A DNA stretch of 63,092 bases, counting the filler, from Deltaproteobacteria bacterium (GTDB taxonomy: Bacteria; JAEEML01), in NCBI GenBank assembly GCA_016283195.1. It is 6 parts of 6 records of this genome, joined end to end, with 100 filler letters (N's around TTAATTAATTAA, not from the genome) between each part and the next. Parts side by side here need not be neighbours in the genome. Positions count along the whole stretch, not along the records: positions 1 to 5,914 come from JAEEML010000113.1; 5 more parts are not named here. One strand, 5' to 3'. The number at the start of each line of letters is the position of its first letter. The stretch's first letter is position 1. Positions 1-63,092 of the stretch are shown here, in pieces. Both the position numbers and the translations under genes were made by a program. The notes beneath the pieces are model-generated. The model worked only from the letters and a program-made list of their open reading frames with translations. It had not been told where the DNA came from and did not search any database.

Positions 1-566
1 ATAAAATCCCGCACAATATTGCGGGCGTTTTCATAAGCATCGGTAGAACGGGCAGCCAAGGTGTGGGCCCCGCGATGCACATTGGAGTTTTCATGAGTAT
101 AATAATAGGAAAGCCGGTCGATCACCGCTTGCGGCCGTTGAGTGGTGGCACCGTTATCGAGCCACACCAGCGGGTAGCCGTTTACGCGCTCGCTTAATAT
201 CGGGAAATCATTGCGAATTTGCGCCAAAGTTTTGCGGCCAATGCGAATGGATTCATCGCTACCGGCCGCCTGAGGCGGCCCAATGTGGCCCGCGCTCAGT
301 GTAGCCGGAGCAGCTTTAGATGCATTAGCGGCACTTTTAGGCTCCACTTTAGGAGCATAAGCCACCGATTCTGGCAAAAGTGGCGCCTCAGGCAGGCTAA
401 CAGGAACACTATGTTGCAAGCTAAAAGCTGCGGCCGGTGCCGGCTCCATGACCTCTTGGCCTACCCTTCCCTGCAAATCGGGAAAGAGGGCACTCGCCAT
501 AGCCGAAATCTCGGCTACCCCGGGCAAGCCAAAGTGCTCCGGGCCAAAAGTCTCAGTTGTAATCAT
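1..566 (-). CDS. Family 2A encapsulin cargo cysteine desulfurase (SufS-like), 5' part; runs off the window start
   Basis: Not in the ORF track. Manual translation from ATG at 566 gives MITTETFGPEHFGLPGVAEISAMASALF, a Pro/Ala-rich linker, then IRNDFPILSERVNGYPLVWLDNGATTQRPQAVIDRLSYYYTHENSNVHRGAHTLAARSTDAYENAR. These are the SufS N-terminal motifs (DFPIL, LDNxATTQ, NVHRG). The start overlaps the encapsulin 3' end. Confidence 0.93.
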   Translation of the reverse strand, partial: MITTETFGPEHFGLPGVAEISAMASALFPDLQGRVGQEVMEPAPAAAFSLQHSVPVSLPEAPLLPESVAYAPKVEPKSAANASKAAPATLSAGHIGPPQAAGSDESIRIGRKTLAQIRNDFPILSERVNGYPLVWLDNGATTQRPQAVIDRLSYYYTHENSNVHRGAHTLAARSTDAYENARNIVRDF

Positions 567-1512
567 AGTATTCACCAACTTCCACATCTTCCAGCACGGC
601 TATGGCATCATCGGCTAAAATGGCGGCCGAGCAATAGAGTGAGAGCAAATATGAAGCCACACCTTTGTCATCTATGCCGCGGAAGCGCACCGAGAGCCCG
701 CGGGAGTGTTCGTTTTTCATTCCGGCTTGGAAGAGGCCGAGAACACCGCGTTTTTCTTCACCGGTGCGGATTAGCAGAATATTGGTCTTGCCGCTTTTAG
801 CAGTGGGATTTTTAAGGCCGTCCACCAGCAATTTATCGGTTGGCACAATGGGAATACCGCGCCAGGTGAGGAAAACTCCGCCGGCAATATTCGCCACCAC
901 CGGCGGCACACCACGTTTAGTGCACTCACGCTCAAAAGCGGCTATGGCCCGCGGGTGAGCCAAGAAGAATGAAGGCTCTTTCCACACTTTGGTAATGAGC
1001 TCATCCAAATCATCCGGCGTTGGCGCCTCATTAAGCGGCTGAATACGCTGCGCAGGAGCAATATTCTTCAAAAGACCGTAATCATCGTTATTTATCAACT
1101 GGCTTTCCTGGCGCTCGCGCAGCGATTCAACGGCCAGAGAGAGTTGCTCCTGCGCCTGGTCATAAGGAGAACTGTACAAATCCTCAATGGCCGTATTGAT
1201 ATTAATAATAGTGGAAATTGAGCTTAAGCGGTACTCCCTGGGCTCGGTCTCATATTTCACATAACCGGCGGGAATAATATCAGATTTTTTGGTCTGGCTG
1301 CATAAGACATCAAGCGGTGTCTCGCCTTCAACCACCTTATTCACCCGGTAAATACCTGTTTCCAGCCCTTTAAATTCCAAAAATTTGGTTAACCATTTGG
1401 GAGTTAAAGCCCCGTATTGCGGCCGAGTTTTGGTAACATTTGCCAAATTATAAGCGGCATTAGCCTCCAAAGCATTAAGCCCGTTTATTTGTTTGCTTTC
1501 TTCGTTTGCCAT
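553..1512 (-). CDS. Family 2A encapsulin shell protein (SrpI / major membrane protein I type)
   Basis: 319 aa with AAYNLANVTKTRPQ...LTPKWL, GIYRVNKV, YETEPREYRLS, QLINNDDYGLL, PTPDDLDELITKVWKEPSFFLAHPRAIAAF, WRGIPIVPTDK and SYLLSLYCSAAIL. No room for a cNMP-binding insert. Adjacent to a cysteine desulfurase; GAGGAG RBS. Confidence 0.93.
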   Translation of the reverse strand: MANEESKQINGLNALEANAAYNLANVTKTRPQYGALTPKWLTKFLEFKGLETGIYRVNKVVEGETPLDVLCSQTKKSDIIPAGYVKYETEPREYRLSSISTIININTAIEDLYSSPYDQAQEQLSLAVESLRERQESQLINNDDYGLLKNIAPAQRIQPLNEAPTPDDLDELITKVWKEPSFFLAHPRAIAAFERECTKRGVPPVVANIAGGVFLTWRGIPIVPTDKLLVDGLKNPTAKSGKTNILLIRTGEEKRGVLGLFQAGMKNEHSRGLSVRFRGIDDKGVASYLLSLYCSAAILADDAIAVLEDVEVGEYYDYN

Positions 1513-1574
1513 TTTTTTCTCCTCAAAATAGTGCTTGTTTATAGCGCTTCTGGCGCGTTAACTATTTAAAATAA

Positions 1575-3038
1575 TTACAATCTCCCGCCTTCATCGGGAA
1601 AGACAAGATCCTTCATGGCGTCAACTCCGCCCTTTAAGCTAAAAAGCGGCCCTTTGTAACCGGCTTCGCGCAAAGTATTTACAGCCAAAATGCTGCGCTG
1701 CCCCTCTTTACAAATAAAAACCGTATCATGTTCAGGAGTTAACTCTTTTTGCCGCCTGGCCAATTGGCCAATGGGGATAACAATAGCCCCCGGGAAACGA
1801 GTAATGGCTCTTTCATGTGGCTCCCGCACATCGACAATAGTTATAGCCTCGCCGGCCGTTAGGCGATGCAGCAACTCCTCCGGGGTAATATTCTCCACTG
1901 CCGGCGCCGTTTCATCTTTTATAAGGCCGCATAATTCTTCATAATTAATAGCCGCAAGCTCGCTTATTGGCGCTTCTTGCCCGCAAATGGGGCAAGCACT
2001 GTCGCGCCCCACCGGCAGCACTTTGCTATAAAGATTCAGTGTATCAAAAGTAAGCAGCTTACCGCTGAGCGACTCACCGATGCCGATAATGATCTTTAAA
2101 GCCTCATTGGCTGCTATGCTGCCGATAATACCACCTAAGGGGCTGATGCTCCCACCCTCGGCACAAGTCGGCACAAGACCCGGCGCCGGCGGCTCGGGAA
2201 AGAGGCAGCGTAAACAGGGCCCGCCGCGCAAATTGAAGACACTAACCAGCCCCTCATATTGATAAATGGCGCTAAACACTAGCGGGATCCCGCTCAAAAC
2301 GCAGGCATCGTTCAACAAATACCTGGTTTTATAATTATCGCTACAATCCATTACCAAATCAAAGCCGGTAATGAGAGCCATGGCGTTATCGGCGGTAACC
2401 TGTTGATTTTCGGCAATAACTTCAATGCTTTTATTGATATTTCTTATGCTATCGCGAGCTGAGGCCACCTTCGGGCGCTTAATATCGCGCAGGCCGTGAA
2501 TAACCTGATTTTGTAAATTGCCCAGTGTAACTTCATCAAAATCAATAACTTTTATGGTGCCCACCCCGGCGGCTGCCAAATACTGAATCACCGGCGCTCC
2601 CAAAGCCCCGGCACCTACCACCGCCACCCGAGCGGCTTTTAAGCGCTTTTGCCCTTTTACGCTGATTTCGCGCAGTAAAAGATGCTTATTATAGCGCTCA
2701 ATCTCCTCGTCATTCAGGCTCACCGCTTTGCGCCGCTCTTCGGTGATAATACTTTGCGCCTCCTCCGGCGCACCACCGGCAATAAGCGGCAATAGCAAAA
2801 TTGGAGCACCAGCCGGTAACTTTTCGGCATGGCGTGCGGCAGACGTAAAATCTTCTTTGTTTACAAATACTTTGACAAAGTGCCGCAGCTTGCCGTTTTC
2901 GTCATAAAGGCCTTTTTCGGCATCCGGGTAAGCAGCAATAAGATTTTTTAGCACTTCTCCTACAGTCTCACCGGCGGCTTCCACCCGAGAAAGGCGTCCG
3001 AAAAACGACCTAAGTGTAGCCGATATAATAACTTGCAT
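1575..3038 (-). CDS. Three-domain fusion: CysO/MoaD-like ubiquitin-fold sulfur carrier + MoeB/ThiF (E1-like) adenylyltransferase + rhodanese (MoeZ-like)
   Basis: aa 1-89 form a beta-grasp domain ending LLPLIAGG. The E1 domain has GAGALG, DFDEV, DCSDN, Zn pairs CLRC/CPIC and PTCAEGG. The C-terminal rhodanese has IVDVREPHE...CKEGQRS...SLKGG. Confidence 0.92.
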   Translation of the reverse strand: MQVIISATLRSFFGRLSRVEAAGETVGEVLKNLIAAYPDAEKGLYDENGKLRHFVKVFVNKEDFTSAARHAEKLPAGAPILLLPLIAGGAPEEAQSIITEERRKAVSLNDEEIERYNKHLLLREISVKGQKRLKAARVAVVGAGALGAPVIQYLAAAGVGTIKVIDFDEVTLGNLQNQVIHGLRDIKRPKVASARDSIRNINKSIEVIAENQQVTADNAMALITGFDLVMDCSDNYKTRYLLNDACVLSGIPLVFSAIYQYEGLVSVFNLRGGPCLRCLFPEPPAPGLVPTCAEGGSISPLGGIIGSIAANEALKIIIGIGESLSGKLLTFDTLNLYSKVLPVGRDSACPICGQEAPISELAAINYEELCGLIKDETAPAVENITPEELLHRLTAGEAITIVDVREPHERAITRFPGAIVIPIGQLARRQKELTPEHDTVFICKEGQRSILAVNTLREAGYKGPLFSLKGGVDAMKDLVFPDEGGRL

Positions 3039-3039
3039 C

Positions 3040-3489
3040 TTAATAATTCTCCATACCGATACTTAAGGGCAGCTCACTGGCCTTTTCCCCAAAACTCGCC
3101 TTTTTCCAGAGAGCCCAATTAGGACAACCGGCGGCCCTAGCCGTCATAATGAGGTAAATCATGCCCGGTATCATATAGTGCTCGTCCTCGTTTGAAGGCC
3201 TTGGGACTTTATTTATATGAGAATGAAAAAAGCCAATAATATCATAGCCCATATCCGCATATTTTATTTCATAATCATATAATTCAAGCGGATTAATGCT
3301 ATAGTGGGCTCCGGCTTTTTCAGCCATGAGACTATTTTTTATGCCGGCATAGGTCGTTATTGTTGATGCTGGAGTACTGCTAAAAGCCCGCAGTAAAAGG
3401 CCGCAGCATTCTTCCGGATAAGCCGCCAGTGCATAGCTGGCCAGTTCTCGCTGCGTATTTTTGGGCAATATGTAAAGCGCCTCTGGCAT
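3040..3489 (-). CDS. JAB/MPN+ (M67, Mec-like) metallopeptidase
   Basis: YPEECCG plus an intact JAMM motif HSH-x7-S-x2-D (HSHINKVPRPSNED). Its stop is 1 nt from the next start. Confidence 0.9.
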   Translation of the reverse strand: MPEALYILPKNTQRELASYALAAYPEECCGLLLRAFSSTPASTITTYAGIKNSLMAEKAGAHYSINPLELYDYEIKYADMGYDIIGFFHSHINKVPRPSNEDEHYMIPGMIYLIMTARAAGCPNWALWKKASFGEKASELPLSIGMENY

Positions 3490-3533
3490 TGGCCTTCCCT
3501 TTGTTTAAGCGGTAGTAGCCACAAAAGTTGCTG

Positions 3534-3588
3534 CCTACCGAAACAGTAGGAATACATATTCCATACTAACCTACTATGTCAATAGGTT
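3534..3588 (-). promoter_or_regulatory. Promoter region with two palindromic operator boxes CCTAC-N7-RTAGG
   Basis: CCTACCGAAACAGTAGG at 3534-3550 and AACCTACTATGTCAATAGGTT at 3568-3588. The second contains a minus-strand TTGACA (3577-3582). Confidence 0.6.
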
Positions 3589-3651
3589 TTTATTTGTCGC
3601 TTAACACTCTATTAATGGGCTAAAATGAGCATATTTATTTTGAGCTGATGA

Positions 3652-4581
3652 TTATATTTTGTCCGCTGTATCTGCCAAAGCAAGTGGTGGATTTTCCTGC
3701 TTTTTTTCTCTATAAAACAGCCACAAAACTATAATAAGCATGGGAATCATAGAAATAATTCCGATTTGTGCCGGCCCCAAAATCATGTACTCGCCATAAT
3801 CGGCTCCCAGCAGGAGCAGCGGTAAAGCGCCGGCCGCATTGGTGGCGCCATGAAAAAGCGCCGGAGCCAAAATAGAGCCGGTTTTTAGCCGAAAATAGGC
3901 CAAAAGAGCACCCATTAAAATAGTGCTGAGACAAAAGAGCGGTGGCCCGGCCCAGGGGCTACCAAAGTAGTTTTCCCCATATTCATAGCCGATTAAAATA
4001 ATGATCGGCCAATGCCAAATACCCCACAAAGTGCCGCCGAGCACCAAACTCTTAACTGTACCGAGTTTATTGTTTAAATATGGGTAGATATAACCTCGCC
4101 AGGCCACTTCTTCACCCAAAGCCGGTATGGCATTAATAAATGGAACAACAGTTAACGTTTGAGCTAAAGATATAAAAAAGTAGCCGATCGGAGTCAGGCC
4201 TTTGTCAGTTAAAATTTTCATTAAATCAACTTGCTGCGCGCTTAGCTCCTTGGTTAAGTAACCGGCATTTGTATCAAAAGCCGCAGGAAAGCACAAAAAG
4301 AAAAGCAGTGCCCCCAAAAGAGAAATCAAAGCCGGTAAATAGCAAGCGCCCAGCCAATAGCGCCACTTGCCTTTTAGCTCTACTTTCCAACCAAGGCCGG
4401 CAAAAGTACGCCTAGCAATTAAAAGCGCCAGCATGGGCATAAACATCGAAACCATAAGCAAAGGCTCGCTAAGCGTCGGCCATTTATATTTCGCCAAGAT
4501 AGCAAAACCTTGCGCTATCCAGCCAAGCACAAAAGTAAGAATCAGAGTAATTATAAATACTTTTTTAGATGACTTATCCAT
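3652..4581 (-). CDS. CPBP (CAAX protease/Abi) family intramembrane glutamic endopeptidase
   Basis: Multi-pass membrane protein with EEVAWRG, WGIWHWP and FHGATN motifs; start taken at MDKSS. Confidence 0.88.
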   Translation of the reverse strand: MDKSSKKVFIITLILTFVLGWIAQGFAILAKYKWPTLSEPLLMVSMFMPMLALLIARRTFAGLGWKVELKGKWRYWLGACYLPALISLLGALLFFLCFPAAFDTNAGYLTKELSAQQVDLMKILTDKGLTPIGYFFISLAQTLTVVPFINAIPALGEEVAWRGYIYPYLNNKLGTVKSLVLGGTLWGIWHWPIIILIGYEYGENYFGSPWAGPPLFCLSTILMGALLAYFRLKTGSILAPALFHGATNAAGALPLLLLGADYGEYMILGPAQIGIISMIPMLIIVLWLFYREKKQENPPLALADTADKI

Positions 4582-4776
4582 TTTTGCTCCAAGCACATAA
4601 TGTCATAAAGGACTCAACATCCTTAGGCTTATTAAATACAACCGGTGGGAAAAAGAAATCAAGAGCCCATAAAAAAGCTTGCCACCGGCGTTAATGGCTA
4701 ATACAAAGTTCTTAGCTTTATCGGCCAATTATAGCTGATAAGTTGCTAAAAACACACCTATTTAAAGGAGGAAACC

Positions 4777-5220
4777 ATGGCCACACTGGTAACATTTTTC
4801 AGCGCTAAAGGTCACACCGCCAAAATAGCCAAAGAATGGGCCGAGAAAATCGGCGCCGATATTTTTGAAATTGTCCCCGAAAAGCCCTACACCACCACTG
4901 AAATTCTGTGGATGAACCCGCTGGCTCGCTGCAATAGAGAACAATTTTCCGATAAAGAGGTGCCGCTCAGCGCTGCCAAAGTAGAGGATTTTGCCAAATA
5001 CGACACTGTTTATATCGGCTTCCCCATTTGGTACGGCGCTGCGCCAAAAGTTGTTAATAGTTTTTGCAAAAGCTACGACTGGAGCGGCAAAAAGGTGCAT
5101 GCTTTTGCCACTTCCGGCGGCAGCGGCATCGGCAAAACAGCCGAAAAATTAAAGCCCTTTTTGCCCGGGGCCCAGGAAGTTGATGCCAAGCTCGTAAAAA
5201 GTGTTGCCGATTTGGATTAG
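4777..5220 (+). CDS. Flavodoxin (short, flavodoxin_4 type)
   Basis: FFSAKGHTAKIA, IGFPIWYGAAP, FATSGGSGIG; AAGGAGG RBS. Confidence 0.88.
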   Translation: MATLVTFFSAKGHTAKIAKEWAEKIGADIFEIVPEKPYTTTEILWMNPLARCNREQFSDKEVPLSAAKVEDFAKYDTVYIGFPIWYGAAPKVVNSFCKSYDWSGKKVHAFATSGGSGIGKTAEKLKPFLPGAQEVDAKLVKSVADLD

Positions 5221-5276
5221 GCCTAAGCATAAAGACAAGCATTGGATTTTATTAGCTTCTCGCCCCTCTCTATTTT

Positions 5277-5322
5277 CCCTCACCCCAACAAGTAGCGGAT
5301 TTTATTGGCAGCTCGCCTTTCT
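5277..5322. repeat. Dispersed intergenic repeat (CCCTCACCCC...GCCCTCTC family), copy 1
   Basis: Aligns by eye to the reverse complement of 30773-30819 and 30834-30876, and shares its end motifs with 26197-26245. Confidence 0.6.
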
Positions 5323-5459
5323 TTTCCAATGTAACAAGGTGAGAGGACTGGTTTTGAGGTAGCCGCTAAAGGCAGGCCAAGCTTACATCTTATATTATCC
5401 GCCGGCGGCGAGTTTGCGTTGAATTTACTCTGCCGGTTTGTAAATGGCACTTAACATTT

Positions 5460-5914
5460 TTACTTCGCCCGGTATTTCTTTTCCAGCTTTTTAACATCTT
5501 CCAAGAAGATATCAAAATCGCTCTGGTAAAGCCTATCCTGAATTATACGATAGTTTTCCCACTCAGTTTCCGCATGTTCCTTGGCCACTTCCATGCTGAT
5601 TTTTCCGGCGTTAGTCAGAATCTCCTGCTCATTGGCCACAAGAATACGGTCAAGGTGCCTAGCCCAATCTTCCATCGTCATAGGAATATTGCGACTCGCC
5701 TGCATTTCGGCAAAATCAAGATAGCCGGAAACAATTAGCTCCAAAGCATGAAGTTCATCTTTACTAATATAATTCTTGGCAACCGATACATCTGATTTTC
5801 TGATTTTAGCATCAGGACTGCCCTCCCACGATGTGAGTCCCATGTTTTCTTTATTACTATCGGCCCGCTCATAAATCAGTTCGGCCGCAGTGTGCTTATG
5901 AATTGCCCAATGCA
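5460..5914 (-). CDS. Virulence RhuM family protein, C-terminal part (cut by contig end)
   Basis: HWAIHKHTAAELIYERAD...MGLTSWEG...KSDVSVAKNY...YLDFAEMQA...MTMEDW...QSDFD, characteristic of RhuM. Confidence 0.85.
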
Positions 5915-6014
5915 NNNNNNNNNNNNNNNNNNNNNNNNNNNNNNNNNNNNNNNNNNNNTTAATTAATTAANNNNNNNNNNNNNNNNNNNNNNNNNNNNNN
6001 NNNNNNNNNNNNNN
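5915..6014. other. Artificial contig linker
   Basis: N44-TTAATTAATTAA-N44, with stop codons in all six frames. Confidence 0.99.
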
Positions 6015-6153
6015 AACTGAGGAACGAGCATTGCAGACCTTATTAAAAGCCGGTCACGGGGCGCTTAATAAGGTTATAAAACTGTGACTACACACGTAGG
6101 GCTTTTAGTTTCCCTGTTTTCGGACGCGGGTTCGACTCCCGCCGCCTCCACCA
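6015..6153 (+). ncRNA. ssrA: tmRNA, 3' portion (5' part lost at the contig break)
   Basis: Ends CTACACACGTAG...GGACGCGGGTTCGACTCCCGCCGCCTCCACCA, the tmRNA T-arm and acceptor end, with no tRNA anticodon arm upstream. Confidence 0.88.
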
Positions 6154-6206
6154 TTTAAATTAATTCCGCTAAATTAATTCTGCACTACAAGATTTTTAAC
6201 TGGCAG

Positions 6207-7652
6207 TTATTGTTGGTTTTTTATCTGTAAGTGGCGCTGTGAGATGATCTTTTCAAAAGCGCTGGCAATGGCATCAATGAGTTGATAAAAATTGCTCATA
6301 TCGCCGCTGGGCGGCACTTTATCAGCACTATCGGCATAAAAAAGGCCGATAACTCGCTTGCCGATGTAAATAGGCAAAATAAAGGTCCTTAGCGGCCGAA
6401 TAGGCCCGCCGAGGCGCTTGAAAAAGCTGTCATAAAAACGGCTGGTGGCCGAAAGACTGCCCAAAAACGGCTGCGCATGATTAAAAACTTTGCGGAACTG
6501 CGAGCTCTGGTGCAAAGGAATTTTCATCGTATTGAGATTGGGGTTGCTCTCCATGCCCTCACCGACTGCGGCCCACACTTTGAGGTAATTTTGCTTTTCC
6601 ACCAAAAGCAAAACGCGCGGCCAGGTAACATGAGCATATTCCAACGTAATAGCGGCTATATCATCGCGCGAAGTGGCCAGAGCCAGTTTTTCAAAAGCCG
6701 AAAGCTCTTTAACATCTGCACTATCAGCTATTGTTTCTGCCTGAGCTGCCACATTAGCTGCTTCTGTAGGGGCCACCTCAGTAGCCGCGACTGGAGCGGC
6801 CTCCGGATTCGCGGCTAAAGGCTCCACATAATCATTAGCTACCGGGAGCGGCGCTGGCGCTGGGGTACTGACCTCCGCTTCAGCCGGAGCTGCGGCCGGC
6901 GGTGTGCTCTCGCTATGTTCGATAATGCTGTTTGATTCCGGAGTAGCTTGCAATTCGCTGGTCATTATCGCGGCATGGCGCAAAGCGGCATCCATAGAAA
7001 AAGTATTGCCATCTTCCTGCGAAAACTCAAAACTGGCATAAGTAAAAGCCGGCTCAGCCTCCTTAGGAGCGCTAAAATCGCTGTCATCACCGCTATCGAG
7101 CGGGCCGAGTTCATCGCCGAAACTAAGTTCGTTTAAATCTTCAAAAGATGAAGAATCGCTTGCGGCTTCATTATCGGCAACATCGGAGCCAACCACCTCA
7201 TTTTCGCAAAGATTACGAATTGTTTCGTTAACATAAAAATGTTGTATGGCTTGCTGAATCTGGCTGTCGGTGGCAATCACCGGCACAATTTTGAGGCCGG
7301 TTTGCTCCTTTATTTGAGCCAAATCTTCTTCTTTGGTCGGGTCAAAGATGGCCAGGTAGAGATAATTGCCGTTTTTGCGCAACGGAAAAACTTTTTTATC
7401 GCAAGCCAGCTCCATATCCACGGCGGAGAGGGCCTCCGGACTAACGCTGGCAAAATCTTCGGCATCGGCCAGGGGCAAATTGTACTCGGCCGATAAATAG
7501 GCGGCCAGATGGTGATCGGCAATAAAGCCCAGTTCCACCAGTTTGGAAAGCAAAGTGCCGCCATAGACAATATGGGCATTCATGGCCTCTTCTATTTGCG
7601 GCAGAGTAATATAACCGGCTTTATGAAGACCTAAGGCTAAGGCTAATGACAC
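6207..7652 (-). CDS. MshEN/T2SSE_N domain protein with acidic linker and C-terminal GAF-like domain (no ATPase)
   Basis: N-terminal L..AGYIT..QIEEAM...LVELGFI...LAAYLS, then VFPL...LYLAIFDP; acidic Ala/Pro linker; C-terminal ILPIYIGKRVIGLFYAD. Confidence 0.7.
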   Translation of the reverse strand: MSLALALGLHKAGYITLPQIEEAMNAHIVYGGTLLSKLVELGFIADHHLAAYLSAEYNLPLADAEDFASVSPEALSAVDMELACDKKVFPLRKNGNYLYLAIFDPTKEEDLAQIKEQTGLKIVPVIATDSQIQQAIQHFYVNETIRNLCENEVVGSDVADNEAASDSSSFEDLNELSFGDELGPLDSGDDSDFSAPKEAEPAFTYASFEFSQEDGNTFSMDAALRHAAIMTSELQATPESNSIIEHSESTPPAAAPAEAEVSTPAPAPLPVANDYVEPLAANPEAAPVAATEVAPTEAANVAAQAETIADSADVKELSAFEKLALATSRDDIAAITLEYAHVTWPRVLLLVEKQNYLKVWAAVGEGMESNPNLNTMKIPLHQSSQFRKVFNHAQPFLGSLSATSRFYDSFFKRLGGPIRPLRTFILPIYIGKRVIGLFYADSADKVPPSGDMSNFYQLIDAIASAFEKIISQRHLQIKNQQ

Positions 7653-7666
7653 GCAACGCTCCTAAT

Positions 7667-8854
7667 TTAGAGAGATAAGTTATTTAACTTAATTAAACCG
7701 GCTTTCAGCCTGGCAACCCCTTGCTTAATATGCTCCTCAGAGATGGCAAAAGAAAGGCGCAAATAGCCCTCGGCGCCAAAAAAGAGGCCGGGAACCACAG
7801 CCAGCTTTTCATTTTCTAAAAGATATGTGGCTAAAGATTCAGTATCTTTAATCACATTATTTAAATATTTTTTTACATTTATAAACATATAGAAGGTCCC
7901 CTCCGGCAAATGGAAGGAGACACCTGGTATAGCACCTAAAAGCTCTGCCATCATATCGCGGCGGGCGCGGTATGAATCGCGCATCATGGTTACTATTTCC
8001 TGATCGCCCTTAAGTGCGGCCACCCCGGCAGTTTGCACAAAACTCGCTGGCCCGGAGGTGCAAGCTCCGGCAATTTTGCCCATGGCTGCAATAACTTCTT
8101 TCGGGCCATAAGCATACCCAAGGCGCCAACCGGTCATGGCATAGGCTTTAGAAAAGCTGCCCACTACCAAAGTGCGCTTTTGTAAATCGGGCGCAAAAGA
8201 GAGAATGGAACACTTATCGTCCGTATAAATAAGGCGCTCGTAGGTTTCGTCGGAAATAATGGCAATTTGCGGATATTTTCGCAAAAGCTCGGCCAGTTTC
8301 GGTAAATAATCGCCATGCGGCACCGCGCCGGTGGGATTATGGGGAAAATTCAAAATAATGAGCCTTGTTTTTGGGGTAATAGCCGCCTCTATCTGCTCGG
8401 TACTCGGCACATAGCCGCTCTCCTCGCCGGTGACAATAGGCACCACCGTACCGCCGGCAAAATAGACCATTTGCGGAAAAGAGACCCAATAAGGCGCCGG
8501 CAAAAGCACCTCATCTCCGGGATTTACCAAAGTGGCTATGCCGTCAAACAAAATTTGCTTGGCGCCGATGCCTACAATGATTTCCTGCATGGAGACCGGG
8601 AGGGCAAATTTTTTGGCATATTCTTCAGCCAGAGCTTCACGCAGAGCCTTTTTGCCGGCGGCTGGGGAATAATAAGTATCGCCGCCCTTAAGAGCGGCTA
8701 TAGCTGCGGCAACAATGGGCTCCGGAGTGGGAAAATCCGGCTCACCGACAGAAAGAGAAATGACATCTTCGCCGGCTTCACGCATGGCCCTGGCTTTGGC
8801 GCCGATAGCCAAAGTGGGAGATGGTGACATAACCTGCGTTCGCTTACTAATCAT
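7667..8854 (-). CDS. PLP-dependent class I aminotransferase (aspartate aminotransferase type)
   Basis: GEPDF, NFPHNPTG, SDETY, SFSKAYAMTGWRLG. Confidence 0.92.
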   Translation of the reverse strand: MISKRTQVMSPSPTLAIGAKARAMREAGEDVISLSVGEPDFPTPEPIVAAAIAALKGGDTYYSPAAGKKALREALAEEYAKKFALPVSMQEIIVGIGAKQILFDGIATLVNPGDEVLLPAPYWVSFPQMVYFAGGTVVPIVTGEESGYVPSTEQIEAAITPKTRLIILNFPHNPTGAVPHGDYLPKLAELLRKYPQIAIISDETYERLIYTDDKCSILSFAPDLQKRTLVVGSFSKAYAMTGWRLGYAYGPKEVIAAMGKIAGACTSGPASFVQTAGVAALKGDQEIVTMMRDSYRARRDMMAELLGAIPGVSFHLPEGTFYMFINVKKYLNNVIKDTESLATYLLENEKLAVVPGLFFGAEGYLRLSFAISEEHIKQGVARLKAGLIKLNNLSL

Positions 8855-8859
8855 TATAT

Positions 8860-9351
8860 TTACCCGATTTTTTTAAATTTTTTAATAAGTGCTTCTTCCA
8901 CAGGGCGCGGCACCAGACCGTGAATATCACCGCCGAAAGAAGCAAGTTCCCGCACAATGCTGGAGCTAACATAAAAATATTCTTCTGAAGTCATCATAAA
9001 AACGGTGTCCATCTCTTTATCGAGGCGCTTATTTAAATGGGCGATTTGAAATTCATATTCAAAATCGCTGATGGCTCTAAGGCCGCGAATGACAAAGTGC
9101 AGATCGTTATTTTTTAAATAATCCACCAAAAGGCCGTCAAAAGAGACCACTTTTACATTGGTAAGATGCGTGAGCGAAGCTTTTAATAAATCCACCCGCT
9201 CTTCTATGGTGAAAAGCGGCTTTTTGGCACTATTGACGGCTACGGCCACCACCACCTCGTCAAAAAGCTGGGCTCCGCGCTCGATGATATTGATATGACC
9301 GCTCGTAACCGGATCAAATGAACCGGGATATAAGGCATTTTTTGGGGCCAT
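8860..9351 (-). CDS. coaD: Pantetheine-phosphate adenylyltransferase
   Basis: YPGSFDPVTSGH, RGLRAISDFEYE, SSSIVRE. Confidence 0.97.
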   Translation of the reverse strand: MAPKNALYPGSFDPVTSGHINIIERGAQLFDEVVVAVAVNSAKKPLFTIEERVDLLKASLTHLTNVKVVSFDGLLVDYLKNNDLHFVIRGLRAISDFEYEFQIAHLNKRLDKEMDTVFMMTSEEYFYVSSSIVRELASFGGDIHGLVPRPVEEALIKKFKKIG

Positions 9352-9941
9352 TACGGCTCTTCTCCTAAAATTTTATAAAAATCCAGGGCGTTATTTCCAT
9401 AAACGCGGCTTTCGTATAACACCATTTGCGGCAGATTAAAAGAGGGCTGATTCTTGCCTCTTTGACAAATAATGCGCCCTTTAGGCATTAGCAAAGAAAA
9501 AAGCGCTGCCGGCCAAGCCATATTTGCCGCTCTCTCCCAAAGCTTATAAGGGGGATCGGCAAAAATATAGCGGAATTTTTGCCCCGAACCGCCGAGCATT
9601 TTTACTGCTCTTTCGATATCGAGAGGCCAAAGAGCCAGAGCGGGATTTTGTAAAAGCCCCATTTTGGCCAGCGATTTTTTAAGCGCTGCCAGTTCCGCCC
9701 GCCCGGACTCCACCAAAACCGCGGCCGGTGCCCCGCGCGAGAGAGCTTCCAGCCCCATGGCTCCACTGCCGCAAAAAAGATCCAAAAACGGCCCTTCGCT
9801 CAAAGTGGGCATGAGAGCATTAAAGAGGGCCTGACGCACCATAAGCGGCGTCGGGCGCACGACAGCATTAGGGACAAAAAGAATACTTCCCTTGTAAATT
9901 CCAGCGTTTATTTGAATACGACCAGGTGCTTTATCCATCAT
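9351..9941 (-). CDS. rsmD: 16S rRNA m2G966 methyltransferase
   Basis: RPT...RQALFN, LDLFCGSGAMGLEALSRGA, DPPY; conserved rsmD-coaD order. Confidence 0.9.
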   Translation of the reverse strand: MMDKAPGRIQINAGIYKGSILFVPNAVVRPTPLMVRQALFNALMPTLSEGPFLDLFCGSGAMGLEALSRGAPAAVLVESGRAELAALKKSLAKMGLLQNPALALWPLDIERAVKMLGGSGQKFRYIFADPPYKLWERAANMAWPAALFSLLMPKGRIICQRGKNQPSFNLPQMVLYESRVYGNNALDFYKILGEEP

Positions 9942-10122
9942 AGCTTGCCAAAATTTTCCAAGTTACCGCCGCTACTAGCAACTTCATGGTAGCAACCGCT
10001 CCATGTTACTACAGCAGATAAATTTATAAAATCTATTTTATCTATTTTAAAGCTGCACTATATTGCAGCCGGTTGCGCTGGGTAAAACAGGCAACACTAT
10101 AATTAAAAGGAGCTTTTTTCTT

Positions 10123-11397
10123 ATGCTAGACCTTAAAATCATCAAAGAAAATCCGGAAAAGATCAAAGAGATAATTATTAAACGCGGCATGAATCCCAAG
10201 ACGAGCGATGTCGATGCGCTTTTGGCTGCCGACGAAGAGCACCGCGCCGCTTTGGTTAAAGTTGAAGCTCTGCGCAGTGAGCGCAATAATCTTTCGGCTG
10301 CCATTCCCAAACTTCCGGCCGCCGAAAAGGGCGCGGCAGTGGCTAAAGTTAAAGCGTTAAAAGAAGAACTCACAGCCAAGGAGAGCGAGCTTAATGCTCT
10401 CGCCGAAAAGAAAAACGAACTCTGGCGGGCTATTCCCAACCTCCTGGCTGATGATGTACCCGATGGCGGCGAGGATGACGCCATCGAGATAAAAAAATGG
10501 GGCGACTTGCCTAAACTGGAAAACCCGCGCGACCATGTGGTTTTAGGCCAAATGACCGATACCATAGATTTTGAGCGGGCAGCCAAAGTCACCGGCGCCG
10601 GCTTTTATTATTTAAAACGCGAGGCCGCCCTTTTGGAACAGGCTTTAATCAGTTTTGCCATGGGTAAAGCCATCAAAGCCGGTTTTTGCCCCATGAGCAC
10701 CCCGGATTTGGCACGCGACACCATTTTGAGCGGCATCGGCTTTAATCCCCGCGGCCCGGAAACACAGGTTTATTCCATTCAAGATATGGATATCTCCCTG
10801 GTGGGTACTGCTGAGATTACTCTTGGGGGCTACCGCAGCGATGAAGTTTTAAAACTGGAGGAGCTGCCGCTGCAATTTGTCGGCCTTTCCCACTGCTTCC
10901 GCACCGAAGCCGGAGCTTATGGGCGCACCTCACGCGGACTTTACCGCGTGCACCAATTCAGCAAAGTGGAGCTCTTTGTCATTTGCCGGCCGGAAGAGAG
11001 CCCGGCCTGGCACGAAAAAATTCTGGCTCTTGAAGAATCTATTTTGCAAGAGCTCAAAATACCTTACCGCGTCATCAATATTGCCGCCGGCGACCTGGGC
11101 GCTCCGGCACTCAAAAAATATGACATAGAGGCCTGGATGCCCGGACGCAATGCCTACGGGGAAGTCACCAGCTGCTCTAACTGCACCGATTACCAAACCC
11201 GCCGCCTAAATGTGCGCTTTAAAAACAGCGAGGGCAAAGTGAATTTCTGCCACATGCTAAACGGCACCGCCACCGCTGTCTCACGGATGCTCATTTCGGT
11301 AATGGAAAATTATCAAAATAGCGACGGCTCAATTACCATTCCCGAGCCTCTTTTGCCTTATATGCACGGCATCACCACCATTCCGGTGAGGAACTGA
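10123..11397 (+). CDS. serS: Serine--tRNA ligase
   Basis: MLDLK start after AAGGAG; GTAE, CFRTEAG, RVHQFSKVE, EVTSCSNC, LNGT. Confidence 0.97.
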   Translation: MLDLKIIKENPEKIKEIIIKRGMNPKTSDVDALLAADEEHRAALVKVEALRSERNNLSAAIPKLPAAEKGAAVAKVKALKEELTAKESELNALAEKKNELWRAIPNLLADDVPDGGEDDAIEIKKWGDLPKLENPRDHVVLGQMTDTIDFERAAKVTGAGFYYLKREAALLEQALISFAMGKAIKAGFCPMSTPDLARDTILSGIGFNPRGPETQVYSIQDMDISLVGTAEITLGGYRSDEVLKLEELPLQFVGLSHCFRTEAGAYGRTSRGLYRVHQFSKVELFVICRPEESPAWHEKILALEESILQELKIPYRVINIAAGDLGAPALKKYDIEAWMPGRNAYGEVTSCSNCTDYQTRRLNVRFKNSEGKVNFCHMLNGTATAVSRMLISVMENYQNSDGSITIPEPLLPYMHGITTIPVRN

Positions 11398-11398
11398 T

Positions 11399-11962
11399 AT
11401 GTCTTTTATGTGCGCCGGCAAAAAAACCATTTTCACCCTTTTCACCGCCCTTTTACTCCTGGCGCTCTCGGCCTGTAACAAAGAACAACAGGCCGAGCAG
11501 CTGGAAATGCAGCGCTATGCCGTGCCCGACCAAGGCCTCGAGATCTTTTACCCAGCTGCCTGGAGTCAGCGCTATGATGAGCGGCAAGTTATTTTTTATC
11601 CCAGTGCCGAACTAAATAATCCTCTAAGCCCCAAAGTGGCTCTTGAGGTTGTGGCCGGAGCCAAAGGTTTTGAGGAGACAAAGCGCGATTTAAAACAAAT
11701 TGTGGAAGAAGGTTTAAGCAAAATTCCCAAAACAAGTGCCCCAAAAGTGCTTTTGCGCGAGCGCACTACTATTTTAGGCCAAGAGGCAGAAGACCTGGTA
11801 GTGAGCCTAAAAATCGGCGAGACCGCCTTTAAAGAAGAACTTCTTTATATTCCGCACCAGGGGAATTTTATTGCCCTCTACTACCTGGCCCCGAAAGATA
11901 AATTCGAGGAATATTTACCAATATTCCACAATATGCTTCTTAAATTATCGCTTAGCGAATAA
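11399..11962 (+). CDS. Lipoprotein, PsbP/DcrB-like fold possible
   Basis: Lipobox LSAC; YPAAW motif; C-terminal F..ML. Confidence 0.55.
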   Translation: MSFMCAGKKTIFTLFTALLLLALSACNKEQQAEQLEMQRYAVPDQGLEIFYPAAWSQRYDERQVIFYPSAELNNPLSPKVALEVVAGAKGFEETKRDLKQIVEEGLSKIPKTSAPKVLLRERTTILGQEAEDLVVSLKIGETAFKEELLYIPHQGNFIALYYLAPKDKFEEYLPIFHNMLLKLSLSE

Positions 11963-11972
11963 TAGGCTTTTT

Positions 11973-12689
11973 TTAAAAGACGCTATATTGCCCTTCGTTT
12001 TCCCCGGGAGTTAAATTAACCACTTTGGCTATTTCGCCCAGAATTTGGTGGCGAATATGGAGGTCATAATTCCCCGGCGGCAGGCCATTAAAAGAATAGT
12101 GGCCCTCGGCATCACTTATGGCATAAAGCGGCTCGGCGGCAACATAAATTGTTACATAGAGCCACTCTCCATGCCTTAGTTCGCCAAGTTGATAAAAACC
12201 GGTTTTTTGCAAAGTAAAAGAGCTATCGGTAGCCGGGGCCAGGGTAACCTGATTAACAATAGCTTTATTATAAATCAGATAAATATTATGACTGGCCGCT
12301 TTATCCTCATTAGTCAGCAAAAGAGAGCCGCCGTCTGCCAGCACCAGATAAGCGGGTGCAAAGGCACATTCATCAACTTTAACGCGGCCGCCCGGCGGCA
12401 CAGCTTTGGCAGCCAAAGCCGTGGGAAGCTCACTTAGCTCTTTGCTACCGATAGTAATAAGCGCCTCGGCCAGCTGCCCCTTCTCACCAACTTTGAGCAC
12501 TGCTTCCTGCTTGTGGCCGCACCAGTCGCTGCCTTTTTGGCTCTCACCATGCCCATGATAACTAACAGTGCCATGCAGGGTAGCCGTTTCAGCTGTTTTT
12601 TCGCTAAAAGAGCTCACCTGACCATGACAAGCCGCTAATTGTAAGATGAGCAAAATACCAAGAAAGCTGGCCGGAAAACAGGCTTTCAT
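11973..12689 (-). CDS. Lipoprotein with cupredoxin-like and carboxypeptidase-regulatory-like domains
   Basis: Lipobox LAAC; CAFAP, HNI, SDAEGHYSFNGLPPGNYDL. Confidence 0.6.
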   Translation of the reverse strand: MKACFPASFLGILLILQLAACHGQVSSFSEKTAETATLHGTVSYHGHGESQKGSDWCGHKQEAVLKVGEKGQLAEALITIGSKELSELPTALAAKAVPPGGRVKVDECAFAPAYLVLADGGSLLLTNEDKAASHNIYLIYNKAIVNQVTLAPATDSSFTLQKTGFYQLGELRHGEWLYVTIYVAAEPLYAISDAEGHYSFNGLPPGNYDLHIRHQILGEIAKVVNLTPGENEGQYSVF

Positions 12690-13093
12690 TGCTTTACCAA
12701 CTCGATAATCTGGGCCACAAGTTCTTTGGCCAGAAAGAGTTCTTCCGCCCGTGATTTGGTAGCCAGTTCACCGGCGGCGGCAATGGTTATCTCCCCGTTT
12801 TTGAGTTTTTCTTCGCGGAGCTCTTTGGCGATTAGCTGCTTGGCACCATCAAGAGAGTACTTTTTATCCTTTAAAAGTACTTTAATGCGCAGAAATAACT
12901 CTATATCACGGCGGCGATAACGCCTGTGGGCACTAGTACTCCTCTGCGGTCTAATACACGAAAACTCTTTTTCCCAGTAGCGCAAAGTGTAAGCCGGAAC
13001 ACCAACCGCCTCCACAGCCTCGCGCATAGCGAAAAATAATTTGTCGTTTTTCTTGCCGTTAAAAGCAGCCGCTCCGGAGCTGCACAGGGCCAT
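12686..13093 (-). CDS. MerR family HTH regulator (ihfA-associated)
   Basis: VPAYTLRYWEKEF...HRRY...YSLDGAK; conserved position after ihfA. Confidence 0.88.
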   Translation of the reverse strand: MALCSSGAAAFNGKKNDKLFFAMREAVEAVGVPAYTLRYWEKEFSCIRPQRSTSAHRRYRRRDIELFLRIKVLLKDKKYSLDGAKQLIAKELREEKLKNGEITIAAAGELATKSRAEELFLAKELVAQIIELVKQ

Positions 13094-13109
13094 AAGCTCT
13101 CTCTTAAAA

Positions 13110-13382
13110 TCAGTTGATGATTTGCTTGAGCAGCTGAGAGGGCCTGAAAGTCAGTACGCGGCGAGGAGAAATCTCGATATCTTTACCTGATTGCGGATTA
13201 CGGCCGAGACGTGCTCTTTTCACGCGCACTACAAAGTTACCGAAACCGCTGATTTTGACCTTTTCGCCATTACGCAAATTCTCTTTCATAATGGAAAAGA
13301 GATCCTCCACCACACCGGTAGCATCTTTTTTAGAAAAACCAAGTTCACGATAAATTTTCTCTACGATGTCTGCCTTAGTCAT
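13110..13382 (-). CDS. ihfA: Integration host factor alpha
   Basis: MTKADIVE...VKISGFGNF...RLGRNPQSG...RRVLTFRPSQ; GGAGGA RBS before 13382. Confidence 0.93.
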   Translation of the reverse strand: MTKADIVEKIYRELGFSKKDATGVVEDLFSIMKENLRNGEKVKISGFGNFVVRVKRARLGRNPQSGKDIEISPRRVLTFRPSQLLKQIIN

Positions 13383-13532
13383 CAAATCCTCCATTCGGGT
13401 GACTAAAAAAACAACGCGAATTAGCTAGCACAAGGGGGCCGTTAAAACAAGTAGGAAAATTCTCTTTTTTCATTTTCCGCCGCGAAAATATTTTTTGCGT
13501 TTTTAAGGTACTCAAAAAACTACATTGTGGAA

Positions 13533-13589
13533 TATAATAACCTCCCCTGATGTCCAGGGACAAACGGAGTGCCAACTCCAAGAGGAGGT
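13533..13589 (+). promoter_or_regulatory. -10 box and two-hairpin leader of paralog 1
   Basis: TATAAT at 13533-13538, CCCTG-ATGTC-CAGGG at 13545-13559, GGAGT-GCCA-ACTCC, then the GGAGG RBS. Confidence 0.5.
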
Positions 13590-13595
13590 TACCGC

Positions 13596-16500
13596 ATGAA
13601 GCCAAGAAGTAAACCGGCCCTGCTACTTATGTTCACTGCGCTTACAGCTTTTTCAAGCTGCCGGGAGACGCCGGAGCCTGTTCCGACTAAACCCAGTGGC
13701 CCAAGCCAGCAAGATCCGGTTCCCGGGCATGAATGCGGTACACTGCCTGTTCTTTCTTCCGGCAGTCACTGCGATGTTACCCTAGGCACCAATAAAGCTC
13801 TGCTCATCCGCAGTAATATTTTAGCCCCGAGCGAAGTTTTACAAGGCGGCTCGGTGCTGCTCGATGAAGACGGAATCATCCAATGCGTGGGCTGTAACTG
13901 CGCCGCTGAGAACCTGGCCGCCGGCGCCACCGTCATGGTTTGCCCGGACGCTGTTGTTTCCCCCGCTCTCATTAATGCTCATGAGCACATCGGCTGGGCC
14001 AAACTGGCACAGCCGGCCACCTACACTGATGAGCGCTATGAACATCGCCACCACTGGCGCAAAGGCAAAGCCAGCCACACTAAAATACCGCAACCCGGCA
14101 GCTCCAAAGCCGATGCCGACATTTTATACGGCGAACTGCGGCACTTTATCTCCGGCACGGTTTCCATGGCCGGTGCTGGCAAAGCCGACGGCCTTATGCG
14201 CAACCTCGATGAAAATCTCTCCGATACCAAAGAGGTGGGCGGCAATGTTTATAATCAAACCTTCCCGCTGGGTGATAACGACGGTAATTTATTGACCTCC
14301 GGCTGCAATTACCCCTGGAAAGACGACGTTCAAGATCTCAAAAACGAGTGCTATTTGCCACACATTGCCGAAGGTATCAACGCCGAAGCGCATAATGAAT
14401 TTCTCTGCATGAGCGGCCAGGGCAGCGGCAGCCGCGACCTAGTAGAGCCCAATACAGCCATTATCCACGCCGTGGGCATGAGCGCTATAGACGGCGAAGA
14501 GATATTAAATAACGATTCTTCCGTTGTTTGGTCGCCGCGCAGTAATGTCTCTCTTTACGGCAACACCGCCCCGGTCACCATGTACCACAACCAGGGCATA
14601 AACATTGCCATGGGCACCGACTGGGTGCTCTCCGGCTCAGCCAATATGGTGCGCGAGATGGCCTGCGCCGATTACATGAATAAAAAGCATTACGGCAGTT
14701 TCTTTAAAGCCTCCGATATCTGGCGCATGGCTACGGAAAACAGCGCCCGCGCTCTAAAAGTTGAAGACAAAATCGGCTTTTTAAAGAATGGCTACATCGG
14801 CGATATAGCTATTTACGCCTTAAACGGCGGTGCCAGTAGCCAAAATGTGGAAACTTATTATCAATCCATCATCGACTCCACTGCTGATGAAGTGGTCTTA
14901 GTTTTAAGAAGCGGCGAAATGGTCTTTGGCGATAGCGATATTTTTGATGCAGCCAATATTAACGATTGCGAATCCATGGGTGATGTCTGCGGCTCCACAA
15001 AAACTATCTGCATGACCGGTGCCCAATCAAAATATAGTGAAATAAAAGATGATGGAGCCTACAAGCTCTTTTATTGCAATAACAAATGGGAAGCCGAGCC
15101 GCCCTGCGTCCCGCAGCGCGATAACAAAGACAAAAACGGCAAAGTAATAGACTTTGGCGCCAAAGTCTCCACTTATGACGGCACTACTTCCAAAGATGAC
15201 AGCGACGGCGACGGCGTGCCTAATAGTGAAGATAACTGCCCCACTATCTTTAACCCCATAAGACCTCTGGATAAAGGCGTGCAGGCCGATACTGATGGCG
15301 ACGGCGTCGGCGATCTCTGCGACCCCTGCCCCACTGAGGCCAATACCACTGAGTGCAGTAAAGCCGATCCTAACGATCGTGATCGCGACGGCGTAAAAGA
15401 CGATGTCGATAATTGCCTTGGCAAATATAACCCAGTAGATGCGAGCGGCAAACAGCCCGATGCCGACGGCGACGGCAAAGGTGATGCTTGCGATGAATGC
15501 CCGAATGCCCCCAACCCCGGCAGTGCCCTGTGCCCGGCTATGGATTCTACTATTCCTGCCGTGCAAGGCGGCGAAGTGGCCGATGAAGTGCGCGTCAATG
15601 TCAGCGGCTACGTCTCGGCAATAGCCGCTAATACCAACAACAGCTTCTTTATCCAAACAGCCGCTTCATTTGCGAGCAAAGACGCAGCCAAAAATCAAGG
15701 TCTTTATGTCTATATAGACAAAAAAGAGACCGAAAATGTCAGCGCAGCCGGCAAGCTGAAAGTGGGGCAAAAAGTTACAGTTACCGCTACTGCCACCACC
15801 TTCCATGGCGAAAAAGAGCTCAATCTCGTGGAAAAAATCACTACCACTGACCCCACCGAAACTCCCATGATGCCGCTGGCTCTCACCATAGCCGACTTGA
15901 TAAGTGAAACTGCCACTCCTTATGAAGGTATTTTGGTCACCTTGAGCGATGTAAATGTGCTTACCGGCGGCACTTCTTATTTCTATATCGGCGAAAGCAC
16001 AGCCAAACTCTTGGTGGGCAACAAAATTTGGACTAACAGCATTCCGATCTCTACCGGCGCTACTTTAACCGCTATAACCGGTGTAGCCATGTTTGCCATG
16101 ACCGGTGATGCCAAAGACAGTGTCAGCACCATTGAGCCGCGCGGAAGTGCCGATATCGCCCAAGATTGCTCGGCCGGGAGCACTATTGTGGCCATGAATC
16201 CTAAAGCTATCACCTTAGCAGCCGGCGAAAAAGCGGCCATAACTCTCTCTATGAGCTGCCCTGATGCCGCCCAGGAAATTGCCTTAACGCCGGAAGATGC
16301 TTGCAGCGATCTCATCACTGTCGGTACGGCCTCTTTTGCCGCCGGTGCCGCCTCTGCCACCGCAGAAGTCACAGCTAAAGAGGGCAAAACCGGCAGCTGT
16401 AAAGTTAGTTATAACAATTTTGAAACGATGGTAACGGTAGCCGAAAAAGTAGGCGGCAGTGTTATAGGTTACAAAATCACTCTCACCAAAAACGAAAAAG

Positions 16501-16952
16501 GCGCTGCCGATCCCAGTAAACTTGTCGAAATAGATGTCCATAACTTTACCGAAGAGGCAGCTGCCGACACCTATGTGGTGGTCGCCAGAAAAATAGCCGA
16601 TTATGCCACTTGGCAATCAAAAGTGCCTAATTTGCCAGCGCAGGTTAGCGCCGATAAAGTCATATTTGTCAATTTGGGCGGCGGCACCAATGTGCAATTC
16701 AATGCCGATGAAGACGATCTTATCCGCCTCTATAAAAATGGCACCGAAGTCGAAGCGGCACGTCATTATATCGGCAAGAATTATGCTCTGCGCCAAAGCG
16801 ACGGCACCTTTAAAACCTCTACTGCTCCCCATGGTGCCGACGGTAAGGCCCCCAGCATAGTAACCGGAGTGAATGAACCGCTCTATCTTTATGAAACCGG
16901 CACCGGCATAGACAGCGGCAACGGCAACTACTTCATCTTCTACATTCCCTGA
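13596..16952 (+). CDS. Lipoprotein: amidohydrolase (deaminase-like) + thrombospondin type 3 repeats + OB-fold + C-terminal domain, paralog 1
   Basis: Lipobox FSSC; metal ligands NAHEH, PHIAEG, IIHAVG, GTDW; TSP3 repeats DxDGDGV...DNCP; OB-like FFIQ...GLYVY...GQKVTVTA. Confidence 0.8.
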   Translation: MKPRSKPALLLMFTALTAFSSCRETPEPVPTKPSGPSQQDPVPGHECGTLPVLSSGSHCDVTLGTNKALLIRSNILAPSEVLQGGSVLLDEDGIIQCVGCNCAAENLAAGATVMVCPDAVVSPALINAHEHIGWAKLAQPATYTDERYEHRHHWRKGKASHTKIPQPGSSKADADILYGELRHFISGTVSMAGAGKADGLMRNLDENLSDTKEVGGNVYNQTFPLGDNDGNLLTSGCNYPWKDDVQDLKNECYLPHIAEGINAEAHNEFLCMSGQGSGSRDLVEPNTAIIHAVGMSAIDGEEILNNDSSVVWSPRSNVSLYGNTAPVTMYHNQGINIAMGTDWVLSGSANMVREMACADYMNKKHYGSFFKASDIWRMATENSARALKVEDKIGFLKNGYIGDIAIYALNGGASSQNVETYYQSIIDSTADEVVLVLRSGEMVFGDSDIFDAANINDCESMGDVCGSTKTICMTGAQSKYSEIKDDGAYKLFYCNNKWEAEPPCVPQRDNKDKNGKVIDFGAKVSTYDGTTSKDDSDGDGVPNSEDNCPTIFNPIRPLDKGVQADTDGDGVGDLCDPCPTEANTTECSKADPNDRDRDGVKDDVDNCLGKYNPVDASGKQPDADGDGKGDACDECPNAPNPGSALCPAMDSTIPAVQGGEVADEVRVNVSGYVSAIAANTNNSFFIQTAASFASKDAAKNQGLYVYIDKKETENVSAAGKLKVGQKVTVTATATTFHGEKELNLVEKITTTDPTETPMMPLALTIADLISETATPYEGILVTLSDVNVLTGGTSYFYIGESTAKLLVGNKIWTNSIPISTGATLTAITGVAMFAMTGDAKDSVSTIEPRGSADIAQDCSAGSTIVAMNPKAITLAAGEKAAITLSMSCPDAAQEIALTPEDACSDLITVGTASFAAGAASATAEVTAKEGKTGSCKVSYNNFETMVTVAEKVGGSVIGYKITLTKNEKGAADPSKLVEIDVHNFTEEAAADTYVVVARKIADYATWQSKVPNLPAQVSADKVIFVNLGGGTNVQFNADEDDLIRLYKNGTEVEAARHYIGKNYALRQSDGTFKTSTAPHGADGKAPSIVTGVNEPLYLYETGTGIDSGNGNYFIFYIP

Positions 16953-17064
16953 GCCCCGTTTCTTCATCATTTGCATTATACAAGTCGCATTTTAAAGTAA
17001 TGATTAAGTTTTTCTCATATAGATAGAAAAGCCTAATTATGAGTTGTTTTAAAAGGCGTTTTTA

Positions 17065-17125
17065 TGCGATACTGGACTTCCCTGATGTCCAGGGGTTCTA
17101 ATGAGCGCAAGCTCGATAAGGGGGA
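17065..17125 (+). promoter_or_regulatory. Extended -10 box and two-hairpin leader of paralog 2
   Basis: TGcGATACT, an identical CCCTGATGTCCAGGG at 17080-17094, a GAGC-GCAA-GCTC hairpin, then the AGGGGG RBS. Confidence 0.5.
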
Positions 17126-17130
17126 TAATT

Positions 17131-20100
17131 ATGAAGGTTCGCAAGAGCACCGGCTTACTCCTCATGAGCACACTGGCTATGATAATGGCCAGCTGTGTGG
17201 TTGACTTGGAACAAGAACCTATGGATTATCCCTCCGGGCCCGGCACCGATAAAGGCCCGGTTATTACCGACAATACCGATATTGATAATACTGATATTGA
17301 TAACACCGATATTGATAATACTGATATTGATAACACTGATATTGATGTTCCTCCTAACGATACTACAATTGTTGCCAAAAAATGCGGGCAACTGCCTGTT
17401 CTGGCCAGCGGCGAGCATTGCGATGTCAGTGCCGGTACCAGCGGCGCTTTAATCATCCGCAGTAATATTCTGGCTCCCGGCACTGTTTACCAGGGCGGCT
17501 CCATTTTGCTGAATGAAAATGGCATTATCAAATGCGTTGGCTGTAATTGCGAGAGTGAAAGCCTGGCCGCCGGCGCCACGGTGCTTACCTGCCCGGATGC
17601 CGTAGTCTCCCCGGCTCTTATCAATGCTCATGAGCACATCACTTGGGGCAAAAACGCCAAGCCGGCAAATTACACCGACGAGCGATACGAACACCGCCAC
17701 AACTGGCGCAAAGGCAAAGAGAGCCATTCAAAAATTCCCCAAGATGGCAGTTCCAATGAAGATGACGACATTCTCTACGGCGAGCTGCGCCACTTAATGG
17801 CCGGGGCGCTCACTATGGCCGGTTCCGGCAAAGCTAAAGGCCTTATGCGCAATATTGATAAAGAAGATCTGGCGAGTGTCGTTGGTGGCAATGTTTATTA
17901 CCAGACTTTTCCTCTTGGCGACAGCGACGGCAAAATGCTTACTTCCGGCTGCTCTTACGGCTGGAAGGATGATCTCTCCAAACTCAAAAATGAATGCTAT
18001 ATGCCGCACATTGCCGAAGGTATTAACACCGCAGCTCATAATGAGTTTCTTTGCATGAGCGGCCAAGGCCAGGGCAGCCGCGACCTGGTGGAAGCCAATA
18101 CCGCTATTGTGCACGCTGTGGGCATGAGCGCTATAGACGGCGCCGAAGTAGCCGATAACAATGCTTCTATCATCTGGTCACCGCGCAGCAATGTTTCTCT
18201 TTACGGCAACACCGCCCCGGTCACTATGTATCACAACCAGGGCATAAATATCGCCATGGGCACCGACTGGGTGCTCTCCGGCTCAGCCAATATGGTGCGC
18301 GAGATGGCCTGCGCCGATTACATGAATAAAAAGCACTATGGCAGCTTCTTTAAGCCCTCCGATATTTGGCGCATGGCTACGGAAAACGGCGCTATAGCTT
18401 TAGAAGTAGATGACAAAATCGGCTTTTTAAAGACAGGCTTTATCGGCGATATAGCCATTTATGCCTTAAACGGCGGCGCCAGTGACGATAATGTGGAAAC
18501 TTATTTTCAATCCATTATTGATTCTACGCCCGACGAGGTGGTTCTCATTTTAAGAAGCGGCGAAATGGTCTTTGGCGACAGCGATATTCTAAGCGCTGCC
18601 AAAGTCAAAAACTGCGAATCCATGGGCGATGTCTGCGGCTCGTCCAAAACTATTTGCATGAGCGGAGCCAACTCTAAATACAAAGACATTAAAGACGGCG
18701 GCGCTTATAAGCTCTTTTATTGCAATAATAAGTGGGCTTCCGAGCCGCCCTGTGTCCCGAAACGCAATAATAAAAACAAAAACGGCCAGGTCATAAACTT
18801 TGGCAGCAAAGTCTCTACTTACGACGGCACCACCTCCAAAAACGACAGCGACGGCGACGGCGTATCCAATGACGAAGATAACTGTCCTACTATTTTTAAC
18901 CCCATAAGACCTATGGACAAAGGCGTACAGGCCGATGCCGACGGTGACGGCCTTGGCGATTTATGCGATCCCTGCCCGATGGATACCGATAATGATAAAT
19001 GCGGCCCGGCCACTCCTGGTGATCTTGATAACGACGGCGTCCCCGATAATCAGGATAACTGCCCGGGAAAATATAATCCACCTGATGCCGAAGGACTGCA
19101 GCCCGATGCCGACGGTGACGGCAAAGGCGATGCCTGCGATGAATGCCCGAATAATGCCAACCCCGGTGATGAAGTTTGCCCGGCAGTCAATACCACTATA
19201 GCCGATGTACAATCAGGCAAAATAAAAGTAGATACACGCGTTAATCTGGAAGGTATTGTTTCGGCGGTAGCAGCCAACAATCATAACAGCTTTTTCATCC
19301 AGTCCAAGGGTTCTTTCGCTTCTAAAGATGAAGCTAAATACCAGGGCCTTTATGTTTATATTGATGCCAAAGAGGCCATTTCTGCCAGCGCAGCCAATCT
19401 GGTTATCGGCAGCACCGTAAGAGTTAGCGGCACGGTTAATGAATACTTTGGGGAAAAAGAGCTGGGCAATTTGGAAAAATTGGAAGTTATGCGCACCAAT
19501 GTGGTAGATGTTGTGCCTTTGGAACTGGAAATTAGCGATTTCAGCTCTAAAACTGCCACTCCTTATGATGCTCTTTTAGCCACCGTTAAAAACGTTAACA
19601 TAGTTACCGGCGGCACCTCTTACTTCTATATCGGCCAAACCGGGAGCACAGGCAAAGTGCTTGTTTCCAATAAGATTTGGACTAACACCTCCTCTTTTGA
19701 AAACGGCGATGTTTTAAGCAGCGCTACTGGCATAGTTATGTTTGCCAAAACCGGCGATGCCACCGCCAGTGTCAATAGTTTGCAGCCTCGTTTTAGCGCC
19801 GATTTAGCCCAGGATTGTTCTGCTGGCAGCTCCATTGTGGCCATGAATCCGCCGGAGCTCGTTATCGGCAAAGGGAAATCCGGTAGTATTATTTTGAGCA
19901 GAAATTGTCCCGGAGAAGAAGAGGAAATTGAGCTGACGGCAGCACCGGAATGTGCCGGCCTCTTAACCGTAGCTCCCGCCTCTTTTAGCGCCAAAGCCGC
20001 TACAGCTTCGGCCACCGTAACAGCCGCCAATCAGATTGGTTCTTGCAAAATAAGTTATGGCAATTTCGAAACAACAGTAAAGATTATCAATGCCCAAGGT

Positions 20101-20553
20101 TATAGCATTGGCTTATCTATCAACGGGGCGGCCGCCGATACAATTTATACACTGGACGATGTAAAGTCCGATACCTATATTTTGGTAGCCAGGGATGCCG
20201 CTAGTTACGCCGCTTGGCAAGCCGGAGTAAGAACTCTCCATGATTTGCCGGCCCAAGTGCCGGCTGACAAAGTTATTTTTGTGAATTTACAAGACGAATA
20301 TCAATTCAACGGCAAAAAAGACGACACCATATACCTTTACAACTGGGCTGATCAGGTAATCTTTTCCCACCTCATTTCCGGCGGCTTTAACCAGCGGCAA
20401 AACGATGGCACTTTTGAGAAAAATGATGCTCCTGTAGGCGCCGACGGTAAAGCTCCGGCGGTTATCAGCGGCGTGAATGAGCCCCTATATCTCTATGAAA
20501 CCGGTATCGTCAGCGGTGGCACCTACAATTATTTCATCTTCTATATTCCCTAA
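17131..20553 (+). CDS. Lipoprotein: amidohydrolase + TSP3 repeats + OB-fold, paralog 2
   Basis: Lipobox MASC; same motifs and same C-terminus (NYFIFYIP) as 13596-16952. Confidence 0.8.
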   Translation: MKVRKSTGLLLMSTLAMIMASCVVDLEQEPMDYPSGPGTDKGPVITDNTDIDNTDIDNTDIDNTDIDNTDIDVPPNDTTIVAKKCGQLPVLASGEHCDVSAGTSGALIIRSNILAPGTVYQGGSILLNENGIIKCVGCNCESESLAAGATVLTCPDAVVSPALINAHEHITWGKNAKPANYTDERYEHRHNWRKGKESHSKIPQDGSSNEDDDILYGELRHLMAGALTMAGSGKAKGLMRNIDKEDLASVVGGNVYYQTFPLGDSDGKMLTSGCSYGWKDDLSKLKNECYMPHIAEGINTAAHNEFLCMSGQGQGSRDLVEANTAIVHAVGMSAIDGAEVADNNASIIWSPRSNVSLYGNTAPVTMYHNQGINIAMGTDWVLSGSANMVREMACADYMNKKHYGSFFKPSDIWRMATENGAIALEVDDKIGFLKTGFIGDIAIYALNGGASDDNVETYFQSIIDSTPDEVVLILRSGEMVFGDSDILSAAKVKNCESMGDVCGSSKTICMSGANSKYKDIKDGGAYKLFYCNNKWASEPPCVPKRNNKNKNGQVINFGSKVSTYDGTTSKNDSDGDGVSNDEDNCPTIFNPIRPMDKGVQADADGDGLGDLCDPCPMDTDNDKCGPATPGDLDNDGVPDNQDNCPGKYNPPDAEGLQPDADGDGKGDACDECPNNANPGDEVCPAVNTTIADVQSGKIKVDTRVNLEGIVSAVAANNHNSFFIQSKGSFASKDEAKYQGLYVYIDAKEAISASAANLVIGSTVRVSGTVNEYFGEKELGNLEKLEVMRTNVVDVVPLELEISDFSSKTATPYDALLATVKNVNIVTGGTSYFYIGQTGSTGKVLVSNKIWTNTSSFENGDVLSSATGIVMFAKTGDATASVNSLQPRFSADLAQDCSAGSSIVAMNPPELVIGKGKSGSIILSRNCPGEEEEIELTAAPECAGLLTVAPASFSAKAATASATVTAANQIGSCKISYGNFETTVKIINAQGYSIGLSINGAAADTIYTLDDVKSDTYILVARDAASYAAWQAGVRTLHDLPAQVPADKVIFVNLQDEYQFNGKKDDTIYLYNWADQVIFSHLISGGFNQRQNDGTFEKNDAPVGADGKAPAVISGVNEPLYLYETGIVSGGTYNYFIFYIP
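17275..17346 (+). repeat. In-frame 15-bp tandem repeat (TDIDN, about 4.8 copies)
   Basis: ACYGATATTGATAAY units alternating as a 30-bp higher-order unit. Confidence 0.9.
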
Positions 20554-20606
20554 AATTAAGAATATCTGCTAATTATGCCCTGGCACTGCCGGGAGGATAT
20601 TCGCCG

Positions 20607-21323
20607 ATGAGTACTTTTTACATTACTGCCCATAGCCTGATTACTGCCAAAAGTGTCGCTGCCGACCCGGAAGGCTATTTTTTGTGGAAGGCCGTTTCCG
20701 AGCGCCCGAATGAACGCTTTGGCCGCTTTGATTTACTCACTAAATATGCTCTTTCGGCTGCGGAGCTCCTTGATTTGCCCCTCGATGAGCCCAAAAATAG
20801 TTCCAAAGCTCTTATTTTAGAAACTGCCAGCGGCTCTCTCGCCATTGATGAGCGCTATTATAGCGATAAGCGGCAAAATCCCCCCAGCCCGGCTCTCTTT
20901 ACTTACACTTTACCCAGTGTGGCCCTGGGGGAAATAGCCATCCGCTACCGCCTGACCGGCCCCAATTTAACTCTCTTAAGCCGGGTCCAAAGCACCGGTG
21001 CTCTGGGACTTTTGGAGAGTGCGCGGGCCATAAGGCGCAGGGAATGTACAGAAGCTATCTTTATCATGGCCAGTGGGGTAAATAAACAAAATGCCCTTTT
21101 TAATGATTTTCCGCCCTCAAAAGCGGCCGCTCTGCGCCTCAGTTTGCTCTCCGGCGCCCCGGGCAGCTTAAAACTGCAAATAGAACGCGGGGAAAATAAT
21201 CAATCTCCCCACTTGCCGAGAAGGCCGCTCATGGACTATTTAGAGGAAGGCGCATTGGGCTCATGGGAAAGCTCTCTGCAACTGGGAAAACATAGTTATT
21301 ATTTTAAAATAACAACCATTTAA
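20607..21323 (+). CDS. Non-catalytic ketosynthase-like (chain-length-factor-type) protein
   Basis: FGRFDLLTK...PSPALFTYTLPSVALGEIAIRY; no catalytic Cys/His/His recognisable. Confidence 0.7.
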   Translation: MSTFYITAHSLITAKSVAADPEGYFLWKAVSERPNERFGRFDLLTKYALSAAELLDLPLDEPKNSSKALILETASGSLAIDERYYSDKRQNPPSPALFTYTLPSVALGEIAIRYRLTGPNLTLLSRVQSTGALGLLESARAIRRRECTEAIFIMASGVNKQNALFNDFPPSKAAALRLSLLSGAPGSLKLQIERGENNQSPHLPRRPLMDYLEEGALGSWESSLQLGKHSYYFKITTI

Positions 21324-21333
21324 TGAGGATAAA

Positions 21334-21591
21334 ATGGACGCACTGATAAATGAGCTGAAAGAGCATATTATTGAGGCTTTAAGCCTTGATGAGATCACCC
21401 CCGAGGAAATTGATGCCGAGGCGCCGCTTTTTGGCACCGGCCTGGGCCTTGATTCAATAGATGCGCTGGAACTCGCCGTTATGGTGGAAAAACACTATCA
21501 TATACGCATTACCGACAGCGAAGTGGGCAATAAGGCCTTTTCCTCGGTAAAATCTCTAGCCGAATTCATTCAAAATAATTCCGCTCAATGA
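21334..21591 (+). CDS. Acyl carrier protein (aryl-polyene/flexirubin type)
   Basis: PLFGTGLGLDSIDALEL with the phosphopantetheine-carrying Ser. Confidence 0.92.
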   Translation: MDALINELKEHIIEALSLDEITPEEIDAEAPLFGTGLGLDSIDALELAVMVEKHYHIRITDSEVGNKAFSSVKSLAEFIQNNSAQ

Positions 21592-23741
21592 GAGATATTG
21601 TTATCACCGGCCGCGGGCTCATCAGCGCCGCCGGCAGCAATGTCGGTGAGTTTTATCGCGCGCTACAAAACGGGCAAAGCGGGCTTAAAAAACTCTCGCT
21701 CTTTAATTCGGCACGCTCAGGCCACTTTCCTGTTGGGGAGATAAATGATAATCTCACGGAATTATGCGGAGAAAGCGGGCTTTCGCGCAGCAGCGAACTG
21801 GCGCTCATTGCCGCTCGCGAAGCTATAGCCGAGGCCAACTTAAGCCCCGGCGATTTGGCCAAAGCGGCCCTCATAAACGGTGCCTGCACCGGCGGTATGC
21901 TGATAAGCGAAGAGCTCATAAGCCGCCTGATAGCCGGAGAAGAAATAGCTTGGCCAGCTTTTCGCCAGCATGAATGTTCGGTAACCACCGGCAAACTGGC
22001 TGCTATTCTGGCTATTCATGGGCCGATCTCCACCATTTCCACAGCTTGCACTTCCGGAGCTCTCGCCATTGCTATCGGTGCTGATTTAATCCAAACAGGC
22101 GCCGCCGAGGTGGTACTTTGCGGCGGCACCGATTCATTAACACGCCTGACTTTAAACGGCTTTGCCTCTCTTCTCGTGGTATCGGATATCGGGCCCAAAC
22201 CATTTGATGCCCATAGGCAAGGTATGTCTCTGGCCGAGGGTGCCGCTTTTATTGTTTTAGAAAGCGCCGATCATGCCAGGAAAAGAGGCGCCAAAGCCCT
22301 AGCCACCCTGGCCGGCTACGGCGCAAGTTGCGATGCCTACCATGCCTCCGGCCCGCACCCTGAGGGGCTTGGCGCCGTCAGCGCCATGGAAAAAGCCTTA
22401 AAAATGGCCGCAGCCACCCCGGATGATATCGGCTATATTAATGCCCACGGCACTGGCACCAAAGAAAACGACCGCATGGAGGCCAAAGCGCTGCAAAAAG
22501 TTTTTAAAAAAGTGCCGCCCTTTTCCTCCACCAAAGCCTTTTACGGCCATCCCCTGGCGGCGAGCGGCGCCATAGAAGCCATTTTGAGCACTTTGGTATT
22601 GGAGCACAACTTTTTGCCGGCTAATTTAGGTTTTAAAGATATTGATCCGGAAATCGCTCTTGTCCCTTTAACCGCTGGGATAAAAGCTGCGCCCAATTTT
22701 GTTATGAGTAACTCCTTTGGCTTTGGCGGCAATAATGTGGTGCTCATCTTTGGCCGGCCGGGCAAAACTCCCACTATTGAACAGGTGGCCACCCGGCCGG
22801 CCAAAGTGGCCATCGCGGCCCAGGCGGCTATTTGGCCGGAGGAAGAAAAAAGTACCTATGTCTTCCCGGAGTGGCTTAGTTTTGCCGGCGAAAAAGTGCA
22901 AAAAGTACCGGATGCCGCTTTTAAAAGCCTCTTGCCGCCCATGAAAATCCGCCGCCTGGGCCGAGTGCAGATTATGGCTCTCGCAGCGGCGCAAAAGCTA
23001 ATACAAATAGCCCCTTTTACCGACCGGGAAGCCACTGTTTTAGTGGCTACAGGCCTGGGGGAACACAGCGAAACAGCGGCTTTTATCGAAAATATGGCCC
23101 GAAATAACGAAGCCACGCCAATGCCGGCTAAATTTATCAATTCGGTACATAATTCTCTCGCCGGCCAGTTAGCCATTTGGCACCAACTTAGCGGCGAAAA
23201 TCACACTTTTACCCACAATAAGCTCTCGCTCACCGCGGCTCTTTGGGAGGCTATGGTCATCCTGGGTAATAGCCGCGCTAAAGAGGCTCTTCTTTTAGCT
23301 TGTGACACTCTTTCCCCCTATGCGCTCCTCGCCGGCCGCGCCCTAAATTGCCTTAAAGCGCCTCTTGCGGCCGGCGAGGGGGCGGCCGCCTGGCGGCTTA
23401 CAGCCGCCGGCAGCGCACCGGAGGCCAGCATCACTTTGGAAGCTCACCTGGAATATAGGCCTGAGCTTTTAAAAAATGCCGACCTTTTGCTGGCCGCCGG
23501 CGACGCTGCCCTGCCCCAGGACTTGCCGGCTGATTTACCGATTGCCACCTGGGAAGAAAAGAGCGGCGTCTTTTGTACTTCCAGCGGCCTGGGGCTTACG
23601 GCCGCCACGGATAGCCTAAGCTGTAACGCGCTTTCAAAAAAGCTCACCTTAAAGCAGGGGAGCCCTGGGGCATTAAAGCGCATTATTCTTTGCGAAACTC
23701 TGGGGCAAAGGCGCTTTGCCATAGTGGCAGAACATTTATAG
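21588..23741 (+). CDS. Beta-ketoacyl-ACP synthase fused to a chain-length-factor-like domain
   Basis: N-terminal ~390 aa KS with STACTSG, NAHGTGT, GHPLAASG, SNSFGFGG; C-terminal IRRLGR...PAKFINSVHNSLAGQLAI, a CLF-like domain without catalytic residues. Confidence 0.82.
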   Translation: MRDIVITGRGLISAAGSNVGEFYRALQNGQSGLKKLSLFNSARSGHFPVGEINDNLTELCGESGLSRSSELALIAAREAIAEANLSPGDLAKAALINGACTGGMLISEELISRLIAGEEIAWPAFRQHECSVTTGKLAAILAIHGPISTISTACTSGALAIAIGADLIQTGAAEVVLCGGTDSLTRLTLNGFASLLVVSDIGPKPFDAHRQGMSLAEGAAFIVLESADHARKRGAKALATLAGYGASCDAYHASGPHPEGLGAVSAMEKALKMAAATPDDIGYINAHGTGTKENDRMEAKALQKVFKKVPPFSSTKAFYGHPLAASGAIEAILSTLVLEHNFLPANLGFKDIDPEIALVPLTAGIKAAPNFVMSNSFGFGGNNVVLIFGRPGKTPTIEQVATRPAKVAIAAQAAIWPEEEKSTYVFPEWLSFAGEKVQKVPDAAFKSLLPPMKIRRLGRVQIMALAAAQKLIQIAPFTDREATVLVATGLGEHSETAAFIENMARNNEATPMPAKFINSVHNSLAGQLAIWHQLSGENHTFTHNKLSLTAALWEAMVILGNSRAKEALLLACDTLSPYALLAGRALNCLKAPLAAGEGAAAWRLTAAGSAPEASITLEAHLEYRPELLKNADLLLAAGDAALPQDLPADLPIATWEEKSGVFCTSSGLGLTAATDSLSCNALSKKLTLKQGSPGALKRIILCETLGQRRFAIVAEHL

Positions 23742-23793
23742 CTTTTGGCCACAGCCGGCCCTGGCCCGGCCAGTTAATTTGAGGAGTTAGTCC

Positions 23794-24738
23794 ATGAACA
23801 AACATTATCTCTTATTAATGGCATTAAGCCTCATCTGTGCTTGCGGAAATAATAATAAAAACAAAGAAAACGGCAATCAGCAAGAGCATAATCAGGACAA
23901 TAAGCCTCCTCTTCCGCCGGCACCGCAAGCCCAGGATACTTGCACCGCCGGTAGCGCCAAATGCGCAGAAAAACAGATTCAGTATTGCGAAGGCAGCTCA
24001 TGGGGCCTCCCCAAAAACTGCCCGGTTAATAAGGAATGCCGTGAAAATAGCTGTGTGCAGGTAGTTACAACCAGAGAAAAGCACCCCTTAACCTGCGGCA
24101 ATACAGTTTGCACTCCCGGGCAGCTTTGCCAAAACGGCACCACTTGCTTGGATCGCACCGCCAAAGCCAGCGCCGAGGGGGCCCCTTGTGACCCGGCTAC
24201 TTTTTTAGAATCCTGTGACGGCAATACCTTAGTCTATTGCAAAACCGACCCGGCAGGAGAGGAAGAACCGTTAATCACGGCCTTCCCCTGCGGCGAGGCC
24301 CACTGCGCTTTGCGCTTTAACAAAAACTTCGGCACCTGTTTTGCCAAAGAAGACATCAACTGCAACGAAAAAACAGCCGGCGAATTTACCTATTGTTATC
24401 AGGAAGATATTTCTACATTTTTCTTGGAAATAACAGCCTGCACCTTGGGAGCCGACGGCTATTATTATGCTTTTCGCGATGATATGGAAACTGTTGACTG
24501 CGTAGGCTCCTGCCTCGATACTTATTCCTGTAACCGCGCCGATGAAATCCGCACCTGCGCAAGCGAGGGCTACCATTGCGAAGAAAATATTTCTATTGCC
24601 TGCGCTCCGGGCAATACTCCAGGAATTTTGGAATATTCCGCCACCAACTGCCTTGATTACAGTAAATATTGCCCTGGCATAAAATGCCTGCCGGAAAGCG
24701 GCGAATGTGATTGGGATAAGTGCACCGACACCATGTAA
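23794..24738 (+). CDS. Cysteine-rich lipoprotein
   Basis: Lipobox ICAC; many Cys arranged in short disulfide-type modules. Confidence 0.7.
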   Translation: MNKHYLLLMALSLICACGNNNKNKENGNQQEHNQDNKPPLPPAPQAQDTCTAGSAKCAEKQIQYCEGSSWGLPKNCPVNKECRENSCVQVVTTREKHPLTCGNTVCTPGQLCQNGTTCLDRTAKASAEGAPCDPATFLESCDGNTLVYCKTDPAGEEEPLITAFPCGEAHCALRFNKNFGTCFAKEDINCNEKTAGEFTYCYQEDISTFFLEITACTLGADGYYYAFRDDMETVDCVGSCLDTYSCNRADEIRTCASEGYHCEENISIACAPGNTPGILEYSATNCLDYSKYCPGIKCLPESGECDWDKCTDTM

Positions 24739-24905
24739 CCACAAGCTGCCGTTAAACATGGTTTTCAAAGCAAACCGCCGGGCATTATAAGTCAGAGCTC
24801 CAATAAAAAAGCTATCTTTATTCCGGGCTTTTCACTTATACTGGTTTTACATTTTGCCGGGCGGCTCGTTCTGGCTAATGAGCGAAAAAGCGACGGAGTA
24901 AAAAA

Positions 24906-25466
24906 GTGCGTAAAAAGTATCCTGCATTAAATTTTGCCTTTGGGCTTGGGGCCATGTCTCTAATAGCTCTTATGACCTTTTCCCCACCTCTAAAGCCGCT
25001 TATGGCTCAGGAAGCGAGCGCCCAGGTAGCCGCCAGCTCCTCTGCCTATGACACTCCCATTGGTTTTTGGCTCTCCGAGGCCACTAAGTCGCAATTTGGC
25101 GGCGTCTTTCAAATTTACCAGGAAGGCTCTGAATTTAAAGGTAAAATTGTGCGTCTTTTACCGCGCATCGGCCACCCCGATGATGACCTAAACACCAAAT
25201 GCGGCGGCTGTGAAGGTGCCTTAAAAGACCACCCCACCGTGGGTCTGCCCTTTATTTACGGTTTTAAAAAAGAGGCCGACCGCGCCCGCTGGAGCGGCGG
25301 CAAAGTTATTGATTCCCGCTCCGGCAATGCCTATAGCGCCCGCATGGAAGTAGTGGAAAACGGCAAAAAGCTAAAAGTACGCGGCTACTTAGGCACTCCT
25401 ATGCTGGGAGCCACCGTATACTGGACAAGAGTCACTTCAAAAGAAGATCTGCGCTCTCCGCTATGA
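24906..25466 (+). CDS. DUF2147 family protein
   Basis: PIGFW...GKIV...C..C.G...WSGGKVIDSRSGNAY...LKVRGYLG...W.R. Confidence 0.85.
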   Translation: MRKKYPALNFAFGLGAMSLIALMTFSPPLKPLMAQEASAQVAASSSAYDTPIGFWLSEATKSQFGGVFQIYQEGSEFKGKIVRLLPRIGHPDDDLNTKCGGCEGALKDHPTVGLPFIYGFKKEADRARWSGGKVIDSRSGNAYSARMEVVENGKKLKVRGYLGTPMLGATVYWTRVTSKEDLRSPL

Positions 25467-25481
25467 GAGCATGAGGATAAA

Positions 25482-25718
25482 ATGTCTGATATTATAATAA
25501 AATTAATGGGTATTACTTACAAACCGCACGGCCGTTCTGAAGAAAAACTCCCCGCCGACGCCCCCATAAGCGTAAAAGACATTCTCTTAAAAATCGGCTA
25601 CCGCGAAGTGGGGCTGGAGTTTTTTATTATCCACAGAAACGGCGAAGTTTTAAAGCTTGATTCACTCGTAAATCCCGGTGATGAGCTATCTGTTTTTATG
25701 CCTCTCGGCGGCGGCTGA
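25482..25718 (+). CDS. Stand-alone MoaD/ThiS family ubiquitin-like protein
   Basis: 78 aa; RNGE...LVNPGDELSVFMPLGGG with a free C-terminal Gly-Gly. Confidence 0.8.
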   Translation: MSDIIIKLMGITYKPHGRSEEKLPADAPISVKDILLKIGYREVGLEFFIIHRNGEVLKLDSLVNPGDELSVFMPLGGG

Positions 25719-25749
25719 AATAAAGCTTTTTTACCTAAATGCCTTTGCC

Positions 25750-25876
25750 TTAAGCTGTCACTTTTTTGTATAAAAACCAGCCCAAAAAGGCGAGCAGAGC
25801 CAGGTAAAAAACCACATCCAGTATCTTATCAAAAACAGTAGCCGGCTTTTCCTCGCCGTCGCTACCGGCTATTTTT
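25750..25876. repeat. 127-bp exact direct repeat, downstream copy (3' end of gene 26356-26679)
   Basis: Identical to 26356-26482 (offset 606 nt). Confidence 0.92.
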
Positions 25877-26355
25877 CCTGCTTTCGCTACTTGCTTCCCT
25901 TCAAAAAATAGCCACGTGTTTTTCTCTTTGGGGAAAACCTCCGCTACTTCCGAAGCGCTCAGGTTTTCCCCAACCCCCTTTCCGCCGCACGGCCTTTGAC
26001 ACCCCGAACCCCGTGCCTTCAATAAAAATGGCTCTCATTATGCTATGTTATAAAATTGTTCTCTCCTGGTTTGCCTTAAAAGCCAGAGGCCACACTTAAT
26101 ACCAGTATCTGCATAACCGCCTCTGGCTTAGCCGGGGCTACCGCCCCGGCACCCTGCCGGGCTAGGTAACATAACAACTTGAAATTACACGATATTCTCC
26201 CCATATCTATTTGTAAAAATGGAGAGGGGGTCGGGGGGTGAGGGATGAGAAAAATTGAGAGGCGATTTTCATAAAAATCCAATCAGTTAGGAGGAGAGGT
26301 CCTAGAAACCTGCGAAGCACACCCGCCATATTTGACAATAGCCGGGGCGCTACTT
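25877..26355. repeat. Non-coding insert rich in REP/MITE-like palindromes
   Basis: 13-bp stem TTGGGGAAAACCT/AGGTTTTCCCCAA (25928-25973), GCCGGGGC-TACC-GCCCCGGC, and GGAGAGGGGGTCGGGGGGTGAGGG. Confidence 0.55.
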
Positions 26356-26679
26356 TTAAGCTGTCACTTTTTTGTATAAAAACCAGCCCAAAAAGGCGAG
26401 CAGAGCCAGGTAAAAAACCACATCCAGTATCTTATCAAAAACAGTAGCCGGCTTTTCCTCGCCGTCGCTACCGGCTATTTTTTGCATGCCGCTGCGAATA
26501 GAGAGCAAAGTACCGCGCGAGCGCCGCTTTTTCGGGGCTTCCTTAACTTTTTCATTTTTCGGCTTGCTCTCTTTTGAGGATTTTTTGGCCTTTATAGCCT
26601 GGCCACTTGCCTCATTAGCTTCATCAAGATCCGCCGGAATTTTATTCTTCAAAGTTGTTTTTTTCTTTTTTCCCGCCAT
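26356..26679 (-). CDS. Small Lys-rich protein with a C-terminal transmembrane helix
   Basis: GAGGAG RBS; basic N-terminus; VVFYLALLAFLGWFLY helix. Confidence 0.65.
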   Translation of the reverse strand: MAGKKKKTTLKNKIPADLDEANEASGQAIKAKKSSKESKPKNEKVKEAPKKRRSRGTLLSIRSGMQKIAGSDGEEKPATVFDKILDVVFYLALLAFLGWFLYKKVTA

Positions 26680-26852
26680 ATTTTCTCCTCACTAATTTGC
26701 CAGCCGGGCCGCCAAAAGTCACACGCTCCACCATAGCCAATTTTGATGAGCTATGCCAGAGCTATAACATTCTCAAGTTGCCAGCGGGAGGCTTTTTGCG
26801 CTAAAAAGGCTTTGATGTCACTTTTGGCATCCAATTATATAAGGATTGTCTC

Positions 26853-27554
26853 ATGTTAAAAAAAGCACTTGCTGAATGTATCGGTACCTTTTGGCTCGTT
26901 TTAGGCGGCTGCGGCGCAGCTTGTCTCGCTTGCGGATTTCCCAGCCATGGCATCGGCTTTTTGGGCGTTTCTTTGGCTTTTGGCCTCACTGTGCTCACCA
27001 TGGCCTATGCCATCGGCCACATCTCCGGCTGTCACCTTAACCCGGCAGTCTCTTTAGGCCTAGCCGTGGGCGGGCGTTTTAGTTTTAAAGAGCTGCCCTG
27101 GTATGTAGGGGCCCAGCTGGTGGGCGGCATTTTAGGCGCTCTTGTGCTTTATCTCATTTTGAGCGGCGCCCCAACTGCTTTTGATTTTCAAAACGGCTTT
27201 GCCTTAAACGGCTACGGCGCACACTCTCCGGGCCATTACAGCTTAGGCGCCGCCTTCCTCACCGAAGTGGTGATGACTGCTCTCTTCCTGGTTATCATCA
27301 TGGGCGCCACCGATAAGCGGGCTCCGGCCGGCCTGGCCCCTATCGCCATCGGTCTTGGCCTCACTTTGATTCACCTTATCTCCATTCCGGTGACCAATAC
27401 TTCGGTCAACCCGGCCCGTTCCACCGCCGTGGCCGTTTTTGCCGGCGGCTGGGCTATTAAAGAACTCTGGCTCTTCTGGGTGGCTCCACTTTTGGGCGGC
27501 GCTCTCGGTGCGGCTTTTTACCGCTTTATCGGTAAAAGTAGCGACAAAGCGTAA
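26853..27554 (+). CDS. aqpZ: Aquaporin Z
   Basis: [11 protein letters not shown] and [12 protein letters not shown] motifs. Confidence 0.96.
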
Positions 27555-27616
27555 AAAGCATACAGTATCTCTCGTCTGAAATATGTGATATAAAAAGAAA
27601 GAGGGGGGATGATAAG

Positions 27617-27838
27617 ATGCTTTCTGTGTATGGATATTACGAAAACGGTATATGTATACCGGCAGAAACTTTAAAACTGAAGAATAGGCAACAGGTAATT
27701 ATCACTGTTGTTGATGATGAACAGCCTATATACCGGGAATCACCTAAAAAAAATGGCACGTTGGCAGAATTCTTTGGTATAATGGATCTTGGCGATGGTT
27801 TAACAATCCAAAAGGCTATGCGCGATGAATGGACTTGA
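27617..27838 (+). CDS. Antitoxin, AF2212/DUF104-like
   Basis: GYYENGICIPAETLKLKNRQQVIITV...QKAMRDEW; overlaps the PIN gene; AT-rich. Confidence 0.72.
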   Translation: MLSVYGYYENGICIPAETLKLKNRQQVIITVVDDEQPIYRESPKKNGTLAEFFGIMDLGDGLTIQKAMRDEWT

Positions 27839-28202
27839 TTTCATCGCAGATACCAATGCCATTATTTACATAATGGCCGGAAAATCATACACACAGCCTT
27901 ATACAGATAAGTGTCTTGGAGTTTCTGTAATAACAGAAATGGAACTACTCTCATTTCCATGCGCAATACCGCAAGAATTGGCAAATATTACTAACGTATT
28001 AAATAACACCACAATTATTCCACTTACTGATTCAATAAAAAAACAGGCCATTCTAATCCGCCGTTTGTATTCGGCAAAACTGCCGGATGCGATTGTAGCG
28101 GCAACAGCTATGATTTGTGGCATTCCTTTACTTACGGCAGACAAAGGATTTAAGAAAATAAACGAGTTAAACTTGCAGCTCCTTGAGCCGGTTATTTCTT
28201 AA
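27825..28202 (+). CDS. PIN-domain (VapC-like) toxin
   Basis: DTNAII, SVITEMELL, KLPDAIVAATA, LLTADKGF. Confidence 0.88.
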   Translation: MNGLDFIADTNAIIYIMAGKSYTQPYTDKCLGVSVITEMELLSFPCAIPQELANITNVLNNTTIIPLTDSIKKQAILIRRLYSAKLPDAIVAATAMICGIPLLTADKGFKKINELNLQLLEPVIS

Positions 28203-28230
28203 AAATAGTCACATTTAAGAATAACGGTAA

Positions 28231-28485
28231 TTACTTCTGTTGTTCCTCAAGCTGGGCTATTTTTTCTTCTAAATCAAGCACTTTTTCGCGCAAAACAGCC
28301 ACCGCTTTGGTGAGTTCCTTATAATCGGCGTGCGATGGCAAATGGGCTTTTTGTAATAATTCCGTCATAATAGCCACCAGCTGCCCCTCGCTTTTGCTAA
28401 AAAGATTACCGGCATGCACCGCCACTTTGGTGAGCTGCTCTTTTTGCTCATCGGTAAGCCACCAGATATCGTCAATTATTTTCAT
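28231..28485 (-). CDS. Small coiled-coil protein (phasin-like)
   Basis: LPSHADYKEL...L.EK...LEEKIAQLE; GCGGAG RBS. Confidence 0.45.
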   Translation of the reverse strand: MKIIDDIWWLTDEQKEQLTKVAVHAGNLFSKSEGQLVAIMTELLQKAHLPSHADYKELTKAVAVLREKVLDLEEKIAQLEEQQK

Positions 28486-28588
28486 ATAAACTCCGCGCTC
28501 CGCCTGGTTTTTCCTTGCTATAAAGCAAAAAAAACATTAGCATGAAATGGCTGGTTAAACTTCTAGCCAGCATTGCCGAGGAGTTAGC

Positions 28589-30488
28589 ATGAAAAGCAGC
28601 AAATTGCAACAGCATCTCTCCGTAATCATTCTAACATCTACCCTACTTGTCGCGGCATGCAATAACAACGCCGAGTCAGAGACAAGTACCGGTTGCAAAG
28701 CTATGCTCGGCGATTTAGTCATCACCGAAATAATGCCCAACCCCAAAGGCAAAGACAAAAACCATGAATGGTTTGAAATTTATAATGCCAGTAGCGTAAA
28801 GCAAACACTTACCGGCCTGGTTTTACACCAGGAATTCGGGCAAAATAACAAAGTTAAGACCAAAGAGCACAAAGTAAAAGGCCCGTTTACTTTGGAGCCC
28901 GGCGCCTATTTCGTCTTTGGCGATGGCGATAGCGATTTTGTAAATTATAATTATGGCACCGGCCTTAGCGATTGGAATAATAACAGCGCCATTCTCTCCA
29001 TTATGTGCGACAATAAAATCATCGATTCCATAAGCTACGGCAGCGAAGGCGGCCTGCCGGCCCCCACCGAAGGCATCGCCATTGCTTTTGACGGCTCCAG
29101 AAGACCTGATGCTCAAGCCAATAACAATGTATCAGCTTGGTGCAATGCACTGGATTCTTATGATAATGGCAATAATTTTGGCACCCCCGGCAAGAAAAAT
29201 CAGAGCTGTTCCGTTACAACTTGCTTGCAAAATGGCGAGCGGGTAAATGCTCTTACTCCCGCCGCCGGCGACCTGGTCATCACCGAAATTTTGGCCGACC
29301 CGGCCGGTTCCGATTCCGATACCATCTCTCACCTTTTGGATTCGATGACAGAATTCACCGAAATCAAAGTAGATAAAAACGAATATATTGAAATTTACAA
29401 TGCTTCTGACAAAGATGTAGATTTATACGGCCTTTATTTTAAACAAATCAAAGACGGCAATACCGACGGCACTGCCCACCAAATCCTCGGCCTCGGCGAA
29501 ACTATTAAAAATCGCAAAAGCTGTGTCCGCATCCCGGCCGGTGAATACGCCGTCATTGGCATGAGTGAAGATGAAGACAGAAATTGTTTACTTAGCCCCA
29601 CCGCTCTCTTCACCGGCAGCCGCCTATATAACAGCAATAGCACTTTTGAGCTCTATACAGCCGAGGGCGCTATTATTGAATCAGCCCCCTATGTGCACAA
29701 AAAAGATAGTGTTTATGCCCTAAGCCCCGCCTATTTGGATGCTACATCCAATAATGATCCCACCCACTGGTGCTCTATCCGCGGCATAGGGCTCTGTATC
29801 GACCAAGGCACCCCGGGAGAAAAAAATAGCATCTGTGTGCCCGATAGCGATACCGATGATGACCCAGGCCCTGTTACCTGTCCAGGAACAGCCCCTGTAG
29901 CCGGTGATTTAGTAATAAGTGAGATTTATTCCGCTCCTGGCCCCAAAGCCGACGAAGAATTTAATAAAGAATTTGTCGAAGTTTATGCCGCCAAAACCGT
30001 GCAAGTGAGCTCCCTTACCATCTCCAGTAAATCAGCTTCTAAAGTGCGCAATTTTACTGTTGATTTTGGCGAATGTTACACCTTTGAAGCCGGTAAATAT
30101 GTCACCTTTGGCGGCAGCACCGATGAAAACGAAAACGGCGGAATTACCATTGATTTTGCTTACACCGGTCCTAAAGGCGGTCTATATAAGCCGACTAAAG
30201 ACTACGTTATTGAGCTGCTTTATAACAATCTGCTCATCGACAGCGCGCCCAATGTCATGGGCAGCGCTTTAAAATCCGCCAACTTATCCGCCGATAAATT
30301 AAACGCCGTCGATAATGATGACAGCGCCAACTGGTGCTTGGCCGATCTCACCCCGGGCCAGGCTGCTGGCATCTGTAGCAATGAAGGCCCGGATACCGAT
30401 GACTGCGATACCGAAAAAGCGCCCATCAGCGGCGATATCGCCATTACCGAGATTTATTCCGCCCCCGGCCCCAAAGCCGGCGAAGAAT
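28589..30488 (+). CDS. Multi-lamin-tail-domain lipoprotein (cut at contig end)
   Basis: Lipobox VAAC; four GD(L/I)xI(T/S)EI...E(W/Y/F)xExY modules ending WC...TPG; the fourth is truncated. Confidence 0.8.
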
Positions 30489-30588
30489 NNNNNNNNNNNN
30501 NNNNNNNNNNNNNNNNNNNNNNNNNNNNNNNNTTAATTAATTAANNNNNNNNNNNNNNNNNNNNNNNNNNNNNNNNNNNNNNNNNNNN
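30489..30588. other. Artificial contig linker
   Basis: N44-TTAATTAATTAA-N44. Confidence 0.99.
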
Positions 30589-30751
30589 CAGCGTAGCCGC
30601 AGCGGCCGCCGGCCAAAACTATTCCGACGTAAGGCGGATCGCGACCTAGCAGTATTTAGCTGCTGAGCTCCGGGGCGCCGTGGCAGCTGCCCACTATGCC
30701 ACTGATTCAATCAATCTGCTCATATCAAATACACCACGTCACTTACCGGAT

Positions 30752-30876
30752 GCCCTCTCTGTTTGTAAAAAATGGAGAGGGCAAGATGTCAATAAATTCC
30801 ACTACTTGTGGGGTGAGGGCGCCGCAGGCAGATGGGCTAGACACCAATAATTTCCACTATTTATTGTGGTAAGGGG
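30752..30876. repeat. Dispersed intergenic repeat family, tandem copies with a hairpin
   Basis: GCCCTCTC...GAGAGGGC stem (30752-30782) followed by two units homologous to 5277-5322 (reverse complement). Confidence 0.6.
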
Positions 30877-30890
30877 TAATGGCGAGAATT

Positions 30891-33800
30891 CTAGTCATCC
30901 ACACTGCCGTTCAGGCGCGGCGGGATAAAGCCCACCAGCCCACTTACAGTACTGTCGCCCTGCTTTTTGGCATATTTTGTGTGCAATAGATGGTGAGCTA
31001 GTTCTGAGCCGGGAGTTTTGAAATACTCCTCATAAAGGCGCTTAATATCAGGATTATCCTGCGATTTGCGCAGCACACCGTGTTCATCAAGATTAGTGAG
31101 GACATCGGCCCGCTTTTGCTGATCGCCGGCCAATTTGGGTACGCCGTTGCCGGCACCGCAAATGCAGCCGCCACGGCAAGCCATTACCTCAATTAAGTCA
31201 TAGCCGGAATCCTCACCGGCAATAATTTTTTTGATAACCGGCTCGATATTTTTGAGCCCGGAAGCCACGGCCACGCGCACTTTTTGCCCGTTTACCTCAT
31301 AAGTGGCTGCTTTTAATCCTGTAAATCCACGCACTTCCTTAAAATCAAGTGCTTTTAGTTCTTCGCCGGACAGCTTCTCTACAGCCATTCTGAGTGCGGC
31401 CTCAGCCACACCGCCGGAATTGCCAAAAATAACACCGGCGCCGCTGACCTCTTTGTAAGGCGTATCAAATTCGGCCGGTGCCACTTTATGCGGGTCAATC
31501 ATCGCCTTTTCGGCCATTTCCAAGAGTTCTTTGGAGGTGAGCACGGCATCCACATCGCGGATGCCGTCCGGGGCAAATTCCGGCCGCGCGGCCTCCCCTT
31601 TTTTGGCAATACAAGGCACAACCGAGACTACAAAGAGCTTGTCTTTAGTTATGCCCATACGCTTTGCAAAATGATTTTTCACCACCGCGCCCATCATCTG
31701 CTGCGGCGATTTGCAACTGGAGAGATGGGGTAAAATTTCCGGATAGCGTTTTTCGGCAAAATTTACCCAGCCCGGGCAACAAGAGGTAAATTGCGGCAAA
31801 ACTCCGCCCTTTTGCACTCTTTCTAAAAATTCGCTGGCTTCTTCAACAATGGTGAGGTCGGCCGTGAAAGTGAAATCAAAGATGCTGTCAAAGCCCAGCT
31901 TACGCATAAGGCCGGCAATAATTGGGGTGGCTTTGTCGTAAGAGAGGCCCAGCGCTTCGGCAAAATAGCTGCGCACAGCCGGCGCCACAAAGCCCACAAC
32001 ATGCATATCCGGGTTATTGATGGCCCTAAAGACTTTGCCGCGCTCGCGCTTGTAATCGAGTGCGCCGCAGGGACAGCTGTTTACACATTGCCCGCAGCCT
32101 ACACAATCGGTGAAGGAGAGCGGTTTGCCCGATTTAGTGGTGACAATCTCACGCCCATTTTGGTAAGTGAGCGCCAGTACCCCCGGCCCTTCCAGCTCAG
32201 CGCAGGCAGTGACGCAGCGCCCGCAAGCGATGCACTTGTTACTGTCGCGCACAATAAACGGATGATCATCGAGTATTGGTAATTTATCGAGCTTTTTCAG
32301 CGGTTTGTGATACTCTACGCCATATTTACTGGCGAGCTTTCGCAAGTTGCAACTCTCGCGCTCGGCACAGCCGCATTTTAGGCAGCGCTCGGCTTCGCGG
32401 CGCGCCTCTTCCGCTGAAATTGTGTGATCGACCTCCGAAAAGTCTTTGAGCCGCTCGCACATAGGCAAAGATTTGTATTTTACACGCGCCATTTTGGGCA
32501 TGGGCTCAAATTCCCAGCGCGGGAGGTCTTCCAAACTGCCGCGTGAACAGCTGTAATCCTCCTGACTTTTGGCTACTACGCCATATTTCAAAAAGCTATC
32601 CATGGCTTCGGCGGCCCGCTTACCGGCGCCCACAGCGGCAATCACTGTGGCCGGGCCGGTTACACAATCGCCGCCGGCAAAAATCTTGGGATTAGAGCTC
32701 TGCATAGTAGCACCGTCGATAACAATGTCGCCCCATTTGGTGAGCTCCACCCCGACACTTTCTGCCGCAATGGCAGCTGTATCGGTGGCCTGGCCAATGG
32801 CGCCGATAATGGTATCGGCTTTAATAACAAACTCGCTGCCCTCTACCGGAATCGGCCGCCGACGCCCCGATTTATCAGGTTCGCCAAGGGCCATTTTGGT
32901 GCAAAGCAGCTCTTTTCCGTCGGCTCCGTCACTTATTTTGAGCGGCGCAGTCAAAAAGACCATCTCCACTCCTTCGGCCAGAGCTTCTTCAATCTCAATC
33001 TCTTCGGCCGGCATTTCGGCCCTGGTGCGGCGATAGATGAGTTTTACCTCGCTGGCCCCCTGGCGCCGGGCGGTGCGCACACAGTCAATGGCTGTATTGC
33101 CACCGCCGATGACTACTACCCGCTTGCCCAGATTCAGCTTTTCGCCGTTGGTCACTTTTTCCAAATAGTGGATACCAAGCATCACGCCCGGGCTGTTCTC
33201 ACCTTCAATTTTGAGCGGCGAGGCTTTCCAAGAACCGAGAGCCAGATAAACGGTATCAAAATCATCTTGCAATTCACTCAAAGTGATGTCTTTGCCGAGG
33301 GCTTTATTATTGACAATTTTCACCCCCAGCTCAGTGATGGTGCCGATTTCCTTGTCCAAAATAGCCTTGGGCAGGCGATATTCCGGAATACCGTAGCGCA
33401 TCATACCGCCGGAATGAGCCTCTTTTTCAAAAACAGTGACTTCATGGCCCTTAATAGCGCTGTAATAAGCCGCCGAAAGGCCTGAGGGACCAGCGCCGAC
33501 AATAGCGATTTTCTTGCCAGAGGGCTCTGCTACTTCCGGCACAAAGTGCTCAGCGCTTGCCGCATCCAAATCAGCGGTAAAACGCTTTACATTGTTAATT
33601 GCCACCGGCTCATCAACTAAATTACGCCGGCAGGCTCCCTCACAGGTGTGGGGGCAAACCCGTCCGCAAGCGCTGGGAAATGGATTATTATTTTTAATAA
33701 TTCTCAGTGCTTGTTCGTAATTGCCGTTTTTTACTTCCTGCAAATAAGATTGGATATCGATGTGCGCCGGGCAAGTGTTTACACAAGGAGCCACACAATC

Positions 33801-34109
33801 GCCGTTGTGATCGGCCAGAAGTTGTTCCAGCCGCATTTTGCGATAGGTGCTAAGTGCGTCACTTTTTGTAATGATTTTCATGCCTTCGGCAATTGGTGTC
33901 TGGCAGGCGCGGACATCACCGGCACCTTCAACTTCCACCATGCAAAGGCCGCACGAACCATTGGGATGCTCCATGCGCACATCATAACAGAGGTTTGGAA
34001 CTTCAATATCAATCTCACGTAAAGCTTGTAATATCGATAAGTTAGCTGGAACTTCATGTTCTTCGCCATCAATAGTAACCATTATTTTTTTAGCTATGTT
34101 CTCACTCAT
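30891..34109 (-). CDS. [FeFe]-hydrogenase fused to a GltD-like FAD/NAD(P)H oxidoreductase
   Basis: N-terminal 2Fe-2S (C..CGLC..C); GltD-type CP.HIDI, CGRVCPH.CE, GAGPSG, GGGNTAIDC; 2x4Fe-4S (CIACGRC, CVGCGQC); H-cluster motifs FTSCCPGW, VPCIAKKGE, EVMACRGGCICGAG; C-terminal AHHLLHTKY. Confidence 0.9.
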   Translation of the reverse strand: MSENIAKKIMVTIDGEEHEVPANLSILQALREIDIEVPNLCYDVRMEHPNGSCGLCMVEVEGAGDVRACQTPIAEGMKIITKSDALSTYRKMRLEQLLADHNGDCVAPCVNTCPAHIDIQSYLQEVKNGNYEQALRIIKNNNPFPSACGRVCPHTCEGACRRNLVDEPVAINNVKRFTADLDAASAEHFVPEVAEPSGKKIAIVGAGPSGLSAAYYSAIKGHEVTVFEKEAHSGGMMRYGIPEYRLPKAILDKEIGTITELGVKIVNNKALGKDITLSELQDDFDTVYLALGSWKASPLKIEGENSPGVMLGIHYLEKVTNGEKLNLGKRVVVIGGGNTAIDCVRTARRQGASEVKLIYRRTRAEMPAEEIEIEEALAEGVEMVFLTAPLKISDGADGKELLCTKMALGEPDKSGRRRPIPVEGSEFVIKADTIIGAIGQATDTAAIAAESVGVELTKWGDIVIDGATMQSSNPKIFAGGDCVTGPATVIAAVGAGKRAAEAMDSFLKYGVVAKSQEDYSCSRGSLEDLPRWEFEPMPKMARVKYKSLPMCERLKDFSEVDHTISAEEARREAERCLKCGCAERESCNLRKLASKYGVEYHKPLKKLDKLPILDDHPFIVRDSNKCIACGRCVTACAELEGPGVLALTYQNGREIVTTKSGKPLSFTDCVGCGQCVNSCPCGALDYKRERGKVFRAINNPDMHVVGFVAPAVRSYFAEALGLSYDKATPIIAGLMRKLGFDSIFDFTFTADLTIVEEASEFLERVQKGGVLPQFTSCCPGWVNFAEKRYPEILPHLSSCKSPQQMMGAVVKNHFAKRMGITKDKLFVVSVVPCIAKKGEAARPEFAPDGIRDVDAVLTSKELLEMAEKAMIDPHKVAPAEFDTPYKEVSGAGVIFGNSGGVAEAALRMAVEKLSGEELKALDFKEVRGFTGLKAATYEVNGQKVRVAVASGLKNIEPVIKKIIAGEDSGYDLIEVMACRGGCICGAGNGVPKLAGDQQKRADVLTNLDEHGVLRKSQDNPDIKRLYEEYFKTPGSELAHHLLHTKYAKKQGDSTVSGLVGFIPPRLNGSVDD

Positions 34110-34247
34110 TAAGCTTCTCCTTATCTGAGCAGATAGAGAACCACGGCGGGCAACTTAACAAAAAGTTCCAAACTTGGCAAAAAAGTGGCCAGGAAAATTA
34201 AGCAAACTAATTTTTATTAAAATACCGTGAGTTATGTGTGCAGGAAA

Positions 34248-35831
34248 TTAGCCGAAGTAAGATTCATCCTGCTCGATGCGGCTTAAGACCCAATCAAAGT
34301 TGCCGCCGGTGACCACTGTGCCGCAATATTCGCATTTGCCGGACTGATTCAGCTTAATTGGCGCGCCGCAGGACGGACATTCCTCAGAATTATAGGCTTT
34401 TTCGCTAAAATCTTTGGCGCGGATAAAAGTCCAGTATTCGGTAAAGGGGCGCGGTTTGGTTTTGCTGCCGGAGATTACATTCCAGCGGCTATCAACCACA
34501 TAATCCAGCATAGAGGCGTGGATTCTAAAGGTGGCTGCTTCGTAGTAACGGTCGGTGGCAATTTTTACCAGCTCGATTTTGGAGACATTTACATTTTCGC
34601 AAATACTTCTGCGCCCGGCCCGCTTGTAATTTTCTATCCAGAAACGGTGCACTTCAAAGATGGAATCGGTTTCGTATGGGCGCGCGAGCTCCCAGCTCTG
34701 GCTGGACCAGGCCTCTTGAATAGTGAGAAAGGCCTTTTTAACGCGCTCTTCCAGATGCGCTAAATCAAAGCCCGGGTGCCGTGAAGTGAGCTCGGCAAGA
34801 TCCGCAGCCAGATATTCATCGGTAATAGTTGGATAATCAGTGCCCTCCTCTTCCACGTGCTCAGAGCCCGGTTTTAAGGGAATCAGCACTTGTTTATTCA
34901 TATTAAAGGAGCTCACAACCCATTGATATTCACCGGAATTCACAGCAGAACCACAGTGGGCACACAGGCCGGCCGGAGTAATGCCGGCTGTGGCTCCGCA
35001 ATTCGGGCAACCGAGAGCGGTAATTTCCGCCGGACCTTTGGAAAGCACCCCAAATTTTCTTTCAAAAGTAAGTGAACAATTAACATAATAGCGCTGTTCG
35101 ACAATGGCCATGCCCTTCCAGGTATAATCGGCTTCCAAAACTACATTAATCTTGGTTACGCTCTTATTTGTATCTTTTTGCGCCGATTTCATGGCAAACG
35201 AGCCGATTACCACATCTTTTAGCTCCTTGCCGCCGGCCAAAAGATTTTTATTCATCATCTTTAGCGCTTCCGGCCTGATATAAGGCTCTACAACTTTTAA
35301 TTCATCCTTATTATTAAGCGCTCTCAAAGTACGCACAAAGAGCAACTGGGCAAAATCAAAGAAGAGCGGCTCGCTGAAATTCGGATCATCACTCTTTATG
35401 GTAGTCAAATTACGCCGATGTTTTGAGGCGCTTTTGGCTGCGGCGCTCAAATAATCGACCTTTTGGGCCTGATTCATAGAGGAAATAATGCCAAGCGCTT
35501 TGAGCAGTTTTTTCAGCGGTTTTCTAAAAATATAAGCTATAATAACAATTATTAATAGCGGCACTCCAACTTCCGGATATTCAAAGAGAAGTTCAATCAA
35601 AAGCCGGGCTATAAGTTCGGCCAGGAGGCGGTCGCCGTCACTGCTGCTACTATAGCTGCCACTGCTGCTACTGCTGTGACTACTACCGCCGCTGCTGTAA
35701 GAATGGCCGCCACCGGCTCTGGCCAGAGCGTCGAGAGCATAAAAGAAGAATGCAAAAAAGATAGAAAAAGCAGCAATTTTTGACCAGTTGGTGATTATAA
35801 ATTGCTTTATTTTACGCGGCCATTTTTTCAT
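34248..35831 (-). CDS. Membrane protein with two TIM44-like domains and zinc ribbons
   Basis: ARAGGGHSYSSGG motif, TM helix, D.NF...F and TEYWTFIR, CPNCGA/CAHCG and CPSCGA/CEYCG. Confidence 0.75.
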   Translation of the reverse strand: MKKWPRKIKQFIITNWSKIAAFSIFFAFFFYALDALARAGGGHSYSSGGSSHSSSSSGSYSSSSDGDRLLAELIARLLIELLFEYPEVGVPLLIIVIIAYIFRKPLKKLLKALGIISSMNQAQKVDYLSAAAKSASKHRRNLTTIKSDDPNFSEPLFFDFAQLLFVRTLRALNNKDELKVVEPYIRPEALKMMNKNLLAGGKELKDVVIGSFAMKSAQKDTNKSVTKINVVLEADYTWKGMAIVEQRYYVNCSLTFERKFGVLSKGPAEITALGCPNCGATAGITPAGLCAHCGSAVNSGEYQWVVSSFNMNKQVLIPLKPGSEHVEEEGTDYPTITDEYLAADLAELTSRHPGFDLAHLEERVKKAFLTIQEAWSSQSWELARPYETDSIFEVHRFWIENYKRAGRRSICENVNVSKIELVKIATDRYYEAATFRIHASMLDYVVDSRWNVISGSKTKPRPFTEYWTFIRAKDFSEKAYNSEECPSCGAPIKLNQSGKCEYCGTVVTGGNFDWVLSRIEQDESYFG

Positions 35832-35997
35832 CCTGCACCTCACAAAAGATGACCACGGCAAACTAATACAAAATGAGCTGCCAGGTCAACCGCGGAAGAG
35901 CACCAAGAAAGATATTTAATTGACAGCGCTATAATGGTTTGGTAGCCACCTCTTGTTTGGCTTTATGCAAGAAAGGCGCCGGTAACCGGTAAAGCAA

Positions 35998-36921
35998 ATG
36001 CAAATAGACGAAGCCCTGGAAAGTTTTCACGAATACATAGCTATAGATCGTAATTTATCTGCCAACACTGTGGCGGCGTACATGAACGACCTAAATGGCC
36101 TTATGCGCCACTTGGAAAGCGAAAAGATAAATGAAATCACCGAGATAAAACCAGAGCACATTATTGCCTGGCTAAAACTCCTGGATTCTAATGGCATCGG
36201 CGCCCGTTCCAGAGCCCGCGCCCTTTCGGCCTGCCGCCAGTTTTTTAAGTTTTTGCGCCTTTCAAAATGGTTGGATGAGAGTCCGGTGACTACCATCGAA
36301 AGCCCGTTTTTTCCCAAAACCCTACCTGATGTGTTGCGGCCGATCCAAATTGATGAAATTCTGGCTGCCATCCCGGCTGATGCTAAAAGACCGCGTTTTG
36401 AGCGCGATAGAGCCATGATTGAGCTGATGTTTAGCTGCGGATTGCGAGTCAGTGAATTGATAAATCTCCACATAGGCGACTTGCATTTAAATGAAGGCTT
36501 TATTTTAGTGCGCGGCAAAGGAGACAAGGAGCGCTTGGTGCCTGTAGGGCAAAAGGCCATAGAAACATTAACAAATTATATGAATGTGGCGCGGCGGAGT
36601 ATTTTGAAAAATCCGGCTAATAAGACCCAGGTACTCTTTGTGCATCCATCAGGTAAAGCGCTCACCAGAATGGGATTTTGGAAACTTTTGGAACGCTATG
36701 CCAGAGGTGCGGGACTTTTGGAAAATGTTCACCCGCACCTTCTGCGCCACTCTTTTGCTACCGCTCTTCTGGCCGGTGGCGCCGATTTGCGTTCGGTGCA
36801 AACTATGCTCGGCCATGCCAGTATTACCACCACCGAAATTTATACCCATGTTTCCAGTGAAGAATTGCGCGGTGTGGTAAATAAAAGCCATCCTCTTAGC
36901 CAAAAAAGAAAAAAACATTAG
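35998..36921 (+). CDS. xerD: Tyrosine recombinase XerD
   Basis: RNLSANTVAAY, GLRVSEL, GKGDKERLVP, HPHLLRHSFATALL.GGADLRSVQTMLGHA...TTEIY. Confidence 0.88.
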   Translation: MQIDEALESFHEYIAIDRNLSANTVAAYMNDLNGLMRHLESEKINEITEIKPEHIIAWLKLLDSNGIGARSRARALSACRQFFKFLRLSKWLDESPVTTIESPFFPKTLPDVLRPIQIDEILAAIPADAKRPRFERDRAMIELMFSCGLRVSELINLHIGDLHLNEGFILVRGKGDKERLVPVGQKAIETLTNYMNVARRSILKNPANKTQVLFVHPSGKALTRMGFWKLLERYARGAGLLENVHPHLLRHSFATALLAGGADLRSVQTMLGHASITTTEIYTHVSSEELRGVVNKSHPLSQKRKKH

Positions 36922-36947
36922 CAACTTTAGCAAAAATGTGCCGATAT
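36921..36947 (+). promoter_or_regulatory. Possible sigma28/FliA-like promoter
   Basis: GCAA-N15-GCCGATAT, against the consensus TAAA-N15-GCCGATAA, 35 nt before the ATG at 36983 with an AAGGAGG RBS. Confidence 0.4.
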
Positions 36948-36982
36948 ATCATCTCAGGGTATTTTTACCGAAGGAGGTAACG

Positions 36983-39112
36983 ATGAGCTCTATTTCTTCA
37001 ACCTATACCAAAACGCAATTTCTAAACGATTTTTCGGCTTCCACCATCGCCGTAGATGATAATCTGCTGAATAAAGTTGGCGAAAATATGTCAAAAGCCG
37101 GCTTATCACAGACGGAAATAGCTACTGTAAAAAAAGAATTGGTTGAGGTAGCCGGAGAAGACAAAATTATTCAAGGTGCAGAGTTTGATAAGCTTTTCAC
37201 CAAGTTAGACGGCCACGATAAAAACGGCTCTTCTTCTTCCTTCCTGTTAAAAAAATCGGCTGGCGGTGTCGCTTCGCAAACTCTTTGCGGAAATGTTGTT
37301 GATACCCTTTTACAAAACCGCACTACCACCACCAATTATTCTGTAGCCGATTTTCAGAAAGAATTTGGCAATGGCGAGGTAAACGTCGGCCCCAAAATGT
37401 TGGCCGATTTGTTCCAGGCTCTGGGGCGCGAACCTTACAGTCTCTCTGTGTCTGAACGCACCAAAGTATGCAAAAATATTGCCTTTATTGCCGGTATTAA
37501 CGGCAAAATTTCCGGTGCTGAATTAAATGAGCTTTTTAAAGAAATTAAGAGCTACGATAACGGTTCGAAAAACGATGTTTTCACTGTCAGCACCGCCACA
37601 GCAGGTAAGGAACAAGGTACTGTTTCCGGCGAGATTCTAAATGTGGCTAAAGATAATTTTGCCGGGCGCGTGGATGTCGCCGGTAGCGCTTTAAAGGCCG
37701 AGTTTGCCGGCGGTGCCATAAAAATGAGCGATATTGGCATAATGGACTGCGTGCATCTTGCCGCTTTGGGTGTCAACCTGCTTGATCTCGCCAAATATTG
37801 TGACGGTAAGAGCAGCAGCATGGATGGGCTTATATCTATGCTTGATACCTTAGACGGCCAAAAAGATCAAAAAGTAAATATCGAGACCAATTATCTAAAC
37901 GGCCGGGCAAATGAGCTGACAAAAACAGGCAAGGCGTTGAATATTTTACGAAAATATTTAAAAGGCTCTGCTGACGGAGTAGCCTCAAAACCGGCAGCAG
38001 GCGCTGACCAAGCCCAACCGGCTACCGGCAGTAGCCAAACCAAACCTGTCGCCGACAATCCGGCTTCGATTTCCGGTTCCAATGTCGTGTGTCTGGATGA
38101 TAATATTATGGATGTTATTGCCGGCGGAGGCACTGCAGCCAAAAAACTTATTGCCGATATCAAAGCCAATAGAGCTACCATCGACCAAACCCGTGTTACC
38201 ATTAAGCGCGATGTAACATACGGCGGCACAGTGAGAAAAAATGGCAATATGTATGGCGGCATTAAAACCGGCACCCCAACTGCCGTTACCGATGGTACAG
38301 CTTCCAAACAGCAACAGGCCGTCATCAGCGAATTAACGAGCGAAGGCGGCTGGACTTCCATCAATACTTATGACAACCAAGTATTTACTTTCGGGCGCGG
38401 TTTTGCCGCTTTCGGAACTTTACCGCAGCTATTGGAAGAGTGGTTCCAAGACGATAATATTGCTAACGAATTTAAAAAATACGGTGTGACTCTTAATGGT
38501 ACGCATATCCAGGTTGTGGATACCGAAAAAGGTAAAGTGGTAACCGATAAAGAGGCTTACCAATACATTAAAGAGCATATTGAGCTGCAATATCTCTTTG
38601 TTAATATTGGCGAAGATCCTGAATATATTCAGTCGCTTATTGATGCACAATATACAGTGCTTTCCACTGACGGCGCTTGTGTTATCCCGGGATTTGCCGC
38701 TAATTGGGAGCCCGAAGCCTGTCAGGCAGCAGCCCATATTCAGCATTGGCTTCCGGCTATCGGCTGGAAAACCAATAACAGCGCTTACAAAAAATGCCAA
38801 AACTCCGTTGATGTAGTGAGAACAGCTTATACGCTCATGGGCAAAGCTGCGCAAAATGGTAAGAAATGGATTAAGAGCGGTTTCTCTTCCATTAACAGCC
38901 TGAACAGTCAGACATTTGTTTTAAATAACAGTATCGGCGCCAGCCACATCTCTCACTGGGGCGGCGGAGAGGTTTGGAAAGATGTCAAAGCCCTAGCCGG
39001 TGCTTCCATTGCCATTTCCAATGCCGATATTACCGCTGGCAAGTACAGCGGCAAGATTCTTATTGCCGATCCTAAAGCAAACGGCAAATATTATGTCTTG
39101 AATCAAATGTAA
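36983..39112 (+). CDS. Hypothetical protein with repeated N-terminal modules and a lysozyme-like C-terminal domain
   Basis: No Sec signal; three related modules (F..EF...E...LF..LD..D); SEGGWTSINTYDNQVFTFGRGF resembles the Glu plus beta-hairpin core of lysozyme-fold glycosidases. Confidence 0.55.
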   Translation: MSSISSTYTKTQFLNDFSASTIAVDDNLLNKVGENMSKAGLSQTEIATVKKELVEVAGEDKIIQGAEFDKLFTKLDGHDKNGSSSSFLLKKSAGGVASQTLCGNVVDTLLQNRTTTTNYSVADFQKEFGNGEVNVGPKMLADLFQALGREPYSLSVSERTKVCKNIAFIAGINGKISGAELNELFKEIKSYDNGSKNDVFTVSTATAGKEQGTVSGEILNVAKDNFAGRVDVAGSALKAEFAGGAIKMSDIGIMDCVHLAALGVNLLDLAKYCDGKSSSMDGLISMLDTLDGQKDQKVNIETNYLNGRANELTKTGKALNILRKYLKGSADGVASKPAAGADQAQPATGSSQTKPVADNPASISGSNVVCLDDNIMDVIAGGGTAAKKLIADIKANRATIDQTRVTIKRDVTYGGTVRKNGNMYGGIKTGTPTAVTDGTASKQQQAVISELTSEGGWTSINTYDNQVFTFGRGFAAFGTLPQLLEEWFQDDNIANEFKKYGVTLNGTHIQVVDTEKGKVVTDKEAYQYIKEHIELQYLFVNIGEDPEYIQSLIDAQYTVLSTDGACVIPGFAANWEPEACQAAAHIQHWLPAIGWKTNNSAYKKCQNSVDVVRTAYTLMGKAAQNGKKWIKSGFSSINSLNSQTFVLNNSIGASHISHWGGGEVWKDVKALAGASIAISNADITAGKYSGKILIADPKANGKYYVLNQM

Positions 39113-39280
39113 TAATTCTCGCTAATTAGCTGCTAAGGCTCTGCTTAAACTTTCTCCGCAAAATATAGTCTTTCTTTTTTATTCTTCTCGCAAAGAATAC
39201 TTGAGAAATTGGCTGCCAGGTGCTAGAATAACAGCGTTGTTGTCCGTGTATGCGGTCAACTTAGCATTAGGAGTTTAAAG

Positions 39281-40845
39281 ATGAAACGTACCATTTTAAC
39301 CGGTTTTGCCGGTGCTCTTTTCTTTTTGGCCTCTTGTAATAATGATGTTCCACTTGAGCTTACATTTTCTCAAGAAACAGTGCCGGCCGATGGGCGCGAT
39401 ACCATTATGATTGAGGCTATGGTTGCGCAAGGCGGTAACCCGGTTAAAGATGGTACGGCAGTTCGTTTTGCTATTGAGAGCTCGGCCGCCGGAACTTTTA
39501 CCCAATGGAAAAATGTTCTCAATATAAATGGAAAAACCGTTGCCGGTTTGGCCTCTGTGCCCTTCTACCCGGGAACAACTCCCGGCGAATACACCATTAC
39601 GGCCAGCGCCACTATAAACAAAAAAAATATTTCTGAATCGCGTAAATTGTTAATTACAAATCCAACGCCCGTTTCATCGCGCAATTTCAGTTTTAGTTGT
39701 GATTTCGAAAGCGTAGGAGCTTTTTCCAGCGCGGTTAGCGCTGTTACTCCGGAACTCCGCGTGCCCTGCCATGTTGTTGCTCAGGATCGCAATGGTGTTG
39801 ATTTGCCCAATGCTAAAATAAGCTTCAAAGCCGAAGCCGGCGAAATTAAAGAAGTAAAAGCAACCGCTAAGGCACCGCGTTCTTTTTATTATACTTATCA
39901 CCCAGGCTCTAAAAAGCCGGCTAATGTCAAGCCCAGCCAGGATGAAATCGAACTTGGCCTGGTAAGTAACGATGGTAAAAACCCGCGCGATGGGCTTGTT
40001 ACTATTGTTGCTTATACCCGCGGCGAAGAATATTGCGCGGAATTTAACGATAGCGGCAAATGTAATATAACCGCCGGTTTTGATGATGAAGGTGAGCCGT
40101 TCCTCGATATTGATGACGATGGTCTCTACCAGGAAGAGCAATGGCCGGAAGAGCCGAGCCATGACTGGTTTGCCGATGATAACGGCAATGGCACCCGCGA
40201 TAATCCTAACGGCAAATGGGACGGCGATTTGACAATCGGCCGCTTTACCAGAATTTTACTCACCGGCGACCCGGAAGAAGGAAGCGATAACTACGCTATA
40301 TCTCTAGTATCTGTTGATAATGGTATCAGCACTGCCGGTAGTGAAGCGGTTGATATGTGTGCTTGCGGCCAGGTGACTTACAAAATCCGCATTATGGATG
40401 AGAACTTTAATGCCCCATCATCCTGCCTTTCTACCGACCAGATTAATATTAAACAGTTTACCAATAAATCCTTAGTTCCTGATGGCGATCGCGATAAAAT
40501 AACGCTTTCGAACAGCCACTATTTTAAATTTGGAGCAGCAACAGGCTTTAGTGATCCCACAGAAGGCAGCTTCAAAGGCATGATAACAGGAGCCAACAAA
40601 CAACTTGTCGGCCGCGAATGGACAACCTCATTTACTGATATGCAGCCCGGTTGCAAAGGTGCTCCCGGCGATTATGCTGATTGCGAAGCAAATAGTAAAA
40701 ATTGCCAAGGTGTTGTAAGCAAAAGTGTTGGCGATTTTAGCTTTGAATACAAATATACACCGGTTCCAAAAATCAGCGGTGTCAGCAACATTAAAACTAT
40801 AACCTTAACTGACAAAAAAGCCGGCCTAGCGATTGTAAAATATGA
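39281..40845 (+). CDS. Lipoprotein with invasin/Big_1-like Ig domains and Asp-rich Ca-binding motifs (cut at contig end)
   Basis: Lipobox LASC; VPADGRD...PVKDGTAVRF; NPRDGLVTIVAYTRGEE...GEPFLDIDDDG. Confidence 0.65.
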
Positions 40846-40945
40846 NNNNNNNNNNNNNNNNNNNNNNNNNNNNNNNNNNNNNNNNNNNNTTAATTAATTA
40901 ANNNNNNNNNNNNNNNNNNNNNNNNNNNNNNNNNNNNNNNNNNNN
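40846..40945. other. Artificial contig linker
   Basis: N44-TTAATTAATTAA-N44. Confidence 0.99.
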
Positions 40946-41728
40946 AGAAACAAAAGTGCCAATCATGGATCCCAGCGTGGGATCATTATATTCGGCATTA
41001 AGTGACCACATGTAACCACAGCCGGCTATAGCCAGAGTACTGGTAACACCGAGTCCGATGAGCACCGCTCCGCCAACCAAATATTTTTTCTCTTGGTTTT
41101 CAAAGACATTGCTTTTGGCCTTTTGCTCTGCTGCCAGGCGCTTTTCCGCCGCACTCGCGCTATTTACCCGGCTTAGAGCCACCGCTGCTTCAGATTCCAC
41201 TTTAAATTTGCAGCTTTTAAAATAATTATCCATTAATTCCAGACGCCGATAAAGCGCATAATCTCTTTCGGCCAGATTTTTTAATTCAGCACAATCTTCC
41301 GGCTCAAAATTCATATGCGGAATAAGTTCGGCAAGTGTTTTTTTAAGATCATCCGCTACTAAAACACCACCGGTCAGCTGGAGGGTAGCCGAATTCAGCT
41401 TTTTATCACCAAGTGAATCAGTAAGCTCAAATACCAGTTCAAGCTGCTCCGCTTTTTTTATGGTCAGCATAAGCAACAACTTGGGATTAATTTTTACGCC
41501 GTAAAACCAGCTCTCGGCCACCACACCGGAGCCATATACTTTAAAATATGGGGGTTCTTCCAAAGCGTTAACCACGGCCTCAATAATAGCCGCCAGTGAG
41601 TTTTCCGGCAAAGCTGCTTCATTAGTTACATTTAAACTAACACGCGTCCTTGGCTCCGGGGCCGCCTGGGCTACTTGCGGAAAAATTAAAAGCAGAAGAA
41701 AAAGTATTTTTTTATTAAAATTAGCCAT
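40946..41728 (-). CDS. Hypothetical exported/membrane protein (3' truncated)
   Basis: Signal peptide (AQA), C-terminal hydrophobic helices, AAGGAG RBS. Confidence 0.6.
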
Positions 41729-41740
41729 TTACTTTTCTCC

Positions 41741-42607
41741 TTATTCCGCATCCATGGTCGAAGTGTCAAAGGGGTCAGGATAAAGGCTATCACGCTTTTG
41801 GGCCTCGTTCTCAACAAATTCCCGATAACGCGTCTCCGGATCGTAGCTATAAGTAGTGGTAACCGTGCAGCCTGAAGGACTATTACAAACACCGGAAACA
41901 CTTTCATGTATATTATAGCCGGCTTTTTCGAGGTACCTGTGATACTGACTATAAAAATGCACCGGCAAAAAGCTGGTAATAATACCAACGCCGCCAATTG
42001 AAAAACCGGTAGCCGTTAGGGGTACACTATGACTACTCAATCCTTTTCCACCTATACCCATGCCCACTCCGGTAATCACCAGCCCCACAATCAGCACCGG
42101 CCAAAGTGCTCTTTTATACTTTCTGGCAGTGGTCATATAACCGGCATCAAGGCGTTGTTTTTCTTCTAATCTGGGCCTGATTTCTTTGTCATATTCCATT
42201 CTTTTTATTGTTAAATCAACTGGCTCACTCAAGCTCTTATCCTCCTGGCAATCCGGGAGCGGCGGCAATTCGCTGGTAATAAATTCTATTTTTTTGAGCT
42301 CGCGCAGGTCATTGGCCGCCGTGCAGGAACCGTGCCCGGCAGCCAAAACAAAATAATCCAGGGCCTTTTGAAACTCTTTGTGGCGGTAAAAATTTTCGCC
42401 GATTATAAGCTCCACTTCGGCGCAGCTGCCTTCTAGGCCCAGACGGGCGGCATAGTTCATATTGGCATACTCTTTTTTAGCCCGGGCCTCTTTAAAGGCG
42501 GTGGTTATTTCGGCGCAGTTAGGGGTAGCCTGCCGGTCTTGCCCATAAGCTGCGGCCACTCCCCAAAACTGAACCAGGGCCAGGAAAAAGAAAAATTGTC
42601 TCATCAC
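41741..42607 (-). CDS. Hypothetical exported protein with a Sel1/TPR-like unit and a Gly-rich hydrophobic hairpin
   Basis: Signal peptide; IGENFY...FQKALDYFVLAAGHG; two hydrophobic segments; AGGAG RBS. Confidence 0.6.
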   Translation of the reverse strand: MMRQFFFFLALVQFWGVAAAYGQDRQATPNCAEITTAFKEARAKKEYANMNYAARLGLEGSCAEVELIIGENFYRHKEFQKALDYFVLAAGHGSCTAANDLRELKKIEFITSELPPLPDCQEDKSLSEPVDLTIKRMEYDKEIRPRLEEKQRLDAGYMTTARKYKRALWPVLIVGLVITGVGMGIGGKGLSSHSVPLTATGFSIGGVGIITSFLPVHFYSQYHRYLEKAGYNIHESVSGVCNSPSGCTVTTTYSYDPETRYREFVENEAQKRDSLYPDPFDTSTMDAE

Positions 42608-42778
42608 TCATACTCCTAAAAACCGGTATCATATATTTTTAAGCGTCTCTCCACATAATATGCCATGAAGAATAAGATTGATTTAGCAAATAAGCCGCCA
42701 TGAAGCAAGAAAAGAAGATATTATTTGCCGTAATTTTCGGGATCATATAGAGAGTGCCAGGGGAGGCTTGGACTAAAA

Positions 42779-45154
42779 ATGGCCGAAGATAAAGAAAAGA
42801 AAGCAGAAGAAGCAAACGAGCAGATAGAAGCTCAAGATAATAACACCCACAATTTCAACAACTTGCCTATTTTGCCACTCCGGCAGCTCATTATTTACCC
42901 GGGAGCTATTGTGCCCCTGAGCATCGGGCGGCCCAAAACCATAAAACTGGCTGAAGAGGCGGTAGCCGAAGGCCAAGAAATTGTCATAGTAACCCAAAAA
43001 GATGCCTCTGCCGAGGATCCAGCGCCCGGCGGCCTCTATGAAGTGGGCTGTCTTAGCCGCATTGTAAAGCATGTCTTTGGCGAACAAAACGAGATGTCCC
43101 TCGTGGTCCAGGGCATTATGCGCGTGGCCATCAGCCGCTTTACTCAGGAAGATCCCTATTATAAAGCCGATGTAAAACCGCTTAGCGATAGCGGCGAAGA
43201 TGACCAAACTATAGAAGCTTTGATGCTAAGCCTCAAGCAAAGCGCCTGTAAGCTACTGGAATTTTTACCAGATTTACCGGAATCGGCCGCCGGGCTCATT
43301 GAGCATGTAAATAGCCCCTCTGTTTTGGCTGACCTTATCGCCGGCAATATCGACGGCCCGGTGGAAGAAAAGCAGGCCATTCTCGCCTGCCTGGATTTAA
43401 AAACCCGTTTGCAAAAGGTTTTGGAGCTTGTTGAGCAGCAGCTTTCTATTTTGGAGCTTAGCCATAAGATTACTTCCCAGGTGCAAGGGGAAATGAGCAA
43501 AACGCAGCGCGAATTTTATCTGCGCCAGCAACTAAAAGCTATCAAAGAGGAGCTGGGCGATAGCGATGATGCCGATGACGATGTGGCCGATTTGGACGAG
43601 CGCTTTAACAGCAAAGAGCTGACCGAGGAAGCCAAAAAAGTCATCACCAAGGAGCTAAGGCGCTTGCACCGCATGAATCCCATGCAATCGGAATATGTAG
43701 TGGCGAGAAATTATGTGGAATGGCTCTTAGACCTCCCCTGGGTAGAAGAGAGCGATGACCGCCTGGAGCTTTCCGAAGTGCGCAGCATTTTAGATGAAGA
43801 TCATTACGGCCTGGAAAAAGTAAAAAAGCGCATTTTAGAATTTTTGGCGGTGCGCAAAATTAAAAAAGATCCCAAAGGCCCGATTCTCTGCTTTGTCGGC
43901 CCGCCGGGAGTGGGCAAAACTTCACTGGGGCGCAGTATCGCCCGGGCCATGGGGCGGGAATTTGTGCGCGCTTCCATGGGCGGCGTGCGCGATGAAGCGG
44001 AGATAAGAGGCCACCGGCGCACTTATGTGGGCGCTATGCCCGGGCGCATTATTCAGGGCATGAAGCGGGCCGGCAAGTTAAATCCCCTCTTTGTGCTCGA
44101 TGAAGTGGATAAGCTGGCTCACGATGTGCGCGGCGACCCGGCTTCAGCTCTTCTCGAAGTGCTGGACCCCGAGCAAAACGGCACTTTTTCGGACCATTAT
44201 TTAAATATTCCCTATGACCTCTCCAAGGTCTTCTTTTTAACCACGGCCAACCAGCTGGAGACCATCCCGCCGGCCCTCCGTGATCGCATGGAAATACTGG
44301 AGCTGCCCGGTTACACTTTGGACGAAAAAATCCATATTGCCCGCCAGCACCTTTTACCCAAGCAGCTGGAAGCCCACGGCCTAAGCGACAAGTTGCTTTC
44401 TGTAGATGATGCCGTCTTGGCCGACCTCATCACCTCTTACACCAAAGAGGCCGGCGTGCGCAATTTGGAGCGCGAGATAGCCGCTCTCTGCCGCAGCGTA
44501 GCGGTGAAAGTGGCCGGCGGCGACGAAAGCCTCCACACCATCACCTCCCCCATGCTGGCCGATATTTTGGGCCCGGAGCGCTATTTTAACGAAATAGCTG
44601 ACCGCACCGAAATACCAGGCGTCGCCACTGGCATGGCCTGGACACCGGCCGGCGGCGATATTCTCTTTATCGAAGCCACCAGCATGAAGGGCAAAGGTGA
44701 GCTCATGCTCACCGGCCAGCTGGGCGATGTCATGAAAGAGAGCGCCCAGGCCGCCCTCTCATACGTGCGTAGCCAAGCTGCCAAACTAGGCATCGACGAC
44801 ACCAATTTTAAAGAGCTCGATATTCACCTCCATGTGCCGGCCGGCGCCGTGCCCAAAGACGGCCCCAGTGCCGGAATCACCATCTTTACCGCACTCGTCT
44901 CACTCCTCACCAACACCTGCGTGCGCGCCGATGTGGCCATGACCGGCGAAATTACTTTGCGCGGCAATGTGTTGCCCGTTGGCGGCATCAAAGAAAAGGT
45001 GCTGGCGGCGCGGCGGGCCGGCGTAAAGCGCATAGTTCTGCCGGAGCGCAATCGCAAAGATCTGGTGGAAGTGCCCGAAGAGTGTAAAGCCGATTTGGAA
45101 TTCATCCACGTGAGCCGCATTGATGAAGTGCTGGATGCCGTGCTCCGCCGCTAA
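42779..45154 (+). CDS. lon: ATP-dependent protease La
   Basis: [29 protein letters not shown], catalytic Lys in GGIKEK. Confidence 0.97.
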
Positions 45155-45247
45155 AAGCAAATATATTTACAAATTGTAGCAGGAATTTTATAATTAGTAG
45201 TGTCGTCTGCCTCTTTTGGGCAGGGCATTTAACCGGGGAGGATTATC

Positions 45248-47152
45248 ATGAAGAAGCTCTTGGCCCTTAGTGTGTTTCTAGCGTTTCTTAGCGCGGTTAC
45301 TGTGGCTAAAGCCGCTGTTCCGCTCTCCTTTACCCACCACGGCGTTTTAAAAGAAGATGGCGCCCTGGTGAACGGCTCGCACGCGATAAAAGCCGCTATT
45401 ATTAACGAAAAGGGCCAAGTTGCCGGCGAAAACGAAGAAGAGCTGGATGTTGCTTCCGGCCTTTATACTATGGTTATCCCCAATATTGATGCCACCATGG
45501 TGGCCGCTGCCAGCAGGCTGGAGCTGGTTATCAGCGTAGATGGCGAGGAGCTTTCCCCGCACCTTCCCATAAATAGTGTACCTTATGCCATAGCTGCCGA
45601 ACATGCGGCTGTAGCCGATAGCGTTATATGCGACGGTTGTATCAAGCCTGAGTACCTAAGTTTTAATGCCATGCAAGACAGTGCTTTGCCTAATTGTAAA
45701 GCCGGAGAAGCCCTGCAAAGTAACGGCTCTGAGTGGGTATGTTCCAGTGTGATTCACGTTGAAGAAAACAAAGTCGGTATCAATAACGCTGGTGTTTATG
45801 CTGCCGGCCTCTATAGTTACCAAATATCCGGTGACCCCAGTAGCACCCAACCGCAAGGGGCCGGCGCCTGTTCTTGTGATACCGATGTGGAAAAGGCCGA
45901 TTGCCCGGAAACCTTTACTGTAGAAAATGATGAAGGCGCCGTGTGCTATGATAAATTTGGTAATTATTACATTGCTTTTGCGCGGCAAGGCACCATGTCT
46001 CCGCAAGATGCTGCCGCTTTTGACGGCGGTAAACTGGGCCTCGGCACCACCAAGCCGGATGCTCCTCTCGATATTCTCTCTAATGCCGGTAAAAATAATT
46101 ACGAAGCTGTTATTGCCGATACCGCTCCGGAAATTCTTTTAAAAGACCTCGACGGCGCCGATTATGTTATTAAAGTTGATGATGGCAATATATCAATTGT
46201 TCCGGTAAACGGCGCTGGAACTCCCGGCACTCCGCTTATGACCATCGGCAGCACCGGTTTGGTGATAAACGGCACCATCGGCGCCAGCGGCGGCTTTGCC
46301 AGCAATATGAAAGTAACCAAAGATGATGTAAACTTTAACTATGCCGGTGCCAGTGAAAAAGGTGGCTCGGCCAATAGTGCCAAAAAACTTGATACCACTT
46401 CAGCCGGTGCCAACAATAAGCCCGTTTACTTTGCAAACGGCGTGCCGGTGAGTAGCACAGCCACTGTCGGTAGCGGAACAAAACCGGTTTATATGAATAA
46501 CGGTACCATCACCGCCAGTTCCAGCACTGTCGGTAGCACGACCCAGCCGGTTTACATGAATAACGGTACCATCTCCCCGGTTACAGGTATTTATCCGGCC
46601 AGAGCAGCAGCTACATTTGGGCGGGTTTGCACGGCTGCTCCTGCCTGCTCAATAACAAGTAGCTGGAGTATCACTGGAACGAAGTATAAATATGATTTAA
46701 CTTGCAGCACTTATGGTATTAAAAAGCTCATGAGCAAAAATGTTAATATTACTTTAGGTAGTACAGGTATCTTTAAAGTAACTTTTACAGATCAAAATAT
46801 GCCTGACAAATACTATGCAGTTGTAACAAGCCATGATCTTGGCCATTATTATTATTCAGAAATTACCAATAAAACAGTTACTGGCTTCGATTTCAACTTT
46901 TATAAACATACAACTTCTTTAAAGAAAGAAACTAATAGCGATACAGGGGAAGTTACCTATACTCTTGAACAAAACAGCGCCTTAACAGGAGCTGGTCCAA
47001 ATAAAAACAGTTGTTCAAACACAAGTTTTTTTGGTCTCGCCGGCGGTGATTCCTCTGAATCAGAAGCTCTAGCCAACTGCAACGCTTGTCGAAATCAATT
47101 ACTGGATCAAACCACCAACATCAATCCCATCTCCTTCGCCGTCTTTGACTAA
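45248..47152 (+). CDS. Secreted mosaic fibre/adhesin with phage-tail-fibre-like repeats
   Basis: Signal peptide; PLSF.H.G.L...SVPYAIAAEHA head module; KLGLGTTKPDAPLDI; three 20-aa (T/S)xGxxxxPVY(M/F)xNG repeats; C-terminal GIFKVTF...YAVV...KTVTGF. Confidence 0.62.
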   Translation: MKKLLALSVFLAFLSAVTVAKAAVPLSFTHHGVLKEDGALVNGSHAIKAAIINEKGQVAGENEEELDVASGLYTMVIPNIDATMVAAASRLELVISVDGEELSPHLPINSVPYAIAAEHAAVADSVICDGCIKPEYLSFNAMQDSALPNCKAGEALQSNGSEWVCSSVIHVEENKVGINNAGVYAAGLYSYQISGDPSSTQPQGAGACSCDTDVEKADCPETFTVENDEGAVCYDKFGNYYIAFARQGTMSPQDAAAFDGGKLGLGTTKPDAPLDILSNAGKNNYEAVIADTAPEILLKDLDGADYVIKVDDGNISIVPVNGAGTPGTPLMTIGSTGLVINGTIGASGGFASNMKVTKDDVNFNYAGASEKGGSANSAKKLDTTSAGANNKPVYFANGVPVSSTATVGSGTKPVYMNNGTITASSSTVGSTTQPVYMNNGTISPVTGIYPARAAATFGRVCTAAPACSITSSWSITGTKYKYDLTCSTYGIKKLMSKNVNITLGSTGIFKVTFTDQNMPDKYYAVVTSHDLGHYYYSEITNKTVTGFDFNFYKHTTSLKKETNSDTGEVTYTLEQNSALTGAGPNKNSCSNTSFFGLAGGDSSESEALANCNACRNQLLDQTTNINPISFAVFD

Positions 47153-47179
47153 GCCCCCCCCAAAAAGCCTAAATAGCTC

Positions 47180-47200
47180 TCAAAAATTCTGCCTGAGCCA
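47180..47200. repeat. 21-bp direct repeat of the sulfatase gene 3' end (downstream copy)
   Basis: TCAAAAATTCTGCCTGAGCCA equals 47583-47603 (24 of 25 nt match if extended). Confidence 0.8.
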
Positions 47201-47223
47201 AGCACCTTGGAGGTTAACTTAGC

Positions 47224-47448
47224 CTACCACAGCTCATCCAGGGGTTCATCAAAATCACGATGGATTTTTATTTTTCCTTTTAAAGCTCCAGCTGTACGAT
47301 ATTTTTGGGTTTTAGTTGCAATATCAGCTTCATGATATGTACTTTGTCCACATATACCGCCGACTTTAAGCAAATTAAAAAGCGCAAAAAGGACATCGTT
47401 CGGCAATCTGCTAAGCTCCTGCAACATCATTTCTCTTGTCATCATCAT
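47224..47448 (-). CDS. Orphan DUF2281-like antitoxin
   Basis: L..LP...LF.LL...RTAGALKGKIKIHRDFDEPLDEL; AT-rich; no adjacent PIN gene. Confidence 0.62.
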   Translation of the reverse strand: MMMTREMMLQELSRLPNDVLFALFNLLKVGGICGQSTYHEADIATKTQKYRTAGALKGKIKIHRDFDEPLDELW

Positions 47449-47582
47449 CTCCCTATCACTTTTGCACCATAAGTGATGAGCAACCAACACGCGCCATATT
47501 ATATCAAATAATTCTGGCAAATGAAAACAACGTATCAACTTTAATTAAGATTTTGAGCGGTTAGCCCGCGGAAACAGGAGTT

Positions 47583-49286
47583 TCAAAAATTCTGCCTGAG
47601 CCAGGCAAAGTAATAAAAATAATCCTTATAAGTTTCATTTAGCTCGGGGCGGCCGATAAAGGTAGTTTTATCGCCGTTTAAGCGCACTTCATAGCGCTCG
47701 CCGCGGCCATCATAGAGACTCACCATATCAAGAGCGGAGTTATACTGAGTAATAATGAGCCGATTACTGGCCACGCTCAAGGGATCTTGTTGAAATTCAT
47801 GCACTTCATAGCTGCCGGTAGCCAAATATTCAATAAACGCTCCCAGGCTCACATGGTCCAGCGGCAAGGCGGTGCGTTCTTTAGCAATATCCGCTCCGTA
47901 AATAATGAGCGGCACGCGGTGGCCGGCTGAGCCATCCGGATAACGCCGGGCTTCTTCAGGAGTTAGCGCCTCCATGGCGTGGTGGTCGCCGGTAATTATA
48001 ATAATGCCATTTTCAAAATAGCCTATCTCATTTAGTTTATTAACCAATTTACCTATTTCTCTGTCGCTGAAGCGAATACAGCCTTCTAAAGAATGTTCAT
48101 TTGTCCCCGGCACCAGGTAAGGGCTGTGGGAGGTGGCGGTAACGGCCATGGCAAAAAACGGGCTTTTAAGTTCGGCGCTTTTTATGCTCCGCGCCAGATT
48201 ACTAAAAAGGGCGCCGTCGTTTACGGAATCAAAAACAAAACGCTCCTCGTTTTTATATATTGGGTCGTCATATAAATAGCGCTTTTTAAAAGCCGCCCGG
48301 CGGTAAATATGCTCGCAGCCTTCCAAATCCGGCCCGGAAGTAAAAAGCGCGGTGTTTACCCCTCTTTCATTAAAAAAATGGATAAAAGAGTGGCGGTAAA
48401 ACTTGGGCTCATCGTAATATAAAAGGCCACTCAGGCGGGGATGGCCGCTAAGGAGGGCAAAATGGCTCTCGCTGGAAGCCGCATTATTGGCAAAATAATT
48501 TTCAGCTAAAAGGCCACCCGCGGCCAGCTTATCCAGCTCCGGCGTAAAATCCATGAGCCCCGATGTGGCTTTGCTGTAAAGCGTGCTCAGCGATTCCACA
48601 AAAATAAGAATGACATTTCTTGGCCTAGCCAATGGCCCATTTTTCAGCTCATAATGCGGCGCCCAAGCGGCCGGCATGGCAAAATGGCGGTAGGAGACGC
48701 GGTCGGTGGTGCTGTTTACCTGATAGACATTAAAAGCCTTGCGCGGCGCTGAAAGTTCAAAAGCCTCACTGTAATAAAAAAGAGAAGAGAGGAGCAAAAA
48801 AAGAGAAAGTAGCGCAGAAACAGTTATATTATAGGCACTTATAAGCGGCGCCCTATTTTTAAAACAAAGGGAAAAATAGCCGGCCATGGCCATAAGCAGC
48901 AAAAGAGACAAAAAACCTGGCGGCTTCAGGAGGTAATAAAAAATAAAGCCGCTAAAAGTATCGGCCGCTTTGCCAAAGCTAAAGATGAGGCGCCAGATGA
49001 GGCGGCCATGTAAAAGATACTGGGCTCCGATATCTACCAAATAGAGAAAAGTGCCGCCACAAGCCGCTATAAACGTAATTATTTTAAGCGGTTTTAGCAA
49101 ATTAAGGCCGGAGATAAAAAGGAGAAGTAAAAGAAGGGAAAGGGGTAAAAGTTCATATTTTATGGCGGCTAAAAAGGCGGCCTCCGGCACCTCGCGGCGC
49201 ACCACCAGAACTTTCAGGGCCAGATAGATAATGGCAGCCAGCGGCGGTAGGGCTATTTTCAGTAAATTTAAGAGTTTGGCTTTCAT
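47583..49286 (-). CDS. LTA synthase-like / sulfatase-fold membrane protein
   Basis: About five TM helices, then NVILIFVESL, TPELDKLA, TSHSPY, ITGDHH. Confidence 0.82.
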   Translation of the reverse strand: MKAKLLNLLKIALPPLAAIIYLALKVLVVRREVPEAAFLAAIKYELLPLSLLLLLLFISGLNLLKPLKIITFIAACGGTFLYLVDIGAQYLLHGRLIWRLIFSFGKAADTFSGFIFYYLLKPPGFLSLLLLMAMAGYFSLCFKNRAPLISAYNITVSALLSLFLLLSSLFYYSEAFELSAPRKAFNVYQVNSTTDRVSYRHFAMPAAWAPHYELKNGPLARPRNVILIFVESLSTLYSKATSGLMDFTPELDKLAAGGLLAENYFANNAASSESHFALLSGHPRLSGLLYYDEPKFYRHSFIHFFNERGVNTALFTSGPDLEGCEHIYRRAAFKKRYLYDDPIYKNEERFVFDSVNDGALFSNLARSIKSAELKSPFFAMAVTATSHSPYLVPGTNEHSLEGCIRFSDREIGKLVNKLNEIGYFENGIIIITGDHHAMEALTPEEARRYPDGSAGHRVPLIIYGADIAKERTALPLDHVSLGAFIEYLATGSYEVHEFQQDPLSVASNRLIITQYNSALDMVSLYDGRGERYEVRLNGDKTTFIGRPELNETYKDYFYYFAWLRQNF

Positions 49287-49290
49287 GGAT

Positions 49291-49695
49291 TTAAAATTTT
49301 GTCCAATCCTCCACCTTTAAGCTCGGCACTCTAACAAATTCGGCATAATTATTGGTCACTACCGTAAGCTTTCTGGTAAGAGCCTGGGCGGCAATTTGCA
49401 TATCATACGGGCCAATTATTTTCCCGCTTTTTTCCAGATGAGCGCGGATAAGCCCATAGGCCTCGCCGTCCAAAGCGGTAAAATCGAGAATTTGGTTAAA
49501 ATCAGCGCAGAAGCTTAAAAGCGCCTCACGGTTTTTTTCTCTGTTTTGGCTTTTAGAAGCCCCATATTCCAGTTCGGCTACTGTCACGCTGGAAAGAAAA
49601 ATTTCTTTGGGACTAGTAGCCAAAACTTTTTGGGTGAGCGTGGGAAATTTATTCTTTATTAAAAAAATGCAAATATTGGTGTCTAAAAGGTACAT
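49291..49695 (-). CDS. vapC: VapC toxin (PIN RNase)
   Basis: YLLDTNICI, VAELEYGA.KS, IGPYDMQIAAQAL, VTNN..EF.RV..L.VEDW. Confidence 0.92.
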   Translation of the reverse strand: MYLLDTNICIFLIKNKFPTLTQKVLATSPKEIFLSSVTVAELEYGASKSQNREKNREALLSFCADFNQILDFTALDGEAYGLIRAHLEKSGKIIGPYDMQIAAQALTRKLTVVTNNYAEFVRVPSLKVEDWTKF

Positions 49696-49925
49696 CAAAA
49701 GGCTTCTCTTTTTTCCATAGCCGGTTCCTCCCGCCCATCGGCCATAAAATCGGCGGTAAATTCCTTTAGGCTACGTTCCAAATTGGCCCATGGCCTCTCT
49801 TTGGGAAAGAGAATAATAGCCGACCCCAGCTGTTTTATGGCCACTTCCGATTCATTAATATGAAATTCCTTGGGAATTCGCACAGCCTGGCTATTGCCGC
49901 TCATAAATACTCTTGTGCACACCAT
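49695..49925 (-). CDS. vapB: VapB antitoxin (AbrB fold)
   Basis: VFMSGNSQAVRIPKEF...FTADFM; TGATG coupling to vapC; GGAGG RBS. Confidence 0.92.
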   Translation of the reverse strand: MVCTRVFMSGNSQAVRIPKEFHINESEVAIKQLGSAIILFPKERPWANLERSLKEFTADFMADGREEPAMEKREAF

Positions 49926-49995
49926 GAGACACCTCCTCTAAAAATATATACATAAGTATGTACCAAAAGACAAGCGGCGGCGGTTATTCCCGGAC

Positions 49996-50148
49996 TTACC
50001 CGCCGATATAGCGCAAGCTATTGGGCTCAACCGGGCACTCTTCGGCAATATCTTTAACTCTTATCTTGCCATTATAGCGCAGCGTATAAAGGGCCGGCAC
50101 AATGGTATCGCGCAGGCGGTAGGGGGTGATGGGGTTAATGTAAATACG
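49996..50148 (-). CDS. 3' fragment of an unidentified gene
   Basis: Open frame RIYINPITPYRLRDTIVPALYTLRYNGKIRVKDIAEECPVEPNSLRYIGG* running from the contig edge. Confidence 0.5.
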   Translation of the reverse strand, partial: RIYINPITPYRLRDTIVPALYTLRYNGKIRVKDIAEECPVEPNSLRYIGG

Positions 50149-50149
50149 G

Positions 50150-50249
50150 NNNNNNNNNNNNNNNNNNNNNNNNNNNNNNNNNNNNNNNNNNNNTTAATTA
50201 ATTAANNNNNNNNNNNNNNNNNNNNNNNNNNNNNNNNNNNNNNNNNNNN
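50150..50249. other. Artificial contig linker
   Basis: N44-TTAATTAATTAA-N44. Confidence 0.99.
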
Positions 50250-50375
50250 GCGTTCCGGACCGAAGCTGGGGAAAGCCTGGGCAAACCTTCCAGCTCTGAT
50301 GGCAGACAAAGCGATGAGTTCGGCCGAGGTGACCGCGCCCTGCCCTCCACGACCATGCAGTCTGATTTCTTTCAT
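50250..50375 (-). CDS. Pyruvate/2-oxoacid:ferredoxin oxidoreductase gamma subunit, 5' fragment
   Basis: Not in the ORF track: [51 protein letters not shown]. Confidence 0.9.
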
Positions 50376-50573
50376 TTCTTCTTGCTCCTTTTAGAGGGCC
50401 TCGTCCCTCTTCCTTTAAAGCCGTATGTCACATAGGCCATTTTGGCGCCTATTGTCAACCAAATATACAACCTGGGCCATCTTTTAATTTGCTATTGTGC
50501 AAAATTTCACAGAAAAAAATCTCTTTTCGCCCCCGGTGCCGGCCCAGCCGCAAATATATTTGAAAAAAATAAA

Positions 50574-53015
50574 TTATAAGTCCCACTTTTCTAAAAAAGC
50601 CGTTATCTTCTCCGCCAGCTCATCGCCGGCCGGCAGCTCATCAAAGAGTGTCTCAAGTGAAGCTTTGGTAGCGGTTAAAGCATCGCGGTAATAGGCGCAC
50701 TGCGAGAGCCAGTAGCCGCCCCGGCCATTGGTAATAAGAGCCAGCCAGCCGGCGGTGCGGCCGTTTAGAGTGGGCGTGAGGAGTTTTGGCAAAGTGGCCC
50801 CAATTTGATAGAGATGGCGGTCGCTATCCATAAGTTCATCCAGGTGATGGCAGCTCTCCGGCACTTTTTGCGGATAGGGCGCCGCTTTAATTTGCCCCAA
50901 AAGTTTGGGCAGAGGGAGCGGGGCAAAAGAGTGTAAAGAGTCCACTATCACCCGGCCGCGCACATGGCGCATTTTGTGGGAAAGGTCTATCTCTTTCAGC
51001 TTTTTTAATTTGGCCACCTGCTCCAAAGTGAGGCTTACTGTGGGTTTGCCCTGAAAATTCTGGATGGGCAAAATATAGGGGCCGAGCTCGCACTCTTCCG
51101 GCGGCTTTTGGCGGTTTTTCTCTCTTTTTGCCCCTTTTAAGCCAAAATGTGCAGCTGCTTCCTGGCTGATTTCGCAAATCCAGGAGGGCTCAAGGCGCGA
51201 GACTTTAAAGGCAAAGGTTTTGGAATAGCGGATAAATTCCTGAGCTACACCAAAAGTAAAATCGCTGCCCGCCATAATAGAGCCGGGATGGATAGAAACC
51301 AGGGTGCCAAGAGCGCTTTCAAAAGTATTGCCGTCACGGCGGGCTATTATTTTATCGCTAAGACCGTAAGCCACCGCTTTGACCACTTGGCTGTAATCGC
51401 CGCCGCCGGCTACCTTTATGCCCTCTTTGGTGGCTATCTCTTTTAACTGCTCATAGGCGCTGTCTATAAAGCGCATCACCTCGATATCCAGGCTGTTTTT
51501 GCGGCAAAAAGACTCTTTATTGGAATGTTTCTGCCAAGCTCTGAAGAGGCGAAGTAACATAATGGCATCGCCAAGCGGGTGGCTGAAATATTTTTGCGAT
51601 CTTTTGGCTGTATCGTCATTTTCATTAAAAACATAAGGCGAGCTAACGGAAAAGAAGGCAGCTATTACAAGAACATCATCGGTGACATCCGGGTAATAAT
51701 CGGCGGCGGCAATTACCATACGCGCCTGGCTGGGCGAGAGCGGGAAAGCGGACATCTGCCGCCCCACCGGCGTTAAGTTGCGATCTTCGTCAATAGCCCC
51801 CAGCATCATCAGCTGTTTTATGGCGGCTTTAATTTGGGCAAGCGGCAAAGGAGTGGGTAGCGGAAAATCTTCTACCTCTTTGTGGCCCAAAATAATAAGG
51901 CGCAAAATTACCTCGGAAAGTTCCAGGCGGGTAATTTCTTCCACTGTCAGCTCGGGCTGATTATTTAGCGTCTCTTCGCTGTAAAAACGAATAGCCACGC
52001 CCGGAGCGGTGCGCCCGGCCCGTCCGGCCCGCTGCACGGCGCTGGAGCGGCTGATAAATTCCTCACGCAAGGTAGTGACACCGGTTTTGGGCGAAAACCA
52101 GGGCACTTTGGCATAACCGCTGTCGAGCACATAGCGCACATCGGGAATAGTCACCGATGTTTCGGCAATATTGGTAGCCCAAACGAGCTTGCGCTTGCCG
52201 TAATCGGCAAAAACCGCCTCCTGCTCGTCACGTGAAAGGCGCGAATAAAGCGGCAAAACTTTAAGATCATCATAAGGATAATCGCTGGCCAAAAGATGCT
52301 CCAGGCGACGAATGGCATCCATACCTGGTAAAAAGACCAAAATATGGCCCGGCTCATGTTTGGCATGAATGGCCAGCGCTTCATATTCTATGGTTTCCAA
52401 GAGATCTTCGTAGGGCAAATCTTCACAGGGGCGATAAACAATATCCACCGGGAAGGGGCGGCTATCAATGGTAACAAGGGGAACTCCGCTCGGCGCTATT
52501 TTGTCAAAAAATGTTTGAAATTGCCGGGGGTTAAGCGTAGCCGAGCTGATAACAACCCGCACGTCCGGGCGGCGGGTGCAAATTTGGTATAAAAGCCCCA
52601 GAGTAATATCAATATTCAGGCTTCTTTCGTGGGCTTCATCAACCATTATGAGGTCATAGTCAGCAAGTTCGCTATCGAGGCGCGCTTCATTTAGCAAAAT
52701 ACCATCGGTCATAATGAGAATTTTGCTCTCCGGCGAGCTTTTGTCATCAAAGCGAATGCGGTAGCCCACCTCCCGGCCAAGTTCCGCCCCTTCTTCAAAA
52801 GCAATACGCGCGGCCACACTGACGGCGGCAATGCGCCTGGGCTGCGTCACTGCTATGCGCCACTCCGGGTGAACTTTGTGCAAAATGCGGGGAATCTGCG
52901 TGGTCTTGCCACAGCCGGTGGCACCCTCCACCACCACAATTTGATTATTTTCAATAGTTTTCAGGAGCTCGTCGGCAACGGAATAAACCGGTAAAGAGGC
53001 ACTCGTAACAGCCAT
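50574..53015 (-). CDS. DEAH-box ATP-dependent RNA helicase (HrpA-like)
   Basis: GATGCGKTTQ, TQPRRIAA, DEAHER, SAT, TNIAETS, QRAGRAGR. Confidence 0.9.
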   Translation of the reverse strand: MAVTSASLPVYSVADELLKTIENNQIVVVEGATGCGKTTQIPRILHKVHPEWRIAVTQPRRIAAVSVAARIAFEEGAELGREVGYRIRFDDKSSPESKILIMTDGILLNEARLDSELADYDLIMVDEAHERSLNIDITLGLLYQICTRRPDVRVVISSATLNPRQFQTFFDKIAPSGVPLVTIDSRPFPVDIVYRPCEDLPYEDLLETIEYEALAIHAKHEPGHILVFLPGMDAIRRLEHLLASDYPYDDLKVLPLYSRLSRDEQEAVFADYGKRKLVWATNIAETSVTIPDVRYVLDSGYAKVPWFSPKTGVTTLREEFISRSSAVQRAGRAGRTAPGVAIRFYSEETLNNQPELTVEEITRLELSEVILRLIILGHKEVEDFPLPTPLPLAQIKAAIKQLMMLGAIDEDRNLTPVGRQMSAFPLSPSQARMVIAAADYYPDVTDDVLVIAAFFSVSSPYVFNENDDTAKRSQKYFSHPLGDAIMLLRLFRAWQKHSNKESFCRKNSLDIEVMRFIDSAYEQLKEIATKEGIKVAGGGDYSQVVKAVAYGLSDKIIARRDGNTFESALGTLVSIHPGSIMAGSDFTFGVAQEFIRYSKTFAFKVSRLEPSWICEISQEAAAHFGLKGAKREKNRQKPPEECELGPYILPIQNFQGKPTVSLTLEQVAKLKKLKEIDLSHKMRHVRGRVIVDSLHSFAPLPLPKLLGQIKAAPYPQKVPESCHHLDELMDSDRHLYQIGATLPKLLTPTLNGRTAGWLALITNGRGGYWLSQCAYYRDALTATKASLETLFDELPAGDELAEKITAFLEKWDL

Positions 53016-53036
53016 GGCGGCTCCTTTTGGGGTAAA

Positions 53037-53936
53037 TTAAATGCCAAATAAAAGAGCCAGCCACTCGCCGCTCTCTTTTTTGGAGATGAGTTTTAATTTA
53101 TGGCTCTTGGCACAGTTTATAATAGTGGCCTCTTCTTCGCTCAAAATGCCGGAGAGAATCAGACGGCTGCCTTTGGCGCTATCCATGTGCTCGCGGAGAT
53201 CGCCCATGATTTGCGTCAAAACACTGGTGTGAATATTGGCTACAACCAGGGGATAAGTGCTTCTGATGGCCGAAAGGGGCTTTTGGCTGATAATTACTTT
53301 GCGGGTTAAATTATTGAGAGCGATATTGCGCCGGGCCCACACTCTGGCCTCCGGGTCAATCTCCACACCAATGCAGCCCTCCATGCCCAGCATCACCCCG
53401 GCAATGCCCAAAATACCGCTGCCGGAGCCCACATCGAGCATCTTGCCGGCAAGTTCGCCCTTTTGCGCAAGCTGCTCCAAATATTCCAAAACCAGAGCGG
53501 TGGTGGCATGCTGACCGGTGCCGAAAGCCGGGCCCGGGTCGATGCGAATCACCATCAGCTCTTTTAACTGCTTGATGGTGGGCTGAATCCAGGTTGGCAA
53601 AATCATAATTGATTTACCGATTTTTATGGGGTGGAAATAGGCCTTAAAGCGCTCCACCCAATCGATTTGCTGGCCACGCCGGGCCTCGATGCGCAAAATG
53701 TGCTCGGCGCCCAAAGCTTTAACCACTTCGGGTATTTTATCGAGAGCTGCAAAATCGGGGAAATAGCCCAAAACCAAAATGGCCCCTTCGTTGCGGGCGA
53801 AATCTTTGGTTAGAGCCACCGAAGATTCGTCGCGGATTTCCACGCCGCTGGCGCCGGCTTCAAAAAGCACTGCTGAGGTGGGCTCTTCCCATTCTGCCAG
53901 TACTTCAACGACAAGTTCACTATATATTTCCGCCAT
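53037..53936 (-). CDS. prmA: Ribosomal protein L11 methyltransferase
   Basis: DW...K.YFHP, IDPGPAFGTGQHATT, LDVGSGSGIL, VVANI, LSGIL. Confidence 0.93.
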   Translation of the reverse strand: MAEIYSELVVEVLAEWEEPTSAVLFEAGASGVEIRDESSVALTKDFARNEGAILVLGYFPDFAALDKIPEVVKALGAEHILRIEARRGQQIDWVERFKAYFHPIKIGKSIMILPTWIQPTIKQLKELMVIRIDPGPAFGTGQHATTALVLEYLEQLAQKGELAGKMLDVGSGSGILGIAGVMLGMEGCIGVEIDPEARVWARRNIALNNLTRKVIISQKPLSAIRSTYPLVVANIHTSVLTQIMGDLREHMDSAKGSRLILSGILSEEEATIINCAKSHKLKLISKKESGEWLALLFGI

Positions 53937-53956
53937 TTTATTACCCCCAGCTGCTT

Positions 53957-54324
53957 TTAGCACGGCCCAACCTGCGCCCAAACTGCCTTTTCCGGCTTAA
54001 GATAGCGCCGCGCCGTTTCTTCAATATCAGATAGAGTTATTTTTTGTAAATCATCACTAAAATGCAAATAGGCATCATAGCCCAAATCATATATGCCGTC
54101 CAAAGCCATGTGGCTCGCCCGCTCCTGCATATACTGGTTACCTATGAGCTGCGTGCCCAGCAAAGTATTGCGCGCTTTTTCGAGCTCTGGCGCCGTAAGG
54201 CCGTTTTGCAAAATAAGATCTAGCTCGCGCGTAAGGCTCTCTTTGGCCTGAGCCACTTTATCCGGCGCTACGGCAATATGAAAGCGGAAATATCCGCTTA
54301 ACGGCCCGGAAACATAAGAAGAAC
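53957..54324 (-). CDS. M16 zinc peptidase, C-terminal end (continuation of 60862-63092)
   Basis: SSYVSGPLSGYFRFHIAVAPDK...ELEKARNTLLG...ITLSDIEETARRYL; 10-nt in-frame overlap with the window end. Confidence 0.85.
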
Positions 54325-54424
54325 NNNNNNNNNNNNNNNNNNNNNNNNNNNNNNNNNNNNNNNNNNNNTTAATTAATTAANNNNNNNNNNNNNNNNNNNN
54401 NNNNNNNNNNNNNNNNNNNNNNNN
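54325..54424. other. Artificial contig linker
   Basis: N44-TTAATTAATTAA-N44. Confidence 0.99.
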
Positions 54425-55139
54425 CGGAAGAGCCAAAGAGCAGGCTGTCATCGTTGCTGTTTAAGGCATTTTCCAAATCTTCGGAAGATATGGTAGTAGC
54501 CGCTTGCACCAACAGGTCGTACAAATTGGCATCTACTTGGAAGGTGCCGTCATATTCCTGGAGCGGAGCAGCCGGGGCGGCGGCTGCCTGAGCCGGAGCG
54601 GCACTCATGGCCGGGGCGGGCGGGGGTGGCGGGGCCATAGCCGGGAAAATGGGCTCGCTATTGGTATGATGAGGTAATGGCACAGCTGGTGCGACCGGGG
54701 CTACCGGTGTAGAAGCGGCCACAGGTGCCGGAGCGGCAGCGGCCACAGGCGCAGCAATAGTTTCCGCCGGTTTGCCCGGGGCCATAGCGCCGCCAAAAGA
54801 GGTGCGATGCTGCGAGCCGGCTTCTACATTGAGCGGGGCCGGGCCGTTTAAAAAGTGGGCGCCGGTGGTGCGCTCGGCTATGCGGGCATCGAATTGGCCG
54901 CGAATCAGCCCTTTCATCATGTTTTTATGTTGGCTCTGCATGAGCTCAACCACCTTTTTGCGCCAATCCGGGTCGTCTAAAAGGTCGGTATATGAGGTCT
55001 TTTGGGTACTCACGATATTGCCGCCGTAGTAAAGGTGAGTAATAACATGGGCTTTATCGCGACCACTGTCTTCTGTTTGAATATGGAAGATGGAGTCTTT
55101 ATATTTGATATTGTGATTATAACCGTTGATAACGTCCAC
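54425..55139 (-). CDS. Conserved hypothetical protein of myxobacterial type (3' truncated)
   Basis: GTG start after GAGGAG; GYNHNIKY....HIQTEDSG....HVITHLY.GGNI...KTSY...LM..QHK.M; then a Pro/Ala linker. Confidence 0.65.
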
Positions 55140-55506
55140 CTGAGCGCTCCTCTTTTTTTGGCACATTGCGCTGCCAAGGCCGGCGGCAATTATAACCGCT
55201 CTTTTTAAAAGTGCCAATTAAAATAAGCAAAATAATAGTTAAAAGAAAAGAGCCTGAAAGTGAGGTTAGTCTTTTAGGCAGCGCACAGAGAGAGCACAAT
55301 CTTTGTTCCTGTCGATAATGCTATAGCTAGTGTCCAAACAAGTTCGCAAAATCCTTCCACCCAAGTATAATGGAACTTTTAACTGCATTGGGATGGCTGC
55401 AGGAGTGTAGCCAAGGGGCAAAACCGAACTTCATACATATACTTTAAAAGCCAAACACTTGGCCGAGTTCCCGCCGCATTTTAGCCACAATAATTTATGA
55501 AGTTTT

Positions 55507-56763
55507 TCAGCGTCCGATTATCCACTCAGGTACAAGATAGGTGCTTTCATTAAGCGGCATAATTTTATCTGTTCGGCAAATAACAATTCCTGGATAGCGT
55601 TTCAGCCCATATTTATCAATGGCAGAAAAGTTTTTATCTGGGTTATGCGGTTTTAAATTCTTTTTAATTTCTATGGGGATAATTCCATCATGTGTCACAT
55701 AAAGCAAATCAACTTCCTTTTGATCCTTATCGCGATAATAGTAGATGGTTCCGCTGGTGGATTGGCCATGATGGATAAAACTTTTAATAATTTCGCTGAC
55801 AACATAGGTTTCAAAAAAGGCGCCGCTCATGGCGCCGCTCTCACATAAATCAGCTGTTGGCCAATGGCTGAGCCAAGTGCATAAACCTGTATCCATAAAG
55901 TAAAGTTTTGGGGCTTTAATTACCCGCTTTGACACATTGGGAAAATATGGGTGAATAAGATGAATAATTCCTGATGTCTCTAAAATAGATATCCAGCGTT
56001 TTATGGTGCGTAAATCTAGACCTATATCATCAGCGATGGAAGAATAATTTAGCTCTTGGGCGGTGCGTGCGGCCAGTACCATCATAAAATTCATAAATTC
56101 TGTTTCAAAACCTGCACCAATAAGCGATCTTATATCGCGCTCTAAATAGGTATTTACATAATTGGCAAAAAAGCGCTCGCGGTCTAAACCATCGCAAATA
56201 ATTCCCGGCATTCCGCCGCGAAAAATACGCGAAAATACCGGCGATAATGTGACAACTTGATTGCTAAAAGCGGCTTGTGTTTCTAAAAGATTATCTATGT
56301 AAGGCAAAAATATTTTTCCCTTGTGCTGCATTATTTCCGAGCTGGAAAAACTGTTTAAATGTAAAACAGCCACTCGTCCGGCCAGACTCTCGGATAGCGA
56401 TTTTGGTAAAGCAAACTGCTGTGAACCGGTTAAATAAAATAAATGCTCTGGTTTCTTGCCTGATTTGAGGCAGGAAAGACGTTGTTCGTCGATCATAATT
56501 TTGATGTAACTAAATAAATTTGGCGCATATTGTATTTCGTCCACAATAACAGGTGGTGGATACATTTTGAAGAATAATTCCGGATGGTTATTGGCCAGAG
56601 CACGGTTTTGCAGATCATCCAGCGTAACGGTACGGTAGTTTTTATCCCCAAAAAATTGCAACATAGTTGATTTGCCGACCTGGCGCGGACCATAGACTAC
56701 GGTGCAAGCGAATTCCTCGGCACATTCAAGCAGAGTGTTTTCCATATCTCTTTGGAAGTACAT
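55507..56763 (-). CDS. AAA_14 ATPase with DUF4143 domain
   Basis: GPRQVGKST, VDEIQYAP, LTGSQ, ESLAGR, TYLERD, KLYFMDTGL, EVD...EIK; AT-rich. Confidence 0.88.
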   Translation of the reverse strand: MYFQRDMENTLLECAEEFACTVVYGPRQVGKSTMLQFFGDKNYRTVTLDDLQNRALANNHPELFFKMYPPPVIVDEIQYAPNLFSYIKIMIDEQRLSCLKSGKKPEHLFYLTGSQQFALPKSLSESLAGRVAVLHLNSFSSSEIMQHKGKIFLPYIDNLLETQAAFSNQVVTLSPVFSRIFRGGMPGIICDGLDRERFFANYVNTYLERDIRSLIGAGFETEFMNFMMVLAARTAQELNYSSIADDIGLDLRTIKRWISILETSGIIHLIHPYFPNVSKRVIKAPKLYFMDTGLCTWLSHWPTADLCESGAMSGAFFETYVVSEIIKSFIHHGQSTSGTIYYYRDKDQKEVDLLYVTHDGIIPIEIKKNLKPHNPDKNFSAIDKYGLKRYPGIVICRTDKIMPLNESTYLVPEWIIGR

Positions 56764-57132
56764 TTTTGCCCCCATAGAAGTTAAATTGTCCGACCAATTT
56801 AGCATCCGAATGTAAAAATGGTCGAGGGTAGTTGATAAAAATATCTACCTTTTGTCAATGAAAATGTGGGTATGTTTGGCGACTTATTAATTCTGGACAC
56901 CTAGGTTCTTTCGGGAATGGAACACTCGTTTACAAAAACAATATTTTAAAAATTCCAGCCCTTTCTCATTATCCGTCAGTTGTTAATCTTGTGTTGTTAC
57001 TGAAACCATTTCAGGCAAAATTACAATCAACTGCCGTGACCACAATTACACTGCGTTTGAACCATTTTTGACTCGCCAAAATTAAAAGGGTTTTAACATG
57101 AAAATAAAACAGAGGTGGCTGCTATTTAGATA

Positions 57133-58590
57133 TTATTCGTAATCTTTAAGACAGCGTACTGAGTAGCCGTATGCTTTATTGCCAAAGCCCGTACCGGCTA
57201 GTGTGTCAAGAATGCGCAGGTCGTATGCGCAAGTTGAAGAGCAGCCGCTCCCAGTATAATCTGTCTTAGACCAGAAGCGGGCATACGAGCCAAATTCGTA
57301 ATAAGCACCATCTGAGTAGGCGCCGGCCGGGAGAACTCCAAAGCCATAGGTATCTTGTCCTTGATTCCAGCTTTGGGCCCGCAGGTTTTTTGATGATGAA
57401 ATGCCGTCGCCAACATCCTTCAAAAGGGTCTCAAATTCTGCTTTTGTCGGCAAATGCCATCCCTTAGGGCAGACTTTCATGGCCTCTTGCCAGGTGTATA
57501 AGCAGCCATAATTTTTAATAAATTCCGGATCTCCATCGGGAGCTTTTTGGGTATTGGCATAGCAAGTAATGGTGCTACCGTCATTACCGATAGTGCCATA
57601 CATATTTTTTGCTGTCCATGTTTTGCCATTTATAACTACTGTATCTATATCGCAATTTTGGCCAAGCTTGTTGTTTTTGCACTCATCACAATTGGCACCC
57701 GTCATGAGTGAGTTCTTGCACTCATCGCAGCTATCCCCGGTCATCAGCGAATTCTTGCACTCGTCGCAATTGGCCCCGGTCATCAGCGAATTCTTGCACT
57801 CGTCGCAATTAGCCCCGGTCATCAGCGAGTTCTTGCACTCGTCGCAGTTAGCCCCGGTCATCAGCGAATTCTTGCACTCATCGCAATTAGCCCCGGTCAT
57901 CAGCGAGTTCTTGCACTCGTCGCAGTTAGCCCCGGTCATCAGCGAGTTCTTGCACTCATCGCAGCTATCCCCGGTCATGAGCTGATTTACGCACTGGTCG
58001 CAATTATTACCGGTAAATGCCGCGGCGCACTCATTGCAATCTTCACCGGCCCAGCCTCTTTGACAGCTATTAGCTTTACAATGGCCAGTACCGGGATCCA
58101 GCTCGCCATGTTGGGCGTTACATTTTATAGGTTTATCGCAGTCATCACCAACAAAATTTTCCTCGCAGATGCAGCCAAAACCATCGGTGCCGTCATCACA
58201 AAAGTGCTGCCCGTCATCTTCGCAAGCGCATTCATTTTGGCAATTTTTGCCAAAAAAGCCGCCATCACAATCTCTGCACAAGCCGTCACCATCTTTACCA
58301 TCGTTGCAAGCCCCGTTTTCCGTGCAGGTGCAAGGCTTACAATCTTTGCCAAAGAAGCCTGCTAAACACTCATCACAATTTTTGCCGCTTTTGCCGGCCG
58401 GGCAATTCTGTTGAGTATCGGTATCGGCATCGGTTTTGCCGTCCGGCCCTTTGTCCGTTTTACCGTCTTGCGGCTTGGCTTCCTGTGGCTTTGTCTCTTG
58501 TTGGGTCTCTTTCGGGTGGTCATTTTTACCACAGCCGGCCAAAGAAAAGGTCAAAACGGCTAACAGGGCAACATACTTTAAATAGTGCAT
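57133..58590 (-). CDS. Lipoprotein with EGF/laminin-like Cys repeats and a C-terminal FISUMP domain
   Basis: Lipobox LAGC; C..G..G.NC repeats; INGKTWTAKN...YGCLYTW..A..VCPKGWHLPT..EF...GYSVRCLKD. Confidence 0.85.
   Translation of the reverse strand: MHYLKYVALLAVLTFSLAGCGKNDHPKETQQETKPQEAKPQDGKTDKGPDGKTDADTDTQQNCPAGKSGKNCDECLAGFFGKDCKPCTCTENGACNDGKDGDGLCRDCDGGFFGKNCQNECACEDDGQHFCDDGTDGFGCICEENFVGDDCDKPIKCNAQHGELDPGTGHCKANSCQRGWAGEDCNECAAAFTGNNCDQCVNQLMTGDSCDECKNSLMTGANCDECKNSLMTGANCDECKNSLMTGANCDECKNSLMTGANCDECKNSLMTGANCDECKNSLMTGDSCDECKNSLMTGANCDECKNNKLGQNCDIDTVVINGKTWTAKNMYGTIGNDGSTITCYANTQKAPDGDPEFIKNYGCLYTWQEAMKVCPKGWHLPTKAEFETLLKDVGDGISSSKNLRAQSWNQGQDTYGFGVLPAGAYSDGAYYEFGSYARFWSKTDYTGSGCSSTCAYDLRILDTLAGTGFGNKAYGYSVRCLKDYE
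57678..58002 (-). repeat. In-frame 39-bp tandem repeat (CDECKNSLMTGAN/DS, 7 units plus degenerate flanks)
   Basis: Contiguous near-identical units with no unique spacers. Confidence 0.92.
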
Positions 58591-58642
58591 AATTTTACTC
58601 CTCACGTTTAAGCTCATAAAATGACAACCTTATCCTTTGAAT

Positions 58643-58669
58643 AAAAAAAAAGAGGCCCGAAGGCCTCTT
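58643..58669 (-). terminator. Rho-independent terminator after tRNA-Leu
   Basis: AAGAGGCC-TTCG-GGCCTCTT followed by a T run on the minus strand. Confidence 0.85.
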
Positions 58670-58681
58670 GATATTAGAAAG

Positions 58682-58769
58682 TGGTGCGGCGGAAAGGATT
58701 TGAACCTTCATGGGAGTTACCCCACCAGCACCTCAAGCTGGCGCGTCTACCAGGTTCCGCCACCGCCGC
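58682..58769 (-). tRNA. tRNA-Leu(GAG)
   Basis: GCGGCGG acceptor stem, CCAGC-TTGAGGT-GCTGG anticodon arm, long variable arm, GGTTCAAATCC, encoded CCA; 88 nt. Confidence 0.96.
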
Positions 58770-58924
58770 ACGAGGTGAGTCTCTATTAGCAGGGTAATAA
58801 GAACTTGTCAATTAAGATATTGAAGGTTTTTTAAAAAAGTGTCATTTTTTATTTCCCCATTGCTTTTTAAAGAGCGTGGCTATAGTAAATTGAATGTGAA
58901 AATTACCCGGCGGAGGGAGTTTAA

Positions 58925-60760
58925 GTGCAGAAAATTAAAATAAATTTTACCGGAAGCTTGCTTTTTTGCTTTTCTCTGGCGGCTATGCCGCTTTTGACGG
59001 CTTGTCCGCCGCCTCCGGGGCCGGTGATTGCTTTGCCGCCCGGTAGTGACCCTAAAACTCCCGATGGTAATTCCGATACCAAGACCGGTGAGATTAAGGA
59101 AAAACAGCCAAACGGCGGCGAAGAAGGCCAGACACAGCCGGATACCCAGACCCAGCCAGGTGGAGACGAGCCTTTGGGGCAAAATGGCCAGCTTTCTTCC
59201 GCAGACCGCTTTGCCGAGCTTTTGCAGAGCTATGATAAAGCAACAAGCGGTGAAAAAGAGAGTTTGGCCGAGCAGCTGGTGGAATTTGTCGATAGCGAAC
59301 TGGCGAGCAATGAGCTCAGAAAACATTACGAAGAGCAAAAAGAGAGCGGGCGCAAAGGTTTTCCCATGGGCCTTTTGGGCTTTAAACTGGCCAAAACGCT
59401 CTACCACATTCGCGATTACGAGCAGGCCGAACAAGTAGCTAAAGATTTGCCGACTTTAGCGCCGGAAGATAGCTGGAGCGCGCGCGGAGCCGAAGTTATA
59501 GCCATGATTGAAGCGCGGCTCACTACCAACAAAAAGGCTGTTGGGGTACTTTTGCCTCTTTCGGGCCGTCACAAACTTTATGGCGAAAAGGCTCTGGCCG
59601 CTATTCAGATTCTCTTTGCCGCTTATCCCGATATTAAATTGGTGATAGAAGACTCGGCCGGTGATCCGGTTGTGGCCGCTGCTGCTGTGGAAAAAATGGT
59701 TTTAAATGACCATGTAATCGCCATCATCGGACCGCTCACCAATCAGCCCAGCCGCCAGGCTGCGCAAAAAGCCGATGAACTGGAGGTGCCCATTATTCTT
59801 TTGGCTTTCCAGGAAGGCTTGCCGGAAATCGGCCCATTTGTCTTTAGAAATGCTCTAACGGCCGCGCAGCAAGCCAAGGCTATTGGTGATTTGGCTTTTA
59901 ACCGTTTGGGTTATAACCGCTTTGCCATTTTGCACCCGCGCACCTCTTTTGGCCGCAATATTGCTTACTCATTTTGGGACGAAATAGATGCTCACGATGG
60001 CGAAGTGCGGGCTATAGAGAGCTATCCGGCCGATGAATCAAACTTTCAGCCCTATATTAAAAAGATGGTGGGCCGCTATTATGTAGATGCCCGCAGTGAG
60101 TACTGGACAGAATTTTATGCCATAAAAGCCCAAAAACTGCCGGCTCACCGCGAATCGGCACTTTTGGAAAAAGCTGTGCGGGCGCTCCCGCCGGTGATTG
60201 ATTTTGATGCTATTTTTATTCCCGATTACAATAAGCCCATTGGCCTTATTGCCCCGGCTCTGGCTTTTGAGGATATTATTTTAACCAGAGATAAAAAGGA
60301 ACTTGAGCGCATAAGAAAAGCCACTGGTCGCCATAATTTAAAGCCGGTGACTCTCTTTGGCAACAGTCAGTGGAACAGCCCGGAAACGGTGCGCCGTGGC
60401 CAGCGCAATGTGGAAAATGCCATTTTTGTTGACAATTTTTACCTCGAAAATCCCGATAAAATTGTTTTGGATTTTGTGCAAAGCTTTAGAAATTTGCAAC
60501 ACACCGATCCGGGCAATACTGAGGCCCAAGCCTATGACAGCGCCGCATATCTCGCAGATATAATTACCAAAAAAGCGCCAGGCAGCCGGGCGGAAATGCG
60601 TGAAGAAATGGTAAATTACCAAAACTTTAAAGGCGTGACCGGTTTAAAAGGCTTTGACAAAGATGGTGAGGGCAAGCGGGAACTCTTTTATTTTGTGATT
60701 AAAAATCAGGCTATAAAACTGCTCGACGATGAAGATCTCCCGCCGCCCAAAGGTCAATAA
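58925..60760 (+). CDS. LpoA/LppC-like penicillin-binding protein activator lipoprotein
   Basis: Lipobox LTAC; TPR-like helices; VGVLLPLSG...IIGPL...FDAIFIPD...AQAYD...F.GVTG. Confidence 0.78.
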   Translation: MQKIKINFTGSLLFCFSLAAMPLLTACPPPPGPVIALPPGSDPKTPDGNSDTKTGEIKEKQPNGGEEGQTQPDTQTQPGGDEPLGQNGQLSSADRFAELLQSYDKATSGEKESLAEQLVEFVDSELASNELRKHYEEQKESGRKGFPMGLLGFKLAKTLYHIRDYEQAEQVAKDLPTLAPEDSWSARGAEVIAMIEARLTTNKKAVGVLLPLSGRHKLYGEKALAAIQILFAAYPDIKLVIEDSAGDPVVAAAAVEKMVLNDHVIAIIGPLTNQPSRQAAQKADELEVPIILLAFQEGLPEIGPFVFRNALTAAQQAKAIGDLAFNRLGYNRFAILHPRTSFGRNIAYSFWDEIDAHDGEVRAIESYPADESNFQPYIKKMVGRYYVDARSEYWTEFYAIKAQKLPAHRESALLEKAVRALPPVIDFDAIFIPDYNKPIGLIAPALAFEDIILTRDKKELERIRKATGRHNLKPVTLFGNSQWNSPETVRRGQRNVENAIFVDNFYLENPDKIVLDFVQSFRNLQHTDPGNTEAQAYDSAAYLADIITKKAPGSRAEMREEMVNYQNFKGVTGLKGFDKDGEGKRELFYFVIKNQAIKLLDDEDLPPPKGQ

Positions 60761-60861
60761 GGCGGGGGCTTTTGCGCGATTTTTCTTGGTTATCAGCCTT
60801 GCTCTGAGCCAAACAATAAAGTAAGAGGAAAAAGGCAGCCTAATTGCCGAAAGGTTTTTTT

Positions 60862-63092
60862 ATGCACAATATAAACCGCATAGTTTATGGTAATGGCCTA
60901 ACGCTCATTCATCAAGAGGTAAATGTCGCACCGGTTGTGGCTTTAATGGTATGGGTAAAGGCCGGTTCGGCAGTGGAAAAGCCCGCAGAATTTGGCATTG
61001 CCCACATGTGCGAACACATGGTTTTTAAAGGCACCATGCGGCGCGGGGTAGGGGAGATTAGCCATTTAGCCGAAAATGCCGGCGGCGATATGAATGCTTG
61101 GACTTCCTATGACGAAACGGTTTTTCACATAACTTTGCCTGTTGCCCAAGCTGAACTGGGAGTGGATCTCTTATCCGATATGGTGCTCAATCCGCGCCTT
61201 GATAGCGCCGAGCTTGATCGCGAGAGCGAGGTTATTCTGGAGGAGCTGCGCCGCGGTGAAGACAGCCCCTTTCAGGTGCTTTCCAATGAGCTTTTCGGCA
61301 TTTCTTATGGCGATGAGCCTTATGGCCATCAGATTCTCGGCACCGAGAAGACAATTAAAGCGCAAACTTCTGAGACTCTGCGCTCTTTTATAAAAGAGCA
61401 TTATATTCCGCAAAATCTTATTGTGACTATGGTGGGTGATTTGCCTCTAAAAGAGGCCCAAAGGCTTGTGGCCAAATACTTCCCGCTTAAAGCGCCGGAA
61501 AATGGCGAAGCGGCTGAGCCCGCTCCCTTGGCTCCGGTTACAGAGGCGCTAAAACCTAAAAAGCCGCAACTTAAAATTATTCAGTCGGAAAAGCAAGAGA
61601 GCCATTTGGCCATTTCTTGGAGCATTCCCAGCTTTTTGCATCAGGATATGCCGGCATTAGACCTTTTAGCCACTATTTTGGGGGGCTCCTCATCCAGCCG
61701 TCTGCCCCTCTATTTGCGCGATAATTTGCAAATTGTGCACGGCATTGAGGCTTATGCCTTTACCCCGGAAAAGCGGGGCATTTTTATGGTTACGGCTTCC
61801 CTCGAAGCGGCGCATATAGCAGAGACACTCAGCAAAGTGCGGGAAGAGGTGGCCCGCCTAAGCCAAGAGCCAATAGACATCGCCGAGCTTAATAAAGCCC
61901 GCTTTATGCTAAAGAGCATAGCTTTGCAACAAGCCGAGACAGTGCAGGATTTAGCCAAGAATTATGCCGGTAATGAACAGCTGAGCGGTAATCCGGATGA
62001 GGATCAGCGCTATAACAACCGCCTGGATATGGTGACACCGGCCGAACTTATGCGCGTGGCCCGCCGCTATTTAAATGTGCCTTTGACGGCTGTTATTATG
62101 GCCCCCAAAGGGGCGGAGCTGCCTATAAAGAGCGTTTTATTAAAAAATCTGCTGCCGGTAGAAAATAATAGCCCCAAAGTGAACACTACCAGAACTCTTA
62201 CCAAAGATGAGCATGGCTGGTATCATTATGATTTGCCGACAGGCGGCCACATTGTAGCCCAGCTTGATGACCATGTGCCGCTGGTTTCCTGCTCTATCGC
62301 TTACCCCGGTGGTCAGCGCTATGAAACGGCTGAAACAGCCGGTATAGATAGCTTTTTGGCTGCTCTCTTTTCTTTTTCCACCAAGAAGCGTTCGCGGGAA
62401 AAGATGGTAGCCGCTCTCGATAACGCGGCAGCTACCATAAGCGGTTTTTCCGGTCGCAATTCGCTTGGCATTAACGGCTCATTCTTAGCTGCCAATGTGG
62501 AGCAGACTTTACCGCTCATGCTGGAGGCTCTCTTTTGCCCAGCCTTTAAGAAAAGCGAAATAGGGCTTATTAAGCATCTGACTCTGGAGCGTATTAGCAC
62601 CAAAGGAGATAGGCCTTCCGCTCTTTGCCGCGATCTTCTTTTAAAAGGACTTTACGGCGAAAAACACCCCTTTGGTCAGCCGGCAGGCGGCACATTGGCC
62701 AGTGTCAAAGCTATCGCCAATAAAAATGTATTGGCCGAGCGCCATCGGCGCATGATTTTGGCCGGTAAGCCGGTTATTGCTCTTTGCGGCCTCTTTGACC
62801 CTGAGCTAATGGCGGAAATAATAGCCGATTATTATGGCCAATATGCTCTAAAATCTGAAGAATTGCCGGCTGATGTGGCGGTTTTACCGCTGGAAAGCTC
62901 ACATATTCTGGCAGAAAAGCTGGAAAAAGAACAGGTGCATCTCTCCCTGGGCTTTTTGGCGCCCAATTTTTATGCGCCCAAAGAGCGCTGGGCTCTTACT
63001 CTTTTGGAGGCCATTTTAAATGGCCAGAGCGGCCGCCTTTTTACCAAATTGCGCGATGAAGAAAGTCTGGCCTATGCTTTAAGTTCTTCTTA
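60862..63092 (+). CDS. M16 (pitrilysin/insulinase) zinc peptidase, runs off the window end
   Basis: Not in the ORF track: ATG at 60862, GIAHMCEHMVFKGT (HxxEH), NAWTSYDET, E.EVILEE, and second-half SGRLFTKLRDEESLAY. Confidence 0.92.
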   Translation, partial: MHNINRIVYGNGLTLIHQEVNVAPVVALMVWVKAGSAVEKPAEFGIAHMCEHMVFKGTMRRGVGEISHLAENAGGDMNAWTSYDETVFHITLPVAQAELGVDLLSDMVLNPRLDSAELDRESEVILEELRRGEDSPFQVLSNELFGISYGDEPYGHQILGTEKTIKAQTSETLRSFIKEHYIPQNLIVTMVGDLPLKEAQRLVAKYFPLKAPENGEAAEPAPLAPVTEALKPKKPQLKIIQSEKQESHLAISWSIPSFLHQDMPALDLLATILGGSSSSRLPLYLRDNLQIVHGIEAYAFTPEKRGIFMVTASLEAAHIAETLSKVREEVARLSQEPIDIAELNKARFMLKSIALQQAETVQDLAKNYAGNEQLSGNPDEDQRYNNRLDMVTPAELMRVARRYLNVPLTAVIMAPKGAELPIKSVLLKNLLPVENNSPKVNTTRTLTKDEHGWYHYDLPTGGHIVAQLDDHVPLVSCSIAYPGGQRYETAETAGIDSFLAALFSFSTKKRSREKMVAALDNAAATISGFSGRNSLGINGSFLAANVEQTLPLMLEALFCPAFKKSEIGLIKHLTLERISTKGDRPSALCRDLLLKGLYGEKHPFGQPAGGTLASVKAIANKNVLAERHRRMILAGKPVIALCGLFDPELMAEIIADYYGQYALKSEELPADVAVLPLESSHILAEKLEKEQVHLSLGFLAPNFYAPKERWALTLLEAILNGQSGRLFTKLRDEESLAYALSSS

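Follow-up and report, generated by a model that had tools for sequence, protein, structure and literature searches.

The mycobacterial Mec-CysO-CysM system, with MoeZ, is the studied example of the operons classified as type 4c, and a thiocarboxylate-dependent homocysteine synthesis employing HcyS, HcyF, HcyD and MetY was reportedly described in Wolinella succinogenes by Krishnamoorthy and Begley in 2011. The type 4c operon, which combines a ubiquitin-like protein (Ubl), an E1-rhodanese, a JAB peptidase and a cysteine synthase, was described by Iyer, Burroughs and Aravind in 2006, who also described JAB as acting to free the carrier C-terminus (PMC1779556, available text). The Wolinella genes correspond to type 4e of the same authors, whose E1s lack a rhodanese and whose sulfur comes from sulfite reduction via SirA/TusA (PMC1779556, available text). 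The E1-rhodanese architecture is also that of Uba4-Urm1/MOCS3, where, according to the abstracts, a desulfurase persulfide is passed to the rhodanese and converted into a Ubl thiocarboxylate; these systems have a separate carrier protein, a free desulfurase and thiolated tRNA and Moco as products, and JAB maturation is absent from them.

Family 2A encapsulins have been described from another side. In the available text of the published reports, their operons are limited to the shell and a desulfurase, optionally accompanied by a stand-alone rhodanese, a serine acetyltransferase (SAT) or both (PMC10836720, PMC8346489), which agrees with a preliminary description of the present DNA, where only rhodanese and SAT were known as partner genes. 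How the sulfur from the encapsulated desulfurase is remobilised, and what accepts it, is stated there to be unknown, a rhodanese being suspected (PMC10836720; PMC11659603; available text). The locus analysed here joins both kinds of genes. No description of a shell linked to Ubl-E1-rhodanese/JAB was found in the literature searched, supplements aside, so that the preliminary description's impression of an uncharacterised operon class held within that literature.

The four-gene cassette

The ORF listing of the 63-kb window (the whole stretch of DNA that was analysed) placed four minus-strand genes at 3-3489, encoding a JAB peptidase, a Ubl-E1-rhodanese fusion, a Family 2A shell and a cargo desulfurase. 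Both the coupled arrangement and the family calls of the preliminary description were upheld, the latter by profile searches. The genes are co-directional and translationally coupled: the JAB stop codon lies 1 nt (3039) ahead of the fusion start codon, a 62-nt spacer with a GAGGAG ribosome-binding site (1513-1574, minus strand) separates fusion and shell, and the shell and cargo genes overlap by 35 nt (553-587), or by 14 nt should translation of the cargo begin at its second Met-rich site. A weak hairpin (1581-1601) coincides with the end of the fusion gene. Upstream of JAB lies a gene for a CPBP protease. The cargo ORF is 3'-open and runs off the window edge, the other three genes being complete; an identical metagenome contig stops at the same point within the cargo gene.

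The JAMM/JAB metallopeptidase (3040-3489, minus strand; 149 aa) matched PF14464 with 47.8 bits in the profile search, and its closest solved chain in the PDB comparison was 2KCQ. It carries Glu27 and an intact JAMM motif, H89-S-H-x7-S-x2-D; the HxHx7SxxD signature was likewise present in 52/52 upstream JABs of relatives.

Ubl, E1 and rhodanese are encoded by one single ORF of 487 aa (1575-3038). Its MoaD/CysO/SAMP1-like beta-grasp Ubl domain (residues 1-89; 2772-3038, minus strand), covered by PF02597 (ThiS/MoaD fold) over residues 3-89, ends in ...PLIAGG, with the Gly88-Gly89 codons at 2772-2777. P84, A87, G88 and G89 are invariant in alignments of 46 to 48 fusions, in keeping with the carrier role first assigned to this domain, and the linker 3' of the Gly-Gly is variable and gapped. 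In the AF2 model of the fusion (mean pLDDT 86), the lowest values, <50, fall exactly at residues 87-91. We infer that the fusion is cleaved after the Gly-Gly. An N-terminal Ubl carrier within a larger protein is also found in M. tuberculosis MoaX and in Deinococcus MoaD-MoaE, the latter cut by DRJAMM; these proteins depend for their activity on a JAMM peptidase or on a cleavage step (PMC4326299, PMC8832034, available text), and the partner there is MoaE and not an E1.

The E1-like adenylyltransferase core, of MoeB/ThiF/MoeZ type (residues 116-350; 1989-2693, minus strand), matched PF00899 (ThiF) with 240.7 bits and, among PDB chains, MoeB (1JW9) and Uba4 (6YUB, aligned over residues 107-482 with 171.9 bits). 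Its Zn cysteines, the CxxC pairs C275/C278 and C349/C352, and the loop cysteine C292 are all invariant in 46 to 48 fusions. The C-terminal rhodanese domain (residues 385-476; 1611-1886, minus strand; PF00581, 49.2 bits) has the active-site loop C443-KEGQ-R-S, with the Cys443 codon at 1710-1712, and C443, G446, R448 and S449 are invariant in the same alignments. This domain may be under extra constraint in encapsulin-linked fusions, of which it is the most conserved part (mean pairwise identity 75.9% vs 68.2% for E1). At 50-70% E1 identity, rhodanese identity was 73.1% in encapsulin-linked fusions (601 pairs) and 51.7% in fusions without shell linkage (33 pairs), the latter forming a small set of 10 sequences and related sequences not being independent.

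The Family 2A encapsulin shell (553-1512, minus strand; 319 aa) scored 474.3 bits against NF041162 (cut-off 380) and 310.5 bits against PF19307, and lacks a cNMP-binding insertion. The encapsulins of A. baumannii (8T6R, 363 bits) and Synechococcus elongatus (SrpI, 6X8M, 354.5 bits) and the mycobacterial Mmp1 (8WOL) share the same shell model, their matches ranging from 331 to 363 bits. As in those Family 2A systems, the shell gene is overlapped by that of a desulfurase whose N-terminus forms a disordered loading region. The 195 N-terminal cargo residues present (3-587, minus strand) begin with about 120 disordered residues, with ISAMASALF at residue 27, followed by a SufS-type domain that matched PF00266 (residues 141-195) and the Family 2A cysteine desulfurase model NF041166 (148.6 bits, residues 120-195), the latter under its 800-bit cut-off because only 195 residues are available. 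Loading-type motifs were found in 46/74 desulfurases (CyD) of relatives, in 0/74 E1 fusions and, among loci with an upstream JAB ORF, in 0/52 JAB proteins. The E1 fusion and JAB are thus probably outside the shell, which would make an intermediate or docking step necessary.

Sequence boxes upstream of JAB

The 17-mer CCTATTGACATAGTAGG (3570-3586, minus strand) precedes the JAB start codon by 81 nt. It forms a palindromic CCTA-N9-TAGG box with a perfect -35 TTGACA inside, and was the sole match at ≤3 mismatches in the window (mean of 0.15 in 20 mononucleotide shuffles). At ≤2 mismatches, 34/65 relatives have it no more than 4.6 kb upstream of the shell, where it stands ahead of Rrf2, MetY, CysK or JAB, and 0 sites were detected in 1.42 Mb of other loci fetched. 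We regard this conserved box as a putative promoter/operator, with predicted shared regulation of the operon. The bare CCTA-N9-TAGG pattern has 2 matches in the window, both upstream of JAB, a count that is weak taken alone because 13/100 shuffles reach 2. The second box (3534-3550, minus strand; 19 nt from the first) may represent a second operator half-site or a 5'-UTR hairpin. The pattern is also present in the fusion/shell gap of several Fibrobacter loci, and is absent from the 62-nt fusion/shell spacer of the window.

Linkage among relatives

Neighbourhoods were counted around the 80 best shell relatives (83-89% shell identity), limited to loci with enough flank. A rhodanese lies directly upstream of the shell in 77/78 of these loci from rumen and gut relatives, the single exception having it 1.1 kb further off, and E1 (75/76), Ubl (71/72) and JAB (64/70) are likewise found upstream. 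Median gaps in the relatives were 4.5 nt between JAB and E1 (n=52), 75 nt between E1 and shell (n=74) and -23 nt between shell and cargo (n=69). Shell, cargo, E1 and JAB show correlated pairwise distances (Mantel r 0.51-0.70; 49 of 80 loci), the E1 tree needs only 3 changes for phylum labels, and the position of the fusion right before the shell is kept across four phylum labels. In a Lachnospiraceae sample, 7/301 genomes had a shell above the cut-off, and all 7 (8 shells) carry an adjoining E1-rhodanese of 50-70% identity; none was found in the 294 shell-less genomes, the nearest being one 37% match. The linkage between shell and Ubl-E1-rhodanese is far beyond chance, and the recurrence of the cassette around Family 2A shells that the preliminary description had left to a wider survey was established for close relatives.

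Each half also occurs alone, which bears on the possibility that the two are co-regulated neighbours without a direct hand-off, that is, two independent sulfur-limitation responses in one sulfur island, the rhodanese being supplied by a different donor, such as thiosulfate, sulfide or a free desulfurase. No shell was present in 78 JAB-centred metagenome loci (soil, peat, others), many of which carry CysM-JAB-Ubl-E1-Rhd, and the fused Ubl-E1-Rhd with a P[AS]IAGG junction was found in 12/14 metagenome loci checked. Conversely, E1 is missing from 32/34 more distant Family 2A/2B shell contexts, sampled at 45-67% identity and devoid of the Ubl-E1-rhodanese/JAB arrangement. The locus of the relatives is moreover a broad Cys/Met island, also with a sulfite-reductase-like gene, thioredoxin and transporters, and a second E1, without rhodanese, is present in 41 shell-less Lachnospiraceae genomes. 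The rhodanese fusion, unlike that second E1, follows the shell in its presence and absence within the Lachnospiraceae sample, keeps its place right before it across phylum labels and has an unusually conserved rhodanese domain, so that mere co-regulation appears possible but doubtful. We lean instead towards the four genes being one co-regulated unit that joins a sulfur-storing encapsulin to a thiocarboxylate carrier route.

Candidate sulfur route and alternatives

A sulfhydrylase gene near the cassette, which the preliminary description had suggested seeking beyond the window edge, was found in the relatives and not in the window: MetY-like or CysK genes lie upstream of JAB in 45/65 relatives (36 MetY, 8 CysK, 1 both), while a profile search of the whole 63 kb found no relative of MetY, CysK, SAT, ThiS or TusA. 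SAT is located downstream in 47/52 relatives, the usual downstream set being SAT-ThiS-ThiF-JAB-TusA, in which ThiS has 1-2 additional residues after its C-terminal GG. In a spirochaete locus whose shell is 68% identical, the order is CysK-JAB-fusion-shell-cargo-SAT-MetNIQ-MetY.

Compared with type 4c operons, the locus shares a Gly-Gly carrier, an E1 with C-terminal rhodanese, a JAMM peptidase and, in relatives, an adjoining sulfhydrylase; it differs in the shell and desulfurase, absent from type 4c clusters (0/78 loci), in the lack of a sulfhydrylase in the window and in that of the relatives being more often MetY-like than CysM or CysK. The word desulfurase has 0 occurrences in the available text of PMC1779556. 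As with HcyS/HcyF/HcyD/MetY, a MetY-like O-acetylhomoserine sulfhydrylase adjoins JAB and the carrier-E1 in relatives, which also have the second ThiS-ThiF-JAB-TusA set; unlike in type 4e, the E1 of the window bears a rhodanese and stands beside a desulfurase compartment. Unlike in published Family 2A operons, the rhodanese forms the C-terminal part of a Ubl-bearing E1, and JAB is added.

On balance, we favour a flow of sulfur from the encapsulated desulfurase through the rhodanese and the Ubl thiocarboxylate into homocysteine or cysteine synthesis, its steps drawn from family chemistry save the desulfurase/storage step, which is shown for homologues. A promoter overlapped by the conserved palindromic operator would drive all four genes. 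JAB would cut the pro-protein after Gly89, a necessary cut since only a free C-terminus can be adenylated. This would release a carrier of 89 residues whose Gly-Gly carboxylate is free, and the E1 domain would adenylate it. The encapsulated desulfurase would convert cysteine into alanine and sulfane sulfur held in the shell, like its homologues of Acinetobacter, Synechococcus and Mycobacterium. Cys443 of the rhodanese would then take up this sulfur, probably at or near the shell or via a small persulfide carrier, a hand-off suggested by the gene linkage, and would convert the acyl-adenylate into the carrier thiocarboxylate. A PLP sulfhydrylase, such as the MetY-like or CysK enzymes encoded beside JAB in relatives, would use the thiocarboxylate with O-acetylhomoserine or O-acetylserine, and JAB would free homocysteine or cysteine, recycling the carrier. 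Where CysK is the neighbour, cysteine sulfur would remake cysteine, which is sensible only as storage and release.

That frequent association with SAT and CysK, the elemental sulfur derived from cysteine in homologous shells (PMC10836720, available text) and the gut and rumen anaerobes given as hosts in record titles would also fit a reverse flow, in which the thiocarboxylate route makes cysteine from abundant gut sulfide and the encapsulated desulfurase then stores its sulfur in inert form, the cassette being a line for sulfide detoxification and storage and not an exit route. We consider this improbable: an E1 with fused rhodanese is the persulfide-receiving form, the sulfide- or sulfite-fed type has no rhodanese and uses SirA/TusA (PMC1779556, available text), here a separate second module, and the commonest neighbour is MetY (36/65) and not CysK (8/65).

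Conjugation of the Ubl to shell or cargo, with JAB as deconjugase, was raised in the preliminary description; in the manner of SAMP or Urm1, the Ubl would be joined to lysine residues of these or further proteins, serving as a regulator or a mark. Conjugation was also, for JAB-linked E1 systems, speculated on by Iyer et al. (PMC1779556, available text). Urm1 and SAMPs double as carriers and modifiers according to the abstracts, and weak, below-cut-off matches were obtained to the SAMP1 (NF041918, 43.6 bits) and desampylase (NF041370, 46.1 bits) models. Nevertheless, no E2 or E3-like gene was found in the cassette, and sulfur chemistry is indicated by the invariance of the rhodanese cysteine as well as by the repeated presence of sulfhydrylase and SAT genes nearby, which makes conjugation as the main function quite improbable. 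It might still happen as a side activity.

Cofactor use of the cassette is unlikely, and a service of the fusion to molybdopterin, thiamine or 2-thiouridine synthesis like MOCS3/Uba4 or TtuC/TtuB, with the desulfurase as general sulfur donor, very improbable: MoeB/MoeZ are the best named models (371-373 bits, all under cut-off; NF005902 MoeZ 371 vs 647) and Uba4 the nearest solved E1-rhodanese, but MoaE, ThiG and tRNA thiolase genes are absent from the cassette, MoaE occurs in 1/5 and ThiG in 3/5 cassette genomes, on other contigs (always so for ThiG), and one genome, G001, has neither.

Both halves of the favoured route were already known separately, and the element without counterpart in the literature searched is the joining of shell and desulfurase with Ubl-E1-rhodanese/JAB. 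The operon of this gut anaerobe thereby provides a testable candidate route for the use of shell-stored sulfur from cysteine.

A four-gene cassette at the end of the window

The preliminary description had proposed four tightly packed minus-strand genes at the end of the window, and the ORF list bore out this arrangement, with spacings of 1 nt and 62 nt and a 35-nt overlap. Pfam and NCBIfam searches likewise upheld the identities assigned to the products. In the order of transcription, these are a prokaryotic JAB/JAMM peptidase of 149 aa (3040-3489, minus strand) and a 487-aa fusion of a ubiquitin-like carrier, an E1 and a rhodanese (Ubl-E1-Rhd; 1575-3038, minus strand), both recognized by Pfam and NCBIfam models, a Family 2A encapsulin shell of 319 aa (553-1512, minus strand) matching NF041162, and the N-terminal 195 aa of a Family 2A cysteine desulfurase cargo (3-587, minus strand), whose ORF is open at the window end.

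The shell protein scored 474.3 bits against NF041162, the Family 2A model (cut-off 380), and 370 bits against the Family 2B model, under its cut-off of 400. It is of the HK97-fold, Family 2A type without the cNMP-binding insertion, and was matched to the PDB entries 8T6R and 6X8M. In the cargo, whose gene overlaps that of the shell, the matches to NF041166 and PF00266 begin at residues 120-141 and the N-terminus is a long disordered loading region with a loading-type motif at residue 27; the catalytic domain runs off the window, and the catalytic Cys and Lys of the desulfurase are visible in relatives only. Both components of a Family 2A desulfurase encapsulin, the shell and an adjacent SufS-type desulfurase carrying a loading region, were thus found.

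The fusion comprises a ThiS/MoaD fold (residues 3-89, PF02597), a ThiF/MoeB-type E1 (116-350, PF00899) and a rhodanese (385-476, PF00581). Its carrier domain terminates in AGG, and alignments of 46 to 48 fusions showed that A87, G88 and G89, the two CxxC pairs of the E1 and the rhodanese active-site loop C443-x2-G-x-R-S are invariant. Against the MoeZ equivalog model the fusion reached 371 bits, under the cut-off of 647. The AlphaFold2 model had a mean pLDDT of 86, with values under 50 at the Gly-Gly junction (residues 87-91) and at the hinge between E1 and rhodanese. In the JAB protein the motif E...HxHx7SxxD is intact. The cassette therefore holds the Gly-Gly carrier, the E1 with C-terminal rhodanese and the operon JAMM peptidase of the thiocarboxylate cysteine/homocysteine pathway (type 4c of Iyer), and the window lacks the PLP sulfhydrylase (CysM, CysK or MetY) belonging to that type. 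Upstream of the JAB gene there is a 162-nt gap, followed by a gene for a CPBP intramembrane protease.

A metagenome contig of 5914 nt (L081) has the identical sequence and ends at the same place inside the cargo gene as window position 1; a second, shorter metagenome contig (L082) came from the scan with the JAB protein. The shared break inside the disordered region of the cargo probably reflects an assembly problem in a repetitive or variable stretch. The window's aminotransferase is at most 39% identical to that of any of five cassette genomes, and the host is not close to these. That the host is anaerobic is confirmed by a 1072-aa protein (30891-34109, minus strand) in which a GltD-like NAD(P)H-binding flavoprotein is fused to a group A [FeFe] hydrogenase. 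Between the cassette and housekeeping genes, in a stretch of lower GC (about 41-44%), lies a 127-aa ORF (5460-5843, minus strand) which aligns with the RhuM model (252 positions) at 150-249 only and is probably the remnant of a gene. Elsewhere in the window, a 481-aa protein (6207-7652, minus strand) starts with an MshEN domain and continues as a long low-complexity region that is acidic and rich in Ala and Pro. Two paralogous ORFs in tandem, 1127 and 1150 aa long (13569-16952 and 17101-20553, plus strand), each have an amidohydrolase (TRZ/ATZ-like) domain and then a region weakly matching cell-surface repeat models. Tandem large secreted amidohydrolases are unusual.

Linkage of shell and fusion in relatives

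A scan with the shell protein, with one genome per species, returned at least 523 relatives, and the best 80 were retained. Their shells are 83-89% identical to that of the window, and they are labelled as Lachnospiraceae, other Clostridia, Fibrobacter and Ruminobacter/Succinivibrionaceae, with single Treponema and Bacteroides bins. Linkage was counted by tblastn with the window proteins in those of the 80 loci that had enough flank. The rhodanese lies directly 5' of the shell in 77 of 78 loci, and the E1 (75/76), the Ubl (71/72) and JAB (64/70) are also found 5' of it, with the cargo on its 3' side in 75 of 76. A single locus, L041, accounts for the missing rhodanese, E1 and Ubl; its fusion lies 1.1 kb further upstream, with a serine acetyltransferase (SAT) gene intervening. 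The one cargo miss, L005, arose because the query was weak, and an ORF clustering with desulfurases is present there. Where no JAB precedes the shell, a second one is encoded downstream. Median gaps were 4.5 nt from JAB to E1 (n=52), 75 nt from E1 to shell (n=74) and −23 nt from shell to cargo (n=69).

Presence and absence were compared in one sample of 301 Lachnospiraceae genomes, the same set being used for the shell and for E1-rhodanese. The shell model was exceeded in seven genomes, one of them with two shells, and all seven encode an E1-rhodanese, 50-70% identical to that of the window, within about 250 nt of each shell (in G1202 the match has no fused Ubl). No such E1-rhodanese was detected in the 294 shell-less genomes, in which the closest sequence, 37% identical, is interrupted by an internal stop; 41 of them do, by contrast, encode an E1 that lacks the rhodanese (about 44% identity). 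Since E1-rhodanese stands beside the shell in 7/7 genomes and is absent from the other 294, counts which come from related genomes and do not represent independent events, the rhodanese-bearing fusion and the shell are gained and lost together. Another observation from this family is a genome (G1277, contigs C40 and C26) with two fusion-plus-shell pairs, the fusions being 67% and 50% identical to that of the window.

For the 49 of the 80 loci in which all genes were complete, pairwise distances of shell, cargo catalytic domain, E1 and JAB were correlated (Mantel r 0.51-0.70). A quick maximum-likelihood tree was built from 75 fusions, and just 3 changes suffice to explain its four phylum labels. 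All 11 Fibrobacterota rows group in a single clade, as do the 3 Pseudomonadota rows, whose clade lies within Bacillota; the fusion of the window has a long branch, and its nearest neighbours are Lachnospiraceae rows. As judged from these sequences, the pattern resembles that expected if the whole cassette had been transferred a few times long ago and then inherited vertically.

Searches with the Family 2A model in samples of three phyla detected the shell in 8/401 Bacillota, 12/401 Pseudomonadota and 25/301 Spirochaetota genomes. Of the 45 contexts, 34 were examined, with the three seed genomes and 8 from Spirochaetota set aside; four of the 34 are Family 2B-like. E1-rhodanese was present in just two, one of them a rumen-clade locus with a shell 86% identical to that of the window, and the other a spirochaete locus (shell 68% identical) whose nearly gapless order is CysK, JAB, Ubl-E1-Rhd, shell, cargo, SAT, a MetNIQ-type transporter and MetY. 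No E1-rhodanese was found in the other 32 contexts, with shells 45-67% identical, most of which have SAT.

The shell was absent from all 78 metagenome loci found with the JAB protein (the window's own sequence excluded), many of which are CysM/CysK-JAB-Ubl-E1-Rhd clusters. Of 14 such loci that were checked, 12 encode a Ubl-E1 fusion that shares the P[AS]IAGG junction and has a variable linker. Ubl-E1-Rhd together with its JAB is thus an established module, widespread apart from shells, and corresponds to type 4c as defined by Iyer, Burroughs and Aravind 2006 (PMC1779556). The distinctive feature of the present case is that this module is joined to an encapsulin in one clade of gut anaerobes.

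The consensus order of the relatives' loci, obtained from ORF clustering and family searches, begins with an Rrf2/CymR-like regulator (19 loci), followed by a MetY-like protein (O-acetylhomoserine sulfhydrylase) or CysK, JAB, Ubl-E1-Rhd, shell and cargo, and continues after the cargo with SAT, ThiS, a rhodanese-less ThiF, a second JAB and TusA; a sulfite-reductase-like gene, thioredoxin and a second MetY are frequent additions. A sulfhydrylase lies 5' of JAB in 45 of 65 relatives (36 MetY, 8 CysK, 1 both), and 3' of the cargo there are SAT in 47/52, ThiS in 39/52, a second E1 in 40/52 and TusA in 38/52. The window departs from this consensus, as tblastn across its 63 kb revealed no relatives of MetY, CysK, SAT, ThiS, TusA or Rrf2. 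The second carrier set, ThiS, rhodanese-less ThiF, JAB and TusA, follows SAT in about three quarters of the relatives (e.g., L003:12615-14318), and it matches the HcyS/HcyF/HcyD/MetY homocysteine pathway of Wolinella. Its ThiS ends in GG plus 1-2 extra residues, so it needs trimming too, and its E1 is of the type that 41 shell-less Lachnospiraceae genomes encode as well. In the classification of Iyer et al., this second set matches type 4e (PMC1779556).

A conserved box upstream of the cassette

The sequence CCTATTGACATAGTAGG, located 81 nt 5' of the JAB start (3570-3586, minus strand), is a palindromic CCTA-N9-TAGG box with a perfect -35 hexamer inside, and a second, looser CCTA-N9-TAGG box lies 19 nt from it. 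This 17-mer is the only match at ≤3 mismatches in the window. When ≤2 mismatches are allowed, 34 of 65 relatives have it no more than 4.6 kb 5' of the shell; their sites concentrate 3-4 kb 5' of the shell, before whichever gene leads (Rrf2, MetY, CysK or JAB), with the extended consensus ACCTATTGACATAGTAGGTAAAT; the 1.42 Mb of all other fetched loci contain none. Taken together, these sequence matches are good evidence that the operon of the window is controlled like those of its relatives. Because an Rrf2 gene is a frequent neighbour, the 17-mer is likely bound by a repressor of the Rrf2/CymR type.

The Fibrobacter loci L068-L072 and L076 have a CCTA-N9-TAGG box between the fusion gene and the shell gene, 55-65 nt from the latter, which suggests that shell and cargo are served there by an internal promoter under similar control. 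The spacer between E1 and shell can thus carry a promoter of its own in some lineages. The corresponding spacer of the window contains no such box. No Rfam family was found in positions 1-6000 of the window at E ≤1 apart from two chance-level matches, nor upstream of the cassette in 7 relatives, which gives no indication of a riboswitch or leader RNA. Consensus scans were near the expectation from shuffled sequence (9 promoters versus 7.9; 15 terminators versus 7.8 ± 3.0), and a TTGGCA-16-TATAAT site at 3678-3651 and a hairpin at 1581-1601 are weak hints only.

A possible sulfur route from cage to carrier

Adenylation of a sulfur carrier needs a free C-terminal carboxylate, therefore the Ubl must be cut from the E1 after Gly89. 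The JAMM peptidase would make this cut and free the carrier. Its gene is adjacent, AGG never varies, the linker does, and the junction is modelled with low confidence, all of which agrees with such a step. Cleavable carrier fusions are known, namely MoaX and the MoaD-MoaE fusion cut by DRJAMM (PMC4326299 and PMC8832034).

The encapsulated desulfurase, the only one in the operon, would supply persulfide sulfur to the E1-fused rhodanese. Rhodanese-fused E1s are known to take persulfide sulfur mobilised by cysteine desulfurase, as in the MOCS3/Uba4 and ThiI systems. As in the known pathways, the carrier thiocarboxylate would next serve MetY or CysK as sulfur source, and the amino acid would be freed by JAB. 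Assembly of the shell, loading of the cargo and storage of sulfur are known for homologues only (PMC10836720, PMC8049743 and PMC11659603), and PMC10836720 reports that elemental sulfur is stored. The main texts of PMC10836720 and PMC11659603 state the sulfur exit route and the acceptor of desulfurase encapsulins as unknown, with a rhodanese suspected.

Among 46 encapsulin-linked fusions, mean pairwise identity was 75.9% for the rhodanese, 68.2% for the E1 and 47.7% for the Ubl, compared with 59.0% for the rhodanese and 72.9% for the E1 in a small control set of 10 non-shell fusions; at matched E1 divergence, rhodanese identity was 73.1% in linked versus 51.7% in non-linked fusions, again with this small control set. 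In the 49 loci with all genes complete, which carry four phylum labels, mean identity was 91.4% for the shell, 85.1% for the cargo catalytic domain, 65.9% for the E1 and 34.5% for JAB. The conservation of shell and cargo points to a very strong constraint on the compartment, and that of the rhodanese, given a small control set, fits a need to match a very conserved shell or cargo. The cargo-loading motif was detected in 46 of 74 cargo proteins and in none of 74 fusions and 52 JABs, from which fusion and JAB are probably located outside the shell. Co-encapsulation of E1 or JAB as a default was set aside, as neither carries a loading-type motif.

We tentatively propose that in the gut-anaerobe clade the desulfurase encapsulin may serve as a dedicated sulfur-donor organelle of a Ubl thiocarboxylate pathway, in which the E1-fused rhodanese would be the acceptor, docking on or drawing from the shell, and the carrier would bring the sulfur taken from cysteine mainly to a MetY-type enzyme. 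Each half works alone elsewhere, Ubl-E1-Rhd and JAB without a shell and distant shells without the E1, and no enzyme that would consume the carrier's sulfur is seen in the window. Prediction of a complex between the catalytic dimer of the desulfurase and the rhodanese, both of one relative (L006), scored 0.00 in two runs without controls and weighs neither for nor against the proposal. That the genes are mere co-regulated neighbours in a sulfur island is, in our judgement, unlikely. The reverse flow, with sulfur moving into the store, is improbable. Conjugation of the Ubl to proteins, in the manner of SAMP, Urm1 or TtuB, has in its favour matches to the SAMP1, SAMP-E1 and desampylase models, all of them sub-threshold, and we consider it quite improbable. 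Least credible is a role in cofactor or tRNA thiolation, since the Moco or thiamine partner that cofactor use calls for in operon or genome, MoaE or ThiG, is missing from the cassette, and in the five cassette genomes MoaE occurs in one and ThiG in three, on other contigs, one genome having neither.

Returning to the proposed donor organelle, all component families are known. Their combination is not described in the main texts of PMC10836720, PMC8346489, PMC8049743, PMC11659603 and PMC1779556. The preliminary description had not recognised such an exit route for encapsulated sulfur as characterised, and we did not find the combination in the literature on encapsulins with ThiF, thiocarboxylate, sulfur carrier, adenylyltransferase, MoeB/MoeZ/JAMM or ubiquitin-like; supplementary neighbourhood tables may list PF00899 or PF14464 as uncommented neighbours. 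The cassette offers concrete candidates for acceptor and exit, namely the E1-fused rhodanese, the cleavable Ubl carrier and the JAB peptidase, which are inherited strictly with the shell in the genomes sampled. With four or five genes, the question of sulfur exit from encapsulins becomes testable, and the conserved operator is a handle for finding the regulon. If true, the proposal would mean that sulfur travels on a protein from cysteine to homocysteine without passing through cystathionine, and that one JAB peptidase has two tasks, excising the carrier from the E1 with which it is made and freeing the finished amino acid. It would join two fields not yet linked in print, encapsulins and prokaryotic ubiquitin-like sulfur carriers, and it suggests how abundant rumen fibre degraders (Fibrobacter, Butyrivibrio-type Lachnospiraceae and Succinivibrionaceae) may handle sulfur for methionine and cysteine.
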